The notes: generated from the letters alone by a model not told the origin. Positions 1-64,000 are shown, counted from the first letter of the stretch. The stretch: DNA of 64,000 nucleotides from Candidatus Poriferihabitaceae bacterium (GCA_965249835.1 CBDFMY010000003.1:929979-993978); one strand, 5' to 3'. Made by a program: numbers and translations.

Positions 1-846
1 GTGATGATTGCGGTGCCGCGTTTGTATCGAAACATCATGCTGGGGCTGGAGAAAAAATTTCAGGAAGGCGGCAAGTTGATGAGCGCATATCGTGCGCTGA
101 TGAAGCGGGCACCGATGTCGTTACGGCGGCGTATCAATGCACCGCTGCGAAAAAAACTCGGCAGTCAAATCAAAGCGTGGGTCAGCGGCGGCTCCCACCT
201 TGACGGTCGCATCAGCAGATACTATCACGACCTCGGCTTGCCGTTGCGACAAGGCTACGGGCTTACCGAAACTTCGCCGTTGACCAGTATTCAGGAAAAT
301 TTCGACCCGGCCGTGGATAGCGTCGGCAAGCCGATTGAAAAAGTTCGAGTGAAAATTCACAACCCCGATGAACACGGCAGCGGCGAAGTTTGGATTACCG
401 GACCGAATGTGATGCTCGGCTACGATGACCCGGAGCAAACCGCCGAATCTTTGCAGGACGGCTGGTTTAAGTCCGGCGACATCGGTCATGTGGACGAGTG
501 CGGCCGAATTTTTCTGACCGGTCGCTTGAAGCGGGTAATCGTTACCGAAGCGGGCAAAAATGTATATCCCGAAGAACTGGAAACTTTGTTGGAGCGCGAA
601 TCCGCGGTCAAGGAAGCCGGCGTGTTGGAAATAGATGGAAAACCGGCGTGCGTGTTAGCGTTGGATGCGAAGGACGCGACAAAAGATGCGACCGCCCATG
701 AAATTCTTGCGGCGTTCAATCAACTGGTGTCTTCCCACAACCGCATCACCCGCTTCGCGCTGGTGGATGAGTTGCCGCGCACCGCACTTGGAAAAATGGC
801 GGTGCAGGAATTGCCGGCGGTGTTTGCGCGTCACGAGGTGAAGTGA
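1..846 (+). CDS. AMP-dependent synthetase/ligase (acyl-CoA synthetase-like), C-terminal part; 5' end lies outside the window
   Basis: Frame is open from nt 1 to TGA 844-846. The translation carries adenylate-forming enzyme motifs (GYGLTETSP, WFKSGDIG, GRLKRVIV, C-terminal PRTALGKM). Confidence 0.8.
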   Translation: MMIAVPRLYRNIMLGLEKKFQEGGKLMSAYRALMKRAPMSLRRRINAPLRKKLGSQIKAWVSGGSHLDGRISRYYHDLGLPLRQGYGLTETSPLTSIQENFDPAVDSVGKPIEKVRVKIHNPDEHGSGEVWITGPNVMLGYDDPEQTAESLQDGWFKSGDIGHVDECGRIFLTGRLKRVIVTEAGKNVYPEELETLLERESAVKEAGVLEIDGKPACVLALDAKDATKDATAHEILAAFNQLVSSHNRITRFALVDELPRTALGKMAVQELPAVFARHEVK

Positions 847-937
847 ACCTTGCTGTCCTGAATAATGCCAAAAACATTCTGGACTCGTGGCATGACAAAA
901 AAGGAAGCCGACATAATGATAGCGGCGTTAGCCGGAC

Positions 938-1092
938 TTTTTTTCTCGGTTACTATTGTCTCCCAATCCGTCATTCTCGCCGGCAGGCGGGAATCCAGAC
1001 GCGGCGAAGCCGCGGGCGGCGGCTTTGCCGCCGGTAATGATAGCGGCTAACGCCGCTGAGTTTATAACCGGAGTGCCAAATGTTATGAGCCT
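938..1092. repeat. Repeat family A, copy 1 (about 155 bp intergenic element, hairpin core GTCATTCTCGCC-GGCA-GGCGGGAATCC)
   Basis: Near-identical to 23606..23796 (shared block tcgtcattctcgccggcaggcgggaatccagacgcggcg ... gatagcggctaacgcc ... tgagtttataaccgga.tgccaaatgttatgagcct). Track ORFs 843..1037 and 23514..23741 share the peptide RHSRRQAGIQTRRSR only because of this DNA repeat. Confidence 0.75.
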
Positions 1093-1177
1093 ATACAGTC
1101 CGTGTCTGGCAAAACCTTTCCAGTGATAAAATCCCGGGTGGCAAAATCCGTTTTCACGCGCCCGCCCAATCAGCAAA

Positions 1178-2587
1178 GTGCAATACATTAGCACCCGCGG
1201 CAACGCGCCGACACTAAACTTTGAACAAGCCACTCTGGCCGGGCTTGCCGCCGACGGCGGGTTATACCTGCCGCGCGTCTGGCCCAATTTCAGCGAACAA
1301 GAAATGCGCGAATTGCGCAATTTGGAATACGCGCAACTGGCATCTCGCATGGTTGCGCGTTTCAGCGGTGATTGCATTCCGGCTGACACATTGGAGCGGA
1401 TCAGCACGCAAGCCTGGGGTAATTCAGGGGGCAATTTTTCCCACCCGAAAGTAGCACCGCTCAAGCAATTGGACGAATCGTTATATGTAATGGAATTGTT
1501 TCATGGTCCGACTTTGGCGTTCAAAGATTTCGCGTTGCAATTTCTTGGCCGGTTGTTCGGTTACTTCCTCGACCGGCGCGGGCAGCGTTGCACCATCATC
1601 GGTGCCACTTCCGGCGACACCGGTCCGGCCGCCATTGAAGCGGTGCGTGGCATTGATGCAGTGACCTTATATATGCTGCATCCGCATGGCCGGGTGTCCG
1701 AAGTGCAACGCCGCCAGATGACCACGGTGGTGGAGCGCAACATTCACAACCTCGCGGTGGACGGCGATTTTGACGACTGCCAGAACCTGGTCAAGGCGAT
1801 GTTCAACGATGCCGAGTTTCGTGAGCAGCACGCGCTGGCGGCGGTCAATTCCATCAACTGGGCGCGGATTGCGGCGCAGGTTGGGTATTATTTTTACGCC
1901 GCGTTGCAACTCGGTGCGCCACAGCGCGCGGTTAATTTTGCGGTGCCGACCGGCAATTTCGGTAATGTTTTTGCCGGCTACGCGGCGCGGGAAATGGGAC
2001 TTCCCATCAATCGCCTGATTATCGGCTGCAACAGCAATGATATTTTGACGCGGTTTTTCGAAAGTGGTGCGATGAAAAAAAATCAGGTGACGCCGAGCAT
2101 TTCGCCGAGCATGGATATTCAGATTTCCAGCAACTTCGAACGCTATTTGTTCGAATTGCTGGAGCGTGACAGCACCCGCATCCGCGACTTGATGACGCGC
2201 TTCGCCGCGCATGGGGAATTCGCGGTGCCGCGTGAAGCGCATCAAAAAGCAACCGAATTGTTTTTCGCGCATCAATTTTCCGACCGGCAAACTCGTGCGC
2301 AAATAAAACGGGTGTATGAAGAGAGTGGGGAATTGTTGGACCCACATTCGGCGATCGGCGTGGCGGCGGCGCGAAAATATCTTGCCAATCATTCATCGAC
2401 TACCGAACCCACCATCGTGCTTGCCACCGCGCATCCGGCGAAGTTTGCCGATGCGGTGCAACACGCTTGTGATGTGTCGCCGTCATTGCCGCCGGATTTG
2501 CGCGCGATTATGCAACGCGAAGAGCATTACACACGTGTGCCGAATGATTTGTCGGCGGTGAAGTCGGTGATTGGGCGTGGTGATTGA
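1178..2587 (+). CDS. thrC: threonine synthase
   Basis: 469-aa ORF with GTG start. The N-terminus MQYISTRGNAPTLNFEQA and the PLP-lysine context HGPTLAFKDFALQ are classic ThrC. Confidence 0.93.
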   Translation: MQYISTRGNAPTLNFEQATLAGLAADGGLYLPRVWPNFSEQEMRELRNLEYAQLASRMVARFSGDCIPADTLERISTQAWGNSGGNFSHPKVAPLKQLDESLYVMELFHGPTLAFKDFALQFLGRLFGYFLDRRGQRCTIIGATSGDTGPAAIEAVRGIDAVTLYMLHPHGRVSEVQRRQMTTVVERNIHNLAVDGDFDDCQNLVKAMFNDAEFREQHALAAVNSINWARIAAQVGYYFYAALQLGAPQRAVNFAVPTGNFGNVFAGYAAREMGLPINRLIIGCNSNDILTRFFESGAMKKNQVTPSISPSMDIQISSNFERYLFELLERDSTRIRDLMTRFAAHGEFAVPREAHQKATELFFAHQFSDRQTRAQIKRVYEESGELLDPHSAIGVAAARKYLANHSSTTEPTIVLATAHPAKFADAVQHACDVSPSLPPDLRAIMQREEHYTRVPNDLSAVKSVIGRGD

Positions 2588-3494
2588 ACGCGGCGGCGCT
2601 TATATTCGTCGACATTGGCGCGGCGAGTTATCGTTGCCGGTTTCCTTTTGGATAAACTTTTTTCTGGTCTACCTCGCCCTCGCGTTGCTGCAACAATTTT
2701 TTCTCACGCCGCATGTTTTTGGCAAAGTTAATTTGGGCGAAGTCGCGGTCATTTATTCGGTCACGATATTTTCAATCGTGGCGCACGCAATCATTTATCC
2801 GTGGCAAATCATCGGCGTGATTCGCGCCTGCGAACGCCGCATCAAAAATCGCACCGACCGCTCCTGGGCGATTGCCGCCGAGGGAGTCGTGGTATTGAGC
2901 ATCGCCGCAACGCTCGCCGCGGTTTTCTCCAGTTACCAATCAGTGCTGGGTTACCAAAGCAGTTTGCGCCTGCCGGAGAATTCCGAAACCGAACGCGCAT
3001 ATCAACTCGACCTGATTCGGGGAAACACACTCATTCACTTGCGCGGGGTTTTCGAAGTCGGGATTACTCGGCGGGTCTCCCGATTGCTCGACCACCATTC
3101 GCAAATTACCGGCATCATTCTGGACAGCGACGGCGGGCAAATTTACGAAGGTCGCGGGCTAGCGCGGTTGATTAAGGAAAACAAATTGGCTACTTATTCG
3201 CTGGAGCAATGCGTGTCGTCCTGCGCCACCGCGTTCATAGCCGGCACCCGGCGCACGCTGGGCGTCGGCGCGAAACTGGGGTTTCATCAATACAAAAAAT
3301 ACGCGGTGATGCCGCCCATCAACATCGACGAAGAACAAGATAAAGACCGGGCATTGTTCGAAGCACAAGGCATCTCCCCGACATTTTTGCGCAAAATGTT
3401 TGCGCAGCCGCCGGACAAAATGTGGTGGCCCGGCGAACAGGAATTGCTTGACGCCGGGGTTGTCCATGAAACCGGTTTTTCTTTGCCGCCGTGA
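2571..3494 (+). CDS. membrane protein with C-terminal ClpP/S49-like peptidase-fold domain (tentative)
   Basis: 307-aa ORF overlapping the thrC stop. It has several N-terminal hydrophobic helices. The C-terminal segment ILDSDGGQIYEGRGLARLI...CVSSCATAFIAG resembles ClpP/S49-class serine peptidases. The family call is weak. Confidence 0.5.
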   Translation: MGVVIERGGAYIRRHWRGELSLPVSFWINFFLVYLALALLQQFFLTPHVFGKVNLGEVAVIYSVTIFSIVAHAIIYPWQIIGVIRACERRIKNRTDRSWAIAAEGVVVLSIAATLAAVFSSYQSVLGYQSSLRLPENSETERAYQLDLIRGNTLIHLRGVFEVGITRRVSRLLDHHSQITGIILDSDGGQIYEGRGLARLIKENKLATYSLEQCVSSCATAFIAGTRRTLGVGAKLGFHQYKKYAVMPPINIDEEQDKDRALFEAQGISPTFLRKMFAQPPDKMWWPGEQELLDAGVVHETGFSLPP

Positions 3495-3531
3495 ATGTGC
3501 GTTCGGCGTAGCCGGACTCCTTACCAATAGA

Positions 3532-4107
3532 TTATTGCCGTCTGCTGTCGCTGCGCATATCCGGCAAATCTTCATGCATTCGCTCGCCGGTGCGCGGATG
3601 CGCGAGTGTCGGCAGGTTCGGTTTGATGTCGTGAAAATGTTCATCAATCGAATACATCACCAGCCGATTGTATTCGCTCGCGCCAATGGTCAACTTACCG
3701 GCGTCGGCGATGCATTGACGCACTGTCGGCGAGTTCCATTTTTTGAACGTAATGAAAATACCCATTGCCGCTTTGCCGCCGGCAAGTGAATCGCAGAATG
3801 CGCGCAACTCATTTACATTGGGCGTGCCACCTTTTACTTGTGCGATGCACAATCCATTTTTCAAAGAGGGATCGTGCAACATACCGCGTCCGTCAATGCC
3901 ACCATCACCGCGTTGTACGGTGTTCGGTGCAAAACCGCGAATGCGAGTAACCGCCCACTTCTCAAAATCAAACGGCTTGGTGCGCGCAAAGTGTTGTGCC
4001 GCCGCAATATCTTTCGGCACGCCCACTACCGGAATGTCCATGTCATTCAATCGTTCGCGACGAATCACCTCAATGGCATATGTCGAAATATCAATGCCCG
4101 CCCACGC
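3532..4107 (-). pseudogene. relic of a DNA methyltransferase C-terminal tail fused to an Mrr-type (PD-(D/E)xK) restriction endonuclease domain
   Basis: Homology begins abruptly at [18 protein letters not shown], a typical methylase C-terminal helix. It continues into GDGGIDGRGML...CIAQVKGG (Mrr_cat-like D..GIDG / QxK). No methylase catalytic domain lies upstream. The first ~37 codons of track ORF 3532..4209 overlap the ileS remnant and look non-coding. An internal ATG at 4041 could still give a 169-aa nuclease-domain protein. Confidence 0.55.
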
Positions 4108-4874
4108 GCACGTAGTCGATATCCGCGCCCACCGCCAGTAGCAAGTTGGACGGCAAGGTCCACGGCGTGGTGGTCCACACCAGCAGCGAAGTGTTGTCCT
4201 CGCCGGCAAGCCGAAAGCGCACCGTAATCGAAGGATCCTCCCCGGTAGCCTTGCGCCACTTCGTGGGATGACAGTGTGGCGCCAATGCGCGGATCATACG
4301 GCACTACTTTGTAGCCTTTGTAGATCAAACCCTTGTCCCAAATTCGCTTTAACAAATTCCAGGTTGACTCGATATAGTCGTTGTCCAGCGTATAGTAAGC
4401 CTGGTCAAGGTTCACCCAATAACCCATGCGCCGGGTCATCCGCTCCCATTCGCCGATGTAGGTCATCACCGATTCGCGGCAGCGGCGGTTGAACTCGGCG
4501 ACGCCAACTTGGCTTTCGATTTCCTTCTTGTCAAAGATGCCCAGTTGCTTTTCTATTTCATGCTCCACCGGCAAGCCGTGGGTATCCCAGCCGCCCTTGC
4601 GCGGCGCATAGTAGCCGCGCATGGTTTTGTATCTGGGATAAATGTCCTTGAACGCGCGCGCCAGCACATGATGGATTCCCGGCTTGCCGTTTGCCGTGGG
4701 CGGGCCTTCGTTGAAACTGAACCGCGGCTTGCACGCGCTTTGGGCAAGGGATTTTTCAAAAATAGCATGCTCCTCCCAAAACTTGAGTATGCGCTGTTCC
4801 AGTTGCGGCCCGTTATAGCGGCCCTGGACTTCATCAAAAACCTGCGCTTCAACAATGTTTTTTTCGTCGTGCAT
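4091..4874 (-). pseudogene. ileS: isoleucyl-tRNA synthetase (type 2 / eukaryote-like), N-terminal ~325 codons only, frameshifted
   Basis: The translation shows PRFSFNEGPPTANGKPGIHHVLARAFKDIYPRYKTMRGYYAPRKGGWDTHGLPVE (HIGH region). Homology switches frame near 4238-4244 (HEVAQGYR / [11 protein letters not shown]...[11 protein letters not shown]) and ends at ...ADIDYVRV. A full IleRS is about 1000 aa. Confidence 0.8.
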
Positions 4875-4919
4875 GAATTAAATACTTTTTTGTATCCAAA
4901 CTTCAAGATTGCTATACGT

Positions 4920-4961
4920 AAAAAAGCCCCGGAGATGTTATCTAAATAACCTCTCCGGGGC
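4920..4961 (-). terminator. intrinsic terminator of the T-box leader
   Basis: GCCCCGGAGA(g)GUUAU-UUAG-AUAAC(a)UCUCCGGGGC followed by U6 on the minus strand. The 5' arm overlaps the 3' arm of the antiterminator. Confidence 0.8.
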
Positions 4962-5170
4962 GATGGTTATTCGCGGTACCACCCGGTTTCAACTGGATTT
5001 CACAATCCAGGCCTCTTAGTGAGTGCAATCCCCTCGGACACGCACTCTTGCTTTGTTTCGTAAGCAACCCGGCTGAGTCTACTCAGAAATTGATTTCTTT
5101 TCGGTCAGCAGCTCCATGGTGATATTCATCGGTGTCACACATTGGGCTTGCACCATCCCCAACTCGCTTG
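4920..5170 (-). promoter_or_regulatory. T-box leader (tRNA-sensing transcription attenuator) upstream of the ileS remnant
   Basis: The minus strand reads GGGUGGUACCGCG (4972-4984), the invariant T-box core. It folds as the canonical antiterminator: A1 CCGGG/CCCGG, 7-nt bulge UGGUACC, A2 GCGA/UCGC. This competes with the terminator at 4926-4961. There is a stem III-like hairpin at 4993-5010 and Stem I-like AGCGAG and GGUGCAAG motifs at 5147-5168. The 5' boundary is approximate. Confidence 0.75.
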
Positions 5171-5369
5171 CTCCATTTTGTATTTGTGTTTGTATTCGCG
5201 ACCTTATTTCCACGAGTACATGGGTATATATAGATGGAAGCCGTAACGGATCGATTACTCGTCCCCTTCAAAGCATAAGGGTGAATGTACTCGTTGTCCG
5301 GTTTTATAGCAAGCATGGCGTTGATGGCTTCGGAGAAGAGTGATTAATTCATCCTCAAGTATAATGAAA

Positions 5370-6182
5370 TTATCTACCGACACCTTGTCTCCAATCATCG
5401 GCAAATATCCATCTATTTTCTTCAGGCAACCATATTTGCCAGTCCCGCCATCCGTTTCGGCTTGTGTTAGTAATATATACAGACGCGGCTGAAAAAGATG
5501 AAAACTCTTGCTGAATACCTGCAATCAAAATTTTACCCGCTAAGATTTCACCGCGATATTCTTTATGTTGAAAAGTGGCTTTGCATATTGTGTTATTGGG
5601 CATATCTTTGAGCGTGAGGCCGTTCACACTTTTTCTATTAACAAGCTCCTCGTCTATATGATGGGTTTCATTTTTATTTTCGTTCCACCATCGATTGAAG
5701 GCATTTGTGTTTTCCTCGCTTCTGGGGTGGCAGCCCTTATGCATTAAAGCACCGTTGCTTAAATCTGTTTTTCCTCCTTGATGATGAGGTATTACATGAT
5801 GGATTTCCATCTCTTCCCATAATACTTCATGCGGTTTCCCTTCTTTCAGACACCACTGGCACTGTTTTTTGTCTCTTATGTAGATAATAGTACGTTGTAA
5901 ATCAGAAAAAATACGTTCTGTATCTTTTTTTCTTAAATGAGAAGACAGAATCTCTAGCATTTCACTAAGAAAGAATTCATGGCGGTTTTCAATGATTTGG
6001 CCTTCATCGCTACTCGTCCGCGTCCATCGAGAGTACCGTTTCCAATACGCGTCATATTTGGATTCTTCATTATTTTTCTGTGCTTTGTCTGCTTCTTTCC
6101 ATCGGCTACGGAATTTTATATGGGCATCAACAAGATGGCCTTCCCATCCAAAAGCATAATCTTTGATTAACAAATCGATCAA
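5370..6182 (-). CDS. HNH endonuclease domain plus RAMA-like C-terminal domain; 3' part of a frameshifted DUF262-HNH (GmrSD-like type IV restriction) gene
   Basis: HNH signature CQWC...EIHHVIPHHQGGKTDLSNGALMHKGCH. The C-terminal YRGEILAGKILIAGIQQEFSSFSAASVYITNTSRNGWRDWQIW resembles the RAMA domain (tentative). The frame stays open upstream of the TTG start. AT-rich. Confidence 0.7.
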   Translation of the reverse strand: MIDLLIKDYAFGWEGHLVDAHIKFRSRWKEADKAQKNNEESKYDAYWKRYSRWTRTSSDEGQIIENRHEFFLSEMLEILSSHLRKKDTERIFSDLQRTIIYIRDKKQCQWCLKEGKPHEVLWEEMEIHHVIPHHQGGKTDLSNGALMHKGCHPRSEENTNAFNRWWNENKNETHHIDEELVNRKSVNGLTLKDMPNNTICKATFQHKEYRGEILAGKILIAGIQQEFSSFSAASVYITNTSRNGWRDWQIWLPEENRWIFADDWRQGVGR

Positions 6183-6208
6183 TACAATAAGGTGAATGGC
6201 TTCATGCC

Positions 6209-7072
6209 CTACAAGTTTTGGACCTTTTTTAGCAAAAGATGGGTTAATTTCTCTATGGCTTTTTGAAAATCTTTGGCAGCATCACAGTTCTTGTCAAAAC
6301 CTATATTTTGGTGATAAAAATTATCAAGATTTTGCGATTTGATAGCGCAGAAACTTTTTTTCTTGTCATTCCTTTGATCAAAGAAAATCATGGCTAGTTG
6401 AGCCGCTAACTGTCGTTTTCTGCTACTACTATTAGTTCTAATAATCTCCCTGAAGAATTGCCATCCGATTTTTCCGCTATCACCATCTTCTGGATTCAAT
6501 GCTTCTTTACCTGCGATTTCTAAAATATATTTCGTAAATCCACCCGGCCATGCATCTCTTTTATCTTGAGCGCTTAAAGGGGTTCCTCCCTGTAATCGGA
6601 TAAAAAGGTCTCTCACTTCATTATCATTGTTTGTAGTAATTTCGTAAATAACAACTGTTTGGGTTCGTAATCTCTCTTGGTATTCGATCTTTAATTCTGA
6701 AAATGTTTTTCCTGCCCAACCGCATGGTTTGCCTTGAACAAAATTAGGAAATTTGAAACTTGATTCTTTTGGATCTAATAAAACAAATGTGCCTGCTGTA
6801 AATTCTTTCAAAGCACGAATTCTTTGTTGCCCATCAATAACATCAAATTGTTTTATTTCCTTTCCATTTTCGGCTGGTGTAAAAGTGCCTTTGAAATGAA
6901 AATAAAATGCGGGAATAGAATAGTTACGCAAGACAGAATCAATAAACATTTGTTTTTGGCTTTTGCTCCACACAGCCGATCTCTGATATTCGTCGTTAAA
7001 GCGAAGTTTAACTTCTTCGTTCTCGTTCACGAGAAAATTTATGGTTTTATCTGTGGTAGTTTCAATATTCAT
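6209..7072 (-). CDS. DUF262 (ParB/GmrS-like) domain protein; 5' part of the same frameshifted gene
   Basis: Motifs EYQRSAVWSKSQKQMFIDSVLRNYSIPAFYF, VIDGQQRIRAL and RDLFIRLQGGTPLSAQDKRDAWPG. Start chosen at ATG 7072 (MNIETTT) with GGAGGA 8 nt upstream. The track ORF extends to TTG 7147, inside the IS inverted repeat. Confidence 0.75.
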   Translation of the reverse strand: MNIETTTDKTINFLVNENEEVKLRFNDEYQRSAVWSKSQKQMFIDSVLRNYSIPAFYFHFKGTFTPAENGKEIKQFDVIDGQQRIRALKEFTAGTFVLLDPKESSFKFPNFVQGKPCGWAGKTFSELKIEYQERLRTQTVVIYEITTNNDNEVRDLFIRLQGGTPLSAQDKRDAWPGGFTKYILEIAGKEALNPEDGDSGKIGWQFFREIIRTNSSSRKRQLAAQLAMIFFDQRNDKKKSFCAIKSQNLDNFYHQNIGFDKNCDAAKDFQKAIEKLTHLLLKKVQNL

Positions 7073-7123
7073 TTCTTTGCTTCCTCCAAATATTTTTTCA
7101 ATGATAAAATGATTACTGTAAGT

Positions 7124-8288
7124 CACTGCTGTCCCATTAACAGGCAAAAAAGATGGTCTGATTCGCTCTGAATTGATACAATGAATTTATCTACAACTTG
7201 TTGAATCAAATAGGAGAATCAGACCATGGCGCATTGTAATACAGTTTTATCGCAACTCCTCAAATGGGTGCCGAGACATGAATTCGAGAGCCTGGCCAAA
7301 CGGCATCCATCATAGTGGCCGCTCGTTCCGTGTCGCGTCGCGTTGGGCGCAGTTCGTCGAACTGTCCCGCTCCAGCCTGGCGCGCATCAACCGGGACAAG
7401 CCTTATACGTTGTACGAGGCACTGTTCAAGAAACTGTTGCGACGTTGCCAAGGGGTCGCGGGCATAAGTTTCGTTTCAGTATTCGCTTGATGCCAGCACC
7501 ATCAAGTTGTGCCTCTCGGCCTTCCCGTGGGCCGATTTCCGAACGACCAAGGGGGCGGTCAAGCTGCATGTCGGGCTGAACCACCGCGGTTGCCTGCCCG
7601 AGTTCGCAGCCATCACCGACGGCAAAACCAGCGACCTCGCTATCGGGCGCGCGCTGCGTTTCCCCAAAGGCAGCCTGGTCGCCATCGACCGCGGATATAA
7701 CGACTATGGCTAGTATAAACAGTTGCATGACAACGGCACATTCTTGGTCACTCGTATCAAGAAAGACGCGGCGTATCGCGTTGTCGGTCGCGCGGCGGTG
7801 TTGAAGAGCAAGGGATTAACCTGCGACCAGCGCATCGTGTTCACCGGCCTCAAGGCAGCCAGACAATGCCCCATCCCATTGCGCTGCATCGGCTACCGCG
7901 ATGCCAAGACCGGCAAGCATTACGTTTTCTTGACCCATCATTTGAAACTGGCGGCCAAGACGGTCGCCGACCTTTATCAAGCGCGTTGGCAGGTGGAATT
8001 GTTGTTTAAGTGGATCAAGCAAAACCTGAAGATAAAGTCCTTCATCGGCACCAGCAATAACGCGGTGATGACGCAAATATGGATCGCGCTGTGCGTGTAT
8101 TTACTCTTGGCGTTCATCAAATTCCAGTCGCGGCTGGACAAAAGCATGCAACAAATGCTCCGCGTGTTGCAGCTTAACTTGTTCGACAAGCGCGACTTGA
8201 TGGCGCTCTTGCGTGGCGACCGGCCCCCCAGACCCGGCTTCAATCGCAATCAGGCCTTGTTGCTGTGAAAGTTAATGGGACAGCAGTG
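7124..8288 (+). mobile_element. degenerate IS4-family insertion sequence (about 1165 bp)
   Basis: Perfect 18-bp terminal inverted repeats CACTGCTGTCCCATTAAC at 7124-7141 and 8271-8288 (reverse complement) bracket the transposase remnants. No flanking direct repeat was seen. Confidence 0.8.
7226..8268 (+). pseudogene. IS4-family DDE transposase (DUF4372-type N-terminus + DDE_Tnp_1), multiply disrupted
   Basis: The N-terminus MAHCNTVLSQLLKWVPRHEFESLAKRH stops at TAG 7313-7315. Homology continues in other frames (HSGRSFRVASRW..., GHKFRF..., FPWADFRTTKGAVKLHVGLNHRGCLPEF...AIDRGYNDYG). There is an in-frame TAG at 7711-7713. The intact C-terminal part is 7723..8268 (YQARWQVELLFKWIKQNLKIKSF). Confidence 0.8.
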
Positions 8289-8363
8289 TTCACAAGAACA
8301 ATCGAGTTTTTCCGTAAATGTGGAATTTTTAAGGATGCCTCTTTTTCTCACCCATAGTGCGAG

Positions 8364-9563
8364 GTGCTTGGTTTGCATGCTTGGATTATTGTTCTGACAC
8401 TGGCACTCGGGACAGCCGTTAGCAACGGTTTTGCGCGCTTTGGCTATGGTTTGATTTTGCCCGCCATGCAATCTGATCTTGATTGGAGTTACACCATGGC
8501 CGGCTGGATTAACACAGCCAATGCGGTCGGTTATTTGATCGGTGCTCTGCTGGCTTTGTATTACAGTAATTTACTTGGACCGCTTCGCCTGTTTCGCCAT
8601 GGAATGGTGGCCACCACAGTGGCTTTGTTGCTTTCCGGCTTCACTTCCGATTTCTCAACCCTTTTTGTTTTGCGTCTGCTCGCAGGCATTGGAGGCGCAC
8701 CAGTTTTCATTTCTGGCGGTGTCATGGTAGCCACTATGTTTGCTTCCGATTCATCGAAAAATGCATTGGCTATAGCGTTATATTTCGGTGGCAGTGGGCT
8801 TGGTATACTGATTACCGCGTTATTACTTCCACCAATTATGGAAATCTGGAGTGTTGGCGCATGGCCTCATGCGTGGAAAGTGCTGGGCGGGTTATGCCTC
8901 ATTTCACTTATCCCTGCGTGGTGGGGCACGAAACAACTGAGTGATGCACCCAAGACTGACGGCAGCGGGTTTGTTTTTCCGAGTTGGCATAAATTAATTC
9001 CATCTTTGGCTGGTTACTTTCTTTTTGCCGCCGGCTACATCGTATATATGACCTTTGTAGTGGTATGGATGCGCGAGAACGGTGTCGGCGTGTGGGTGAT
9101 AGTGATTACCTGGGGCATTCTTGGCTTTGCTGTCATGCTGTCGTCGTTCGTTTGGCAACGCATCCTGGCCGCCCATGCCAATGGTTTTCCCTTGGGGTTA
9201 TCCTCAATCATGACAGGATTTGCGGTTGTATTACCTTTCGCACTTGTTGATTGGAGCGGTTTGTTAGTATCAGCATTCCTCTTCGGGCTTTCATTTTTTA
9301 TTGCACCCACCGCAGTAACCACATTCACCAAAAAGAACATACCACGCACACAGTGGGGTGCCACTGTTGCCCTCTATACCACTGTCTTTGCTGTTGGACA
9401 AACCTTGGGACCAATCGGCGCTGGGTGGCTTGCCGATGTCAGCGATAGCCTTTCCACAAGTTTGTGGGTGAGTGCTTTCGTACTATTTGCCGGTGGTGCG
9501 CTTGCTTTTTTCCAGAAATCAATTCTTGCTGAGACTCAGCCACAACAAGAAAAAAACGTCTGA
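8364..9563 (+). CDS. MFS transporter (YbfB/YjiJ-like)
   Basis: 399 aa with about 12 hydrophobic segments. The N-terminal GFARFGYGLILPAMQSDLDWSYTMAGWINTANAVGYL pattern is typical of this MFS subfamily. Confidence 0.75.
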   Translation: MLGLHAWIIVLTLALGTAVSNGFARFGYGLILPAMQSDLDWSYTMAGWINTANAVGYLIGALLALYYSNLLGPLRLFRHGMVATTVALLLSGFTSDFSTLFVLRLLAGIGGAPVFISGGVMVATMFASDSSKNALAIALYFGGSGLGILITALLLPPIMEIWSVGAWPHAWKVLGGLCLISLIPAWWGTKQLSDAPKTDGSGFVFPSWHKLIPSLAGYFLFAAGYIVYMTFVVVWMRENGVGVWVIVITWGILGFAVMLSSFVWQRILAAHANGFPLGLSSIMTGFAVVLPFALVDWSGLLVSAFLFGLSFFIAPTAVTTFTKKNIPRTQWGATVALYTTVFAVGQTLGPIGAGWLADVSDSLSTSLWVSAFVLFAGGALAFFQKSILAETQPQQEKNV

Positions 9564-9595
9564 GCAAACCGAACGACAAGACAAATGTTAAAAGG

Positions 9596-9746
9596 TTCAA
9601 GATACTTTAAGGCATAGTAGAATGGTAAGGCATAGTAGAATGGTCATAACTAATTGTTCTATAAATGAAAAACAAGATGCGCTACGAAAATATCTATCAA
9701 TATCTGCTAAAATCTATCCGAAATTGACCGCTTAAAGTATCTTGAA
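9596..9746. repeat. AT-rich segment bounded by a perfect 16-bp inverted repeat, containing an 18-bp tandem duplication
   Basis: TTCAAGATACTTTAAG at 9596-9611 and its reverse complement at 9731-9746. AAGGCATAGTAGAATGGT occurs twice in tandem (9609-9626, 9627-9644). Confidence 0.45.
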
Positions 9747-9918
9747 TCTGGAATAGTTTAGATGTCGCACGAGCAAAACGTATACTATCATTACCACAAG
9801 CAACCATAATTTGTGATATGCTATTTCACTCCAAGCCATTTACCGGCTGTTGTTGGTTAAAAGATTCACCAAAGATTTAATTCAAAAATTAACATTCAAA
9901 ACCACTAATGAGGTCATC

Positions 9919-10944
9919 ATGAAACACAATCTTTCCAAACTATCGTCGTGCCTGCTGGCATCTTTGTTGCTGGCATTCAGTTCGGCCGGCAACGCGGTCG
10001 ACCTGACGGTCTACACCGCAGTCGAGGCGGAGGATCTTAAACGTTACGCTGACACGTTTAACCAGGATCATCCCGACATCAATATAAAATGGGTGCGCGA
10101 TTCCACCGGCATCGTTACCGCCAAATTGCTGGCGGAAAAAAACAACCCGCAAGCCGATATGATCTGGGGGCTTGCCGCCACTTCGTTGTTGTTGATGAAG
10201 TCCGAGGGGATGCTGGTTCCGTACAAGCCGAAAGGGCTCGAAAATCTCGACCCGAAATTCTACGACCGCGATTCGGTGCCGAGTTGGGTCGGCATGGATG
10301 CGTGGGTTGCGGCGGTTTGCTTCAACACCGTCGAAAGCGCGAAGCACAACCTGACGGCGCCAAAATCGTGGATGGATTTGACCAAGCCGATGTATAAGGG
10401 CCATGTGATCATGCCAAACCCGAATTCATCCGGCACCGGCTTCCTCGATGTCTCCAGTTGGTTGCAAATATTCGGCGAAGAGGGCGGCTGGGCGTATATG
10501 GATGAGTTGCACGAGAACATCGCGCGCTACACCCATTCCGGCTCCAAGCCATGCAAACTCGCGGCGGCCGGAGAAATTCCCATCGGTATTTCGTTCGCGT
10601 TCCGTGGCGCCAGATCCAAAGAGGCCGGCGCGCCGATTGACATCATTATCCCAAGCGAGGGCATCGGCTGGGATATGGAAGCGACCGCGATTGTTGCCGG
10701 CACCGATAAACTCGCGGCTACGCAAACTTTGGTGGACTGGTCGATCAGCAAAAAAGCGATGGAAATGTATAACACCGCATATGCGGTGATTGGTTACAAG
10801 GGCCTGGCGAAACCGGTCAAGCATTTCCCGCCGGAGACGCTGTCAAAATTGATCGAAAACGATTTTGAATTCGCCGCCAACAACAGAAAACGAATTTTGG
10901 CGGAATGGCAAAGCCGCTACGATTCGAAATCTGATCCGAAGTAA
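9919..10944 (+). CDS. ABC transporter periplasmic substrate-binding protein (2-aminoethylphosphonate/iron(III)-type)
   Basis: Signal peptide MKHNLSKLSSCLLASLLLAFSSAGNA from ATG 9919, with GAGG upstream (track ORF starts at TTG 9850). LTVYTAVEAEDLKRY...WVRDSTGIVTAKLLAEK is like AEP-binding proteins. Context is phnW and a LysR regulator. Confidence 0.75.
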   Translation: MKHNLSKLSSCLLASLLLAFSSAGNAVDLTVYTAVEAEDLKRYADTFNQDHPDINIKWVRDSTGIVTAKLLAEKNNPQADMIWGLAATSLLLMKSEGMLVPYKPKGLENLDPKFYDRDSVPSWVGMDAWVAAVCFNTVESAKHNLTAPKSWMDLTKPMYKGHVIMPNPNSSGTGFLDVSSWLQIFGEEGGWAYMDELHENIARYTHSGSKPCKLAAAGEIPIGISFAFRGARSKEAGAPIDIIIPSEGIGWDMEATAIVAGTDKLAATQTLVDWSISKKAMEMYNTAYAVIGYKGLAKPVKHFPPETLSKLIENDFEFAANNRKRILAEWQSRYDSKSDPK

Positions 10945-10965
10945 TCAACTTCCTCTGTGCAATTC

Positions 10966-11000
10966 GGCCTGACCGTTTCTCTGGTCAGGCCGTTTCTTTT
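10966..11000 (+). terminator. intrinsic terminator/attenuator between binding-protein and ATPase genes
   Basis: GGCCTGACC-gtttctct-GGTCAGGCC followed by GTTTCTTTT. Confidence 0.6.
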
Positions 11001-11055
11001 GCGGTATGCTCCGCCGCGCACTGTTGAGCGTTTCAACCTCTGGCAATAAGTCTGC

Positions 11056-12177
11056 ATGAATCAACCGCAAACCACCGACTCTCCCCGCCCAACGCCCTTT
11101 CTGCAGATTGACCGGCTGCGAAAAAAGTTCGGTGATTTTGTCGCGCTGGACGATGTGTCGCTGGATGTATTTGAAGGTGAGTTTGTGTGCTTCCTGGGAC
11201 CGTCGGGTTGCGGCAAAACCACTTTTCTGCGCGCTATCGCCGGCCTGGATATTCAGACTGCCGGCACCGTGCATCAGGCCGGCAAGGACATCTCGGCGTT
11301 GCCGCCTTCGGAGCGGGATTTCGGCATTGTGTTTCAATCTTACGCGCTGTTTCCCAATCTGACGGTTGCCAAAAACATCGCCTTTGGGTTGGAGAATCAG
11401 AAGCTCAGCAAGCCCGACATCGCCAGGCGCGTGACCGAGTTGCTCGAACTAGTCAACCTTCCCGATCAAGCGAAAAAATATCCGGCGCAACTGTCCGGCG
11501 GCGAGCAACAACGGGTTGCCCTGACCAGAGCGTTGGCGACCTCTCCGGGCTTGTTACTGCTCGACGAGCCGCTTTCAGCGCTCGACGCGAAAGTGCGCAC
11601 CTATCTGCGCCACGAAATGAAGACGTTACAACGGCGACTGGGAGTCACCACCATCATGGTCACGCACGACCAGGAGGAGGCGTTGACCATGGCCGACCGT
11701 ATCGTGGTGATGAATCACGGCGTGATCGAGCAGGTCGGCACGCCGACTGAAATCTACCGCCGGCCCGACACATTATTCGTGGCTGACTTCATTGGCGAGA
11801 TGAATCAGGTCGCCGGACGCGCTGTAAGCGGTGATTGTTGCGCGGTCGGGGAGTGCACATTAGCCACCAGGCCATTCGATTTGCGCTCGGAGCAACCCGT
11901 GGTCGTCGCCATTCGTCCCGAAGATATCGTTCCGCACGGTGCGGGCGCGCCCGACGATGTCGAGCGCGCCGAAAACACCTTCGCCGCCGCCGTCGAAACT
12001 ATGGAGTTTTTGGGATCGTTTTGGCGCGTGTCATTGAACAGCCGCACGCTGGGAAATGCAGCGCTGACGGCCGACATGTCGATCAACGCGGTGCGGCGCA
12101 TGAACATCGCCATCGGGGAATCCATTACAGTGGAGTTGCCGGCAAAGCGCATTTTGGTATTCCCGGCGGGGCGGTAG
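11056..12177 (+). CDS. ABC transporter ATP-binding protein (AEP/iron-type importer)
   Basis: Walker A GPSGCGKT, signature LSGGEQQRV, Walker B LLLLDEP, C-terminal TOBE-like region. Confidence 0.85.
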   Translation: MNQPQTTDSPRPTPFLQIDRLRKKFGDFVALDDVSLDVFEGEFVCFLGPSGCGKTTFLRAIAGLDIQTAGTVHQAGKDISALPPSERDFGIVFQSYALFPNLTVAKNIAFGLENQKLSKPDIARRVTELLELVNLPDQAKKYPAQLSGGEQQRVALTRALATSPGLLLLDEPLSALDAKVRTYLRHEMKTLQRRLGVTTIMVTHDQEEALTMADRIVVMNHGVIEQVGTPTEIYRRPDTLFVADFIGEMNQVAGRAVSGDCCAVGECTLATRPFDLRSEQPVVVAIRPEDIVPHGAGAPDDVERAENTFAAAVETMEFLGSFWRVSLNSRTLGNAALTADMSINAVRRMNIAIGESITVELPAKRILVFPAGR

Positions 12178-12186
12178 CAACGCATC

Positions 12187-14202
12187 ATGGCAAGTGCCGC
12201 TCAAGCAGTCAATGCCGCCGCCGCTCCGGTAATCCGCCCTAAAACCAGCAGGGACGACAAAATAATGATCGGCTATATGCTGGTCGTCGGGCTGTATCTG
12301 GTTATCGCGCTGGCGCTTCCGCTGTATGCGATGCTGTCGAAATCCGTTTCGACCTTTTATTTCGATCTGAACAATTTTGAATTCCAGGTCAATAACGGCG
12401 ATGGTTGGAGTGCGCCGGCGACCGCGTTCGCGCTCAATGAAAAATTACAGGCGGTGCAACCCGAGCAGCTCGTAACCAGCTCCGACGGCAGACTCGCCGC
12501 TACCGTTTTTTTCCCGGACTTCAGTTTTCGCGGCCCGATCCGATACAAAATTCGCCAAATCAGCCCGGACAGCTCCTTTCTTGTCGGCAGCAAGCGGGTT
12601 GCGGATACCGAGTGGCATGAGTTTGAGTCGAACACATTCAGGCGCATTTACCTGCGCGCTTCGCGCTCGACCGGGCTGAACAACTACCGCATTTATTTCT
12701 CGACTCCGGCGCTTTTTCTATCGATGAAAAATTCGCTGATCATTTCGTTGATCAGCACGCTCATCACCGTCAGCCTGGCATTCGGTTTTGCCTACGCGCT
12801 GACGCGCAGCACCATGAGATTCAAGGGATTGTTTCGGATTATTGCCATGGCGCCGATTCTGGTGCCATCGTTGCTACCCGGCATCGCGCTGGTTTATCTG
12901 TTCGGCAATCAGGGCATGTTAAAAGAACTGTTGCTCGGCGAGTCGATTTACGGACCCATCGGCATTGTCATCGGTTCGGTGTTTTTCACCTTTCCGCACG
13001 CGATGATCATCATCACAACCGCGTTGAGCCTCTCCGACGCCCGGCTTTATGAAGCCGCGATTTCCCTGCGCGCCAGCCGTTGGAAAATATTCTGGACGGT
13101 AACTATCCCCGGTGCTCGCTACGGTTTGTTCTCGGCCGCATTCGTGGTTTTCAATCTGGTGATCACGGATTTTGGTTTGCCCAAAGTGATCGGCGGTCAA
13201 TACAACATGCTCGCGGTCGATATTTATAAACAAGTGATCGGCCAACAAAACTTTGAAATGGGTGCGGTGGTCTCGGTTGTCTTGTTGATACCGGCGCTGT
13301 TGGCATTCTCCATCGACCGCGTGGTACAGAAAAAGCAGGTCGCGCAACTCTCGGCGCGGTCGGTGCCCTATGAGCCAAAGCCGCACAAACAATTTGATTT
13401 GCTTTGTCTGGGTTACTGCGTGCTGGTGACCGTATTTATCGCCGGACTGATCGGCGTTTGTCAGTATGCGGCGCTGATCAAATTTTGGCCTTATGATTTA
13501 AGCCTTAGTTTGAACAACTACAATTTTGACGTGATGGACGGCGGCGGTTGGGTTTCCTGGTCCAACTCCATTCGCTTGGCGCTATACACCGCGGTTGCGG
13601 GCACCATCATCGTTTTCTGCGGCGCCTATATGGTGGAGAAAACCAATAGATTCGTCGCCACCCGCTCGGCCTTTCAATTTCTTGCGATGATGCCGATGGC
13701 AATTCCCGGCATGGTGCTTGGCCTGGCGTACATCTTTTTCTTTAACAATCCAGCCAACCCGCTAAACGGAATCTACGCGACCATGGGCATTCTGGTGGTT
13801 TGCACGGTGACTCACTTTTACACGGTCTCGCATTTAACCGCAATCACCGCACTGAAACAAATGGACCGGGAATTCGAGTCGGTTGCCTCGTCGCTGAAGC
13901 AACCTTTCTACAAACTGTTCTCGAAAGTCACCGTCCCGGTCTGCCTGCCGTCGGTGCTGGACATTTCGATTTACCTGTTCGTTAATGCCATGACCACCGT
14001 GTCGGCGGTGATATTTCTATACGGGCCCGACACCGCCCTGGCATCGGTTGCGGTGCTTAACATGGACGACGCCGGCGATATCGCCCCGGCCGCGGCCATG
14101 GGGATGATGATTTTTTACTCCAATGTGTGCGCACGGCTGATACATCTTTTCGTTACCCGCAAGGTTGTGCGCAGAACTCAGGCGTGGCGTGTGCGTGAGT
14201 GA
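12187..14202 (+). CDS. ABC transporter permease, fused double-domain
   Basis: 671 aa with two tandem binding-protein-dependent permease modules (about 12 TM). Same operon as 9919..12177. Confidence 0.85.
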   Translation: MASAAQAVNAAAAPVIRPKTSRDDKIMIGYMLVVGLYLVIALALPLYAMLSKSVSTFYFDLNNFEFQVNNGDGWSAPATAFALNEKLQAVQPEQLVTSSDGRLAATVFFPDFSFRGPIRYKIRQISPDSSFLVGSKRVADTEWHEFESNTFRRIYLRASRSTGLNNYRIYFSTPALFLSMKNSLIISLISTLITVSLAFGFAYALTRSTMRFKGLFRIIAMAPILVPSLLPGIALVYLFGNQGMLKELLLGESIYGPIGIVIGSVFFTFPHAMIIITTALSLSDARLYEAAISLRASRWKIFWTVTIPGARYGLFSAAFVVFNLVITDFGLPKVIGGQYNMLAVDIYKQVIGQQNFEMGAVVSVVLLIPALLAFSIDRVVQKKQVAQLSARSVPYEPKPHKQFDLLCLGYCVLVTVFIAGLIGVCQYAALIKFWPYDLSLSLNNYNFDVMDGGGWVSWSNSIRLALYTAVAGTIIVFCGAYMVEKTNRFVATRSAFQFLAMMPMAIPGMVLGLAYIFFFNNPANPLNGIYATMGILVVCTVTHFYTVSHLTAITALKQMDREFESVASSLKQPFYKLFSKVTVPVCLPSVLDISIYLFVNAMTTVSAVIFLYGPDTALASVAVLNMDDAGDIAPAAAMGMMIFYSNVCARLIHLFVTRKVVRRTQAWRVRE

Positions 14203-14211
14203 TTCGCTTGC

Positions 14212-14259
14212 GCTTGCCTTTTCGTCGCCATGTTGCGTTGCGCAACAAAGCATGGCGAC
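14212..14259. repeat. Repeat family B, palindromic partial copy (probable bidirectional terminator)
   Basis: GCTTGCCTTTTCGTCGCCATG matches the 5' end of family B. GTCGCCATG...CATGGCGAC forms a hairpin between the convergent permease and LysR genes. Confidence 0.5.
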
Positions 14260-14289
14260 CCCATGAAAATAAAAGCGGGGCAAGCGTGG

Positions 14290-15168
14290 TCACTCGCCAA
14301 GATCATCCGCCACCAACTCAAGAAAAGCACGAGTCACCCGCACCGAACGGCCCTGTTTGCGGCAGATGGCGAATTCCGAGTGGGTCAGGTCGGCATTGTG
14401 TATCTTGAGCGAGCGGAATCGGAGGTCGTTGCCTAACTCGTTTTCCGAGACCACGCCGACGCCGAATCCGGCGGCTACGGCTTCGCGCACGCCTTCGCGG
14501 CTGCTGATTTCCATGCGCTCGGTCAGTTCCACGCCGCAGTCCGACAATGCCTTTTCAAAAATCGCGCGGGTGCGCGAGCCCGGTTCGCGCACGATGATTC
14601 GTTGACCGACCAATTCTTCGATGGCGACCGTGCGCCGCGTTGCCCACGGATGTTCGCCGCAGACGAACAAAACCAATTGATCCGATGAAAGGGGCAGGGC
14701 ATTCAGCCGCTCATCTCCGGCCGGCACATTGGGCACGATGGCGATATCGCAACGCCCGGATTCAAGCCATTTCATCACTTGTTCGGAGTTGCCATACTGG
14801 ATGGAAATCTGAATGCCGGGGTAGCGCCGCTGAAATTGGGCGAGCAACTGGGTGATGATGTAGGGCGAGTCGGCAGCCACCTTGAGTTGGCCGGTGGTCA
14901 GTCCGCGCGCGGACAGCAACAGTTGTTCGACTTCCTCCTCGTAGTGAAACAATTGCCGGGTAATTGCCAGAGCCGAGCGTCCCAACTCGGTTAGTTCGAT
15001 GTGGCGACCGTGCCGGCTGAATAGTTTTACCCCGTATCTTTCTTCCAACTCCTTGACTTGCCCCGATAGCGTCGGCTGGGTGATGTGCAGTATTTCCGCC
15101 GCTTTGGTGAAACTGCCTTGAGTGGCGACTGCGTGAAAAGAGCGCAAATGTGCGTGTGAAAGCGGCAT
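14290..15168 (-). CDS. LysR-family transcriptional regulator (phosphonate-utilisation type by context)
   Basis: N-terminal HTH LRSFHAVATQGSFTKAAEILHITQPTLSGQVKELE. Divergent from phnW. Confidence 0.85.
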   Translation of the reverse strand: MPLSHAHLRSFHAVATQGSFTKAAEILHITQPTLSGQVKELEERYGVKLFSRHGRHIELTELGRSALAITRQLFHYEEEVEQLLLSARGLTTGQLKVAADSPYIITQLLAQFQRRYPGIQISIQYGNSEQVMKWLESGRCDIAIVPNVPAGDERLNALPLSSDQLVLFVCGEHPWATRRTVAIEELVGQRIIVREPGSRTRAIFEKALSDCGVELTERMEISSREGVREAVAAGFGVGVVSENELGNDLRFRSLKIHNADLTHSEFAICRKQGRSVRVTRAFLELVADDLGE

Positions 15169-15261
15169 AATCTATCTGATTGGTCGGTCATTACTATTTG
15201 ATAAATATCAGGTGGCCGAAGTATACCTGTCAATTCACCACTACTCACAACCGATGCAAAA

Positions 15262-16410
15262 ATGAACCCACCGCTTCCCCCTCCGCACGCCGCCTCCCCC
15301 GACGGCGATCCCTGGTTGCTTACCCCCGGTCCGTTGACCACATCGAGCACGGTCAAGCAGGCGATGTTGCGCGACTACGGCTCCCGAGACAAAGGTTTTA
15401 TCGAGATCAATGCGCGGGTGTTGTCGCGCCTGGTGGACATCGTGGGCGGCGGGACAAGTCATGTGGCGGTGCCGCTCCAGGGTAGCGGCACCTTCGTGGT
15501 AGAGGCCATGCTCGGTTGTTTTGTGCCGCCCGACGGCAAGTTGCTGATTTGCGTCAATGGTGCCTACGGACACCGCATGGCGCGGATTTGCGATTACCTG
15601 AACCGGCCATACACGATTCAGGAATCCGCCGAAGACACGCCGGTGGACCCTGATCTGTTGGAGCAAACTCTTGCGTTGGACCCGGCGATCACCCATGTGG
15701 CAGTCGTATATTGCGAGACCACTTCGGGCATTCTCAACCCGCTTGCGGCCATCGCCGAGCGGGTGGCCAGGTGCGGGCGGCGGTTGCTGATTGATGCCAT
15801 GAGCGTGTTTGGTGCGCTGCCGCTGGATTGTCGGGAAATTCCGTTTGACGCGGTGGTGGCTTCCAGCAATAAATGTCTGGAAGGCGCGCCGGGCATCGGT
15901 TATTGCATTTCCCCAGAATCGGTGCTGGCGAAAACTCGCGGCAATTCGCCTTCGCTGTCGCTGGATTTATATGACCAGTGGAGTGCCATGCAAAAAAACG
16001 GGCAATGGCGATTTACCCCGCCCACGCATGTATTGCTCGCCTTCGATCAGGCGTTGACCGAGTTTGACCAGGAAGGCGGGGTGGAAGGCCGCGGCGGGCG
16101 TTATCGAAAAAATTGTGACCTTCTGGTTGCCGGCATGCGCGTCATGGGGTTCAAGCCGCTACTGCCGGACCACTTGCAGGCACCGATTATCGTTACCTTC
16201 CACATGCCGAAAAATCCAAAATTCCGCTTTGACGATTTCTACGATGGCCTGCGCCAACGCGGCTATGTGATTTATCCGGGCAAACTCACCGTGGCCGACA
16301 GTTTTCGCATTGGCTGCATCGGCCATCTCGACCAGACGCAAATGCACGGCGCACTGGCGGCGGTTCGCAACACGCTCGATTCACATGGCATGGAAGGGCT
16401 GATCGATTAA
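15262..16410 (+). CDS. phnW: 2-aminoethylphosphonate--pyruvate transaminase
   Basis: 382-aa class V aminotransferase. The pattern LLTPGPLTTSSTVKQAMLRDYGSRDKGFIEINARV with AEP transporter context supports the call. Confidence 0.8.
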   Translation: MNPPLPPPHAASPDGDPWLLTPGPLTTSSTVKQAMLRDYGSRDKGFIEINARVLSRLVDIVGGGTSHVAVPLQGSGTFVVEAMLGCFVPPDGKLLICVNGAYGHRMARICDYLNRPYTIQESAEDTPVDPDLLEQTLALDPAITHVAVVYCETTSGILNPLAAIAERVARCGRRLLIDAMSVFGALPLDCREIPFDAVVASSNKCLEGAPGIGYCISPESVLAKTRGNSPSLSLDLYDQWSAMQKNGQWRFTPPTHVLLAFDQALTEFDQEGGVEGRGGRYRKNCDLLVAGMRVMGFKPLLPDHLQAPIIVTFHMPKNPKFRFDDFYDGLRQRGYVIYPGKLTVADSFRIGCIGHLDQTQMHGALAAVRNTLDSHGMEGLID

Positions 16411-16423
16411 TGCTCCGGCAACT

Positions 16424-18049
16424 ATGACTGCAACCAATGTCCCGCATTTTTTATTCGCGCTGAATGTGGCCGGTGGCGTCTGCCTGCTGTTGTGGGGCAG
16501 TTACACGGTGCGCATGGCGGTTGAAAAAGCATTTGCCGGGCGCATCGGCTCGCTGGTCTCCGGAGCGACCGCTTCCCGCCCACGCGCTTTCATCGGCGGC
16601 GGGATTGCCGCTTGCGCGTTGCAAAGTGCCACCGCTGCCATCCTACTCACCACCTCGTTGGTGAGTAGCGGCCTGCTACCGCTGACCACCGCCATCGCCG
16701 TCATTCTCGGTGCCGACTTGGGCTCGGCAATCGCGGTTCGCGTATTGTATCTGGATTTGTCGTTTCTGCCGCCGCTGTTGCTGTGTATCGGCCTCGGCAT
16801 GTATCGCCTGAGCGCCAACTGGCGCCACCAGCAACTGGGGCGGATTTTTCTCGGGCTGGGATTGATTCTGCTGTCTATTCAACTAATCAGGCAATCCGTT
16901 GCGCCGCTGGCAGATTCACCATCCGATGTGCTGGTGTCGGCACTCAATGCGCTTCCGTTGATCGCACTCATCATCTCGATGCTGTTCACCTGGGCGGCAC
17001 ATTCCAGCGTCGCGGTGGTGCTCATCATCGCCTCCCTTGCCGATGCCGGAATGGTCGGCACTCCGCTGTTTGCCTTTGCGGTGGTGGGCGCAAACATCGG
17101 TGCCGGATTGATCGCCCTGTTTCTCGCCAACCGGCGGCATCTCGACAGTTACAGCGCGGTGCTTGCCAATTTCCTGATGCGAACGGCGCTCGGGCTGGTG
17201 GCACTTTTGTTTGCCGGCTGGATTGAGGCACATATCGGCTGGCTGGGGACCTCCGCCGGCGCGCAAGTTATCAACGCGCACCTGACCTTCAACCTCGTGC
17301 TTGCGCTGGTGTTTGTGCCGCTCGGAAATCAGGTCGCGGTGCTTGCCAAGTGGCTCATCACTTCGCGCAACCCGGAAGAGTTGGAGAGCGGAGCGATTGC
17401 CCCCGGTGCCGGCCTCGACCCAACGCTCATCGACCAACCCAAACGGGCGTTATCCTGTGCGCGGCGCGAAGCGTTCCGCCTGGCCGACAACACCGAAGCG
17501 ATCTACGCCAGCGCGCTGTCCATGTTTGAAGCCCGCGACCGCTCAACCATCAACCAGTTTGTCGCCCGCGACCAGGAAATCAATGCACGCAACAAGGCGA
17601 TCCAGCGTTATCTTTCGGAAGTGCGCCGCCACGCCACCGAGCCCGACGACGAGACCATGCTCGATCAAATCCTGCGCTTCGCCACCACCATGGAAAACAT
17701 CGGCGATGTAATTTCCCACGGCATCGCCCGCCTCGCGCTCAAGCGCCTCGACCGCGGCGTCAAATTTTCCACCGCAGGACAAGAAGAGTTGTATTCACTG
17801 CACGCCGAAGTGCTAAAAGTCATTCAACTCGACATCACCAACTTCGCCTCCGACGACCAGTTAAGCCGCAAAGCCACCGCCGCACAAATCACCGCGGCGA
17901 TGGAACTCGCCAAGGACAGCGTTGCGCGTCATCGACGGCGTCTGAGCGAGCGCACGACCAGCAGTATTGACACCAGTTCCATCCATCAGGATACGGTTCG
18001 GGATTTGATGCAAGTGGTGCGGTGCATTGAGAACCGGGATTTGAGCTAG
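16424..18049 (+). CDS. Na/Pi cotransporter family protein with C-terminal PhoU-like domain
   Basis: 541 aa. The N-terminal half is multi-TM with duplicated Na/Pi-cotransporter segments. The C-terminal half is soluble and helical. Confidence 0.8.
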   Translation: MTATNVPHFLFALNVAGGVCLLLWGSYTVRMAVEKAFAGRIGSLVSGATASRPRAFIGGGIAACALQSATAAILLTTSLVSSGLLPLTTAIAVILGADLGSAIAVRVLYLDLSFLPPLLLCIGLGMYRLSANWRHQQLGRIFLGLGLILLSIQLIRQSVAPLADSPSDVLVSALNALPLIALIISMLFTWAAHSSVAVVLIIASLADAGMVGTPLFAFAVVGANIGAGLIALFLANRRHLDSYSAVLANFLMRTALGLVALLFAGWIEAHIGWLGTSAGAQVINAHLTFNLVLALVFVPLGNQVAVLAKWLITSRNPEELESGAIAPGAGLDPTLIDQPKRALSCARREAFRLADNTEAIYASALSMFEARDRSTINQFVARDQEINARNKAIQRYLSEVRRHATEPDDETMLDQILRFATTMENIGDVISHGIARLALKRLDRGVKFSTAGQEELYSLHAEVLKVIQLDITNFASDDQLSRKATAAQITAAMELAKDSVARHRRRLSERTTSSIDTSSIHQDTVRDLMQVVRCIENRDLS

Positions 18050-18050
18050 T

Positions 18051-18426
18051 GCTTGTCTTTTCGTCGCCATGCTTTGTTGTGCTTCGTCGCGTTGCCGCTC
18101 ACATACTTAATGTATGCTACGCGTCACCGCTCCTTGCACGCCTCGCCTGACAACGAAAATACTGCGCACACTGTCGCTTGTCTTTTCGTCGCCATGCTTT
18201 GTTGTGCTTCGTCGCGTTGCCGCTCACATACTTAATGTATGCTACGCGTCACCGCTCCTTGCACGCCTCGCCTGACAACGAAAATACTGCGCACACTGTC
18301 GCTTGTCTTTTCGTCGCCATGCTTTGTTGTGGTGCGCCGCGTTGCCGCTCACTCGGTACGCACTATGTATGCGCACTCACTCGCGCCTGACCCAGCACAA
18401 AATATGCGGTGCGTGGTTTTTCTAAG
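18051..18426. repeat. Repeat family B, three tandem copies (125-bp period)
   Basis: 18051-18175 and 18176-18300 are identical by eye. 18301-18426 is diverged and ends like the solo copy at 30061..30190. Track ORFs 18053..18235 and 18178..18390 share the same peptide for this reason. Confidence 0.85.
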
Positions 18427-18507
18427 CCCGACAATGACATGGAAAGAATATGCGAAAGACAAAAAATCATAAAGCATAACGAAAAATAGGCAAGCCGGTA
18501 AAAAGTA

Positions 18508-19356
18508 ATGGAAACACATATCATTTTCATCATATTGGCCGCCGCATTTTTTCATGCGGTGTGGAATGCGTCGGTGAAACTGGACGACGACAAACTCCTG
18601 TTCCTTACCGGTATGCAGATAGCCACGTTCCTCATGGTGTTGCCGCTGGTGCCGTTTGTGGGGTTGCCGCATCCGGATAGTTGGCCCTACCTGTTGGCAT
18701 CGGCGGTTTTTCATTTCGGGTATTACCTCAGTTTGGCGAGCGCCTATCACTATGGTGATTTTGCGCAAACCTATCCGGTGGCGCGAGGAACCGCGCCGAT
18801 TCTGGTTACCTTGTGGGGCGTGTTCGTGTTGCGCGAGACGCTAAGCGGAATGGAACTGGCATCGACACTCGGCGTCATCGCCGGCATCATGATTTTCGCC
18901 ACGCGCCGCCTCGGCGTGGTGTTGCATCAGCGCAAGGCGTTGTTGAGCGCATTCACCGCCGCGTTTTTCATCGCCGCTTATACGCTGGTGGACGGCGTCG
19001 GCGGGCGGCGCTCCATGAACATTCCGGCGTATATGGTGTGGTTGTCGATTCTCGACAGTTGTTTGTTGCCATGGTATGCGTTGCGCAAAAATTCGCTGTC
19101 CGATGTGCTTGCGTTGAAAATGAAATGGCGCATGATTCTGCTCGCTTCGGTGTTGGGATTGGCGGCCTATTGGGTGGCGGTGTGGGCGATGTCGCAAGCA
19201 CCCATTATGCTGGTGTCAGCGCTTCGTGAAACTTCCATTATCATCGCCGCGCTGATCGGTGCTTATTATTTCAAGGAGCCCGCCGGCAAGCGCAGGATCA
19301 TCGCCTCCATCGTAATATTCGCCAGCATCGTATTGCTCGGATGGCCCGATTTCTGA
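18508..19356 (+). CDS. EamA/DMT-family transporter
   Basis: 282 aa, 10 hydrophobic segments, two EamA-like halves. Confidence 0.8.
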   Translation: METHIIFIILAAAFFHAVWNASVKLDDDKLLFLTGMQIATFLMVLPLVPFVGLPHPDSWPYLLASAVFHFGYYLSLASAYHYGDFAQTYPVARGTAPILVTLWGVFVLRETLSGMELASTLGVIAGIMIFATRRLGVVLHQRKALLSAFTAAFFIAAYTLVDGVGGRRSMNIPAYMVWLSILDSCLLPWYALRKNSLSDVLALKMKWRMILLASVLGLAAYWVAVWAMSQAPIMLVSALRETSIIIAALIGAYYFKEPAGKRRIIASIVIFASIVLLGWPDF

Positions 19357-19399
19357 TACAACACGACTATCATTAATAACGAACCAAAGAGCAAACCAC

Positions 19400-21871
19400 A
19401 TGGCACAAGCCACACCTAATAAATTGCCGCAACGCGCCAGCGCGGTAATCATCGGCGGTGGCGTGATTGGTGCCAGCGTGGCCTATCATCTGGCAAAACT
19501 CGGCTGGAGCGATGTCGTGCTGCTGGAGCGAATGCAGTTTGCCTGCGGCACCACTTGGCATGCGGCCGGGCTGGTCGGCACCATGCGCGCCAACGAGAGC
19601 CATGCCAAGTTGGCGCAATATTCCATGTCGCTGCTACGCGAGATTGAAGCCGAAACCGGGCAGTCCACCGGCTTCAAGCAAGTCGGCTCGCTGTCCATCG
19701 CCCATAGCGCGCCGCGGTTTGAGGAACTGAAACGGGTAGCCGCGATGAACAACGCCTTTGGCGTCACCCAGGTCGATATGCTGAGCGCCGATGAAGTCAA
19801 GGACAAGTATCCTTTTCTTGAAACTGGCGATTTGCTCGGCGGCAGTTGGGTCGCACATGATGGTTATGCCAGCCCGGTGGATGTTACCGCGAGTTTCATC
19901 AAGGGCGCGCGTAGTCGCGGCGCGTTGTGTCTGGAGGGGGTGAAGGTCACGGGCATCGCGCAGGCCGATGGCAAGGTGGCTGGGGTGCATACCGCTCAAG
20001 GCGATATCGCCGCGGAGTATGTGGTCAACTGCGCCGGCATGTGGGCGCGCGAGGTGGGGCGGATGGCCGGGGTGAATGTGCCGCTGCATGCGTGCGAGCA
20101 TTATTACGCGGTCACCGAGAAGTTGGATAACCTGCCGCTGGATTTGCCGGTCATGCGCGACCACGATAAATGCGTTTATTTCAAGCAGGATGCGGGCAGT
20201 TTGCTGGTCGGGCAGTTTGAGCCGCGCGCCGTGCCGTGGGGACAGGACGGCATCCCGCACGATTTTTGTTTTGATGAAATTGACGGCCACTTTGATGAGC
20301 AGATGATGCCGTTGTTGGAAAAGGCGATGGATCGTGTTCCATTGTTGCGCGATGTCGGCTGGCGAAAATTTTTCTGCGGGCCGGAGAGTTTTACCCCGGA
20401 CGATCAGTTTCATATTGGCGAAGCGCCGGAGTTGAAAAACTTCTATGTCGCGGCCGGATTAAACTCCATCGGTATCCAGAGTTCCGGCGGCATCGGTAAG
20501 GCATTGTCGGAGTGGATGCATCATGGTTATGCGCCGCTGGATTTGTGGAGTGTTGATATTCGCCGCATGTATTCGTTCCAAGGCACGCAGCAGTATATCC
20601 AAAACCGCGTGACCGAGACGCTGGGGCTTTTATACGACCATCATTGGCCGTATCGGCAGATGGAGACCGCGCGCGATGTGCGCCATTCGCCGATTCACGA
20701 AAAGTTAGTCGAGCGCAATGCCTGCTTCGGCGAGGTGGCCGGGTGGGAGCGGCCGAATTGGTTTGCTCCGAAAGGCGTGCAGCCGAAATACGAATACAGT
20801 TTCGGCAAGCAAAACTGGTTTGAATATTCGGCTAATGAGCATAAAGCATTTCGCGAGCAGGTCGCGCTGTTCGACCAAAGCAGTTTTTCCAAATACTTGG
20901 TGCAGGGCAAGGATAGTTGCGCGGTGCTGCAAAAAATTTGCACTGCGAATGTTGATGTCGCAACCGGCAAAATAGTTTATACCCATTGGCTGAACGAGCG
21001 CGGCGGCATTGAAGCGGATTTGACGGTTACCCGCCTTGCGGAAAATAAATTTCTGGTGGTGAGCGGCGCGGCGGTAACCAATAAAGACCTGAATTGGCTA
21101 GCGCGAAACACGCCCGATGATGCGTTTTGCACGGTGACCGATGTGACCAATTCGTGGGCAGTACTCGGGGTTATGGGACCGGACAGCAGAGCATTGCTCA
21201 GCGATGTATTGAGGATGGATATGAGCACTTCAAATTTTCCATTCGGCATGTCAAAACCGATTGAACTCGGCTGCGCGGTCGGTCGCGCGGCGCGAATATC
21301 GTTTGTGGGTGAACTCGGCTGGGAGTTGTATATTCCGAGCGACATGGCGCGTCACGCGTTCGATGAGTTATGGCGCGTCGGTGAAAAACACAATTTGCAA
21401 ATGGCCGGCTTGCATGCGCTTGACAGTGGCCGCATCGAAAAGAAATTCGTGCACTTCGGGCACGATGTCGCCGATGAGGACACGCCGCTTGAATGTGGTT
21501 GCGCGTTCGTGTGCGACTATGAAAAACCGATTCCGTTCATGGGCCGCGATGCGATTCTCAAACAAAAAGAAAGCGGCGCTTGGAAACGCAAACGTCTGGT
21601 GCAATTTTTATTGCGCGATGCCGATGCGATGTTGTATCACCACGAACCGATTTTGCGCGATGGTGTTATCGTCGGACATCTCACTTCCGGCAACTATGGT
21701 CACACTCTGGGCGGCTCGGTTGGCCTCGGTTATGTGCATCACGACGATGGCGTCGACCAGAACTTTTTGGATAGCGCAATCATCGAAATTGATGTCGGCG
21801 GGATGCGCATCCCCGCCACCGCGAGTTTGACCGCGATGTACGATCCGAAAGCGGAGCGGATGCGGGGGTAA
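19400..21871 (+). CDS. FAD-dependent oxidoreductase fused to GcvT-like folate-binding domain (dimethylglycine/sarcosine dehydrogenase family)
   Basis: 823 aa. N-terminal dinucleotide fold VIIGGGVIGASVAYHLAKLGW, C-terminal aminomethyltransferase-like region. Paralogue of 53250..55679. Confidence 0.8.
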   Translation: MAQATPNKLPQRASAVIIGGGVIGASVAYHLAKLGWSDVVLLERMQFACGTTWHAAGLVGTMRANESHAKLAQYSMSLLREIEAETGQSTGFKQVGSLSIAHSAPRFEELKRVAAMNNAFGVTQVDMLSADEVKDKYPFLETGDLLGGSWVAHDGYASPVDVTASFIKGARSRGALCLEGVKVTGIAQADGKVAGVHTAQGDIAAEYVVNCAGMWAREVGRMAGVNVPLHACEHYYAVTEKLDNLPLDLPVMRDHDKCVYFKQDAGSLLVGQFEPRAVPWGQDGIPHDFCFDEIDGHFDEQMMPLLEKAMDRVPLLRDVGWRKFFCGPESFTPDDQFHIGEAPELKNFYVAAGLNSIGIQSSGGIGKALSEWMHHGYAPLDLWSVDIRRMYSFQGTQQYIQNRVTETLGLLYDHHWPYRQMETARDVRHSPIHEKLVERNACFGEVAGWERPNWFAPKGVQPKYEYSFGKQNWFEYSANEHKAFREQVALFDQSSFSKYLVQGKDSCAVLQKICTANVDVATGKIVYTHWLNERGGIEADLTVTRLAENKFLVVSGAAVTNKDLNWLARNTPDDAFCTVTDVTNSWAVLGVMGPDSRALLSDVLRMDMSTSNFPFGMSKPIELGCAVGRAARISFVGELGWELYIPSDMARHAFDELWRVGEKHNLQMAGLHALDSGRIEKKFVHFGHDVADEDTPLECGCAFVCDYEKPIPFMGRDAILKQKESGAWKRKRLVQFLLRDADAMLYHHEPILRDGVIVGHLTSGNYGHTLGGSVGLGYVHHDDGVDQNFLDSAIIEIDVGGMRIPATASLTAMYDPKAERMRG

Positions 21872-21908
21872 TCAGAGCCGCATGACTTCGGCTATATGTA
21901 TAACAATG

Positions 21909-22118
21909 GGCTAAAACTATCATTAAACCGACTGATATATGCTTATATGTACAACATTTATACATATTTTCACGGATATGGATAAAAAACAGCCAAAACT
22001 ATGTATAATAATCGGCTAAAACTATCCTTCAATCGACTAATGCCTGCCTATATGCAAAAGATTTATACATATTTTCACTGACATGTATAAAAAAAACCAA
22101 AAGCTATACATATAAAGG
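21909..22118. repeat. AT-rich imperfect tandem repeat, 2 x 105 bp, directly upstream of fic
   Basis: Copies at 21909-22013 and 22014-22118 both start GGCTAAAACTATC and share TTTATACATATTTTCAC. Roughly three quarters of positions are identical by eye. Confidence 0.7.
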
Positions 22119-22126
22119 AACAACTA

Positions 22127-23242
22127 ATGCCACAGGATATGACATCCTCGTTACCACCGCTCTACGACTCGCAACAGCCGTGGAACGGCCTGCCGGAACT
22201 GCCACCCAACACAGAGATTGAGTCAAAGGAAATACTCAAAGCGTGTATTGCGGCGAGGACTGAATTGGCTCGAGTCAATGCGTTGGTGGAAACACTGCCG
22301 AATAAGGACATCCTGATACAGGCTATACCGTTGCAAGAGGCGCGCAGCAGCTCCGAGATCGAGAATATCGTAACCACCAGCGATGCACTATACCGCGCCT
22401 TGGCATCCAACGGTTCGGAGGCTGATGCCAATGCCAAAGAGGTGTTGCGCTATCGTGAAGCACTCTGGCAAGGCATGGACAAGATGGGTGAAGCGCAGAG
22501 CTTGACCATCCCTTTGTTCGAGAGCATTTGCTCGCGTATCCGTAGCGTCGAGGTTCGGGTACGCAACAGGCAAGTCATGATCGGCAATCCGGTCACGGGC
22601 AACATCACCTACACCCCGCCCAACGGAGCACAACACCTGACTCATCTTCTCACCAACCTGGAGCACTTCCTGATGGATAATCAAGACGGCGTCGACCCGC
22701 TGGTCAAAATGGCTGTTATGCACTACCAGTTTGAGGCGATCCACCCTTTCTTGGACGGCAATGGCAGAACCGGGCGCATACTGAACATTCTCTATCTGCT
22801 GCATCGTCGCTTGCTGAGCACTCCGGTGCTTTATCTCAGCCGTTTCTTCATTGCACATCAAGACAACTACTACCGTTTCCTGTTGGAAGTGACCGAGCGA
22901 AACGATTGGCAGCAATGGATTCTTTATGTATTGAAAGCGGTGGAAAGTGCCTCGCAGAACACTGCTACGACGATTGAAGCGATGCGCGCCCTGAGGGATG
23001 ATATTTTCCATACCGCAAAGGCGGGTAAGACCAAGGCAGCGGAACGGCAAGGGTTCATCGAGCTCTTGTTCGAATGGCCGTATTGCAAAATCAATATTGT
23101 CGAGCGGAAACTGGAATGTTCCAGGATAACGGCAACCCGATATCTAAACGAGATGGCCAAGCTCGGATTGCTGGAGCGTATCAAACGTGGCCGTGAGTAT
23201 TACTATGTCAACACCCGCTTGATAGATTTACTGGCGGAGTAA
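22127..23242 (+). CDS. Fic family protein (class II, with N-terminal inhibitory motif and C-terminal wHTH)
   Basis: Fic motif HPFLDGNGRTGR (22742-22777). Inhibitory (S/T)xxxE(G/N) motif SSEIEN (22349-22366). Confidence 0.9.
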   Translation: MPQDMTSSLPPLYDSQQPWNGLPELPPNTEIESKEILKACIAARTELARVNALVETLPNKDILIQAIPLQEARSSSEIENIVTTSDALYRALASNGSEADANAKEVLRYREALWQGMDKMGEAQSLTIPLFESICSRIRSVEVRVRNRQVMIGNPVTGNITYTPPNGAQHLTHLLTNLEHFLMDNQDGVDPLVKMAVMHYQFEAIHPFLDGNGRTGRILNILYLLHRRLLSTPVLYLSRFFIAHQDNYYRFLLEVTERNDWQQWILYVLKAVESASQNTATTIEAMRALRDDIFHTAKAGKTKAAERQGFIELLFEWPYCKINIVERKLECSRITATRYLNEMAKLGLLERIKRGREYYYVNTRLIDLLAE

Positions 23243-23343
23243 GGTGTTGTGTTAGCAACAAATAGAAATGTCCGGTTTTAGAACACATGAGTTGTCCGCT
23301 TTTGGCGATGTCGGGAAGCCTGGCTGAGGCACCCGTTATCGAT

Positions 23344-23390
23344 GGCGAAGCGGACATCAGGTAGCTACGACTTCGCCGCCGGTTTTTTTT
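23344..23390 (+). terminator. possible fic terminator
   Basis: GGCGAAG...CTTCGCC stem with a long loop, followed by GCCGG and T8 (23383-23390). The structure is weak. Confidence 0.35.
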
Positions 23391-23410
23391 CGCGGCTACG
23401 CCGCGGTTGT

Positions 23411-23520
23411 GTCACGCTTCGCGTGACGACATATTTTAACTGGATTCCCGCTTTCGCTCCATTTATTCGTCACATCCGCCTACGGCGGAAATGACGAAAC
23501 AGGAGCGGCGAGAATGACGG
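23411..23520. repeat. Repeat family A core in inverted orientation, split by a nested hairpin
   Basis: CTGGATTCCCGC (23440-23451) and GGCGAGAATGACGG (23507-23520) are the reverse complement of the family A hairpin core. They are separated by TTCGTCACATCCGCC-TAC-GGCGGAAATGACGAA. The flanking small hairpins GTCACGC-TTC-GCGTGAC (23411-23427) and ATCACGC-GAA-GCGTGAT (about 23587-23603) are mutually inverted. Confidence 0.5.
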
Positions 23521-23605
23521 GTTGGGGAGACAATGGTAAATCGAAAGGCAATGAGTCTCTTTTGAGAAGACTAAAGGTAAATAATTATCACGCGAAGCGT
23601 GATTC

Positions 23606-23796
23606 CTTTTTCTCGGTTACTTTTGGCGTCTCAAAGAGAGTCACACTTTGCGATTCACCATTACCTATCATTCGTCATTCTCGCCGGCAGGCGGGAATCC
23701 AGACGCGGCGTAGCCGCGAGCGGCGGCTTCGCCGCCGCTGATGATAGCGGCTAACGCCGTTGAGTTTATAACCGGAATGCCAAATGTTATGAGCCT
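23606..23796. repeat. Repeat family A, copy 2 (with ~36-bp internal insertion)
   Basis: See 938..1092; same order and orientation. Confidence 0.75.
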
Positions 23797-23895
23797 GTGC
23801 ATGTTGTTGTCGGCAGGCGCAAGGCGCGATAGAATGCGCGACAACGAAACCAGCAAGGTTCCACGCAACCCCATCCACACGAGGCAGTTTGACTC

Positions 23896-24492
23896 ATGAC
23901 CATTGAAGCAATCAAATATCCCACGCTGGCGGCTGAACTCTGGCAAAGCCGGCGTCCCCTGCCCATTGTTCGCGGCGTAATCTTGGCTATAGCCGGTTCG
24001 CTGTTGCTGGCTTTGTCGGCCCGGGCGGAAATTCCCCTCGCGCCGGTTCCGATTACCATGCAGACGTTTGTGGTGCTGGTGCTCGGCGTTGCCTACGGTT
24101 GGCGGCTGGGTATGCTGACCTTGTTGCTCTACCTGCTTGAAGGCGCCGCCGGTTTACCGGTGTTTGCCGGCGGAAACGCTGGTATCGGTGTCCTCGTCGG
24201 ACCAACCGGCGGGTATTTGCTGGGATTCGTGGTCGCGGCGGCGGTGTGCGGCTACCTCGCTGAAAAAGGCTGGGACCGGCGGCCAACCACCACTTTTGCC
24301 GCCATGATTATTGGCAATTTAATTATCTACGCGCTCGGACTGCTTCAACTGGGCATCGTGATCGGGTGGGACAAGCCGATTCTGCAAGTGGGGATGTATC
24401 CGTTCCTGTTTGGCGATTTGCTGAAAATCGTGTTGGCGATGGTGGTGTTGCCGGGCACGTGGCAAGCCATTAAAAAGACCACCAAAAAATAA
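23896..24492 (+). CDS. bioY: biotin transporter BioY
   Basis: 198 aa, 5-6 TM, with ...PVPITMQTFVVLVLGVAYGWRLG...GPTGGYLLGF typical of BioY. Confidence 0.85.
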   Translation: MTIEAIKYPTLAAELWQSRRPLPIVRGVILAIAGSLLLALSARAEIPLAPVPITMQTFVVLVLGVAYGWRLGMLTLLLYLLEGAAGLPVFAGGNAGIGVLVGPTGGYLLGFVVAAAVCGYLAEKGWDRRPTTTFAAMIIGNLIIYALGLLQLGIVIGWDKPILQVGMYPFLFGDLLKIVLAMVVLPGTWQAIKKTTKK

Positions 24493-24497
24493 GCACC

Positions 24498-27095
24498 GTG
24501 CTGGAGCACTACGAAAAACAAGTCGCCGAACGCGCCGCGCTCGGCATCGTTCCGCGCCCGCTGGACGCCGAGCAGACCGCGCAACTGGTGGCGTTATTGA
24601 AAGCCCCGCCGGCGGCAACCGAAACCCAACTTCTCGAACTCATCCGCAACCGCGTGCCGGCCGGCGTTGATTCGGCGGCATATATCAAAGCCGCGTTTCT
24701 CGCCGCCATCGTTCGCAAGGAAACTACCTCGCCAATCATCAGCCGCGAAGTGGCGGTGGAATGGCTCGGCATGATGCACGGCGGTTACAACATCGCACCG
24801 TTGATCGAATGTCTCGATGATGAATCATTGGCGACGCATGCGGTGAGCGCGTTGTCGCGCACGTTGTTGATGTTTGATGCGTTTTACGATGTCGCAGAGC
24901 GCGCCGAAGGCGGTAATGCCCATGCCAAAAAAGTTGTGCAATCGTGGGCGGATGCCGAGTGGTTCACCAAAAAACCGGAAGTGCCGAAAAAGATTTCGGT
25001 AATCGTGTTCAAGGTGCCCGGCGAGACCAACACCGATGACTTGTCGCCGGCACCGGATGCGTGGTCGCGCCCGGACATTCCGCTGCATGCGCTGACGATG
25101 CTGAAAAATCCGCGCGCCGGATTGTCCGATAACCCGCTTGAGACGCTGGCGAATATAAAGGAAAAAGCCAGGAAAGAAGATTTTGCGGTGGTATATGTCG
25201 GCGATGTGGTCGGCACCGGTTCATCGCGGAAATCGGCGGTCAATTCGGTGTTGTGGCATATCGGCGAAGACATCGCCGGCATCCCCAACAAACGCGGCGG
25301 CGGCTATTGTTTCGGCGGACAAATCGCGCCGATATTTTTCAACACGCTGGAAGATTCCGGCGCGTTGCCGATCGAAATGGATGTGCGCGAAATGTCCATG
25401 GGCGATGTCATCGACGTCTATCCAAGTGACGGAAAAGTTTGTCGCCACGACAGCGATGAAGTGTTGTGCGAGTTTGAATTAAAAACCGAAGTGTTGCTCG
25501 ACGAAGTGCGCGCCGGCGGACGCATCAATTTAATTATCGGTCGCGGTCTCACCGCACGCGCACGCGAAGCATTAAACCTCGGCGCCGATGACATTTTCCG
25601 CAAACCCGTACCGCCAGTGGAAAGCGACAAAGGTTATACGCTGGCGCAAAAAATGGTGGGTGGCGCATGCGGCGTGGATGGCGTTCGCGCCGGGCAGTAT
25701 TGCGAACCGAAAATGACCACCGTGGGCTCGCAGGACACCACCGGGCCCATGACTCGGGACGAACTCAAAGACCTCGCTTGCCTCGGGTTTCAGGCGGATT
25801 TGGTGATGCAATCGTTCTGCCATACCTCGGCCTATCCGAAGCCGGTGGACATCGAAACCCAGCACAGCCTGCCGGATTTCATGAGGGATCGCTCCGGCAT
25901 TTCTCTGCGTCCCGGCGACGGCATCATTCACTCGTGGATGAATCGCATGTTGCTGCCCGACACGGTCGGCACCGGCGGCGATTCGCACACGCGCTTTCCC
26001 CTCGGCATTTCCTTCCCGGCGGGTTCCGGGCTGGTGGCGTTTGCCGCCGCCACCGGCGTGATGCCGCTGGACATGCCGCAATCGGTGCTGGTGCGATTCA
26101 GCGGCGATATACAGCCCGGCATCACGCTGCGCGACTTGGTGCACGCGTTGCCCTACACTGCCATCCAAAAAGGATTGCTCACGGTGGAGAAAGCCGGCAA
26201 GAAAAATGTATTCTCCGGCCGCGTGCTGGAAATCGAAGGGCTGCCCGATCTCAAAGTCGAGCAAGCGTTTGAGTTTGCCGATGCGTCGGCGGAACGCTCC
26301 GCTTCCGGCTGCACCATTAAGTTAAACAAGCAACCCATCATCGAATACATCACCTCCAACATCGTCATGCTCAAGTGGATGATGAGCGAAGGCTACGGCG
26401 ATGCACGCACCATCGCGCGGCGCGTGGAAGCGATGCAGGCGTGGCTGGACGCCCCGCAACTCATGCAAGCCGATGCCGACGCCGAATACCACGAGATCAT
26501 CGACATCGATCTCAACACCATCACCGAGCCGATTCTGTGCGCGCCCAACGACCCCGACGACGCGCGGTTGCTGTCGGAAGTGGCCGGCGACAAAGTTGAC
26601 GAAGTGTTCATCGGCTCGTGCATGACCAACATCGGGCATTTCCGCGCCACCAGCCGGCTGCTCGATAAAATGGGCAAGGTGATTCCCACGCGCATGTGGA
26701 TCGTGCCGCCCACCAAAATGGACCAAGCGCAACTGGTGGAAGAAGGGCATTACGCGATTTTCGCCAAAGCCGGCGCGCGCACCGAACCGCCGGGCTGCTC
26801 GTTGTGCATGGGCAACCAAGCACGGGTGGCTGACAACGCCACGGTGGTGTCCACCTCCACCCGAAACTTCCCCAACCGCCTCGGCAAAGGCGCAAACGTC
26901 TACCTCGCGTCCTCGGAACTCTCCGCAGTGGCCGGCGTGTTGGGCCGCTTGCCGACGGTCGCCGAATACATGGCCGAAGCCGGCGAACTCAACACCCTGG
27001 CCGCCGACATTTACCGCTACCTCAACTTCAACGAAATAGAATCCTATAACACCGCTGCCAATTCGGTAATTCCGGAGCAGTTGTTCGGGGCTTGA
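24498..27095 (+). CDS. acnB: aconitate hydratase B (bifunctional aconitase 2 / 2-methylisocitrate dehydratase)
   Basis: 865 aa. N-terminus MLEHYEKQVAERAALGIVPRPLDAEQTAQLVALLK and Fe-S ligand regions (GSCMTN, CSLCMGNQ). Confidence 0.95.
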   Translation: MLEHYEKQVAERAALGIVPRPLDAEQTAQLVALLKAPPAATETQLLELIRNRVPAGVDSAAYIKAAFLAAIVRKETTSPIISREVAVEWLGMMHGGYNIAPLIECLDDESLATHAVSALSRTLLMFDAFYDVAERAEGGNAHAKKVVQSWADAEWFTKKPEVPKKISVIVFKVPGETNTDDLSPAPDAWSRPDIPLHALTMLKNPRAGLSDNPLETLANIKEKARKEDFAVVYVGDVVGTGSSRKSAVNSVLWHIGEDIAGIPNKRGGGYCFGGQIAPIFFNTLEDSGALPIEMDVREMSMGDVIDVYPSDGKVCRHDSDEVLCEFELKTEVLLDEVRAGGRINLIIGRGLTARAREALNLGADDIFRKPVPPVESDKGYTLAQKMVGGACGVDGVRAGQYCEPKMTTVGSQDTTGPMTRDELKDLACLGFQADLVMQSFCHTSAYPKPVDIETQHSLPDFMRDRSGISLRPGDGIIHSWMNRMLLPDTVGTGGDSHTRFPLGISFPAGSGLVAFAAATGVMPLDMPQSVLVRFSGDIQPGITLRDLVHALPYTAIQKGLLTVEKAGKKNVFSGRVLEIEGLPDLKVEQAFEFADASAERSASGCTIKLNKQPIIEYITSNIVMLKWMMSEGYGDARTIARRVEAMQAWLDAPQLMQADADAEYHEIIDIDLNTITEPILCAPNDPDDARLLSEVAGDKVDEVFIGSCMTNIGHFRATSRLLDKMGKVIPTRMWIVPPTKMDQAQLVEEGHYAIFAKAGARTEPPGCSLCMGNQARVADNATVVSTSTRNFPNRLGKGANVYLASSELSAVAGVLGRLPTVAEYMAEAGELNTLAADIYRYLNFNEIESYNTAANSVIPEQLFGA

Positions 27096-27119
27096 CGCAA
27101 ATATCAATTTGATTTGCAC

Positions 27120-28409
27120 ATGAACTATGAAACCGAATCGTGGGCGGTGACTACGCTACTTGATAAGTTCCGTGCTGGCTGCATCAAAGCCGACCCAGAG
27201 TATCAGCGCGGGTGGGCGTGGAATAGGACACAGCAAAAACAGTTTATCGATTCCATTTTGCGCGGGTACCCAGTGCCAGCAATATTTCTGCACGACAAAG
27301 GTGAGGAGAAATATGCCATTGTTGACGGACAACAACGCATCAACGCACTGAACCAATACCTTAGCGGTGACTACAAACTTCTTTACGCGAAACAGGCAGA
27401 AAAAAGATTCCCCAGTTTGGTGTATGGGATGCACGGCGACGAGCAGTGGGGTGGCAAAGGTTTTAATGACTTGCTGACCACGCTGCAGAACAAATTGAAT
27501 GGCAAAGATATACCTGTGGTTATCCTGCGTGGCAATGACAAAGAGGAACGCGATTTATTTATTCGTTTGCAGGAAGGTTCTGTATTAAACGACCAAGAAA
27601 AACGAGATGCGTGGCCGGGCGACTTCACCAAGTTTATCTTTAATATTGGCGGCCGTCACGGCATATGTGACGAATATGGCAAGGAGTGCGAACCACATCG
27701 ATTTTTCAGAGAGGTTATGCGGATGAAACCATCGCACGGACCGAAAGGAGATCGTGGGACAGTGCGAAAGACTGCCGCACAGTTATATCAAGTGCATGCG
27801 TCTTACGCACGCGACCGGCAGATAAAGGGCATTGGGAAAACCGAACTGGATCGCTTGTATATGGACAATCAGAAATTTAAGCACAGTGACCCACAAGGTG
27901 CCACCCGTAAATCATTCGTGGCATGCCTTAAGGTCTTATCCCAAATATTTGATATGGCGGCAAGCAGGAATCAAGGCAATCGATACCTCTATGGATCAAT
28001 TGACCTCATGCTACTGGGAACCACGCTGTTGCAGCATATTAGCGAGGGGGATTGCGTAGCAATTGGTCGCAATTTGCAACACGCACACAAGAATTTCCAT
28101 GACAAGTGCGACGAAGCAAATCGCAAGAACGATGAGGAAAAACAACGAGACGAATACTGGTTAAGGTATCGCCAATGGACCAGCCAACAAGCTGATTCAC
28201 CACGCACGATTAAACGCAGGCATGCGTTCTATTTGGAAAAAATGGCGGAAATATCCGCTACGGGCGTGGTGAATACTGGGCCGGCCCCGAATCCTGATGC
28301 CCCCGAAATTCTGCGGCGCGTATGCAAAATTCTGAAACAGGCTGCGTGCGATTTACATAGTGATCTCGCTACATCGCGCAACGACAACCACGGTGACGAA
28401 GATGAATGA
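27120..28409 (+). CDS. DUF262 domain protein, nuclease-less paralogue of 5370..7072 (probably a decaying gene)
   Basis: Motifs EYQRGWAWNRTQQKQFIDSILRGYPVPAIFLH, IVDGQQRINAL and RDLFIRLQEGSVLNDQEKRDAWPG. It is collinear with both ORFs of the 5.4-7.1 kb locus but stops at TGA 28407-28409, inside what aligns to the HNH motif. ATG 27120 is preferred over track TTG 27114. Confidence 0.75.
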   Translation: MNYETESWAVTTLLDKFRAGCIKADPEYQRGWAWNRTQQKQFIDSILRGYPVPAIFLHDKGEEKYAIVDGQQRINALNQYLSGDYKLLYAKQAEKRFPSLVYGMHGDEQWGGKGFNDLLTTLQNKLNGKDIPVVILRGNDKEERDLFIRLQEGSVLNDQEKRDAWPGDFTKFIFNIGGRHGICDEYGKECEPHRFFREVMRMKPSHGPKGDRGTVRKTAAQLYQVHASYARDRQIKGIGKTELDRLYMDNQKFKHSDPQGATRKSFVACLKVLSQIFDMAASRNQGNRYLYGSIDLMLLGTTLLQHISEGDCVAIGRNLQHAHKNFHDKCDEANRKNDEEKQRDEYWLRYRQWTSQQADSPRTIKRRHAFYLEKMAEISATGVVNTGPAPNPDAPEILRRVCKILKQAACDLHSDLATSRNDNHGDEDE

Positions 28410-28546
28410 CCACATGTTGCGTACGGTGGTGGGCGGACGGCGTTTTCATTTTCTCGATTCCAATCGCAATGAACTTGCGGTTTGGAGTGAAAAGTAAAAT
28501 CGCCTTTCGCCTATAATGAGCGTGAATTATCCCGCAGGAATTTTAC

Positions 28547-28582
28547 ATGCCATCACCCATGCCATCACCCATGCCATCTCCC
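28547..28582 (+). repeat. 3 x 12-bp tandem repeat, each unit carrying an in-frame ATG, at the mdh start
   Basis: ATGCCATCACCC ATGCCATCACCC ATGCCATCTCCC, encoding [12 protein letters not shown]. Confidence 0.85.
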
Positions 28583-29548
28583 GTTCGAGTTGCGGTAACC
28601 GGTGCCGCCGGTAACATCGCTTACGCGTTGCTGTTTCGCATTGCCGCCGGCGACATGTTGGGCAAGAGTCAGCCGGTTATTTTGCAGTTGCTGGAAATTC
28701 CGCCGGCTATGGATGCCCTGCGCGGGGTGGTGATGGAATTGCAGGACAGCGCGTTTCCATTGCTGGCCGGCATCACCCTCTCCGATGACGCCGATGCGGC
28801 GTTTGACGGCGCCGATTACGCGTTGCTGGTCGGTTCCAAACCGCGTGGTCCGGGGATGGAGCGCGGCGATTTATTGGCCGACAACGGAAAAATATTTTCC
28901 GCTCAAGGCAAGGCACTCAACCACCACGCCGCACGCTCGGTCAAGGTTTTGGTGGTGGGCAATCCGGCGAACACCAACGCGTTCATCGCCGTCGCCAACG
29001 CCCCCGACCTTGACCGCGCGCAGTTCACCGCCATGATGCGCCTCGACCACAATCGCGCCAAGGCGTATCTGGCGGAAAAACTCGGCATTCACTCCGAAGA
29101 CATTCGCCGCATGACCGTCTGGGGAAACCACTCGGCGACGCAGTATCCGGACATCGCCAACGCGCTTGCCAAAGACGAGGCGGCGGCGGATATGGTCGAG
29201 CAAGCGTGGCTTGAAGAGGATTTCATTCCGGCGATTCAACAACGCGGCGCGGCGATCATTGCAGCGCGCGGCGCATCCAGTGCGGCTTCGGCGGCGGCCG
29301 CGGCCATCGACCAGATGCGCGACTGGGCACTCGGCAGCGCGAAACACGACTGGGTCAGCATGGCGGTGGCAAGCGATGGCAGTTACGGCATTGAAAAAGG
29401 GTTGATTTACTCGTTCCCGGTAACCTGCGACGATGGTCGTTATCGCATCGTCCGGGATCTTGAAATCAGCGACTTCAGTCGGGAAAAAATGACCGCCACC
29501 GAGCAGGAATTAAAAGACGAACGCGATGCGGTTGCGGATTTAGTGTAA
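28547..29548 (+). CDS. mdh: malate dehydrogenase
   Basis: [27 protein letters not shown] Rossmann N-terminus, typical of the long (LDH-unlike) Mdh family. The start could be any of ATG 28547, 28559 or 28571. Confidence 0.93.
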
Positions 29549-29567
29549 AAACCAATCGAGAAAAATC

Positions 29568-30053
29568 ATGCCTTCATTTGACATCGTATCCGAAGTGGAT
29601 TGGCAGGAAGTGAAAAACGCCGTCAATCAGGCCAATAGCGAAGTCAGTACGCGTTTTGACTTCAAGGGCTCGGATGCGCGGGTCGCGGAAACCAATCCGC
29701 TCCTGACCATTCACGCCGATGATGAATTCAAGGTCGGGCAGGTGGTGGATGTGCTGCAATTAAAACTGGCGAAGCGGTCGGTGAACATTGCCTGTCTGGA
29801 AAAAGGCGAGGTGAAAGTAAGCCCGACCGGCAAGGCGGTGCAGGAGATCAAAGTTCGTCAGGGTGTCGACACCGAACTCGCCAAAAAAATCGTAAAACTC
29901 ATCAAGGGACAAAAGATGAAAGTGCAGATGGCGATTCAAAGCGAACAAGTTCGCGTAAGCGGAAAAAAACGCGATGACCTGCAACAGGTAATCGCGTTCA
30001 TTGATGAACAAAAACTGGGATTACCCTTGCAGTATGTGAATTTTCGCGACTGA
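29568..30053 (+). CDS. yajQ: YajQ family cyclic-di-GMP/nucleotide-binding protein
   Basis: 161 aa, MPSFDIVSEVDWQEVKNAVNQANSEVSTRFDFKGS. Confidence 0.9.
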   Translation: MPSFDIVSEVDWQEVKNAVNQANSEVSTRFDFKGSDARVAETNPLLTIHADDEFKVGQVVDVLQLKLAKRSVNIACLEKGEVKVSPTGKAVQEIKVRQGVDTELAKKIVKLIKGQKMKVQMAIQSEQVRVSGKKRDDLQQVIAFIDEQKLGLPLQYVNFRD

Positions 30054-30060
30054 GATATAC

Positions 30061-30190
30061 GCTTGCCTATTTGCCGTCATGCTTTGTTGTGCCTCAAAGC
30101 GTTGCCGCTCACATACTTAATGTATGCTCGCGTCCCCGCTTCTTGCACGCCTCGCCTGACAACAAATATGCGGCGCGTGGTTATTTCTAC
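30061..30190. repeat. Repeat family B, solo copy
   Basis: Aligns with 18051..18426 (GCTTGCC.ATTTGCCGTCATGCTTTGTTGTG ... GTTGCCGCTCACATACTTAATGTATGCT ... CTTGCACGCCTCGCCTGACAAC ... ATATGCGGCGCGTGGTT). It lies between convergent yajQ and bamE. Confidence 0.8.
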
Positions 30191-30196
30191 GCTCTT

Positions 30197-30505
30197 TCAT
30201 TCAAGCAACGAACTCTCAATAGTGCTGAGCGCATCGTCGGTAAACCGAAGCGTTGCCGATTGTTGTTCCACTTCTCCGGTTTTGCCTTTCTTGAGATAAA
30301 AGTAATAATCCCAGCGGTCGACGTGGAACGGATCGTTGAGTAGCGGATAACCGAGCACATTGACCACTTCGGTTTTGCTCATGCCGATTTTTAACTCGGA
30401 CAACATTTCATTGGTAATTTCATTTCCCTGCTGGACGTCGATCTTATAGACCGCGCAACCCGACAACAGCAACGCGAGAAGGCAAGGCAGAAGGCGTGAC
30501 TTCAT
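30197..30505 (-). CDS. bamE: outer membrane protein assembly factor BamE
   Basis: Lipoprotein signal LLALLLSGC, then YKIDVQQGNEITNEMLSELKIGMSKTEV (SmpA/OmlA). Confidence 0.85.
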   Translation of the reverse strand: MKSRLLPCLLALLLSGCAVYKIDVQQGNEITNEMLSELKIGMSKTEVVNVLGYPLLNDPFHVDRWDYYFYLKKGKTGEVEQQSATLRFTDDALSTIESSLLE

Positions 30506-30544
30506 GATTGAGTGCTCATAATGTGAATGTTTTTGGTTAATAGT

Positions 30545-31039
30545 TTATGGAATGTTTTTAAGCACGGCGGTTTCATCGCAATGGAGAAACTTTGGGCAGT
30601 TGATGCAAACGCCCCACACTTTTTCCGGTAATTCGTTCATCTCCACGGTTTCAAATCCCAGTTTGTGAAAAAAATCGGTTGCGTAGGTCAATGCCATCAA
30701 TCGGCTGAGCCCGATTTCCAGTGCATCCTGTTCGATTCGGCGCACCAGTTGTCGTCCCAATCCGAAGCCGGCGTAGTCATTCGCGACCGCCAGACTGCGC
30801 ACTTCGCCCAGTTGTTGGGTGAATATTTGCAGCGCGCCGCAGGCGATGACTTCGTCGTGATTCTCAATCACCAGAAACTCGCGCATGTGATTATACAGGT
30901 CGTCCGGCGAGCGCGGTAAAAGCATCTGGTGGTCGCTGAAATGTTTGAGCAGCGCGTGAATGTCGGCGACATCCGCCAGCCGCGCGCGGCGAATCGCGGA
31001 CAGTTCTTGCGGCAGTGTGGCCGGATAGATGGCGCTCAT
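30545..31039 (-). CDS. GNAT family N-acetyltransferase
   Basis: Start at ATG 31039 (MSAIYPATL), forming an ATGA overlap with the recN stop. Acetyl-CoA binding pattern VANDYAGFGLGRQLV. The longer track ORF to 31249 overlaps recN and is rejected. Confidence 0.8.
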   Translation of the reverse strand: MSAIYPATLPQELSAIRRARLADVADIHALLKHFSDHQMLLPRSPDDLYNHMREFLVIENHDEVIACGALQIFTQQLGEVRSLAVANDYAGFGLGRQLVRRIEQDALEIGLSRLMALTYATDFFHKLGFETVEMNELPEKVWGVCINCPKFLHCDETAVLKNIP

Positions 31040-32726
31040 GTCGATGCGGAGGTCTGCTGCAACATCTGCTTGGCGTGCGCCAGGGATTGTGGCGTCAACT
31101 CGGCTCCGGCGGTCATGCGGGCGATCTCCGCGACGCGTTGCTTGTGGTCCAGTTTGTGCACGCTGACGCTGGCTTGTTTGCCGGTATGCTTTGCCACCGA
31201 CCAGTGGTGATGCCCCTTGGCGGCGACCTGGGACAAGTGGGTGATGCAAATCACCTGACGGTTGTGGCCCAGTTGGCGCAATTTTTCACCGACCACATCG
31301 GCCACCTTGCCGCCGATTCCCACATCCACTTCGTCGAATATCAAAGTGGAGGTCGGCGCATCGGCCGCCAGAACCACATTGATAGCCAGAGAAATTCGCG
31401 ACAGTTCGCCGCCGGATGCCACCTTTCGCATCGGTTGAAGGGGTAGCCCCGGATTGGCACTGACCATGAATTCCGCGCTCTCATTGCCGCGTCGGTGTTC
31501 GCCCTCGTTCGCGTGCAGGCGGATTTCCAACGCGCCGCCGGCCATGCCCAACTCCTGCATCAGGTCGGTGACGCCCGCTTCGATATGTCGTGCCGCCGTG
31601 GTGCGGCTTTTGCTAATGGCATCCGCCGTGCGGTCGTAATCGGCTTTATGCGTGCGCCACAATTCATCCAGCCGTTGCAGTTCGGCTTCGGGGTCGGTCA
31701 ATCCGGCCAACTCGGCGCGCAGTTGTTCGAGTCGTGAAGCGAGCAAGCCGGGTAGCACTCGATGTTTGCGCGACAGTTCGTGATAGAGCGAGAAGCGGGC
31801 TTCGATTTCGGCGATTTGTTCCGGGTCAAGTGCGCCTTCGGCGGATAATTCTTTCAAAGTGGCGACCGATTCGCCCAAATTTACATTGGCTTCTTCCAGC
31901 ATGGCGATTACTTTGCCCAACCGTGCGTCGTATTCCGCCAGACGTTGCAGTTGTCGGCAACAATCGGCCAGCGCGGCGCTGAGATTGCCGCCTTGATCTT
32001 CGCTCAATCGCTCGGCAACAATGCGTGCGCCCATGGCCAAATCCTGCGCGTGGTGCATTCGCTTTTGTTGTTGTTCCAGTTGCGGCCACTCCTCCGGTTG
32101 CGGCGCGAGCGTCTCCAATTCACCGACCTGAAATTGCAACATGTCGGCGCGTTCCCGTGCCAGGTCGCGGTGATTTTTTACTTGCTCGATGAGTTTGCAC
32201 ACCTCGGTTAATTTTTCGTAGTGTTGTGCCAGTTGCGCCAATCGTTCGGCGTTACCGGCAGCGTTGTCGAGTAGCGACAGTTGTCCTTTTTTGCCGAGTA
32301 GCGAGTGGTGTTCGTTCTGGCCATGAATGTCCACTAGTTCATGCCCGAGGTCGCGCAGTTGAGACGCGGTTACCGCACGACCATTGATATACGCCCGGCT
32401 CGGTTTATCGCGTCTCACCACCCGCCGCAAAATACATTCGTTTTGGTTGTCGAGTCCTTGCTCCTTCAGCCACTGCATCGCCGGATGAATCGCGTCATTC
32501 AATGCATCATTTGGCGCACCCAGATCGAACCCGCCGTGAATTTCCGCTTCGTCCCGGGATTGGCGAATCAGCGAGTTTTCAGCACGGTCGCCGAGCAACA
32601 CGCCGACCGCATCCACGATCAGCGACTTGCCCGAACCGGTCTCGCCGGTTACGGTGGTGAATGAGTTGCCGAATTCCAGCGAGATGTGTTCGGCGATGGC
32701 GAGTTGGCGAATTTCCAGCCAGTCGA

Positions 32727-32730
<4 letters not shown>
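31036..32730 (-). CDS. recN: DNA repair protein RecN
   Basis: 564 aa. N-terminal Walker A VTGETGSGKS, long coiled coil, C-terminal ASGGELSRISLA signature. Confidence 0.93.
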
Positions 32731-33641
<911 letters not shown>

Positions 33642-33857
33642 AATAATTACAATAAGTTGGCAGGCATTATACCAGAGAATCTGCATCAGGTGCGGGCGCA
33701 AAGCCAACGCCTGGTATAGGCGTAATGCGGCAAAATACAATCTTGACATGAGGTCCGCCCGCTTGATAGCGTAGCCGAACGTGCCGCCGGCGAATGTTTC
33801 GGGTGCGCAAATCAAGTATAAGTTACCACACAAAAATTTCACGCCTTCCCATCCGAT

Positions 33858-34925
33858 ATGCCCGAGCAACCAACGTTTGAACTGAACGACCGCGCCGAAC
33901 GGGTGCTGAAGGTTCTCATCGGCTTGTATGTCAGCGACGGCAATCCGATCGGTTCGCGCACGCTTTCCCGACAACAAGGACTGGCGCTTAGCCCGGCGAC
34001 CATCCGCAATGTCATGGCTGACCTGGAAGAGCACGGGTTGATCGATGCGCCGCATACTTCCGCCGGACGCGTTCCCACGCAAAAAGGCTATCGGTTTTTT
34101 ATCAACAGTCTGCTGAATGTGAGACCCATGAACCAGCATGCGTTCAGCCAAATCAAAAAACGAATTGGCGGAGTAACCGACCCCAAAAGCATTTTGACCG
34201 GCGCCACCGAGATGTTATCCCAGATTACCTCGTTTGCGGGAATCGTTTCGCTCCCCGGAAAAAGCCATGTGCACATTCGTCAGGTTGAGTTTTTGCGCTT
34301 GTCGCGGCAGCGGGTGCTGGCGATTTTGATTACCGAAGACGGGCAGGTGCAGAACAAAATTTTGTCCACGCATCGGCAGTATAGCGAGCCGGAACTCATC
34401 GAAGCGGCAAACTATTTCAACGCCCTTTACAGTCATTGCACGCTGCACGGTGTGCGCGCCAAATTGCTGGCGCACATGTGTCAGGACCGGCGAAACATGC
34501 AGCGGGAAATGCGCACCGCGCTCAGCATCGCCCAGGGTCTTTTCAGCGATGATGATGCCGATGACGGCGAGGGAAATGTGTTGGTAAGCGGGGAGAACAA
34601 TCTGCTTTCCATTCCGGATTTCGGCGAGTTGGAAAAACTCAAGCAACTGTTTGATACATTCAAAACCAAACAAGTGTTGTTTGATTTGCTACAAAAGAGT
34701 ATGTTCACCGATGGCGTGAATATTTTTATCGGCGAAGAATCCGGCTATCAAATGTTTCGGGATTGCAGCGTGATCGCCGCGCCATACAAAGTTGACAACC
34801 AAAATGTCGGCGTGCTCGGCGTCATCGGTCCGACCCGAATGAACTACGACGAAGTCATCTCGGTGGTGGATGTTACCGCCAAACTCCTCGGCAGTTCGTT
34901 AAGTGCCACGGCACGCCAACACTGA
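33858..34925 (+). CDS. hrcA: heat-inducible transcriptional repressor HrcA
   Basis: 355 aa. N-terminal wHTH RAERVLKVLIGLYVSDGNPIGSRTLS. Divergent from nadK-recN. Confidence 0.9.
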   Translation: MPEQPTFELNDRAERVLKVLIGLYVSDGNPIGSRTLSRQQGLALSPATIRNVMADLEEHGLIDAPHTSAGRVPTQKGYRFFINSLLNVRPMNQHAFSQIKKRIGGVTDPKSILTGATEMLSQITSFAGIVSLPGKSHVHIRQVEFLRLSRQRVLAILITEDGQVQNKILSTHRQYSEPELIEAANYFNALYSHCTLHGVRAKLLAHMCQDRRNMQREMRTALSIAQGLFSDDDADDGEGNVLVSGENNLLSIPDFGELEKLKQLFDTFKTKQVLFDLLQKSMFTDGVNIFIGEESGYQMFRDCSVIAAPYKVDNQNVGVLGVIGPTRMNYDEVISVVDVTAKLLGSSLSATARQH

Positions 34926-34991
34926 GTCAACATAATCCAACACCATTTCAGCACCGAACGAGCGGCGGTCGCGCTTCGGATTCCCTCCCCC

Positions 34992-35579
34992 ATGTCTGAG
35001 CCAAAAAAGTTGTTTGCGCAATTGTTCGAGCAACTTCGGCAATCCAAATTGCCGCCGGTGGCGCAATGGCATCCCGGTAAATCGCTGGACATTGACCTTC
35101 GCATCGCCGCAGATGGACGATGGTATTACCGCGGCTCGGTGATTGCGCGTCGGCGCATGGTCAAACTGTTCGGTTCGGTGTTGCGCCTGGAATCCGATGG
35201 CGGTTATTGTTTGGTTACGCCGCACATTAAATATCCGGTCATCGTTGACGATGCGCCTTTTCAGGCGGTGGAGGTGAATCGGCAGGGTGCGGGTCGTGCG
35301 CAAAATTTGTTTTTTCGAACCAATGTGGATGATATGGTGCTTGCCGACCGCACGCATCCGATTACGGTCACCACCGACCCGGACTCCGGACAGCCATTCC
35401 CTTGCGTTGAAGTCAGAGACGGGTTGCGGGCAAAAATTTGCCGACCGGTTTATTATGAACTGGCGCAACTGCTTGAACCGGCCGAGCGAAGTGATGACGC
35501 GGAAGATAATCTTGAAGAGGCGGAGAAAGTTCTCGGCGTGTATAGTGCCGGCGTGTTTTTTCCATTTGGCCGAGCGTAG
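34992..35579 (+). CDS. DUF1285 domain protein
   Basis: WHPGKSLDIDLRIAADGRWYYRGSVIARRRMVKLFGSVL pattern. Confidence 0.7.
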   Translation: MSEPKKLFAQLFEQLRQSKLPPVAQWHPGKSLDIDLRIAADGRWYYRGSVIARRRMVKLFGSVLRLESDGGYCLVTPHIKYPVIVDDAPFQAVEVNRQGAGRAQNLFFRTNVDDMVLADRTHPITVTTDPDSGQPFPCVEVRDGLRAKICRPVYYELAQLLEPAERSDDAEDNLEEAEKVLGVYSAGVFFPFGRA

Positions 35580-35607
35580 TTTAGTTTTCTTGGTTTGGGC
35601 GGCGCGA

Positions 35608-37269
35608 TTATTTCAATCCCTTATATTTAATCCGCGCCGGCTTTGCATCGCCGCCAGTTCTTTTTTGATGTTCCTGTTCGTAATCGCTGTAATTTCCTTC
35701 GAACCACACTGCCCGGGAATTGCCTTCAAAGGCAAGGATGTGCGTGGCGATGCGGTCAAGGAACCAGCGGTCGTGGGAGATGACCACGGCGCAACCCGGG
35801 AAACTCAATAACGCTTCTTCCAGCGCACGCAAGGTTTCCACATCCAGGTCGTTGGTCGGCTCGTCCAGCAAAAGCAAATTGCCGCCTTCGCTTAACAATT
35901 TGGCGAGATGTACCCGGTTGCGTTCGCCGCCGGATAATTCGCCGACCCGTTTTTGCTGGTCGTTGCGCTTGAAGTTGAAGCGGCCAAGATAACGCCGTGA
36001 TTGCACATCAAAGCCGTTCACCCGCATCACATCCTGTCCGCCGGACACTTCTTCCCACACCGTTTTACTCGGGTCCAGCGCATCCCGTGATTGACCGACG
36101 CAGGCGATTTTCACGCTGTCGCCGATACGAAACTCGCCGCTGGTGGGCGCATCCTCGCCGCTCATCAGCCGAAACAAGGTAGTTTTTCCGGTGCCGTTGG
36201 GCCCGATGACGCCGACGATGCCACCCCTCGGCAACGCGAAACTCAGGTTTTCATACAACACTTTGTCGCCGAAAGATTTGCTGACATGCTCGGCTTCCAC
36301 CACCAAGTCGCCGAGGCGCGGGCCCGGCGGAATATAAATCTCGTTGGTCTCGGCGCGTTGCTGGTACTCCCGCGAACTCAACTCGTCAAAGCGTTTCAAC
36401 CGCGCCTTGCTTTTGGCGTGGCGACCTTTGGGATTGGCGCGCACCCATTCCAGTTCCCGTTTTATATTTTTGATGCGCGCCGTCTCGGAACGTTGTTCCA
36501 GTTCCAGTCGTTTTTCTTTTTGCGCAAGCCACGATGAATAATTTCCTTCCCAGGGAATACCATGCCCGCGGTCCAGTTCCAGTATCCAGCCGGCGACGTT
36601 ATCGAGAAAATATCGATCGTGAGTAACCGCGATAACCGTGCCTTCAAATTCGTGCAAATATCGTTCAAGCCAGGCGACCGACTCGGCATCCAAATGATTG
36701 GTCGGCTCATCGAGAATCAACATGTCCGGGTTCGACAGCAACAACCGACACAACGCAACCCGACGTCGCTCGCCCCCGGACAGCGTGTCGATGTTTGCAT
36801 CCCACGGCGGCAGGCGTAGCGCGTCGGCGGCGATTTCCAGTTTGTGTTCGATGTTGTGGGCGTCTGCCGCTTGAATCACGCTCTCCAGTTTCGCCTGCTC
36901 GCTCGCCAGCGCATCGAAATCCGCATCCGCTTCGGCATATGCGGCGTAAATTTCCAGCAACCGCGATTGTGCCTGCCGAATCGGTTGAATGCCGTCCTCG
37001 ACATTGCCGCGAACATCTTTCAACCCATCCAGCATCGGCTCTTGCGCGAGATAGCCGATGTGCAAATCAGGTTGCGGTCGCGCTTCGCCGATAATGTCGG
37101 TGTCGATACCCGCCATGATTTTCAGCAAAGTGGATTTGCCCGCGCCGTTGTAGCCGAGCACGCCAATCTTTGCCCCCGGGAAAAAATTAAGCGAAATATC
37201 CTTGAGGATTACTTGATTGGGCGGCACCACTTTGCCCACGCCGTTCATGGTGAAAACATATTGTGCCAT
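35608..37269 (-). CDS. ettA: energy-dependent translational throttle protein EttA (ABC-F)
   Basis: 553 aa with two ABC cassettes. N-terminus MAQYVFTMNGVGKVVPPNQVILKDISLNFFPGAKIGVLGYNGAGKST. Confidence 0.92.
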   Translation of the reverse strand: MAQYVFTMNGVGKVVPPNQVILKDISLNFFPGAKIGVLGYNGAGKSTLLKIMAGIDTDIIGEARPQPDLHIGYLAQEPMLDGLKDVRGNVEDGIQPIRQAQSRLLEIYAAYAEADADFDALASEQAKLESVIQAADAHNIEHKLEIAADALRLPPWDANIDTLSGGERRRVALCRLLLSNPDMLILDEPTNHLDAESVAWLERYLHEFEGTVIAVTHDRYFLDNVAGWILELDRGHGIPWEGNYSSWLAQKEKRLELEQRSETARIKNIKRELEWVRANPKGRHAKSKARLKRFDELSSREYQQRAETNEIYIPPGPRLGDLVVEAEHVSKSFGDKVLYENLSFALPRGGIVGVIGPNGTGKTTLFRLMSGEDAPTSGEFRIGDSVKIACVGQSRDALDPSKTVWEEVSGGQDVMRVNGFDVQSRRYLGRFNFKRNDQQKRVGELSGGERNRVHLAKLLSEGGNLLLLDEPTNDLDVETLRALEEALLSFPGCAVVISHDRWFLDRIATHILAFEGNSRAVWFEGNYSDYEQEHQKRTGGDAKPARIKYKGLK

Positions 37270-37336
37270 TTTGTTTTACTGACTTTAGTTTGGCTGATTT
37301 TGTTTGGGCGATTTCGTTTGAGCGCGCGGAGTTGGT

Positions 37337-38119
37337 TTATTCGTCGCGGTTCAAGCAGGCAAGCGCGGCTTGATGCAGATGGACATTGGCCGATGCCAGC
37401 ACTCGACCGTCCGAGGTTGATGTCAGTCGCTCGCCATGCCAATCGGTGATGATGCCTCCGGCGCCTTCGATCACCGGGATCAGCGCCATGTAGTCGTGGG
37501 GATTCATCTGTGCTTCGCAAACCACTTCGGTGAAACCCGAAGACAACAGGCCATAGCAGTAGCAATCGCCGCCGAACACCCGGAAGCGGAAAGCACCGGA
37601 CAGACGATTAAACAACGCCAGAGTTTCACCGGAAAACATATCAAGGGTGGTGGTGTAAATCGAACCGTCGGCAAGTTGCTCGACCGCGCTGGTGGTGCAG
37701 GGCGCGCCGTTGTGGGTGGTCTTGCGACCTTTGATGCCGACCCAGCGTTCATCCAGCGCGACATGATCGATGATGCCGAGCACCGGTTGCCCGCGATGCA
37801 ACAGCGCGATCAGCGTGCCAAAAGTGGGGTTGCCGGTAACGAATGCTTTGGTGCCGTCAATGGGATCGATGACCCAGCGCCACTCCTCATCGTTATTGGT
37901 GGCGCCGCTCTCCTCGCCGAGAAAACTGTGGCTGGGATGACGCGCAAGAATCAACTCCTTGATGCACCGCTCGGCCTCGCGGTCGGCAATGGTAACCGGC
38001 GTGCGGTCGTGCTTGTTGGTAACATCCACCCCGGCGCGGAAATACTCGGCGGTAACCAGCCGCGCCGCGTCCGCTGCGGCAATGGCGGTTTTGACAAACG
38101 GATCCGGAGAGGAGGTCAT
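37337..38119 (-). CDS. inositol monophosphatase family protein (possibly histidinol-phosphatase type)
   Basis: FLGEE, WVIDPIDGTKAF and GGDCYCYG-like motifs. Confidence 0.8.
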   Translation of the reverse strand: MTSSPDPFVKTAIAAADAARLVTAEYFRAGVDVTNKHDRTPVTIADREAERCIKELILARHPSHSFLGEESGATNNDEEWRWVIDPIDGTKAFVTGNPTFGTLIALLHRGQPVLGIIDHVALDERWVGIKGRKTTHNGAPCTTSAVEQLADGSIYTTTLDMFSGETLALFNRLSGAFRFRVFGGDCYCYGLLSSGFTEVVCEAQMNPHDYMALIPVIEGAGGIITDWHGERLTSTSDGRVLASANVHLHQAALACLNRDE

Positions 38120-38296
38120 GATAATTCGTCGGTCTTTTCAACGCGCCCGTGGCGCCGCGCATTCTATCAAATATTCCGCTCTCAATTGGATTGGCAACCG
38201 AATTGAATGTCAATTCTCCCTGCCACCCGACCCGTGTTTGCGGTAAAATTCGCGGTTATTTTTCAGCCCCACTCATTTGGAGGATAGTCCAAGCAG

Positions 38297-39046
38297 ATGA
38301 AAATTCTGGTTCCAGTGAAACGCGTGATTGACGCCAACATCCGGGTTCGGGTCAAAGCCGACCATAGCGGTGTTGAAACCGCCAATGTAAAAATGGCGAT
38401 GAATCCGTTTTGCGAAATTGCCGTTGAAGAAGCCTTGCGTATCAAGGAAGCGGGCGATGCCGAAGAAGTGATTCTTTTTTCCGCGGGAGCGGAAAAGTCC
38501 CAGGAGACGATTCGCACCGGTCTTGCCATGGGTGCCGACCGCGGCATTCATGTGAATACCGACGAACGTCTCGAGCCGTTGGTCATCGCCAAAATGATCG
38601 CGGCGGTGGCAAAAAAAGAAGACACCGAGTTAATCATTCTCGGTAAGCAATCCATCGACGGTGACAACAATCAAACCGGCCAGATGCTGGCGGCGCTGAT
38701 GCAACGTCCGCTGGGTAGCTATATTTCCCGAATAGAAAAAAACGACGGCGGTTTTGCCATTACTCGCGAGGTCGACGCGGGTTTGGAAAAATTGCAAATC
38801 ACATCGCCGGCGGTGGTCACCACCGACCTGCGCTTGAACGAGCCGCGTTATGCGTCACTGCCGAACATTATGAAGGCGAAGAAAAAACCCATTGACGCGA
38901 TGACGCCGGCCGATCTCGGCGTGGAAGTAAGCCATCGCACGGAAATTCTGAAAGTGGTCGACCCGCCAGAGCGGGAAGCGGGGGTCATGGTGCAAAGCGC
39001 GGCCGAACTGGTAGACAAACTGAAAAACGAAGCAAAGGTGATTTGA
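38297..39046 (+). CDS. etfB: electron transfer flavoprotein subunit beta
   Basis: MKILVPVKRVIDANIRVRVKAD..., 249 aa, overlaps etfA by 4 nt. Confidence 0.9.
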   Translation: MKILVPVKRVIDANIRVRVKADHSGVETANVKMAMNPFCEIAVEEALRIKEAGDAEEVILFSAGAEKSQETIRTGLAMGADRGIHVNTDERLEPLVIAKMIAAVAKKEDTELIILGKQSIDGDNNQTGQMLAALMQRPLGSYISRIEKNDGGFAITREVDAGLEKLQITSPAVVTTDLRLNEPRYASLPNIMKAKKKPIDAMTPADLGVEVSHRTEILKVVDPPEREAGVMVQSAAELVDKLKNEAKVI

Positions 39047-39999
39047 TGAACATTCTGGTTATTGCGGAACACGACCACTCGGCGTTGTATCCGGGAACGC
39101 TGAATACCATTACCGCGGCCGGCGAGATTGGCGCAAAGCAGGGCGACGGTCAAAGTGATGTGCATGTGTTGGTTGCCGGGCACGGCATCGGCGAGATTGC
39201 CAGTGCTTGCGCCGCCGTTGGCGTGGCGAAAGTGCTGGTCGCCGATGATGCGGGATATGCCCATGCCAGCACCGAAGACATCGCCGCGCTGGTGATGGCG
39301 AATGTCGAAAATTACACGCATGTTCTCGCACCGGCATCCACTTTTGGCAAAGCGCTCATTCCATACATTGCCGCGCTACGCGATGTGCAATCGATCTCCG
39401 ACATCAGCGAAGTGGTGGAAGCGGATACTTTTGTGCGACCGATTTACGCCGGCAACGCGATGGAAACGGTGAAATCCTCCGACGCGGTAAAGATGATGAC
39501 GGTGCGCACCACCGCGTTTGAATTGGCAAAAGCCGAAGGTGGCGGTGCGCCAATCGAAAACATTAAGCCAGCGGACACCACCGACCGCGTGAAGTTCATC
39601 GAGCAAACATTGAGTCAGAGCGAGCGACCGGAATTGACCTCGGCGCGGGTGGTCGTATCCGGCGGACGCGGCATGCAAAGCGGCGACAACTTCGCGATGC
39701 TGGAAAAACTGGCAGACAAACTCGGTGGCGCGGTGGGCGCGTCCCGCGCCGCGGTGGACGCGGGCTTTGTTCCCAACGAATATCAGGTCGGACAAACCGG
39801 CAAAGTGGTCGCGCCGGATTTGTATATGGCGGTGGGCATCTCCGGCGCCATCCAGCATCTCGCCGGCATGAAAGATTCCAAATGTATCGTCGCCATCAAC
39901 AACGACGAGGAAGCACCGATTTTTCAAGTGGCGGACTATTCCTGGAACGAAGATTTGTTCATCGCGGTTCCGGCTCTTGAAGCCGAGTTGGGGAAGTGA
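39043..39999 (+). CDS. etfA: electron transfer flavoprotein subunit alpha
   Basis: 318 aa, C-terminal FAD-binding VSGGRGM...[12 protein letters not shown]...[29 protein letters not shown]. Confidence 0.9.
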
Positions 40000-40164
40000 T
40001 GGTTTTTTCCGCAAAAAATCCTGCCCCGCGCTCCCTCACGTCGGTTACGGCATAAAGGTTTTACCGAGTCGCTAACCTTGGGCAAATTGGGGGATGAATA
40101 ATGACCTTGAAACTATGATAGAGTGCCACATGTATCGTGTCGTTAGCCATTACCCGAACCAGCC

Positions 40165-40449
40165 GTGGAGGACATCATGACATCCGTTTTCGCTGTGGTG
40201 TTGGATGAGGAAAACGCGCAAGCGGTGGAGCGCATCCAAGCCGAGTATCCAGATTACCATCAACTGAGTAGCACGCTGTTTTTGGTGAAAAGCAAATCTA
40301 TTGCGGAGAAAGTCGCGCAGGCCGTCGGCATCAAGGGCGATGACTCTATTCAAAGCGGCGTAGTATTCAGGTTGAACCATTCATATGCGGGCTTCACTTC
40401 GCGCGCGCTGTGGGACTGGCTTAAACAGGCCGAGGCTCAAGAAGAATGA
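40165..40449 (+). CDS. hypothetical small protein
   Basis: 94-aa ORF (alternative ATG 40177, MTSVFAVVL). ATGA overlap with the next ORF. No family recognised. Confidence 0.45.
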   Translation: MEDIMTSVFAVVLDEENAQAVERIQAEYPDYHQLSSTLFLVKSKSIAEKVAQAVGIKGDDSIQSGVVFRLNHSYAGFTSRALWDWLKQAEAQEE

Positions 40450-40739
40450 GTGCCCGGAGTGGTCGCCTGCAGGCGGTGGAAAAGCAACCGGAACCACAAG
40501 CAAGCGAGGGTAGCGGCGGTAACGGCAGTGGTGGCGACTATGGCGAGCGGTTGGTCCGAATTGAAACGAAGTTGGAATACTTGGCTACGCAAACAGATAT
40601 TGCGGACCTCAAGGCACTAATCGCAAATAAAGAAACAACCCAGACGCGCTGGCTTGTCGGGGTGGTGCTGACCGCATTAGGGGTATTGCTGACCGCATCA
40701 ATCGCCTTGGTCATTGCCGTAATCCGCACCTTTAATTAG
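40446..40739 (+). CDS. hypothetical protein: Gly/Ser-rich N-terminus, coiled coil, single C-terminal TM helix
   Basis: 97 aa, ...ERLVRIETKLEYLATQTDIADLKALIANKE...WLVGVVLTALGVLLTASIALVIAVI. The architecture resembles XhlA-like phage membrane proteins. This is similarity of architecture only. Confidence 0.45.
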   Translation: MSARSGRLQAVEKQPEPQASEGSGGNGSGGDYGERLVRIETKLEYLATQTDIADLKALIANKETTQTRWLVGVVLTALGVLLTASIALVIAVIRTFN

Positions 40740-40746
40740 CCCCGCA

Positions 40747-41829
40747 CTACTCAAAAACAATCACATTCCGCAACACTTTATCCTGCCGTACATCGTCAAT
40801 GGCGCGGTTGATTTCCTCCAACGGATAACGATTGGAAATCAATTCATCGAGTTTCAAGCGACCGTCTCGGTATAACGCGATGAGTCGGGGAATGTCGATG
40901 CGCAGGCGGGTAGAGCCCATTTTGCTGCCGAGGATGCGTTGACCGGCGCTTGCCATGTCGGTGGCGTCAAACGAAACCAAATCTCCGGTGGGCGGCATGC
41001 CGACTAGGGTCAGGGTGCCGCCCGGTGCCAGCAATGCCAGACCTTGCTCGATGGCTTTGGCACTGCCGGCGGCGGTGAACACATATTCCAAACCTCTACC
41101 GCCAGTGATTTCATCAATGATTTTGCGTGCGTCCGCTTTGGCGGAGTTGATGCGATGAGTTGCGCCGAAGGCCTCGGCGATTTCCAGTTTGCTGTCCACC
41201 ACATCCACGGCGACCAACGGATGCGCGCCGGCAAATGCGGCACCTTGCACCGCATTCAACCCGACGCCGCCGCAACCGACCACGCCGGTGGCGACATTAG
41301 CCGGCAGTTGTGCGGTATTGACCACCGCCCCGAAACCGGTAATCACGCCGCACGACAACAACGAGGCGATGTCAAACGGCAGATCAGCGGGAATCACCGC
41401 CACTTGCGATTGATCGACCACGGTGTATTCGGCGAAAGCACCGGTGCGCAACCCTTGTTTGATTACGGTGCCCTCGCCGTTGTGCATTCGCGCTTCGCGG
41501 TCCAGAGGAAACCGCGTCTCGCAGATATTCAGCCGGCCACCTTCGCAACTCCCGCAGTAACCGCATGAGCGCAACAAAGTCACCAACACCCGGTCGCCGA
41601 CTTTGACCGAGTGCACGCCGCTGCCGACTTCCTCCACGGTGCCGGCGGCTTCATGGCCAAACACCAGTGGCGGCCGCCCGCCCCATCCGCCGTCGGCATA
41701 GGTGATGTCGGAATGACAAACGGCGCAGGCGGCGATTTTTACTTTGACTTCGCCGGTTTTGGGTGGCGCGAGGTCCAGGTCGTCGATGACCATGGGCTTG
41801 CCGAACTCATAACAGACCGCAGCTTTCAT
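40747..41829 (-). CDS. zinc-dependent alcohol dehydrogenase family protein
   Basis: 360 aa, GHEAAGTVEEVG and structural-zinc CGYCGSCEGG motifs, GxGxxG VVGCGGVGL. Confidence 0.85.
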   Translation of the reverse strand: MKAAVCYEFGKPMVIDDLDLAPPKTGEVKVKIAACAVCHSDITYADGGWGGRPPLVFGHEAAGTVEEVGSGVHSVKVGDRVLVTLLRSCGYCGSCEGGRLNICETRFPLDREARMHNGEGTVIKQGLRTGAFAEYTVVDQSQVAVIPADLPFDIASLLSCGVITGFGAVVNTAQLPANVATGVVGCGGVGLNAVQGAAFAGAHPLVAVDVVDSKLEIAEAFGATHRINSAKADARKIIDEITGGRGLEYVFTAAGSAKAIEQGLALLAPGGTLTLVGMPPTGDLVSFDATDMASAGQRILGSKMGSTRLRIDIPRLIALYRDGRLKLDELISNRYPLEEINRAIDDVRQDKVLRNVIVFE

Positions 41830-41939
41830 GAGGGTTCCTCAGGAATGGGTGAGTAGTTTTTCCAGTGCGCAAGTGTCGGCGGCTACGGGTTAAAACGCAA
41901 GCGTGTCAGGCAAGGGACACGCTCCCAACGTAATTCGTA

Positions 41940-43040
41940 TTATGCAAAACGCGATAGATGAAACGGTTGAAGTAATGCAGTTCGTTTGTTCTGCAAAATT
42001 TCCTGCGCCACAAGTTTCCCGACCAACGGCGCCAGAGTAACGCCAGAGTGCATGGTTGCCACATACAGACCGCTGAGTCCGGCGGGCACACCGAGTGCGG
42101 GAAAACCATCCGCCGGTATTGGCCGCGTCCTTCGCACGACCTGGCCGATTTCGAGGTTGCGCACCTTCGGTAACATGCGCTTCAGTCGACCAAGGATGCC
42201 GTCCGCCAGCGTGATTGAATTATCGTCTGCGTTGTCGTTGTTATTGTCGTTGTGACCGTTGTCGCTGAAGGTCTCGCCGGCCACGATTACGCCGTCGCTA
42301 CGTTGCCAAAAATGAACCTCCGGCGCGAACACAACATGTTGCACGACCCGCTCCACCGGGCGGGTGTGGAGAATTATGCCCGCACGGTTGGCGGTCGGCA
42401 GGGCAACGTCGAGCGTGGCAAGCAACGCTTGTGTCGATGCGCCCGCGGCAACCACGACAACTTTGGCGAGTAACTCGCCGTGCGGGGTTTTTACGCCGGA
42501 GATTTTCCCGCGTTCCATAATGAAATCGGTTGCCCGGCAGTGTGGTTTTATTTTTGCTCCGTGTTGTCGGGCCGCGTGCAAAAAAGTTTCGGTGCAGGCT
42601 TTTGCGTCCACCGCGCTTTCCATCCGCGAGTATAAACATTGCGGCGGCGCGGCGATGCCGGGCTCCAGTGCTTTGATTTGTGCGGCATTGATTTTTTCCA
42701 CCTCGTAGCCGTATCCGCTCAGCATTTGATGGTGATGCTCGAATGCGTCACCGGTCAGTTCCCACCACAAACTGCCGATGCACTGCAGGTCAACCTCCAG
42801 GCCATCCGCTTCGCCCGACCGCCCAAGCGTCCGATATTCCGCCATGGCGGCGTGGCGCAAGGCAAAATACGCCGGCGATTCGGCGAAGTTTGCGTTAATC
42901 CATCCGAACGACCCGCCCGATGCACCGGCGGCAACCGATGATTGCTCCAGCACCGTCACCGCCGCACCGCGCTTCGCCAGATGCCACGCAATCGCCGCGC
43001 CAACGACACCGGCGCCGATGATGATGGTTTGTTGGGTCAT
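41940..43040 (-). CDS. FAD-dependent oxidoreductase (DAO family)
   Basis: IIIGAGVVGAAIAWHLAKRG dinucleotide fold. Contains an Asn/Asp-rich low-complexity insert (42216-42266). Confidence 0.85.
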   Translation of the reverse strand: MTQQTIIIGAGVVGAAIAWHLAKRGAAVTVLEQSSVAAGASGGSFGWINANFAESPAYFALRHAAMAEYRTLGRSGEADGLEVDLQCIGSLWWELTGDAFEHHHQMLSGYGYEVEKINAAQIKALEPGIAAPPQCLYSRMESAVDAKACTETFLHAARQHGAKIKPHCRATDFIMERGKISGVKTPHGELLAKVVVVAAGASTQALLATLDVALPTANRAGIILHTRPVERVVQHVVFAPEVHFWQRSDGVIVAGETFSDNGHNDNNNDNADDNSITLADGILGRLKRMLPKVRNLEIGQVVRRTRPIPADGFPALGVPAGLSGLYVATMHSGVTLAPLVGKLVAQEILQNKRTALLQPFHLSRFA

Positions 43041-43102
43041 GATTAATGGACAACATGAAAGATACCACTAGCGATGATGCCCCGCGTTACGATGTGATAC
43101 TT

Positions 43103-43600
43103 CTATCCACTTGATCCGGTGTTATCCGGTTGATTCGATGTTATCGATTGATCCGGTATTGCCGGTACTCCTTTATTCATTTTTTTGGCATCAGGGTTTT
43201 CAAATTCACGTTGTTTTTCGGCACCACGATGCGCAAAATAGAATCCGATGACGGCGCCGGTAAGCGTACCGAAAGCAGTGACGACACTATCAAATTTATC
43301 TACTTCATGCCCCAAGATGAGAAAGATTACAAATGTCCCAACGACGAGCAAAGCAAGCATACTGCGCACCGATCCTTGAGGAAGATTCAATCCTCTCAGG
43401 GGAGCAGATTTATCCCGTTTGCAACAGGAAACGATCGTTCCACCGATTAACACAAAACTGATGTAGACAAGTTCAGCAATGACTAATGGCGACCATGACG
43501 AGTCCCCAGCATTTTCTGATCCTTGGGCGAACGCAGGAACGGTCAGCGTGGTAAAAATAAGGAACAGGGAAAGATGCAAAAAGAGATGAAACATGACCAC
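43103..43600 (-). CDS. hypothetical membrane protein (signal peptide + ~3 TM)
   Basis: 165 aa, AT-rich codon usage, MVMFHLFLHLSLFLIFTTLTVPAFA signal-like N-terminus. No family recognised. Confidence 0.5.
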   Translation of the reverse strand: MVMFHLFLHLSLFLIFTTLTVPAFAQGSENAGDSSWSPLVIAELVYISFVLIGGTIVSCCKRDKSAPLRGLNLPQGSVRSMLALLVVGTFVIFLILGHEVDKFDSVVTAFGTLTGAVIGFYFAHRGAEKQREFENPDAKKMNKGVPAIPDQSITSNQPDNTGSSG

Positions 43601-43696
43601 ATCCTCAAGGCAAAGTAGGACGGAACATTGTATGCGTAGGCTCGAAGAAATTCAATCATAACATCCGCTACCTTTCATTCCAAATCGGTATGTTTT

Positions 43697-43789
43697 ATGA
43701 TTAACAAACTGGAAATAGGAATCAACCAACTCGTCTATTAACTCTACGACTTGACACCTGATGAAATTAAAATCGTGGAGGAATCTTAG
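43697..43789 (+). pseudogene. relic of the C-terminal tail of a type IIG/BREX-like DNA methyltransferase
   Basis: Translates MINKLEIGINQLVY*LYDLTPDEIKIVEES*. The ...QLVYELYGLTxEEIKIVE tail is typical of such methyltransferases. TAA (43739-43741) replaces the expected GAA. It ends 3 nt before the TcmP ATG. Confidence 0.55.
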
Positions 43790-43791
43790 TA

Positions 43792-44700
43792 ATGAACGAT
43801 TTTATCAATGAACCGAACTCTTCCAAATATGGCGGAGACTGGTCAGATCAAAAACTCTCAGCGTTGTCCAAATATTTAGTGGCTTATACAACTGCTTTGA
43901 AGAAACAGCCGTTTTCTTTGGTTTATATTGATGCCTTTGCTGGCGGGGGCAGATTTGACATCACCGCCGAGCAAGGACATTCATCGTTACTATTTGAAGG
44001 AGAGATAGAAGATGTAGAAGCGCAGAAGCAATATCGACACGGGTCTCCATTGGTTGCGCTAAATACAAACCCTCCTTTTGATAAATTTATTTTTATTGAA
44101 AAAAATGAGCAGTCACTACAGCGTCTGGGAAATGAAATTACGCAACAGAACTACCAAGACAAAGACATTGAGTGTATTCATGGCGATGCCAACGAAAAAA
44201 TTGCTGAAATCTGCGATACGATAGATTGGATATCTCACAGAGCGGTTGCTTTTATTGACCCGTTTGCCACAGAAGTTAAATGGCAAACTATTGAGAAAAT
44301 AGCCAGTACTTGTGCTATTGATTTATGGTTGTTGTTTCCAGCTATGGCGGTGAATCGTATGCTGACCGTAGATGGAAAAATTCCTCCGCAGTGGCAAGAA
44401 AAACTTACTGAGTGTTTCGGGACGGATGAATGGCAACGAGTTTTTTATAAAGACAAACCCCAACAGACACTTCTTAAAGAGGAATCAAGCATAACAAAGG
44501 TTTCCGATTTTTTTGAAGATCTTAGACAGTTTGTTAATCATCGATTAGAAAGTGTTTTTCCAGGGGTCAGCAAAAATAATCTGGTATTGAATAATTCCAA
44601 AAATTCACCACTATTTTTGTTATGCTTTGCTTGCTCCAATCCCAAGGGGGTTGGTTTGTCTTTGAGAATTGCTAATCACATTATAGATACTTCATCATGA
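43792..44700 (+). CDS. three-Cys-motif partner protein TcmP (RlmJ-like methyltransferase-fold by my reading)
   Basis: 302 aa, AT-rich, immediately upstream of a DUF5131 gene and overlapping it (ATGA). Motifs YIDAFAGGGRF, RHGSPLVA and AFIDPF parallel RlmJ motifs (YLDTHAGAGRY, YPGSPLIA, LIDPPYE). Confidence 0.65.
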   Translation: MNDFINEPNSSKYGGDWSDQKLSALSKYLVAYTTALKKQPFSLVYIDAFAGGGRFDITAEQGHSSLLFEGEIEDVEAQKQYRHGSPLVALNTNPPFDKFIFIEKNEQSLQRLGNEITQQNYQDKDIECIHGDANEKIAEICDTIDWISHRAVAFIDPFATEVKWQTIEKIASTCAIDLWLLFPAMAVNRMLTVDGKIPPQWQEKLTECFGTDEWQRVFYKDKPQQTLLKEESSITKVSDFFEDLRQFVNHRLESVFPGVSKNNLVLNNSKNSPLFLLCFACSNPKGVGLSLRIANHIIDTSS

Positions 44701-45434
44701 CTCAATCGGCAATCGAATGGACCGAACAAACCTGGAACCCGGTCACTGGTTGTACAAAAATCTCGGCGGGGTGTAAGCACTGCTACGCCGAGACCATGGC
44801 ACGGCGGTTGCATGCCATGGGTGCGGCGGGTTATGAAAATGGTTTCGCGGTTTCCTGCCACGAGAATCGTTTGTCAGTTCCGTTGCGACGCAAGACGCCA
44901 ACCATGTATTTTGTAAATTCCATGAGCGATCTTTTTCATCCGTATGTGTCCTTTGCGTTCATTGACAAGGTTATGCAGACAATTTGCGCTACTCCGCAAC
45001 ATACTTATCAAATCCTGACCAAACGTCCGGCAACGATGGCGAAGTATTTTTCCTCTCGAAAGGCACCGAATAACGCTTGGCTCGGTGTGTCGGTGGAAAA
45101 CAAAAGGCACGGGGTTCCTCGTATTGACGGCTTGCGAAATATTGATGCAAAAATTCGTTTCCTTTCGGTGGAGCCGTTGCTGGAATCCATCGGGGAAGTA
45201 AACCTTGCCAACATTCACTGGGTCATCGTCGGTGGTGAGAGCGGCAAAGGTGCACGTCCCATGCAGACGCAATGGGTCACGGATATCAAGCGACAGTGTC
45301 GTGCCTCGGGCGCACGTTTCTTTTTCAAGCAGTGGGGTGCCCACGGAAGCGATGGCGTGAAACGCAGCAAAAAAGCCAACGGCAGAATATACCGTGGCCG
45401 TACCTGGGACGAAATGCCCGTTGTGAGTTTATAA
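44697..45434 (+). CDS. DUF5131 / phage Gp37-Gp68 family protein (three-Cys motif)
   Basis: The N-terminus IEWTEQTWNPVTGCTKISAGCKHCYAE is the family hallmark, with Cys19, Cys26 and Cys29. Confidence 0.85.
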   Translation: MTQSAIEWTEQTWNPVTGCTKISAGCKHCYAETMARRLHAMGAAGYENGFAVSCHENRLSVPLRRKTPTMYFVNSMSDLFHPYVSFAFIDKVMQTICATPQHTYQILTKRPATMAKYFSSRKAPNNAWLGVSVENKRHGVPRIDGLRNIDAKIRFLSVEPLLESIGEVNLANIHWVIVGGESGKGARPMQTQWVTDIKRQCRASGARFFFKQWGAHGSDGVKRSKKANGRIYRGRTWDEMPVVSL

Positions 45435-45562
45435 AAACACTTTCCGAAAACCTTCGTATTTTTCTGGAAAGAACTTGAAATGCTTGCTTTCGACCTAAAA
45501 TTAGATACAATTAGCCAAAGTAGTGAATTTACTATTTTGACTAATTATCTATTAATTTCACC

Positions 45563-46777
45563 ATGAGCGGCAATCCATACCGACCCGGCGCAGCCCACGC
45601 GCCGCCTTATCTGGCCGGCCGCGATACCGAACGGCAGGAATTTTCCCGACTTCTGAAGCAAGCACCAATATTGGAAAATCTGGTGCTGACTGGTATCCGT
45701 GGCATCGGCAAAACCGTTCTTCTGCGTGAAGCGCTCAGAAAAGATGCCGGCGAAAGCGGCTGGATTTGGGTGGGTAGCGATATTTCCGAAGCGGTTTCTG
45801 TCAGCGAAAACCACCTTGCACTACGTCTGCTGACAGATTTGAACACCTTTTCTGCGGATTGGGAATATGCCTCTAATGAACGGCATCCCATCGGTTTCGC
45901 CACTACCCCAGAACGCCAAACGATTCGTTTTGATTATCAAACTATGATGGCATTGTTTGAGCAAGAACCGGGATTAACTTCGGACAAGATTAAACGAATT
46001 TTGTTGCTCGCCTGGGAATTAATGCAAAAGAACATGCGAGACAAAAAGGGGATTATCTTTGCCTGGGACGAGGCGCAAAATCTGACAGATCGTAGCAAGG
46101 ACAACGAATACCCTCTGGGCGTGCTACTTGATGTGTTTAGTTCCTTGCAAAGCCAAGGGGTGCCTTTCATGCTGGTGTTGACCGGGTTGCCGACCTTGTT
46201 CCCCAAACTGGTCAACTCCCGCACATTTGCCGAGCGGATGTTTCGGGTGATGCCACTGGATAATCTAAACCCGGATGATGGCTATAAAGCCATCACAGAA
46301 CCGTTGAAGAAAGAACCAAAACGGGTACAAACTTTCTTTAACTCTAACAAGAAAGCAATTTACAGTATCACCAAAGGCTACCCGTATTTTATCCAGTTTT
46401 GGTGCAGAGAATTATATGATTATATGATCGATGTCGACTCGCTTACTCCTACAGAACTCACTGAGCGTATATCCCGTAAACTGGATATGGATTTCTTTGA
46501 AGGTCGCTGGACAGGATTGGCCGATAGACAGCGCGATGTATTGAATATCATCGCGCATCTTAAAAACAGCGGTGGGGAGTTCACCGTGCAAGAAATTGTG
46601 GAACAATCGAAAATCAGCGAGCGTGAATTTAGTGGAAGTCACGTCAGTCAAATACTGAACAGTTTATTCAACAAAGGCATGGTATTCAAAAACCGACACG
46701 GAAAATATATCCTGGCAGTACCTCTGCTGGATCAATACATCCGTCGGCGCATGCATGGAGACAATACCAATGAATAA
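45563..46777 (+). CDS. P-loop ATPase (AAA_16/ORC-Cdc6-like) with C-terminal winged-helix domain
   Basis: 404 aa. LAGRDTERQEFSRLL then Walker A GIRGIGKT (45692-45715), Walker B-like IIFAWDEAQ, C-terminal wHTH-like QRDVLNIIAHL...FTVQEIVEQSKI...SQILNSLFNKGMV. Confidence 0.7.
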   Translation: MSGNPYRPGAAHAPPYLAGRDTERQEFSRLLKQAPILENLVLTGIRGIGKTVLLREALRKDAGESGWIWVGSDISEAVSVSENHLALRLLTDLNTFSADWEYASNERHPIGFATTPERQTIRFDYQTMMALFEQEPGLTSDKIKRILLLAWELMQKNMRDKKGIIFAWDEAQNLTDRSKDNEYPLGVLLDVFSSLQSQGVPFMLVLTGLPTLFPKLVNSRTFAERMFRVMPLDNLNPDDGYKAITEPLKKEPKRVQTFFNSNKKAIYSITKGYPYFIQFWCRELYDYMIDVDSLTPTELTERISRKLDMDFFEGRWTGLADRQRDVLNIIAHLKNSGGEFTVQEIVEQSKISEREFSGSHVSQILNSLFNKGMVFKNRHGKYILAVPLLDQYIRRRMHGDNTNE

Positions 46778-46857
46778 AATTTCCGCATACTTTAGAATAA
46801 GATGACGATGTATCCCGAACAAAAATTCACAATCCAACCATCGCACCGGAGAAAAAA

Positions 46858-47271
46858 GTGGAGCATATCTCCTACAAAAAAGGATATAAATATCAACTGA
46901 GCGCGAATTATTCGACCGAGATTAACATCCAGCCTGACCGGCTTATTGACAGCGACTATATTTCATTGACGACGCGCGGCCGCATTACCATTAAGGACGG
47001 ATACGCATGGGATGGTCCGTCGGGACCGCTCATAGACACTTTGAATTTTATGCGCGGCTCGTTGCTGCACGATGCATTGTATCAATTAATGCGAGAGGGC
47101 GCGTTGGATAAGGATAACCATCGAAAGGATGCGGATAAGTTGTTGCGAAAAATTTGCAAGGAGGATGGAATGAGCGCATTGCGAGCCTGGATGGTGTATA
47201 CGAGTGTTCGTTATTTTGGTGAGACGTCTGCGGATCCGGCGAATAAAAAACGAGACTTTCACGCGCCATAA
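46858..47271 (+). CDS. DUF1353 domain protein
   Basis: 137 aa, GTG start with GGAG upstream. IKDGYAWDGPSGP...GSLLHDALYQL matches the DUF1353 pattern. Confidence 0.65.
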   Translation: MEHISYKKGYKYQLSANYSTEINIQPDRLIDSDYISLTTRGRITIKDGYAWDGPSGPLIDTLNFMRGSLLHDALYQLMREGALDKDNHRKDADKLLRKICKEDGMSALRAWMVYTSVRYFGETSADPANKKRDFHAP

Positions 47272-47313
47272 TGCCAATCTTGCATCGCACCAAACATCGC
47301 CACTGAATGAAAA

Positions 47314-48624
47314 ATGAGAACGCCTCGACTGCTTAACGATCTGTTTTCGCGCATCGCCGAAGTCGGAAACTCCCTTGTCTCCTCCGTATCCGAGGAAAGC
47401 CTCGGCGACCTGTGCGCGGCTTTGTTATCCGGACGCGGCGAGGCTACGGGCCTTGCGTTGGCCGGGGAAATTTTCGCACGCTACGCCAAACTAAACACGG
47501 CGGACAAGCGCGTGTTCTTTGTCGAAGCGGCGCAACGTTTCGGTGTGGATGAAAATGCGTTGGAGGAAGCACTCGCGGCTTGGCGGGAAACAGACGGCGC
47601 CGGCAAGGATGAGATTGACCGACGCATGATTCACTTCGCCAGCGAGCCGCGCAGTCAGGAATTAATTCGGCGTTTGAATCGCGTTCCCGGCGGCACGCAG
47701 GCGTTGGTGGCAATGCGCACCGACTTGTTGGCGGCGGCGGAAGAGGACGCCGGCTTAAAACAACTGGACATGGATTTTCAGCACTTGCTGGCTTCGTGGT
47801 TCAATCGCGGTTTTCTCGAATTACGCCGCATTGACTGGTCGAGTTCCGCGGAGATTCTGGAAAAGATTATCGCTTACGAAGCGGTGCACGCCATTGACGG
47901 CTGGGACGACCTGCGTCTGCGAGTCGCAGCTCCCGACCGTCGGCTTTATGCGTTTTTTCATCCGGCGCTGGTCGATGAGCCGTTAATTTTTGTCGAAGTC
48001 GCGTTGACCAACGAAGTTCCCAAAGCGATTAATCCAATCCTCGCCGCCGAGCGCACAAGGCTGGACCCGAACACCGCCACCGTTGCGGTGTTTTATTCCA
48101 TCTCCAACTGTCAGGCCGGGTTGCGTGGCGTTTCGTTCGGTAACTTTCTCATCAAACAGGTGAGCGAGGAATTGCAGGGCGAATTCAAGACGCTTAAAAC
48201 TTTCGTCACGTTGTCGCCGATGCCGGGTTTGCGGCGTTGGGCGAGTGCTGAATGTGCGCGTGGCGATGCAAGCGTGCTAAGCAAAAAGCAACAAGATTTA
48301 TTGTCGGCGATGAATTGCGATGACGATAACACCGACATTGACGACGATGTTTTGTTGGAAGTGACCGCACATTATTTGCTGAAAGCAAAAACCAACGGCG
48401 CACCGTTCGATCGAGTGGCGCGTTTTCATCTCGGTAACGGCGCAAGGTTGGAATGGATCAACATCGATGCCGACCGCAGTGCGCGCGGCATCGGTAATTC
48501 CTGGGGCGTGATGGTTAACTATCTATACGACCTCGCTGCCATCGAACGAAATCACGAGTCATTCGCCAACCACGGCAAGATTATTTGTTCGTCCGGCGTG
48601 AAAAGGTTGCTGAAAAAAAAGTGA
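47314..48624 (+). CDS. malonyl-CoA decarboxylase
   Basis: 436 aa. The ...FFHPALVDEPLIFVEVAL...FYSISNCQAGLRGVSFGNFLIKQV... pattern is that of the MCD family. Confidence 0.85.
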   Translation: MRTPRLLNDLFSRIAEVGNSLVSSVSEESLGDLCAALLSGRGEATGLALAGEIFARYAKLNTADKRVFFVEAAQRFGVDENALEEALAAWRETDGAGKDEIDRRMIHFASEPRSQELIRRLNRVPGGTQALVAMRTDLLAAAEEDAGLKQLDMDFQHLLASWFNRGFLELRRIDWSSSAEILEKIIAYEAVHAIDGWDDLRLRVAAPDRRLYAFFHPALVDEPLIFVEVALTNEVPKAINPILAAERTRLDPNTATVAVFYSISNCQAGLRGVSFGNFLIKQVSEELQGEFKTLKTFVTLSPMPGLRRWASAECARGDASVLSKKQQDLLSAMNCDDDNTDIDDDVLLEVTAHYLLKAKTNGAPFDRVARFHLGNGARLEWINIDADRSARGIGNSWGVMVNYLYDLAAIERNHESFANHGKIICSSGVKRLLKKK

Positions 48625-50168
48625 TGGACAAGCCCGGCACACCGAGCACTTGTCTCGACAATCATCTTGCCGCGCATTTGCGCGGCGCTTCGGTTGGGCG
48701 CGAGCAGACACGCTTTGCCGAAATGCCGGATGGGCGGATGATTTCCTGCGGCGAGTTGTTCGCGACGGCCGAGCGCATGGCCGCGGTGCTCGCGACATCT
48801 GGCATATCACGCGGAGACCGCGTTGCGGTGCAGGTCGAAAAATCGCCGGAGGCGGTGCAACTTTATCTCGGCACGGTGCTGGCGGGCGGCGTTTTCTTGC
48901 CTTTCAATCCGGCTTACACGGCGGTGGAGATGGCGTATTTCCTGGGCGATGCTACACCGTCGGTATTCGTTTGCGACCCGTGCAAAGTGCAAGCCCTGAG
49001 CGCGATTGCCGAACAGGCCGGAGTCGGCGCACAATTTTCACTCGCCGCCGATGGTTCGGGTACGCTGATGGATGCGGCCGCCGAACAGTCCGGCGGATTT
49101 GATGTGGTGGCGTGTGGCGAAGACGATCTTGCGGCAATTTTATACACATCGGGCACCACCGGCCGCGCCAAGGGCGCGATGCTAAGCCACGGCAACCTCG
49201 TCGCCAATGCGCGCACACTCACCGACTACTGGCGTTTTTCCGATTCCGATGTGTTGATTCACGCGTTGCCGATCTTTCACACCCACGGCCTTTTCGTGGC
49301 GATTCATGTCGCGCTGATGGCACGCTCGTCGTTGATTTTTTTACCCGAGTTTGATGCCGATGCAATCATCGCGGCGATGTCGCGCGCCACAACTTTAATG
49401 GGCGTGCCGACTTTTTATGTTCGCTTGCTCGACCATCCAACATTAAATCGCGCCGTAACCGCCGGTATGCGCTTGTTCGTGTCGGGCTCGGCGCCGTTGC
49501 CGGCGGAAATACACGAACGATGGCGCGAGAAAACCGCTCACGCCATCCTCGAACGCTACGGCTTGACCGAAACTGGAATGAATCTCTCCAACCCATATCA
49601 CGGTGAACGGCGCGCCGGCCGGGTTGGGTTCCCGCTACCGGGGGTGGAGATGCGAATCACCGACCCGGGCACGGGCGTGGAATTGCCGCACGGCGAAGTC
49701 GGTGTTATCGAAGTGCGCGGGGCGAATGTGTTTCGGGGTTACTGGCGCATGCCGGAAAAAACCCGCGAGGAATTGCGCGACGATGGATTTTTTATCACCG
49801 GTGATTTGGCAATGGTGGATGATCTCGGCTATGTGTCCATCGTTGGTCGCGCCGGAGATTTGATTATTTCGGGCGGCTACAACATTTACCCAAAGGAAAT
49901 TGAAAACCAAATTGGCACTATCCCTGGCGTTAAAGAATCCGCGGTGTTCGGGCTTCCGCATCCGGATTTCGGCGAATGGGTTGCGGCGGTGGTGGTGGGT
50001 GATTCCGAGGCGAGGCTGACAGAAGACGATGTGCTTGTTCATCTCAAACACAAACTGGCGAGATTTAAACAACCGAAGCGAATTTTTTTCACCGAAGAAC
50101 TTCCGCGCAACGCAATGGGCAAAATTCAAAAAAATAGTCTGCGCGAAAAATACGGCAGCGCGGTATAA
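48624..50168 (+). CDS. malonyl-CoA synthetase-like AMP-dependent ligase
   Basis: Start at ATG 48624, overlapping the MCD TGA by 1 nt (track ORF starts 48585). Motifs ILYTSGTTGRAKGAMLSH, YGLTETG and GDLAMVDDLGYVSIVGR. Confidence 0.8.
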   Translation: MDKPGTPSTCLDNHLAAHLRGASVGREQTRFAEMPDGRMISCGELFATAERMAAVLATSGISRGDRVAVQVEKSPEAVQLYLGTVLAGGVFLPFNPAYTAVEMAYFLGDATPSVFVCDPCKVQALSAIAEQAGVGAQFSLAADGSGTLMDAAAEQSGGFDVVACGEDDLAAILYTSGTTGRAKGAMLSHGNLVANARTLTDYWRFSDSDVLIHALPIFHTHGLFVAIHVALMARSSLIFLPEFDADAIIAAMSRATTLMGVPTFYVRLLDHPTLNRAVTAGMRLFVSGSAPLPAEIHERWREKTAHAILERYGLTETGMNLSNPYHGERRAGRVGFPLPGVEMRITDPGTGVELPHGEVGVIEVRGANVFRGYWRMPEKTREELRDDGFFITGDLAMVDDLGYVSIVGRAGDLIISGGYNIYPKEIENQIGTIPGVKESAVFGLPHPDFGEWVAAVVVGDSEARLTEDDVLVHLKHKLARFKQPKRIFFTEELPRNAMGKIQKNSLREKYGSAV

Positions 50169-50207
50169 GTTTCGGTAACCGCCGCCGCGCAAAAGTTGTG
50201 CGCAACT

Positions 50208-51848
50208 TTACTCCGATACAATCGAATGTTGATCGAGACGCAGTAGCACCGGCTCGTTTTGTTCGAGGGCATGCGCGAACGCATTTTCAAGTTCGCCGCC
50301 CAGAGTGGACAGCGATTCCACCACTTGTGCGCGCCACCCGCAAGCACGCGCCAGCGCGATGAAATCCGGGTTTTGCTGGCGCACGCCGAGCGGTTGGATT
50401 CCGGCGGCGTCCATGTCATCGCGTATTTGTTGCAACGCATCGTTGTTCCACAGCAGGACGACCAGATTTAATTTCAATTCCGCCGCCAGCGTCATCTCCT
50501 GCATGGTGTATTGCAAACCGGCATCGCCAACCATCACCAACGCAGACGCGTGCGGTCGGGTGAGCAACGCGCCGATGGCCGCCGGCAACGCGTAGCCGAG
50601 CGTGCCGTAGCCGCATGGATGCAGCCACAAATTCGGTTTGGCAAGCGGCACAAAGTCGATCGCGGTATACGCCAGTTGCGTCATGTCGCTGGCGATGATG
50701 GTGTCCGGCGGCAAGTGCGCGAGGATTTTGTTGATGACTTTGAGATGTGTTTTTTCCATGCGCGTGTATTCTTTTTTCACCGAAGCACGCACGTGGTTGC
50801 AACGTTTGCGTGCCGCCGAAAGTTTTGATTCGGACAACGGCGGAAGCGATTCGCTAATGCGCTGCGCCGCATCGCCGGCTTCGCCATGAATGGTGATGAT
50901 CGTGCTGTGGGTTTTTTGCTTGGTGATTCGTTTCAGCAACGCACCGTCAAGGTTGATCCAAATTTGTTGTTGCGGAAGAATTAAATTGTCATTCCAATGA
51001 TCCGGCTCGGCGAGTTCAGTGCCGATAAAAACCCCGAGGTCGGAATCGGCGAGCAGTTTTTGTATGCCGGACGAACGCAGTTGCGCGCCGGCGCACAGCG
51101 GATGATCATCGGGAATAATTCCGCGACCGGCGACGGTGGTTAACAACGGACACGGAATTTCCTGTGCCAACCGCAAAATATTTTCCGCGCAACCGCTTGC
51201 ACCGCCACCGGCGACGATGACCGGCTTTTGCGCAAGTTGCAATGCCAGCGCGGTTTCATGAAGTTGGTCGCGTTCGCCAAGTTGCGGCAACGGCGGCGAT
51301 TGCGCACGCCATTTTTTCGCGACCGACATCGGCAGGATGGAAAGCGGGATGCTGATATGCACCGGTGCCGGCCTTTCGCTCGCAAACAAGGCAAACGCCC
51401 GCGCCAGCAGTTGCGGTATTTCATCGGGCTTCCCGACCGTGGCGCTGAACGCGGTGAGGGGCGCGGTTACCGCCGACTGGTTGGTGATTTCGTGCAGCCT
51501 GCCGCGATTGTGGTTATCCGGATCCGGCTCATTCACCGGCGAGATCACCAGCATCGGCACCGCGTCCATATACGCTTCGCCGAGCGGCGTGGCGATGTTG
51601 GTTACGCCGGGCCCGGTGATGACAAAACACACGCCGGGTTTGCCGCTGATGCGTGCGTAGCCGTCCGCCATGAAGCCGCCGCCCTGTTCGTGGCGAGGCG
51701 AGATGTGCCGGAGGTTGCCCGCACCGAGCCCGCGGTAGAGTTCAATGCTGTGGGTGCCGGGGATGCCGAACACCAACTCCACGCCGTAGTCGGCGAGCAA
51801 TTCCACCAGAGCTTCGCCCACTGTCGGTTTGCGGGTTTTTTGGTTCAT
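50208..51848 (-). CDS. thiamine-pyrophosphate enzyme (AruI / 5-guanidino-2-oxopentanoate decarboxylase-like)
   Basis: 546 aa, TVGEALVELLADYGVELVFGIPGTHSIELYRGL N-terminus, TPP motif GDAGLQYTMQE...NN. Confidence 0.75.
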   Translation of the reverse strand: MNQKTRKPTVGEALVELLADYGVELVFGIPGTHSIELYRGLGAGNLRHISPRHEQGGGFMADGYARISGKPGVCFVITGPGVTNIATPLGEAYMDAVPMLVISPVNEPDPDNHNRGRLHEITNQSAVTAPLTAFSATVGKPDEIPQLLARAFALFASERPAPVHISIPLSILPMSVAKKWRAQSPPLPQLGERDQLHETALALQLAQKPVIVAGGGASGCAENILRLAQEIPCPLLTTVAGRGIIPDDHPLCAGAQLRSSGIQKLLADSDLGVFIGTELAEPDHWNDNLILPQQQIWINLDGALLKRITKQKTHSTIITIHGEAGDAAQRISESLPPLSESKLSAARKRCNHVRASVKKEYTRMEKTHLKVINKILAHLPPDTIIASDMTQLAYTAIDFVPLAKPNLWLHPCGYGTLGYALPAAIGALLTRPHASALVMVGDAGLQYTMQEMTLAAELKLNLVVLLWNNDALQQIRDDMDAAGIQPLGVRQQNPDFIALARACGWRAQVVESLSTLGGELENAFAHALEQNEPVLLRLDQHSIVSE

Positions 51849-52017
51849 AGTTTTGAGTGTCGCTCGAACGGCACTGATTGGGACGGTATCATATCCCGGA
51901 CGGATTCATTCATTCAAGAAAAGGGTAAGATAGGCAGACGCAAATGTTGTCATTCTAATACCTCCGGAAAAAGATATAATGTCTGCAATCCCTTCCCCCA
52001 TCGCGTCCAACATTCAG

Positions 52018-52053
52018 CACGCCGGGCAACACGCCGGGCAACACGCCGGAACA
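52018..52053 (+). repeat. 12-bp tandem repeat (2 perfect + 1 imperfect unit) upstream of the aminotransferase start
   Basis: CACGCCGGGCAA CACGCCGGGCAA CACGCCGGAACA. Confidence 0.8.
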
Positions 52054-52059
52054 GCCATA

Positions 52060-53238
52060 ATGAAATTTTCCAGACTGACCGAACGAATCGCCGGCGAGAG
52101 CGTGGATGTCTGGGATGTGCACTACGATGGTATGGCGCGTTTGGAAGCCGGCGAAGACATTATTATGCTCAGCGTCGGTCAGGAAACCGAGGAGTTTACC
52201 CCGGCAAACATCGTTGACGCCGCGGTTGAAAGTCTGCGTGCCGGTCGTCATCACTACACTTCGGTCAACGGCAATCTCGATCTTCGACGGGCGGTGGCGC
52301 GTCGCCACTTTGAACTGACCGGCCGCACCATCGGCGACTTTAATTGTGCGATTTTCGCCGGCGCGCAAAACGCCTTGTTCGCGGTGGCGCAATGTCTGTT
52401 GGAAAAAGGCGATGAAGTGATTTTGTCGGAGCCGTATTACACCACTTATCCGGCCACCTTCGGCGCATCGGGGGCGACGCTGGTGAGTGTTCCGGTGAAA
52501 TTCGAGAACGGATTTGAAATCGACCCCGACGACATCATCAAAGCCATCACCCCGCGCACTCGCGCCATCGTGCTGAACTCCCCCAACAACCCGGTGGGCG
52601 CGGTTTATAGCCTGGAGCAATACGCCCCGATTGTGCGTGCCTGCGTGGAAAAGGAAATCTGGTTAATCAACGATGATGTTTATCTGGAATTGCTTGGCGA
52701 TTCCGAACGCGCCAACCCGCTCAGCCTGCCGGACGCCGAACGGGTGTGCATCACCGTATCCAGCGTCTCCAAATCCCATCGCATGACCGGCTGGCGGCTC
52801 GGCTGGGTAATCGGGCCGGATGCACTGATGGAACATTTATACAACCTCGCCATGTGTTTGTCCTATGGACTGCCCTCATTCGTGCAGGATGCGGCGCTGG
52901 TGGCGATCAATTCGGGAACCGCCACGGCGGCCGATGTGCGCAGCAAACTCGACCGGCGGCGGCAAATTTTATTGCGCGAACTGGACGGCATCCACGGGCT
53001 CAAACTATTCAGCGCCGAAGGCGGAATGTTCGTTGTGTTCGACATCAGCGCGATGCCAATCTCGGCACGGCAATTCGCGCGCGAGTTGCTGGAGCGGCAC
53101 AATGTCACCATTCTTCCCTGCGATGGATTTGGCACTTCGCCGGCCTGCGCCGATTTGTTGCGGGTCAGTTTATGCGTTGATGATGAACGCCTGGTGGAGG
53201 CTTGCGAGCGCATCATTAGATATGTAAATTCGCTTTAA
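52060..53238 (+). CDS. class I/II pyridoxal-phosphate aminotransferase (AruH / arginine-pyruvate transaminase-like)
   Basis: Start at ATG 52060 (MKFSRLTERIAGESVDVWDVHY) is preferred over track ATG 51979. SVSKSHRMTGWRLGW is the PLP-lysine context. Confidence 0.8.
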   Translation: MKFSRLTERIAGESVDVWDVHYDGMARLEAGEDIIMLSVGQETEEFTPANIVDAAVESLRAGRHHYTSVNGNLDLRRAVARRHFELTGRTIGDFNCAIFAGAQNALFAVAQCLLEKGDEVILSEPYYTTYPATFGASGATLVSVPVKFENGFEIDPDDIIKAITPRTRAIVLNSPNNPVGAVYSLEQYAPIVRACVEKEIWLINDDVYLELLGDSERANPLSLPDAERVCITVSSVSKSHRMTGWRLGWVIGPDALMEHLYNLAMCLSYGLPSFVQDAALVAINSGTATAADVRSKLDRRRQILLRELDGIHGLKLFSAEGGMFVVFDISAMPISARQFARELLERHNVTILPCDGFGTSPACADLLRVSLCVDDERLVEACERIIRYVNSL

Positions 53239-53249
53239 TTATTTGTTTC

Positions 53250-55679
53250 GTGGAATCAACAATGAAAAGTCACGCGCAAGTCGTGGTCATCGGCGGTGGT
53301 CTGGTGGGTTGTAGCATTCTCTATCACCTCGCCAAACTCGGTTGGAGCGATGTGGTGCTGCTGGAGCGAGACGAATTGACTTCGGGTTCAACCTGGCACG
53401 CTGCGGCGGGAACGCACGGATTGCACGACACCAACAACATCTCGCGGTTGCAGTATTACACCATGAAGTTATACGGCGAACTCGAAAGTGAAACCGGACA
53501 GTCCTGCGGAATTCATCAGCCCGGCAGCATTTACCTCGCTTGCAACAAAGACCGCGTGCATCAGTTACGCATACAAGCGGCCAAGGCGAGCGCGTTTGAC
53601 GCGGAGTTTTATGAAATCTCACGCACGGAAATTCTCGACCTGCATCCGCTACTTGAAATCGATACTATTCTGTGCGGAATGTTTGAACCCCTGGCTGGGC
53701 ATGTCGACCCGTCCGGCGTGACTCATGCCTACGCCAGCGGTGCGCGCCAGCGCGGTGCCGAGATACATCGCTTTGCTCCGGTGTTGGAGACCAATCCTCG
53801 TGCCGATGGAAGTTGGGATGTGGTTACCGCGAAGGGAACCGTGCACGCCGATTTCGTGGTCAACGCGGCCGGGTTGTGGGCGCGCGAAGTCGCGGCGATG
53901 GCCGGCTTCTCGCTGCCGTTGATGGCAATGGAACATCAATACTTTGTCACCGAGGAAATCCCGGCCATCGCCGAATTGGAACGCGAACTGCCCGGCGTGG
54001 CGGACCGCGACCAGGAATATTACATGCGTCAAGAAGGCAACGGTCTTTTGGTGGGTGCTTACGAAGTGGACGGGCGTTTCTGGAGCGAGCATGGCACGCC
54101 GATGGATTTCGGTCATGACCTGCTACCGCCCGACCTCGACCGCATCGAAGACAATGTTATGCGCGCTTGCGAGCGCGTGCCGGCGTTGGCGGAAGCGGGC
54201 ATCAAACAAATCATCAATGGCCCGATGATCTGGTCGCCGGATTCATCGGCGTTGCTGGGCCCGGTGCCCGGGCTCAAAAACTATTTCGTCTGTTGCGGCA
54301 TCATCCCCGGCTTCAGTCAAAGTGCCGGACTCGGCTTGACCCTGGCGCAATGGCTGATTGACGGCGAGCCGGAACTGGATATGTTCCCGTGGGATGTGTC
54401 GCGATTCGGCGACTGGGCAACCAACGACTTTACCAAGGCGCGCGCGCTGGACACTTACCGTTCACGCTTTCGCATTCACTTTCCCAACGAGGAGCGCGAC
54501 GCCGGACGGCCGATTAAGACGCGACCGGTATACGAAATGCAAGAATCCATGGGCGCGGTGTTCGGGTTGTCCTACGGCTGGGAGCATCCGCTCTGGTTCG
54601 CCACCGACGGCGTGGAAGCGGTGGATGATTTTGGTTTCGAGCGTCCGGCGTGGTTTGAAACGGTTGCCAACGAATGTCGTGCGCTGCGGGAGTCGGTGGG
54701 CGTGGTGGATACTTCCAACTTCGCCAAGTATGAGATCACCGGTGCCGGTGCGATTGATTGGCTCGACCGCATCGCCGCCAATCTTGTGCCACAGGTCGAC
54801 GGTCGCACATGCTTGACGCCGTTGCTAAGTCCGCGCGGTGGATTGGCCGGCGATTTCACCATCGCCCGTTTGTCGTCGGAACGTTTGCTGATGATTGGTT
54901 CGGGCATTGCCGAGGGGTATCACAAACGAATGTTCGAGCAATGCCTGCCAGCCAAAAATGTTTCGTTTCGTTCGGTAAGCGATGCCATGGCCGGCTTCAA
55001 TGTAGCGGGACCGCGCGCGCGGGAGTTGCTGCAACGACTAACCGGTGTGGATTTGGGTAATGAAGAATTGCCCTTCATGGGCAACCGGCTGGCCGACATC
55101 GGCGGCTTTGAAGCGGTGTTGATTCGAGTTTCGTTCACCGGCGATCTTGGTTATGAAATTTATGTCGCCGAACAAAATCAGTTGGCGTTGTATCAGGCGA
55201 TTCTTGCGCAGGGCGCGGATTTGGACATCAAACCGGTGGGCTCGCGCGCGCTGGGTTCGATGCGCATCGAAAAGGGATACGGCAGTTGGAGTCGCGAGTA
55301 TTCGCCGGAGTGGTATCCCCACGAAAGCGGCATGGAGAGATTGGTGAAAACCGACAAGGTAGAATTTTTCGGCAAGGATGCGTGGCTGACGATTAAGGAT
55401 TTGCCGCCGCGACAATTGTTGTGCAACTTCGTCATTGAAACCGCCGACGCCGACGCCTGGGGCGGAGAGACGATTTACCAAAACGGACGCTACGCCGGCC
55501 GGGTAACTTCCGGCGCATTTGGATTTAGTGTCGGGCAATCGGTTGCGCTGGGGTATCTTAACGCCGACCAGATTGAGTATGATGGCGAGTATGAAATTGC
55601 GGTGCTCGGTTTGCCGCACAAGGCGCGGTTGTTGCGTGAGCCGTTGTTTGATCCCAGGGGTGCGCGGTTGAGAGCCTGA
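53250..55679 (+). CDS. FAD-dependent oxidoreductase fused to GcvT-like domain (dimethylglycine/sarcosine dehydrogenase family), second paralogue
   Basis: 809 aa, VVVIGGGLVGCSILYHLAKLGW. Alternative start at ATG 53262. Confidence 0.85.
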   Translation: MESTMKSHAQVVVIGGGLVGCSILYHLAKLGWSDVVLLERDELTSGSTWHAAAGTHGLHDTNNISRLQYYTMKLYGELESETGQSCGIHQPGSIYLACNKDRVHQLRIQAAKASAFDAEFYEISRTEILDLHPLLEIDTILCGMFEPLAGHVDPSGVTHAYASGARQRGAEIHRFAPVLETNPRADGSWDVVTAKGTVHADFVVNAAGLWAREVAAMAGFSLPLMAMEHQYFVTEEIPAIAELERELPGVADRDQEYYMRQEGNGLLVGAYEVDGRFWSEHGTPMDFGHDLLPPDLDRIEDNVMRACERVPALAEAGIKQIINGPMIWSPDSSALLGPVPGLKNYFVCCGIIPGFSQSAGLGLTLAQWLIDGEPELDMFPWDVSRFGDWATNDFTKARALDTYRSRFRIHFPNEERDAGRPIKTRPVYEMQESMGAVFGLSYGWEHPLWFATDGVEAVDDFGFERPAWFETVANECRALRESVGVVDTSNFAKYEITGAGAIDWLDRIAANLVPQVDGRTCLTPLLSPRGGLAGDFTIARLSSERLLMIGSGIAEGYHKRMFEQCLPAKNVSFRSVSDAMAGFNVAGPRARELLQRLTGVDLGNEELPFMGNRLADIGGFEAVLIRVSFTGDLGYEIYVAEQNQLALYQAILAQGADLDIKPVGSRALGSMRIEKGYGSWSREYSPEWYPHESGMERLVKTDKVEFFGKDAWLTIKDLPPRQLLCNFVIETADADAWGGETIYQNGRYAGRVTSGAFGFSVGQSVALGYLNADQIEYDGEYEIAVLGLPHKARLLREPLFDPRGARLRA

Positions 55680-55753
55680 GCGGGGCCGCCTGTCCGGCAC
55701 GGGTTCTGATACAATTCGATGGTTACCATTTTGAACCCTATGAGGAGAACGAT

Positions 55754-56014
55754 ATGAACTTAACCAAGGTGGCCCACCGGGCTGCAACCGATGCTGCCAA
55801 CGCCATCGACGCATCGTTGAGCAAGACCGAGGTGGAGCAGGTTGCCGCCATCATCGCCGGAGCCATGGAGAGTGCCGTGCTGGAAGCCAGCGAGCAACAT
55901 TCCACGGTGTGCCACAGCTGTTTGAGCCACGACCAGGATCTGGCGCATAAAATCCAGAAGGAAATCGAACGCAAGAAAATCGGGTTGATCGCCAACCTGT
56001 CCAGTTTGCGCTAG
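55754..56014 (+). CDS. hypothetical small protein
   Basis: 86-aa ORF with plausible coding composition. No family recognised. Confidence 0.4.
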   Translation: MNLTKVAHRAATDAANAIDASLSKTEVEQVAAIIAGAMESAVLEASEQHSTVCHSCLSHDQDLAHKIQKEIERKKIGLIANLSSLR

Positions 56015-56023
56015 GCAATTTCG

Positions 56024-56815
56024 TTGAAAATCCCCCTGCTTGCTGTGGTTGTTGCGGCGCAGTTTTTGATTGCTCCGTTGCATGCTGATGAGGTCGATGC
56101 GGACGCGGTCAAGCAACTCGTTGAGCAAGAAATTGAACGGCTGCTGAATACCGAAGGCGTGCTGGATTCGGCAATCGAACAAGGCATCGCTCGTTTCATT
56201 CGCAAGCAACAAGCGGCGGCGGAAAGGGCGCGTACCGACCAGCAGCGAACCCACGTTGAACAGTTACGTCCGGTGGATTTACAGCGCGATCATGTTTTTG
56301 GCAATCCTGACGCTGCGGTCACGCTGGTGGAATATTCTGACTTTGAATGTCCGTTCTGCAAACGTTTTCACCCCAACGTGATTCGATTGATGGAAGACAA
56401 CGGCGACAAATTGCGCTGGGTGTATCGCCACTTTCCCCTGGACATCCACAACCCCGGCGCGCAAAAACAAGCCGAAGCCTCGGAATGTGTCGCCGAACTC
56501 AAGGGCAATGATGTTTTCTGGGAATACATCCACGCCATCTATGGTTTAACCAACTCCGGCGGCACCGGTTTCTCGCTGGAAAACTTGCGCCCACTGGCCG
56601 AGGAATTAGAGGTCAACGGTGACGCTTTCGATGAGTGCATGGCAAGCGGACGAATGACCGCCCGTGTTAACCAAGACTACGAGGACGGTGCCAAGGTCGG
56701 CATATCGGGAACCCCGGCCGGTTTTCTAATCAACCGACAAAACGAAGTGCGTTTCATTGTCGGCGCGCAACCCACCGATGAATTGCAGGTGTTGGTCGAC
56801 GAGTTGCTGCGCTGA
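56024..56815 (+). CDS. DsbA-family thioredoxin-fold protein (secreted)
   Basis: Signal peptide MKIPLLAVVVAAQFLIAPLHA. Active site FECPFCKRF. Confidence 0.8.
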   Translation: MKIPLLAVVVAAQFLIAPLHADEVDADAVKQLVEQEIERLLNTEGVLDSAIEQGIARFIRKQQAAAERARTDQQRTHVEQLRPVDLQRDHVFGNPDAAVTLVEYSDFECPFCKRFHPNVIRLMEDNGDKLRWVYRHFPLDIHNPGAQKQAEASECVAELKGNDVFWEYIHAIYGLTNSGGTGFSLENLRPLAEELEVNGDAFDECMASGRMTARVNQDYEDGAKVGISGTPAGFLINRQNEVRFIVGAQPTDELQVLVDELLR

Positions 56816-56820
56816 GCGAG

Positions 56821-57621
56821 TTAGTTTTCTGCCGCCAAACGAATCTGTTCTTCCACCCAGGCGCGTTCATCGTCAATCGTGCCGCCGCCGGCGAGGTAAT
56901 CGTCAATGATTTCATGCATTCGTTCCTCGCCGAAGGATGCGTAATGCCCGCCGTATACCACCGCCACCGGCAATTCCTTGAGGCGATGCAAACTCTCGCG
57001 GTATTGTTGTTTGTCGGAATGATAGAGCGAGTCGTATAACCGGCCATCGTAAATCACATCGCCGGAAAACAGCGTACGCGTGGCGGTCTCATACAATGCG
57101 ATAGATCCTGGTGAATGTCCGGGTAGATGGAAAACCGTAAAGTGGCGGTCACCGAGGTCAACCACATCGCCGTCGTCTACATGCGCGGTCAGCGGTGCCG
57201 GTTGAACGGCAAATTGCTGATATGAAAATCCGGCATTGGGCAACGCCGAGAAAGTCTCTGCGCGAATGAAAGCACCGAATTTTTCTTCAAGTGTTGCGCC
57301 ATCCTGCGCCTCGGCACCGGCGTAAATCTCCGCTTCCAAGCGATGCCCGAGGCGGTGCGTAAATTGGTGGGCGCCACCCATGTGATCGAAATGACTGTGG
57401 GTGCAAAGTGCGGTCAGCGGCCGGTCGCGCAACAGCGCAACTTCTTTTTTCAGGGGGCGCAGACCCATGCCGGTATCGATGAGCAAGTCGCGGTCGCGTC
57501 CGCTGATGTGCCACATATTACAACGCAACCACGGCGCAACATAAATTTCGCGGATGAGATGAACGCCATCGCCACAAGAGATAACCTCATACCAATCCTT
57601 GGCGATTTTTTTGCCGGACAT
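56821..57621 (-). CDS. MBL-fold metallo-hydrolase
   Basis: Start at ATG 57621 (MSGKKIAKDWYEV), overlapping the permease stop (TAATG). THSHFDHMGG motif. The track extension to 57903 is rejected. Confidence 0.85.
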   Translation of the reverse strand: MSGKKIAKDWYEVISCGDGVHLIREIYVAPWLRCNMWHISGRDRDLLIDTGMGLRPLKKEVALLRDRPLTALCTHSHFDHMGGAHQFTHRLGHRLEAEIYAGAEAQDGATLEEKFGAFIRAETFSALPNAGFSYQQFAVQPAPLTAHVDDGDVVDLGDRHFTVFHLPGHSPGSIALYETATRTLFSGDVIYDGRLYDSLYHSDKQQYRESLHRLKELPVAVVYGGHYASFGEERMHEIIDDYLAGGGTIDDERAWVEEQIRLAAEN

Positions 57622-59684
57622 TAATCCAACCCAAATGCTTTCTGTCGGGATTTGCTCCAATTCTGCGTGAAGCGGTCGGAGATCATGGCGATGATTGCCA
57701 TGCCGATGCCGGCCACGAAGCCGATGCCAAAATCGCCGTCGCCGAGCCCGATATACACCTGCTGGCCGAGGCCATTGGTTCCCACCAGCGCGGCGATTAC
57801 CAGCATGGCGATGCCATACATGATGGTTTGATTCAAGCCCAGCATGATGACCGGCAACGCCAGCGGTAGTTTGACCTGCCACAACAATTGCCATCGGGTG
57901 CAACCCATGCAGGTCGCCGCCTCAAGTATATCGGCCGGGAGATTGCGCAAGCCGTGTTCGGTGTAGCGAATCGCCGGCACGATAGCGTAGGCGATGATTG
58001 CCAGCAGCGCGCTGAATTCGCCGATTTTGAATATCATTACGAATGGAATCAGAATGACGAACAGCGGCATGGTCTGCAAGGTGTCGTTGATCGGTCGGAC
58101 GATGCGCGAAATCCATTCCACCTCCGACGCAAAAATACCGATGGCCGAGCCGACAAAAAAAGAAATAGCGACTGCGATGCCGCACAAGTAAATCGACAAC
58201 ATCGCTTGCGGCCACACCCCGGCCACCGCCAGAAACGATAGCGCGGCGCAGGTGCCGATGGCGAGTTGTTTTCCGTTGAGTTGCCAGCCGAGCAAGGTTG
58301 CCATGCCGATCAAAGTGAACCACGGCAGTTTGGTCAAGCCGAAATAAAACAGGATGGCGAGAAAGCCGATGGCGATGGCGGTGCCGATGCGCCGGCGCGC
58401 TACATATAAGGTCAGCGCGATTGCCGCCATCGCGTAACCAACTTTGTGCACGATGGTGAGTTCAAAGCCCCATGAAAATGGGCTGATGGTGTCTTCAAGC
58501 CCGATGCGGGTCGGCAACATCAAATAAAAAAAAGTGAAGTTCTTTATTTTTTCGATGATCGTTTTCCATTCCAGAATGAAATTGGCAAGCCCATCGTTCA
58601 ATACTTCGGCCGGATAGAAAACCCACGCTTTGGGCCACTGCTTGAAAAGCGGAAAGAGTTCGGCGGCGACAAAAAACACCACCGCGCCGAGTAGCCCAAT
58701 CAACCACAATCGATACCGCAACCAAACGTTAGGTTGGCGGGCGGTGGTGTTGGTTTCGCGGGTCGCCAGCCCCACGGTGATGCGGTCGATTACCATCGCC
58801 AACAGCGCGATGACGATGCCCGCCAATACGCTTTCGCCGAACTGCGCCTTGCGGATATTGGAAAGCACTTCCCAGCCGATGTCGGCGGTGCCGCCGATGA
58901 TGGATGCGATGATGACCATGGACACCGAAGCCATGGTGGTTTGGTTGACGCCGAGTAGCAGTTGTCGAGACGCGGTCGGCACGCGCACTTGCCAGAATAA
59001 TTGCGCCGGGGATGCGCCGCTCATCAGTCCGGATTCCACCACTTCGGCCGACACCAGACGCAACCCCAAAATGGTGTTGCGCACCATCGGCGGGAACGAG
59101 AACAGCAAACTCGCGATCAAGCCGACCACCGGGCCGAAGCCGAACAGTAGCAATATCGGTAGCAGGTAGGCAAACGCCGGGATGGTTTGTAGCATGTCCA
59201 AACTGGGCATAATCCAGCGTTCGGCGCGCGGGGAAAAGAAGCCCCAGATGCCGAATCCGAAGCCCACCGCAATGGCGAGTGGCACCGAGATGACCACCAG
59301 CGACAGCGAGTTCATGCTTTCCGGCCAGTAGCCAACCACCACCATATACAGCAGCGCGGCGGTGGAGAATGTGGCGAGTCGCCAACCGGCGGCGGCGTAG
59401 GACACCAGCGCGGTCAAAACCACCACCACCGACCATGGCAGCCATTGCAAAAACCCTTGCGCGCCGCGCACCGGGATATCAAGGATGGCAGACAACCCGC
59501 GGAAAAACCAGCCGGTCGCGTCAATGAACCAACTCATGGCGAGATTCAGCACCACCGAGATGGGCGCGACCCACTCGGTGGGATAGTTGATTAGCCAATC
59601 CGCCTGCGAGCGCAATCCGAGCGATGCCAGCGTGAGTGCCAGCAACAGCAACCACAGGTAGTGATTGCGATCAAGTTTTGGCAT
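57621..59684 (-). CDS. glycine betaine/proline-type ABC transporter permease, fused double-domain
   Basis: Start at ATG 59684 (MPKLDRNHYLW). Two ProW-like permease modules. Confidence 0.85.
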   Translation of the reverse strand: MPKLDRNHYLWLLLLALTLASLGLRSQADWLINYPTEWVAPISVVLNLAMSWFIDATGWFFRGLSAILDIPVRGAQGFLQWLPWSVVVVLTALVSYAAAGWRLATFSTAALLYMVVVGYWPESMNSLSLVVISVPLAIAVGFGFGIWGFFSPRAERWIMPSLDMLQTIPAFAYLLPILLLFGFGPVVGLIASLLFSFPPMVRNTILGLRLVSAEVVESGLMSGASPAQLFWQVRVPTASRQLLLGVNQTTMASVSMVIIASIIGGTADIGWEVLSNIRKAQFGESVLAGIVIALLAMVIDRITVGLATRETNTTARQPNVWLRYRLWLIGLLGAVVFFVAAELFPLFKQWPKAWVFYPAEVLNDGLANFILEWKTIIEKIKNFTFFYLMLPTRIGLEDTISPFSWGFELTIVHKVGYAMAAIALTLYVARRRIGTAIAIGFLAILFYFGLTKLPWFTLIGMATLLGWQLNGKQLAIGTCAALSFLAVAGVWPQAMLSIYLCGIAVAISFFVGSAIGIFASEVEWISRIVRPINDTLQTMPLFVILIPFVMIFKIGEFSALLAIIAYAIVPAIRYTEHGLRNLPADILEAATCMGCTRWQLLWQVKLPLALPVIMLGLNQTIMYGIAMLVIAALVGTNGLGQQVYIGLGDGDFGIGFVAGIGMAIIAMISDRFTQNWSKSRQKAFGLD

Positions 59685-60798
59685 CGCGTGAAGGGCAGTC
59701 GGGTGGCGATTCGGCGGTGTCTGATTGTGGCATGTGATCGGCCAGGGCGCGCACCACATCCTGAGATTGGATGACGCCGACTACGTTATCGTTTTCTTTG
59801 ACGGTTACCGACGGCGTGCGGGCAAGCATCGGCAGCAATTGGTTGAGCGTGGTGTCGGCGCGTATTGATGGCGCGTCCGGCGTTGGTGAAGCCGAGCGGT
59901 CGGCAACCGCGGCGGCGGTCAATACGTGGGTAATGGGCACATCTTTGGTGAACTCGGAAACATAATCATCCGCCGGATGCATAATCAACTCGGCCGGCGT
60001 TCCGATTTGCACGACCTCGCCATCGCGCATAATTGCCATGTGGTCGGCGATTCGCAACGCTTCGAGAAAATCATGGGTGATGAAGACGATTGACTTGTGA
60101 AGTTTTTCTTGAATGCTAAGAAATTCATCCTGCATCTGTCGGCGGATGAGCGGGTCAAGTGCCGAAAAAGGTTCATCCAAAAACCATAAATCGGGTTCCA
60201 CCGCGAGCGAGCGGGCGATGCCGATGCGTTGTTGTTGTCCGCCGGAGAGTTGTCGAGGGTAACTGGATTCGCGTCCCTCAAGACCGACCAGTTCGATCAC
60301 CCGTTCGGCGCGTTGGCGACGCTCGGCCACCGGCATGCCCTGTAGTTTCAGCGGGAAAGCGATGTTGTCGATGACATTGAGATGCGGCAACAAACCAAAA
60401 CTCTGAAACACCATGCCCATTTTGTGACGGCGAATTTCAATCAACTCGCGGGCGGATTTTTCCAGCAGGTCTTCGCCGTCCAATAGTATCTGCCCGGCGG
60501 TGGCTTCCACCAGCCGCGACAGGCAACGCACGACGGTGGATTTTCCCGAGCCGGACAATCCCATGATGACGAAAATTTCGCCGCCATGCACCTCAAAGTT
60601 GACATTGGCGGAGGCGACGATGTGACCGGATTGCCGAATTTTTTCGGCGTGGCCACGCGGGTCATCGAACACGCCGCTTTTGTCGGCGAAAAACTGCGCC
60701 GGGTTTTCGCCGTAAATCTTCCAGACATTACGGCAGGAAAGCACCACCGGTGAAGTGTCGGTGGCTGGTTGTTCGGTGGATTGGTGAATTGAAGTCAT
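59671..60798 (-). CDS. glycine betaine/proline-type ABC transporter ATP-binding protein with C-terminal CBS pair
   Basis: Walker A GLSGSGKST, LSGGQQQRIGIARSL, WFLDEP. Start ATG 60798 is chosen because a terminator-like hairpin lies within the longer track ORF. Confidence 0.8.
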   Translation of the reverse strand: MTSIHQSTEQPATDTSPVVLSCRNVWKIYGENPAQFFADKSGVFDDPRGHAEKIRQSGHIVASANVNFEVHGGEIFVIMGLSGSGKSTVVRCLSRLVEATAGQILLDGEDLLEKSARELIEIRRHKMGMVFQSFGLLPHLNVIDNIAFPLKLQGMPVAERRQRAERVIELVGLEGRESSYPRQLSGGQQQRIGIARSLAVEPDLWFLDEPFSALDPLIRRQMQDEFLSIQEKLHKSIVFITHDFLEALRIADHMAIMRDGEVVQIGTPAELIMHPADDYVSEFTKDVPITHVLTAAAVADRSASPTPDAPSIRADTTLNQLLPMLARTPSVTVKENDNVVGVIQSQDVVRALADHMPQSDTAESPPDCPSRDAKT

Positions 60799-60832
60799 GT
60801 GTCCGGCGCGAGCGGTCGGCGAAGTCCGGGGT

Positions 60833-60864
60833 AAAAAAAATATCGGAGCAGTGGTTAACTGCTC
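60833..60864 (-). terminator. terminator/attenuator between binding-protein and ATPase genes
   Basis: Minus strand reads GAGCAGU-UAACC-ACUGCUC, then CGAUA, then U8. Confidence 0.5.
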
Positions 60865-60966
60865 TGGCATTGGCCTCGCTTTACTGGCGCAGGTATCCGC
60901 AGACATCGGCGCGGGTTGGGTGTGTTCTGTTGTTTTTTACCCATCGCGCCGACCGCTCCAGTCGGT

Positions 60967-61875
60967 TTATTGAGCGGCTTTCACCCAGGGTTCCCAGGTG
61001 GATTTGTTCGCCGCCAGCCACTCACCGACCACTTCGTCCAAGTCGCGCTTTTTGTTGTCGATCTCTAACATCATTCGGTTTTGCGCGTCGTTGTCCAGCG
61101 ACATCATCTCAACCAATTTATACGCGCCGGGCCATTGATCGGCAAAACCACTCCACACGATTTTGCTAACGCTCGCTTGATTGAAACCCCACTCGGCCAT
61201 GTCAACCCACTCCATGTCATACTCGGCGAAAATCCAATGCGGTTCCCAGAACATCATCAGCACTGGCTCTTTGGAGGCGTAGGCGCTTTTCAGTTCGGCA
61301 ATCATCGCACCGTCGCTACCGCCGGCAATCGCTTGAAACGGTAGGTTCTCTTTCGCCACCAAATCTTTGGACTTGGTTCCCCAATCCGCCGGGTAGGTAA
61401 TCAGGCGACCCTTGGGATAAGTTTCAGCGGAGCCGAACACTTGCGCACATTCCATCAACGCACTCGCCGCCGGCAAGCCGGGACATTTCTCTTTCATATA
61501 CGCCGGATACATCCAGCCTTCGTAGGTGGAAAGGCCAAGCGCTCCGACCTTGATAATATTACCGGCATCCACCGCCTTGTCGTAGACCGCACCGACATTG
61601 TTGTCCCAGGTTTCAGGCTGCAAATGCAGGTTGCCTTGTGCGATGGCGGAAAATTGCGGCACCGCGCCGGCGGTCACATACTCGATGTTGTATCCGGCTT
61701 TTTCCAGCAACTGGCCGGCGACATGGGCGGAAATATGTTGTCCGGTCCATTCGTTGATGGCGATTCTAATCGGGTCGCCGGATTTGGCCGCCTGACTGGT
61801 TCCAGTCAATGTCAGCATCGCTCCCAGCACAGCTAATGCGATCACATGGCCTTTCAATTTCATTCTCATGTTCAT
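60967..61875 (-). CDS. glycine betaine-type ABC transporter substrate-binding protein
   Basis: Signal peptide MNMRMKLKGHVIALAVLGAMLTLTGTSQA. OpuAC/ProX-like body (INEWTGQHISAHV...). Confidence 0.85.
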   Translation of the reverse strand: MNMRMKLKGHVIALAVLGAMLTLTGTSQAAKSGDPIRIAINEWTGQHISAHVAGQLLEKAGYNIEYVTAGAVPQFSAIAQGNLHLQPETWDNNVGAVYDKAVDAGNIIKVGALGLSTYEGWMYPAYMKEKCPGLPAASALMECAQVFGSAETYPKGRLITYPADWGTKSKDLVAKENLPFQAIAGGSDGAMIAELKSAYASKEPVLMMFWEPHWIFAEYDMEWVDMAEWGFNQASVSKIVWSGFADQWPGAYKLVEMMSLDNDAQNRMMLEIDNKKRDLDEVVGEWLAANKSTWEPWVKAAQ

Positions 61876-61903
61876 GATAATACTCTCCTCAAAAGTGGGG
61901 TAG

Positions 61904-61922
61904 GTTGATGACGGTCATCAAC
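61904..61922. promoter_or_regulatory. candidate operator: perfect palindrome GTTGATGAC-G-GTCATCAAC
   Basis: 9-bp arms, 29-47 nt upstream of the binding-protein ATG and immediately downstream of a TTGACA hexamer (minus strand, 61926-61931). Confidence 0.3.
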
Positions 61923-62172
61923 ATCTGTCAACTCGACCGGTTCAGTATAATATGCCGAGGTGCGGATGTGAAACCTTACCTTACCCATACACGATAGGGC
62001 AAGACACGCGCAAGCACCGGTCGGCATTGGCAACCATCGGTTGCCTGCGGATAACTCTACCACAAAACACCGGTCAATCCGCCGCTCGGCCCGCGCCCCA
62101 CTAGCGGACATTATGCGGTAGTATCGCGCCAGCAATGCAAGTTGCCCCGACCCGAATGACCATGACTCGCCC

Positions 62173-63510
62173 ATGACAAAAATTCTGCACCGTCATACCA
62201 AAACTCATCTGCCATTTGCGGTGGGCGGCGAGGGGGTGTATCTCATAGACAGCGACGGTAAGCGTTACCTCGACGGTTGCGGCGGTGCGGCGGTGTCTTG
62301 TCTGGGACACAATCATCCCGCGGTTGCCGATGCGATGCGTGCGCAGATGGATGAGTTGAGTTACGCCCATACTTCGTTTTTCACCACCGAAAAACTGGAA
62401 GCCCTGGGAGAGCAGATGATCGAACACGCGCCGCATAATCTGAGCCATATCTATTTCGTTTGCGGCGGTTCCGAAGCGATGGAGTCGGCACTCAAACTTG
62501 CGCGTCAATATTTCATCGAAATCGGCGAGCCGCAACGCACTCGTTTTATTTCTCGTCGCCAGAGTTATCACGGCAACACGCTCGGCGCGCTGGCGGTAGG
62601 TGGCAATTTGTTTCGCCGCCAGCCCTATCAACCGTTGCTCATCGAGACCAGTTGGATAGCGCCGTGTTACGCCTACCGCAACCGTGCGCCGGAGGAGTCG
62701 GAAGGCGAATACGGGCTGCGGGTGGCCGATGAACTCGAACAAGAGATTCTCAAAGTCGGCGAAGATAAAGTCATCGCTTTTGTCGCTGAGACCGTGGTTG
62801 GCGCCACCGCCGGCGTGGTGCCAGCGGTGGAAGGTTACTTCAAACGCATCCGCGAGATTTGCGATCGTTACGGCGTGTTGCTCATCCTCGATGAAGTGAT
62901 GTGCGGCATGGGCAGAACCGGCAGATTGTATGCGCACCAACGCGATGATGTGCACGCCGATTTGGTCACCGTTGCCAAAGGATTGGGCGGCGGGTATCAG
63001 CCCATCGGCGCGACTTTGATGGATGAAAAAATTTATCGCGCGATAGCCGACGGCTCCGGCGCATTTCAAAATGGACACACCTATCTCGGCCATGCGCTGG
63101 CGGCTGCGGCAGCGTTGGCGGTGCAGCAGACCATTCAACACGAACGATTGCTCGACAATGTGCAACAGCGCAGCGCAGAATTATTTTCGCAACTTCGCAC
63201 ACGATTTGAAAACCATCCGCATGTCGGTGATATTCGCGGTCGCGGTTTGTTCGTCGGCATCGAACTGGTCGAGAAACGTGATGACACCGGCGGTGCGCCG
63301 TTCGCCGCCGACATTCCGCTACACACGCTAATCAAGCAAGCGGCAATGGACAACGGCCTCATGATTTATCCCGGCAACGGCACCATAGACGGCAAACGCG
63401 GACATCACATCATGCTGGCGCCGCCATTTATTTATGAGTCGGCGCATGTGGATGAACTGGTGGATAAGTTGTCCCAATCCATCGACGATGCGATTGGCAT
63501 GCTTGCCTGA
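62173..63510 (+). CDS. class III (omega) aminotransferase
   Basis: 445 aa, LILDEVMCGMGRTGRLYA PLP-lysine region context, GGSEAMESALKLAR. Confidence 0.85.
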   Translation: MTKILHRHTKTHLPFAVGGEGVYLIDSDGKRYLDGCGGAAVSCLGHNHPAVADAMRAQMDELSYAHTSFFTTEKLEALGEQMIEHAPHNLSHIYFVCGGSEAMESALKLARQYFIEIGEPQRTRFISRRQSYHGNTLGALAVGGNLFRRQPYQPLLIETSWIAPCYAYRNRAPEESEGEYGLRVADELEQEILKVGEDKVIAFVAETVVGATAGVVPAVEGYFKRIREICDRYGVLLILDEVMCGMGRTGRLYAHQRDDVHADLVTVAKGLGGGYQPIGATLMDEKIYRAIADGSGAFQNGHTYLGHALAAAAALAVQQTIQHERLLDNVQQRSAELFSQLRTRFENHPHVGDIRGRGLFVGIELVEKRDDTGGAPFAADIPLHTLIKQAAMDNGLMIYPGNGTIDGKRGHHIMLAPPFIYESAHVDELVDKLSQSIDDAIGMLA

Positions 63511-63526
63511 CTCCGGCGGTTTGATC

Positions 63527-64000
63527 ATGTCCGCCTCGCCCCAACCCCCTCAACCCCCCCAACCATTACTAATTGCATCGGCACCCAACGGCGCATACAA
63601 AACCCGCACGCACCACGATCAACTGCCGGTCACCGCCGCGCAACTGGCCGATACCGCCGTCGCCGTCCGGCAAGCGGGCGCGCGCATGATTCATCTGCAT
63701 GTGCGCGATGCCAACGGCAAGCACACTCTGGATACTGATACTTATAAAGCCGCCATCGAATCCATACGCGCAAAAGTTGGCGATGATTTTTTTATCCAAT
63801 TGACCAGCGAAGCGGCCGGCGTGTATGACGCCGAACAACAACGACGTGCGATGTATGCGGTGTGCGCCGATGGCGTGTCCATTGCATTGCGCGAATTAAT
63901 TCGCACGCACGATGAACGCGATGAATGCGATGATCTGGCATCGGCAAAAAAATTGTTTCATCATTTCGCCGCGCAAGGTGTGCTGGCGCAATACATTTTA
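63527..64000 (+). CDS. 3-keto-5-aminohexanoate cleavage enzyme family (BKACE/DUF849), N-terminal part; 3' end outside the window
   Basis: My own translation from ATG 63527 is MSASPQPPQPPQPLLIASAPNGAYKTRTHHDQLPVTAAQLADTAVAVRQAGARMIHLHVRDANGKHTLD... The frame is open to the window end. Not in the ORF track. Confidence 0.75.
   Translation, partial: MSASPQPPQPPQPLLIASAPNGAYKTRTHHDQLPVTAAQLADTAVAVRQAGARMIHLHVRDANGKHTLDTDTYKAAIESIRAKVGDDFFIQLTSEAAGVYDAEQQRRAMYAVCADGVSIALRELIRTHDERDECDDLASAKKLFHHFAAQGVLAQYIL

Follow-up and report, generated by a model that had tools for sequence, protein, structure and literature searches.

What does a T-box leader do in a gammaproteobacterium when the gene behind it is dead? 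In teaching, T-boxes are presented as belonging to Gram-positive bacteria, and they are overwhelmingly a feature of Firmicutes. The window discussed here, a stretch of 64,000 nucleotides from a member of 'Candidatus Poriferihabitaceae', carries one on its minus strand in front of a remnant of ileS, the gene for isoleucyl-tRNA synthetase. The leader is very probably a transcriptional class-I T-box specific for tRNA-Ile(GAU), an orphan with no functional product and a recent relic of exchange or recombination between related symbionts.

Such leaders are rarely reported from Proteobacteria. Wels et al. 2008 found a T-box in only 2 of 125 Proteobacteria, the Deltaproteobacteria Geobacter sulfurreducens and Pelobacter carbinolicus, and both were leuA leaders (PMC2494555). 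Outside the Firmicutes, T-boxes are mainly the isoleucine leaders of Actinobacteria, Chloroflexi and Deinococcus-Thermus (TBDB preprint, 10.1101/2020.06.17.157016). A literature search found no paper on T-boxes in Woeseia/Woeseiaceae or in Ca. Poriferihabitaceae.

The leader and its parts

An earlier note on this DNA had placed a T-box leader at 4920-5170, minus strand. All the motifs that it quoted are present there; the element itself is longer, since the 5' half of Stem I reaches 5274. The Infernal comparison that the note had proposed gave a significant alignment: in a search of 4700-5500 (801 bases), positions 1-219 of RF00230, the full length of the model, align to 5280-4953 of the minus strand at 56.2 bits (E 1.8e-11), with Stem I and a specifier loop placed upstream of the core. 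The search of the rest of the genome, also suggested there, returned the same match (E 1.5e-11) as the sole T-box of the genome.

A scan at the Rfam gathering score (93 bits) reported no T-box in the window because the leader scores only 56.2 bits; reporting by E-value was the setting that brought out the RF00230 match. The score is low mainly because of two unaligned inserts, one of ~68 nt in Stem I and one of 28 nt before Stem III. In a first survey of relatives only three of 28 leaders passed 93 bits, yet all 28 lie upstream of ileS. The threshold is therefore conservative for this lineage, an annotation cut-off and not a biological criterion. The 13-mer GGGUGGUACCGCG, which had been named as the T-box core, was found at 4984-4972 (minus strand) as a single match in the 64-kb window, where 0.14 are expected by chance from shuffles. 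The stretch 5280-4920 of the minus strand is a complete class-I T-box leader, and its parts, with the promoter and untranslated region that flank it, are as follows.

5312-5284, minus strand: putative sigma-70 promoter, TTGCTA (5312-5307), 17-nt spacer, TACATT (5289-5284)
5274-4920, minus strand: whole class-I T-box leader, from Stem I to U6 (5312-4920 with the promoter)
5274-5111, minus strand: Stem I, by RF00230 alignment, with motifs invariant in 24 relatives and pairs that covary
about 5240-5170, minus strand: AT-rich insert of ~68 nt in Stem I, adjoining the AG bulge on its 5' side, by alignment with relatives
5123-5121, minus strand: specifier codon AUC (Ile), followed by A5120, by RF00230 alignment; GAA-U-AUC-A occupies 5126-5120
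5117, minus strand: A where 24 of 24 relatives have C, turning G-C into G.A in the helix under the specifier loop
5110-5045, minus strand: Stem II (GCUGA...UCAGC, GAA/AGUA S-turn motifs) and Stem IIA/B (5071-5059), by RF00230 alignment, with three non-standard pairs
5010-4993, minus strand: Stem III hairpin CUGGAU-UGUGAA-AUCCAG, by RF00230 alignment
4986-4955, minus strand: antiterminator, with T-box core 4984-4972 and 7-nt bulge UGGUACC 4981-4975, by folding and RF00230 alignment
4961-4920, minus strand: intrinsic terminator, a hairpin of 10 + 5 bp (4961-4926) and U6 (4925-4920), by folding
4919-4875, minus strand: 5' untranslated region from terminator to start codon, of which 4912-4875 is 87% like the ileS 5' UTR of genome G476

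The putative promoter is called on conservation in relatives, not on a scanner. Both hexamers align with the conserved cTTGc...gTAcAtTc blocks that lie upstream of the T-boxes of eight relatives; a promoter scanner gave no match at its 9-of-12 threshold, TTGCTA/TACATT matching at 8 of 12.

Stem I has the GA/K-turn base UGA...GGA and a specifier loop whose 5' strand is AGUA and whose 3' strand is GAA-U-AUC-A. The AG-bulge and distal-loop motifs that the sequence had suggested are there and align to RF00230: the AG bulge AGCGAG at 5168-5163 and the distal loop GGUGCAA at 5154-5148, with GGUGCAAG at 5154-5147. This distal platform (AGCGAG + GGUGCAA) is invariant in the relatives. The 68-nt insert, which lies beside the AG bulge, may disturb it. 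At the same site the relatives have anything from nothing to a stretch of ~40 nt, with a hairpin in several. The insert shows no differences in read-derived contigs. A mobile element was considered as its identity and rejected, the insert being single-copy in the genome and not a repeat. Minimum-free-energy folding of Stem I alone gave neither a canonical fold nor a thermodynamic signal (z +0.76), as is expected of a helix that is rich in non-canonical motifs and also carries an insert.

The AUC triplet proposed as the specifier aligns as such in Stem I, and its GAA-N-AUC-A context is kept in 26 of the relatives' 28 leaders. A second AUC-A that had been remarked upon is present (5094-5091); it is part of the Stem II loop, not a specifier. 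The one real departure of the leader is A5117: among the 82 columns of the alignment that at least 22 of 24 relatives conserve, 81 are kept, and the exception breaks a pair (columns 16-131) that is G-C in all 24. The Stem III-like hairpin falls where the model has Stem III, and the pairs of both Stem II and Stem III covary in the relatives.

In the antiterminator, CCGGG (4986-4982) pairs with CCCGG (4959-4955) and GCGA with UCGC, at -11.3 kcal/mol, so that the fold of two helices around a bulge that had been drawn from the sequence holds. The competing terminator, likewise described beforehand as strong and followed by U6, folds at -26.2 kcal/mol (z -7.4), and none of 200 shuffles folds as well. 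It shares CCCCGG with the antiterminator, and the two structures are mutually exclusive. UGGU in the bulge (4981-4978) is complementary to the tRNA 3' end ACCA. The genome has one tRNA-Ile(GAU), which ends in A73-CCA; AUC is complementary to its anticodon and UGGU to its 3' end.

Control by tRNA charging is the established mechanism of T-boxes. In an intact locus of this kind, two parts of Stem I would recognize tRNA-Ile, AUC its anticodon and the AG-bulge/distal-loop platform its elbow. Uncharged tRNA-Ile has a free ACCA end, with which the UGGU bulge would pair, stabilizing the antiterminator. With charged tRNA, the stronger terminator would form and transcription would halt before ileS. This is the textbook T-box mechanism, and the element adds to a known type in an unusual bacterial class.

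Several kinds of known leader can be set beside this one. For the class-I ileS leaders of Bacillota (RF00230), an example is that of Staphylococcus aureus (Grundy et al. 1997, as cited in PMC2494555). These have in common with the window leader a long Stem I with K-turn, specifier loop, AG bulge and distal loop, Stems II, IIA/B and III, a choice between terminator and antiterminator, an AUC specifier and ileS as target. The 14-nt T-box core with its UGGN bulge is also found in both. Unlike them, the window leader has a gammaproteobacterial host, a score below the gathering threshold and an extra 68-nt insert in Stem I, and its gene is a type-2 ileS cut off after 25% of its length. The ileS T-boxes of Chloroflexi, Deinococcus and Actinobacteria are likewise Ile T-boxes joined to ileS outside the Firmicutes (PMC2494555; 10.1101/2020.06.17.157016). 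Actinobacterial leaders of the well-studied class act on translation and have a shortened Stem I, whereas the window leader has a long Stem I and an intrinsic terminator. The deltaproteobacterial leuA T-boxes (PMC2494555) share with it a proteobacterial host and differ in class, in their Leu specifier and in having a biosynthetic target gene. The leaders that resemble it in core, GAA-N-AUC-A context and type-2 ileS target are the Ile leaders of Woeseiaceae and related uncultured Gammaproteobacteria. In contrast to the window copy, an orphan in a genus otherwise without the leader, these Woeseiaceae-type leaders stand before a working housekeeping ileS.

Isoleucine T-boxes across the family and order

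NCBI taxonomy places Ca. Poriferihabitaceae in the Gammaproteobacteria, order Arenicellales. The closest public ileS loci belong to Arenicellales, to Ca. Poriferihabitaceae (metagenome-assembled genomes from sponges), to Woeseiaceae and to unclassified Gammaproteobacteria. A search of 61 related genomes found one T-box in 27 and two in one more, spread over the family and the order, and each of the 28 T-box matches has ileS immediately behind it. In the window's own genus, the 11 other genomes gave no T-box. A scan for the core motif in the nearest proteobacterial loci, among them those of Woeseiaceae, found it ahead of ileS in 26 of the 28 that could be used. Across the class the leader is rare: 401 genomes drawn evenly from the Gammaproteobacteria gave two matches, one of them in the genome of the window (G000).

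The relatives' leaders have the GGGUGGUACCGCG core followed by the CGCCCCGG strand, and in most a terminator with a U-run. The RNAalifold consensus of 24 of them contains Stem I, Stem II, IIA/B, Stem III and the antiterminator, and 34 of its 47 pairs covary by compensatory change. Judged by this conservation, they appear to be a family of working Ile T-boxes. In three loci of the same order (L113, L114 and L099) the core is kept with no obvious terminator and U-run after CCCCGG, and these leaders may regulate translation. In another locus of the order (L090, 815-1522, genome G039) the T-box terminator is separated from ileS by an ORF of ~214 aa (MYKLILGNKNYSSWS...) that resembles glutathione S-transferase; with the ORF in this position, the T-box there would control a two-gene unit.

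Within the family the distribution follows genera. The T-box is present in 30 of 33 genomes of nine genera and in none of 35 other genomes of genera g1, g7, g8, g9 and g14, a count that leaves aside the window copy, whose genus is among the five. In ten family members the gene immediately before the T-box encodes a rhomboid protease, with citrate synthase beyond it where the locus reaches that far. The native order, seen on comparing L002 of G000 (525.2-529.1 kb of contig C3) with L093, L098, L100 and other loci, is rhomboid, T-box, ileS. In g1 and g8 the leader is gone from promoter to terminator, and ileS starts 18-32 nt after the rhomboid stop codon. The Ile T-box is the ancestral ileS leader of the family and order, and the window's genus lost the native copy between rhomboid and ileS; within the family the loss is repeated, five genera in all having lost the leader. 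Four of the five genera without it have genomes of ~2.3-3.5 Mb, and the fifth is represented by a single 4.0-Mb genome; loss of the T-box may accompany genome reduction.

The proteobacterial setting in which the earlier note had put the T-box is correct, the host being a gammaproteobacterium. The leader is neither an oddity of this locus nor an import from another phylum, and belongs to a clade-wide class of ileS leaders. A recent import from Firmicutes or another Gram-positive donor, for which the strong bias of T-boxes toward Firmicutes and the count of 2 in 125 Proteobacteria by Wels et al. 2008 (PMC2494555) could be adduced, is next to impossible: the closest leaders and ileS genes all come from the same gammaproteobacterial family or order, and the promoter and 5' UTR are also common to relatives at that level. 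The core pattern was found upstream of type-2 ileS in five of the nearest non-gammaproteobacterial loci, from Anaerolineae, Actinomycetota and Deinococcaceae. This is consistent with gene and leader travelling together, and such co-transfer may be proposed from the shared pattern. As for annotation, eight of 43 leaders in the family and order reach 93 bits, so that routine Rfam annotation will miss most of them.

The ileS fragment and its neighbourhood

Downstream of the leader the minus strand continues into a fragment of ileS and then into a remnant of another gene; on the other side of the leader lie a split restriction gene and a transposase fragment.

4874-4103, minus strand: truncated type-2 ileS, codons 1 to ~264 of 1058, matching NCBIfam ileS/MupA/MupB and Pfam tRNA-synt_1 with the N-terminus only
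4102-3532, minus strand: C-terminal remnant of a methyltransferase-Mrr gene (end of the methyltransferase domain and Pfam Mrr_cat)
7147-5370, minus strand: split GmrSD-type type IV restriction gene, GmrSD_N at 6209-7147 and HNH/DUF4357 at 5370-6182, with a G+C of 0.33-0.41
7723-8268: decayed IS4 transposase fragment, which adjoins the split GmrSD gene and whose ends recur at least eight times in the genome

That the ileS behind the T-box is dead had been said from the sequence, and the extent of the fragment bears it out. The ORF 4874-4065 matches ileS/MupA/MupB over its first 211 residues only and Pfam over its N-terminal 180 residues only. A second, frame-shifted stretch carries the homology on, for a total of ileS model positions 3-251 of 861, and it ends with ...ADIDYVRV near 4103, before a stop. 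A full-length type-2 IleRS has a catalytic core, CP1 editing domain, KMSKS loop and anticodon-binding domain, and the fragment falls short of this. The change of frame is due to a 5-nt deletion after 4240. None of the read-derived contigs, which drop minor variants, shows the deletion, and all those over 4240 carry five extra bases. The frameshift may be an assembly error; the truncation is independent of it.

The cell has a working copy elsewhere. An intact type-2 ileS of 1058 aa, with all domains, lies at 525.2-528.4 kb of contig C3, 18 nt after the rhomboid gene and with no leader. A search of the genome found no type-1 ileS. Among 37 genomes sampled, only that of the window has two ileS matches.

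The arrangement itself might be suspected of being an assembly artefact, with the leader, ileS reads of a neighbouring organism and DNA of G000 wrongly joined. Three public sequencing runs of one study (X1-X3) contain ~90% of the words of the stretch, at depths that are even over several kilobases and look like DNA. They may be the assembly's own data, and the support they give is at read level, not independent. In all three the ileS segment is 3 to 60 times deeper than its flanks: over 4102-4866 the depth is 3756-6201 in X1, 4741-7686 in X2 and ~2600-3600 over most of the segment in X3 (higher where it is conserved), and over the leader it is 95.8, 69.7 and 967, respectively. The high-depth contigs leave the window at both ends, at 4102 and 4866, and continue exactly as G477, a genome of another genus of the family (g8); a G477-like organism is thus the dominant relative in the samples. 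The excess depth, these contigs and the five extra bases at 4240 speak for an artefact.

The joins themselves tell otherwise. Contigs at G000 depth run from the leader into the start of ileS, as far as 4810 (X1), 4837 (X2) and 4860 (X3), and in X3 a 94-nt contig of depth 884 without differences spans 4076-4169, including the junction at 4103. A 2.3-kb leader contig, also without differences, runs to the end of IS4. Depth specific to G000 can be read from its variant of the Mrr region (68.9 in X2, 784 in X3) and from its intact ileS (1284 in X3). The leader follows it, with 69.7 against 68.9 in X2 and 967 against 784-884 in X3, two samples with very different ratios of G000 to G477. Since contigs at G000 depth cross both joins, the arrangement is real at the level of reads, and a wrong join is very unlikely. 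One host sample contains at least four variants of the ileS 5' region: the dominant G477-like one, a G476-like one (depth 122), G000's own and the relic. The depth sums of X3 do not add up, being 3562 at 4140-4479 and 2670 at 4644-4836, and for this reason they were set aside as a guide to whether molecules of G000 have the five extra bases at 4240.

Beyond the fragment, the window matches five genomes of the same genus through an acyl-CoA ligase, thrC and a 307-aa gene (2571-3494), and then diverges. The full-length methyltransferase-Mrr fusion (~500 aa) is intact in two congeners (L229, L231). What the window retains is its C-terminal third, the first ~300 codons being replaced by the ileS fragment at the junction. 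An uninterrupted methyltransferase-Mrr version, continuing '...VEAAYRLHR', is also present in the reads, in a related strain, at ~650-fold depth. Every gene in the 5-kb stretch from 3532 is broken, and the stretch is a genome-specific junkyard or defence island.

Could the orphan have found new work there? The promoter, specifier, platform motifs, core and terminator all appear intact in sequence, which fits a young relic. The retained promoter, specifier, core and terminator could also be taken as signs of exaptation, in which the T-box gates transcription of the Mrr fragment or of the island by tRNA-Ile charging, and a search of the minus strand from the ileS fragment to the Mrr ORF found no terminator. 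Against this, the downstream gene is itself truncated, without ~300 N-terminal residues of its full-length homologues, the arrangement occurs in one genome only, and Stem I has both the pair-breaking A5117 and a large insert. Exaptation is accordingly most improbable. Its specific form, in which isoleucine starvation or phage-depleted charged tRNA-Ile would cause readthrough into the Mrr fragment or island genes, is fainter still; if true, such co-option would tie a nucleic-acid defence function to tRNA charging. On the reading preferred here, an orphan relic, the leader is followed by only the first quarter of ileS and a truncated neighbour, so that the switch, even if transcribed and responsive, controls no functional product. 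As a regulatory element the window copy is of no consequence.

Origin of the fragment and DNA exchange among symbionts

The remnant has only 81% DNA identity and 88% protein identity to G000's own ileS. A protein search for donors (one genome per species, metagenome contigs and 36 relatives) gave at best 86-89% amino-acid identity. It took a DNA search of all 69 family genomes to bring out the 99% match, G477, a 3.0-Mb genome of genus g8 in a single contig. Over 4103-4866 the identity to the G477 ileS is 99.6%, with three base differences (4110, 4139 and 4275) and 5 nt absent after 4240, and it collapses at codon 3 and at 4103.

The leader points elsewhere. G477 has no T-box, its ileS ATG lying 32 nt after the rhomboid stop, and none was found in the sampled g8 genomes. 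The leaders nearest to that of the window are those of genera g12, g5 and g6, at 66-78% identity, and the reads hold no second similar leader at a likeness of at least 80%. The 38 nt between the terminator and the start codon (4912-4875) are, as listed above, 87% like the 5' UTR of G476, itself a g8 genome without a T-box. Pieced together from these matches, the remnant is a mosaic of a T-box of unsampled origin, a g8-type UTR and a coding fragment, and with g8 lacking the T-box and the nearest leaders at 66-78%, at least one recombination is needed to make it. As for the donor lineage that the earlier note had hoped to read from the ileS remnant, no simple single donor emerges, because the coding part matches, at 99.6%, a co-resident species of another genus that is without a T-box. 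A tree of 597 nt, with no resolution at the key node, placed the remnant outside the well-supported clade of its own genus; AU tests gave p 0.38 and 0.32, and membership in the own genus is not rejected (p 0.38).

Two routes to this mosaic can be considered. In one, a relative of G477 outside the sampled set, with a T-box of its own, gave the DNA in a single transfer; the near-intact leader fits this route. The other, which concerns the origin only, is an older resident relic of T-box and ileS start whose coding part was later overwritten by homologous recombination from a G477-like neighbour. It would explain why the near-identity to G477 has the same limits as the homology, codon 3 and 4103, and why the differences cluster at the edges (4110 and 4139 at one end, 4867-4879 at the other), with one substitution in 4140-4866. 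The lack of a T-box in any sampled g8 genome is also in its favour. However, the lower-identity flanking arms are only ~22 and 37 nt, short for an exchange of the RecA type, none of the 11 other genomes of the genus has such a relic, and a long neutral residence sits badly with a leader in which 81 of 82 conserved positions are kept. Overwriting of a resident relic is accordingly a tentative alternative, on the unlikely side.

For the biology of these bacteria the locus matters in two ways. It belongs to a clade-wide set of Ile T-boxes that precede type-2 ileS in Gammaproteobacteria (Arenicellales and Woeseiaceae-like lineages) and that standard Rfam annotation mostly misses. It also holds a 0.77-kb piece of a housekeeping gene in which two sponge symbionts that live together and belong to different genera are 99.6% identical, against ~80% for their own ileS genes, and this gives direct evidence that DNA was exchanged very recently within the microbiome of a host.

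Follow-up and report, generated by a model that had tools for sequence, protein, structure and literature searches.

Layout and composition of the island

The low-GC patch at 43103-47271, between a DAO-family FAD oxidoreductase gene and a malonyl-CoA decarboxylase gene, raises the question of whether its five genes form one defence system or were assembled from unrelated pieces. A reading made from the sequence only had proposed a single candidate module with a "modification plus sensor" logic. In the window, which is the whole 64,000-nt stretch analysed, ORF calling recovered five intact ORFs, and Pfam matches supported the earlier naming of both flanking genes. The features of the island are as follows.

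43103-43600, minus strand: membrane ORF, 165 aa (ORF calling and hydropathy)
43703-43789, plus strand: type IIG (Eco57I/MmeI-type) relic, the last 28 C-terminal codons with an in-frame stop
43705-45442, plus strand: mobile two-gene cassette of methyltransferase-tail relic, TcmP and DUF5131 (blastn, 1.7 kb)
43792-44700, plus strand: TcmP (PDC-M41A; TIGR04474, 204 bits versus a cut-off of 53, 4e-60; PDC-M41A model, 9.6e-102)
44697-45434, plus strand: DUF5131 (Gp37/Gp68 family; PDC-M41B; PF07505, 353 bits versus a cut-off of 28.9, 1.1e-105)
45443-45562, plus strand: region conserved upstream of the ATPase, within its unit (13 aligned loci, drawn from different lineages)
45563-46777, plus strand: AAA_16 P-loop ATPase (Pfam, 40.2 bits versus a cut-off of 32.6)
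46858-47271, plus strand: DUF1353 protein (PF07087, 30.4 bits versus a cut-off of 22.5, 3e-7; phrog_1158, 5.5e-27)

The five ORFs, the low GC, the ATGA overlap of TcmP and DUF5131, and the methyltransferase-tail relic of the sequence-only reading were all confirmed, and searches for TIGR04474, PF07505, AAA_16, and DUF1353, proposed along with it, scored above their cut-offs. The GC content dips to 0.38-0.52 across the island compared with 0.55-0.59 in the flanks (flank values, 0.586 and 0.551; whole window, 0.541). TcmP is the most AT-rich gene, as had been noted, with a GC content of 0.391; the values for the membrane ORF, ATPase, DUF1353, and DUF5131 are 0.456, 0.472, 0.473, and 0.515, respectively. 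The reported lack of mobility signs also held, with no integrase in the island, no flanking or att-like repeat found around it, and no tRNA across the whole window. Structural, replication, and lysis genes are likewise absent from the island, and the mobile-element checks gave no Rfam match.

The ATPase unit and its operon relatives

The ATPase has an invariant Walker A motif (G44-T51) and Walker B motif (D169-E170), and weak winged-helix matches at residues 320-390, in line with the suggestion of an ORC/AAA_16-like ATPase with a winged-helix tail. It resembles the AAA_16/ATPase_2 ("archaeal ATPase") proteins of ORC/Cdc6-like layout in both motifs, its length (~400 aa), and the C-terminal winged-helix-like region, but it matches no characterised member. 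It matches phrog_6841 (3e-46), and PADLOC gave weak P-loop matches only. Its 16 relatives (69-85% amino-acid identity) occur in sponge-symbiont MAGs from several orders and two phyla, and in 12 of these genomes the ATPase is a lone gene amid housekeeping genes. The family is small (a search of 1.84 billion representatives gave 122 clusters at E<=1e-30), and a scan of viral contigs found no relative. The dN/dS values are 0.08-0.25.

The upstream region, which is specific to this ATPase clade, comprises CTTGC, a spacer, a TATAAT-like box (TACAAT in the window), the palindrome CTAAATTTA(G/C), and TAATTA repeats; blastn homology to L084-L099 starts at 45443-45541. It is presumed to be a promoter and operator. 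Because a generic promoter scan of the window did not list this region, its function is read from conservation alone.

The ATPase is a self-contained, horizontally spread single-gene unit that in some relatives opens an ATPase-type IIG-TcmP-DUF5131 operon. Four sponge-symbiont MAG loci (L086-L089) have the order ATPase, type IIG enzyme (an Eco57I/TaqI_C methyltransferase), TcmP variant or PDC-M30A, and DUF5131, with the ATPase stop 3 nt from, or overlapping, the methyltransferase start. These are related genomes and may represent a single evolutionary event. Two further loci (L084 and L085) retain type IIG start relics behind lone ATPases. The window is a rearranged, decayed derivative of this operon. 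Because the ATPase and the pair are neighbours both in the window and in the sister genome, and lie near each other in L086-L089, a functional link between them is possible.

DUF1353 and the membrane ORF

The DUF1353 protein has 244 relatives on IMG/VR contigs, with identities up to 64%, and neither the ATPase nor TcmP was found near it in the 80 viral loci examined. It is a single copy of an accessory gene widespread in phages, not a conserved partner. The membrane ORF, described earlier as a divergently encoded 3-TM protein, does have three hydrophobic stretches, the N-terminal one signal-like, on the minus strand. It has no match in Pfam, PADLOC, NCBIfam, or PHROG, and just 24 homologues were found. 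The L193 relative was inserted separately, after aroE, and lacks the other island genes. The dN/dS of the membrane ORF versus the sister locus L192 is 0.82, calculated on 18 differences. We conclude that this ORF is a small insertion that arrived independently and is no conserved partner of the other genes.

These observations bear on the proposal that all five genes (membrane protein, TcmP, DUF5131, NTPase sensor, and DUF1353) constitute one integrated modification-plus-sensor defence system. The closest relative locus, L192 in the sister genome, has the five genes in the same order, and the four plus-strand genes are closely spaced. However, at ~97% identity between L192 and the window, shared gene order carries no information. 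Apart from L192, neither DUF1353 nor the membrane ORF occurs in the loci examined, which comprised 16 for the ATPase and, for TcmP, 3 close and 86 distant ones (the latter from metagenomes and viral contigs). The DUF1353 viral loci, the DNA homology blocks to relatives, which stop between genes in blastn comparisons, and the mostly solitary ATPase with its own upstream region also argue against it. The integrated system is largely refuted, and we consider it very improbable. What stands of the module is the association of the ATPase with the pair in L086-L089, in L192, and as a fragment in L001. The low-GC patch is a mosaic of four separately mobile pieces, not one five-gene system.

A cryptic prophage fragment, with the genes as leftovers of a degraded phage, could be favoured by the phage families matched by DUF5131 (phrog_2045, 2e-92), the ATPase, and DUF1353, and by the many DUF1353 relatives on viral contigs. 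Against this stand the missing phage and integration genes, att-like repeat, and tRNA; the lack of ATPase relatives in the viral-contig scan; and the close relatives of the pair and the ATPase, which sit in chromosomal restriction-modification (R-M)/defence loci or amid housekeeping genes. Moreover, no complete phage genome was found with a contiguous block that aligns with the 43.7-46.8 kb segment. A prophage origin is thus improbable for the island, in which DUF1353 alone is plausibly phage-derived.

The TcmP-DUF5131 cassette and the type IIG relic

The relic at 43703-43789 translates to KLEIGINQLVY*LYDLTPDEIKIVEES* and is 71% identical to residues 572-599 of the complete methyltransferase (MmeI_Mtase/Eco57I/TaqI_C) of L002 (tblastn E 5.5e-5), that is, to the conserved C-terminal tail of the Eco57I/MmeI family. 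The counterpart gene in L088 matches the PADLOC REase_MTase_IIG model (1e-148), and full-length type IIG relatives lie upstream of the pair in L002, L086-L089, and L120. The relic indicates that an R-M gene formerly stood upstream of the pair. Unlike the family, the window keeps only these 28 codons with an in-frame stop, and hence no R-M activity can be encoded there. TcmP had been placed 3 nt after the relic; the relic is real, but the spacer between its stop and the TcmP ATG is 2 nt (TA), and the intact L002 homologue also stops 2 nt 5′ of TcmP. It had also been suggested that the pair replaced, or inserted into, an R-M or BREX-type gene. An R-M gene was indeed once upstream, but it was of type IIG, and the pair was its downstream operon partner, with the methyltransferase deleted later rather than interrupted. 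A BREX-type methyltransferase was ruled out as the source of the relic by the type IIG matches in L002 and L088.

The cassette as a whole is 88% identical in blastn to L002 (43705-45418), 88% to L001 (43740-45442), and 72% to L003. Its contexts differ: it follows the intact type IIG-type methyltransferase in L002, lies inside a type I R-M locus in L001, and stands alone in L003. None of the three has an intact ATPase gene or DUF1353; in L001, an N-terminal ATPase fragment is fused to the methyltransferase tail. Among 65 diverse TcmP loci surveyed, DUF5131 lies directly 3′ of TcmP in 51, in agreement with the earlier description of a recognised co-occurring pair, and none contains the ATPase, DUF1353, or the membrane ORF.

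Predicted folds of TcmP and DUF5131

A sequence search of the PDB with TcmP and DUF5131 gave no match. The AF2 model of TcmP (pLDDT 85.5) places it among the class I SAM-methyltransferase-fold proteins in Foldseek, with moderate matches (TM 0.3-0.44) and the best TM to Trm1 (3axs), consistent with the methyltransferase fold proposed earlier. D47-x-F-A-G-x-G53 and D156-P157 are invariant in the alignment of relatives. In DUF5131, the invariant elements are C19-x6-C26-x2-C29 and GGESG. The top six Foldseek PDB matches of its model (pLDDT 85.9) are all spore photoproduct lyase, with moderate TMq values of 0.46-0.57 and E values of 1e-4 to 2e-3, suggesting a radical-SAM-like partial barrel. The three invariant cysteines bear out the Cys-cluster protein of the sequence-only reading.

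Spore photoproduct lyase (PDB 4fhc and 4fhg), a radical-SAM DNA-repair enzyme, shares only 11-12% identity with DUF5131, which has ~100 fewer residues and a C-x6-C-x2-C spacing in place of the canonical C-x3-C-x2-C. DUF5131 also needs a methyltransferase-fold partner, and a link to UV-lesion repair is unsupported. DUF5131 is a listed radical-SAM subgroup, and both proteins are in megacluster 5 of RadicalSAM.org (PMC9477430).

The resemblance to Trm1 raises the alternative that the pair performs housekeeping RNA modification, for example as a Trm1-like tRNA/rRNA methyltransferase paired with an RlmN- or Cfr-like radical-SAM protein. Radical-SAM RNA methylases do exist. However, the patchy, horizontal distribution, the low GC, the swapping of a gene between near-identical genomes (see below), the embedding in R-M loci, and a DUF5131 fold nearest to a DNA-repair enzyme make this role highly unlikely.

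Exchange of TcmP between near-identical genomes

L192 is 96.7-98% identical to the window through the flanks and the island except at TcmP, where it holds a PDC-M30A-type gene (1e-59) that is 21% identical to the window TcmP but keeps the DxFAGxG and DP(F/Y) motifs. The breakpoints lie inside the methyltransferase tail or relic on the 5′ side and at DUF5131 codon 5 on the 3′ side; the relic is thus also the upstream recombination flank of the TcmP slot. Both window proteins match the PADLOC PDC-M41 A and B models at ~1e-100, full length, adjacent, and on the same strand, and DUF5131 scores similarly with PDC-M41B (2.3e-109) and PDC-M30B (~1e-110). PDC-M41 and PDC-M30 are one system with alternative A genes and a common B gene. 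TcmP is the exchangeable partner subunit, and DUF5131 is presumed to be the conserved catalytic subunit.

In type I R-M systems, hsdS specificity modules are exchanged by recombination between conserved flanks. The TcmP slot is similar, with a variable gene precisely replaced between two conserved flanks in near-identical genomes; it differs in that the unit is a whole methyltransferase-fold gene instead of a target-recognition domain, and in the lack of inverted repeats or a recombinase nearby. The swap could reflect neutral recombination instead of diversifying selection. The dN/dS values are 0.11-0.34 for TcmP and 0.05-0.13 for DUF5131 versus distant loci (0.23 versus the near-identical L192). 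The pair and the ATPase are intact and, by these values and those given above for the ATPase, under purifying selection.

Defence associations and probable function

The criterion that defined PDC systems was location within BREX, DISARM, and type I R-M loci, with mobilome functions excluded from the candidates (Payne et al., bioRxiv 10.1101/2024.01.29.577857). PDC-M41 is an already catalogued anti-phage candidate by "guilt-by-embedding". The window relatives in type I R-M loci (L001 and L162) agree with that definition, whereas in the window lineage the pair forms the end of a type IIG operon, not an insert in type I R-M or BREX. Other relatives of TcmP/DUF5131 neighbour BREX in Nostoc, Abi genes in Leisingera, and Hna in S. 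meliloti, and BaxterFox has a TcmP-like gene in its prophage immunity region. This company and the PADLOC entry support the earlier view of the pair as a defence candidate, a role assigned through guilt by association. A literature search found no published experiments on TcmP, DUF5131, PDC-M41, or PDC-M30.

The occurrence of the family on phage genomes fits anti-restriction or self-protective DNA modification equally well. The pair might be a cassette for nucleic-acid modification that is selfish or protects MGEs, for instance through DNA hypermodification that escapes restriction; it would then hitchhike in R-M loci and phages and persist as an orphan after loss of the restriction gene. Its presence on phage genomes and conjugative plasmids, the combination of a methyltransferase fold with a radical-SAM-like fold, and its intact survival with no nuclease partner in L003 and the window are in line with this idea, and a place right behind a methyltransferase-nuclease fusion would suit extra self-protection. 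On the other hand, placement in a prophage immunity region, as in BaxterFox, is commoner for defence genes than for DNA-protection genes, the combination of a conserved enzyme and a hypervariable partner is reminiscent of the way defence systems switch specificity, and the PDC candidates were chosen after exclusion of mobilome functions. None of these points is decisive, and we regard the selfish cassette as rather unlikely, although it is the alternative to be taken most seriously.

The island is what remains, in mosaic form, of a defence island. The explanation that we favour, as the probable one, has as its core a mobile TcmP-DUF5131 cassette left from a type IIG operon and acting as a SAM-dependent nucleic-acid module. 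In the sponge-symbiont lineage, the original operon comprised a promoter, AAA_16-wHTH ATPase, type IIG restriction-methyltransferase, TcmP variant, and DUF5131, with the cassette as its 3′ end. In the window, deletion has left the type IIG gene with its last 28 codons, the ATPase unit abuts the cassette on the opposite side, and the phage-type DUF1353 and the small membrane ORF are unrelated additions. DUF5131 is the putative conserved catalytic subunit and a predicted [4Fe-4S]/SAM radical enzyme, whose closest relative in structure has DNA as its substrate, and TcmP may be the SAM-binding partner that sets target or specificity. TcmP may be exchanged as a cassette, like a specificity subunit, by homologous recombination between two conserved flanks, the tail of the type IIG gene and the start of DUF5131. 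We infer that the pair most likely serves an accessory anti-phage function by modifying or processing nucleic acid, with DNA the probable substrate, and that this function could run in the absence of the restriction enzyme. For the ATPase, the probable role is that of an autoregulated, DNA-binding NTPase that works alone or with the type IIG enzyme, and it is probably not an obligatory partner of the pair.

Some relatives depart from the arrangement in the window. No DUF5131 gene is annotated beside the TcmP-like gene of BaxterFox, the gene order of the pair is reversed on alphaproteobacterial plasmids, and the Nostoc TcmP adjoins a protein annotated as radical SAM.

Layout of the low-GC island

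ORF calling on the window recovers the five ORFs described in the sequence-only reading, and the GC dip is evident: 0.39 for TcmP, 0.52 for DUF5131, 0.47 for both the ATPase and DUF1353, and 0.46 for the membrane ORF, against 0.55-0.59 for the flanking genes and a window mean of 0.54. TcmP and DUF5131 are joined by an ATGA overlap (4 nt). The methyltransferase relic upstream of TcmP is supported by its translation and by a comparison with a complete MmeI_Mtase/Eco57I/TaqI_C methyltransferase that lies upstream of a TcmP relative, to whose 28 C-terminal residues it is 71% identical; 2 nt separate the relic's stop from the start codon of TcmP, not the 3 nt that had been stated. The relic and the genes flanking the island are as follows.

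41940-43040, minus strand, DAO-family FAD oxidoreductase (island flank)
43703-43789, plus strand, methyltransferase relic, translation KLEIGINQLVY*LYDLTPDEIKIVEES*
47314-48624, malonyl-CoA decarboxylase (MCD; island flank)

There is no tRNA gene in the whole window, the island has neither flanking repeats nor an integrase, as had been noted, and an Rfam scan of the island gave no match. The only syntenic genome found (L192, a sister genome) carries the island too; exact-sequence look-ups of the window TcmP, DUF5131 and MCD gave no match. A cryptic prophage, the main alternative of the sequence-only reading, is a weak explanation: integrase, structural and replication genes and att sites were looked for in the island, and none was found. 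The description in that reading is confirmed, whereas its interpretation holds only in part. TcmP and DUF5131 match the candidate defence system PDC-M41 when PADLOC is run on the island, but the proposed five-gene module dissolves into a mosaic, and its core is a fresh example of a catalogued candidate system that lacks characterisation.

Family assignment of the TcmP-DUF5131 pair

TcmP matches the PDC-M41A model of PADLOC at 9.6e-102, with its residues 10-300 aligned to positions 4-296 of a model 298 positions long. DUF5131, which adjoins this A gene on the same strand, matches PDC-M41B at 2.3e-109 and PDC-M30B at 4.4e-111, and the two genes together constitute the A and B components of PDC-M41. 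TcmP also scores 204 bits with TIGR04474 (curated cut-off, 53), and the protein immediately 3′ of it belongs to PF07505 (1.1e-105, 353 bits against a gathering threshold of 28.9) and also matches phrog_2045. The score with TIGR04471 (rSAM mobile pair protein A), 97 bits against an equivalog cut-off of 355, indicates a related family rather than membership.

The PDC systems are 145 candidates with predicted anti-phage activity; the prediction rests on their position inside BREX, DISARM or type I restriction-modification (R-M) loci (Payne et al., bioRxiv 10.1101/2024.01.29.577857). No functional study turned up in a literature search on DUF5131, TcmP, PDC-M41, PDC-M30, PF07505 and TIGR04474. S. 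meliloti has a TcmP gene at a distance of two locus tags from the defence gene Hna, and its expression climbs together with that of Hna (PMC12445080). With more than 3,300 relatives of TcmP and at least 8,000 of DUF5131, the pair is widespread as well as catalogued as a defence candidate.

The pair is a mobile cassette

The relatives nearest to the window TcmP, at 62-83% amino-acid identity, occupy three differing contexts. In L002, the relative lies directly 3′ of a 599-aa type IIG-type methyltransferase; in L001, a type I R-M locus, the pair is flanked by hsdS/Fic on one side and by an AAA_14 gene and hsdR on the other; in L003, the pair is solitary amid housekeeping genes. DNA identity to the window is 88% for L002 and L001 and 72% for L003, and the homology is confined to ~43705-43765 through ~45418-45442, starting within the relic and stopping a few bases beyond the DUF5131 stop. 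All three loci retain a methyltransferase-tail remnant 5′ of TcmP.

A broader sample comprised 80 metagenomic and 6 viral TcmP loci at 32-50% identity. Among the 65 loci that extend far enough, 51 have DUF5131 immediately 3′ of TcmP, and the ATPase, DUF1353 and membrane ORF are absent throughout the sample. The type I R-M embedding recurs in L162. We rejected the methyltransferase tail as a general feature of TcmP loci: it was present in only one of 75 distant loci (L120), where the methyltransferase is intact. The relic therefore marks one clade. On plasmids and phages, either the pair or TcmP accompanied by a 'radical SAM protein' adjoins BREX-1 in Nostoc and two Abi genes in Leisingera; the gene order of the pair is reversed on the alphaproteobacterial plasmids, and Gordonia phage BaxterFox has a TcmP-like gene next after its immunity repressor. 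TcmP-DUF5131 is a self-contained mobile cassette.

Type IIG ancestry and the ATPase unit

Only 28 C-terminal codons of the type IIG gene, with an in-frame stop, remain in the window, and tblastn with full-length type IIG enzymes gave no further match there. The sequence-only reading had allowed a BREX-type origin for this remnant. The island contains no PglX, PglZ or BrxC/BrxL genes, and the upstream enzyme in relatives is of type IIG, scoring 1e-148 with REase_MTase_IIG vs 5e-19 with PglX in PADLOC.

The ATPase reaches 40.2 bits with the Pfam family AAA_16 (threshold 32.6) and has an invariant Walker A (G44-x-x-G-x-G-K-T51) and Walker B (D169-E170), as expected of a P-loop NTPase. It shows weaker matches to AAA_22, ATPase_2 and nSTAND6 and a full-length match to phrog_6841 (3e-46); PADLOC gave no convincing match. 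The proposed winged-helix tail corresponds to sub-threshold matches over residues 320-390 (DUF7343, 20.6 vs 27.6), and the ArsR-type and MCM winged-helix matches are likewise under the cut-off.

A genome scan identified 16 close ATPase relatives (69-85% amino-acid identity) in sponge-symbiont MAGs of several gammaproteobacterial families and Nitrospirales; identity this high across phyla indicates that the ATPase spread horizontally. Scanning viral contigs yielded no relatives, and isolated phages gave one match at 27% identity. Homology to the window covers the gene and ~20-120 nt upstream. This stretch contains, in every aligned locus, CTTGC, a TATAAT box that reads TACAAT in the window, the palindrome CTAAATTTAG and also TAATTA repeats, and it probably represents the gene's own promoter and operator. 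A generic promoter and terminator scan, with results below or at shuffled expectation, missed the conserved box. In 12 loci the ATPase is solitary, between housekeeping genes (metH, transketolase, recQ, porin, acyl-CoA ligase). Terminal repeats were sought at the borders of the unit; no repeats, integrase or transposase were found there, and the flanks are unrelated housekeeping genes. Across L084-L099 (the ATPase loci, ~7900-9240; window 45443-46777), the ATPase with ~95 nt upstream shows 70-88% DNA identity, Gammaproteobacteria vs Nitrospirales.

In four of these loci (L086-L089), the ATPase heads a tight array of ATPase, Eco57I/TaqI_C enzyme (1278-1318 aa), A gene and DUF5131 (81-88% identity), with the ATPase stop 3 nt ahead of the next start or overlapping it. 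The A gene is TcmP in L087 (with a truncated copy in L089) and of the PDC-M30A type in L086 and L088. Genes for an HKD-Snf2 helicase and an MzaA-like protein and an NYN/HEC-09 gene border the arrays. In L001, a 76-aa ORF corresponding to ATPase residues 4-55 is fused directly to the methyltransferase tail, a junction that looks like an internal deletion. The closest 'lone' ATPases (L084, L085) have frameshifted remnants of a type IIG N-terminus on their 3′ side. The window cassette stops at 45442, and the ATPase unit starts at 45443. The arrays, the fusion, the remnants and this junction together show that the window order (methyltransferase tail, TcmP, DUF5131, ATPase) is a rearranged derivative of an ancestral operon. 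The ancestral order, ATPase, type IIG R-M enzyme, partner and DUF5131, suggests further proteins to co-express.

The array loci have additional features. In L087 (Ca. Spongiihabitans), several copies of one DDE transposase family (DUF772/DDE_Tnp_1; 5284-6279 and 15923-16918, also 264-1187) bracket the MzaA-like, ATPase, type IIG, TcmP, DUF5131 and NYN genes, which may be a composite-transposon arrangement. The MzaA-like protein (L086-L089, ~6170-7915; 505-553 aa; PADLOC MzaA, 5.5e-65) has sigma-70 regions 1.2, 2, 3 and 4 and sits between the HKD-Snf2 helicase and the ATPase; a sigma-factor-like gene is unusual within a defence island. In L088, an extra 450-aa ORF (13114-14466) with only weak, coiled-coil-type matches to JetC and DruC separates the type IIG gene from the PDC-M30A-type gene, and L089 has a 185-aa relative of it at the equivalent position.

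Natural exchange of the A gene

L192, found through the membrane ORF, is a circular metagenomic contig of 2.8 Mb that carries this island at the corresponding site. Its identity to the window is 96.7% over 36000-43789 and 98% over both 44710-52005 and 51998-52338, and the TcmP gene between the first two segments has no alignment in it. The TcmP slot of L192 holds a 345-aa gene (GC 0.33) that matches PDC-M30A at 9.5e-60 and is 21% identical to TcmP, retaining the D-x-F-A-G-x-G and D-P-(F/Y) motifs. The 5′ breakpoint is within the relic, where the two sequences agree through INQLVY and differ over the last ~16 codons; the 3′ breakpoint is DUF5131 codon 5. The comparison is a natural swap experiment, in which ~97% identical genomes with the same DUF5131 have partners that are 21% identical, and L086-L089 show a like variability of the A gene. 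We conclude that PDC-M41 and PDC-M30 are a single system with alternative A genes, that the A gene travels with the end of the type IIG gene, and that it is exchanged by recombination in two conserved flanks, the type IIG tail and the DUF5131 5′ end. The swap points to the TcmP-type partner as the specificity determinant.

The FAD oxidoreductase (41940-43040, minus strand) also differs between the two genomes. Compared with L192 10522-11661, it has ~80 non-synonymous changes (dN/dS 0.91), with 63 gap positions in the alignment; the adjacent MCD gene has 2. The window copy carries an Asp/Asn-rich insert, DNGHNDNNNDNADDNS. This divergence may reflect a frameshift or a low-complexity region that varies, or the gene may be a pseudogene in one of the genomes.

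Selection, predicted folds and possible function

The dN/dS values of DUF5131 (0.05-0.13 in distant comparisons, 0.23 against L192), TcmP (0.11-0.34) and the ATPase (0.08-0.25) indicate that the pair and the ATPase are functional genes and not debris; the three window proteins have every invariant family residue.

Searches of PDB sequences with single proteins and profiles gave no significant match for TcmP, DUF5131, the ATPase or DUF1353. For the AF2 model of DUF5131 (pLDDT 85.9), spore photoproduct lyase accounts for each of the six best PDB matches by Foldseek, at E 1e-4 to 2e-3, followed by TIM barrels and the radical-SAM enzymes lipoyl synthase, EpeE and AprD4. The model has the partial TIM-barrel fold of radical-SAM enzymes, at moderate TM-scores (TMq 0.46-0.57). 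C19-x6-C26-x2-C29 and GGESG are invariant, with the Cys trio in 37 sequences; the spacing C-x6-C-x2-C departs from the canonical C-x3-C-x2-C motif. Variant Cys spacings are known in the radical SAM superfamily. RadicalSAM.org places DUF5131 as a radical-SAM subgroup in the spore photoproduct lyase megacluster (PMC9477430). Spore photoproduct lyase is nearest to DUF5131 in predicted fold and shares its megacluster; this resemblance in fold points to DNA as the probable substrate.

The TcmP model (pLDDT 85.5) matches class I SAM methyltransferases generically (E ~1e-5 to 1e-4, TM 0.3-0.44), with the best TM for the tRNA methyltransferase Trm1. Among the 50 matches listed of 101 in the PDB at E<=1e-3, all but a few are SAM methyltransferases, and the viral structure library agrees. 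The class I fold is accompanied by an invariant motif I (D47-x-F-A-G-x-G53) and by a motif IV-like D156-P157-F, which we take to be suggestive of amino-methyltransferases.

The comparisons establish which fold classes and conserved motifs the pair has, how its genes are linked and that it keeps company with defence islands. Functionally, DUF5131 would be the catalytic subunit, an Fe-S/SAM enzyme whose substrate is nucleic acid and most likely DNA, and TcmP would bind SAM and set the target. The pair is probably an accessory defence module; a module for self-protective modification is less likely. The pair can presumably function without the type IIG enzyme, because the intact pairs of L003, the window and L192 have none nearby.

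A further reading, which we consider rather improbable as a whole, is that TcmP-DUF5131 represents a new enzymatic class of nucleic-acid-targeting immunity. Here, an exchangeable specificity subunit with a methyltransferase fold would direct a radical-SAM enzyme resembling spore photoproduct lyase, and the pair would either add or erase an unusual modification of DNA or attack foreign DNA via radical chemistry. Its origin would lie at the 3′ end of type IIG restriction operons, and it would be capable of acting alone once the restriction enzyme was lost. The A genes of PDC-M41 and PDC-M30 would then represent alternative specificities, exchanged by recombination at the type IIG tail and the DUF5131 5′ end. 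Radical-SAM chemistry on DNA, if it is the true mechanism, would be new for bacterial immunity; if it is not, the island is ordinary decayed defence-island cargo in a sponge-symbiont genome. The new elements here are the descent of the cassette from a type IIG operon, the precise A-gene swap that shows PDC-M41 and PDC-M30 to be one system, and the spore-photoproduct-lyase-like fold of DUF5131.

DUF1353, the membrane ORF and other loci in the window

DUF1353 matches PF07087 and phrog_1158 and has 244 relatives on viral contigs. Their neighbourhoods (L004-L083) are heterogeneous (Gam-like, ParB-like, endolysin, HTH antitoxin) and give no support to the PHROG label 'tail assembly chaperone' for phrog_1158; these viral loci show no link to other island genes. 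Most of the neighbours, namely the Gam-like, ParB-like and HTH antitoxin genes, are of early or accessory type, and an endolysin gene occurs in some cases. No significant structure was found in the 80-nt spacer 5′ of DUF1353. The membrane ORF has 24 homologues and no Pfam, PADLOC, NCBIfam or PHROG match; with a dN/dS of 0.82 from just 18 differences, it is doubtful or fast-evolving. In L193, its relative is a separate small insertion 3′ of aroE. DUF1353 and the membrane ORF are independent cargo accumulated at the island site. The L193 segment (5858-8845) contains the relative and a 141-aa ORF, bordered by a complete shikimate dehydrogenase gene on one side and a 54-aa SDH_C fragment on the other; the aroE 3′ end was apparently either duplicated or displaced by the insertion.

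A second low-GC patch (GC 0.37-0.41) lies at 5370-7147 (minus strand) and 7723-8268. It contains a split GmrSD-like type IV restriction enzyme, as a GmrSD_N ORF followed by an HNH and DUF4357 ORF, and a truncated DDE transposase ORF adjoins it. A full Fic/DOC protein (Fic_N, Fic, SoFic-like_C) is encoded at 22127-23242 (plus strand), and residues 161-194 of the Fic gene product in the L001 R-M locus match it at 59%. At 40165-40739 (plus strand), two small overlapping ORFs of 94 and 97 aa, the latter with a hydrophobic segment at its end, have no Pfam match and are bordered by a 212-aa ORF (39376-40014, minus strand) and an ADH-like gene.
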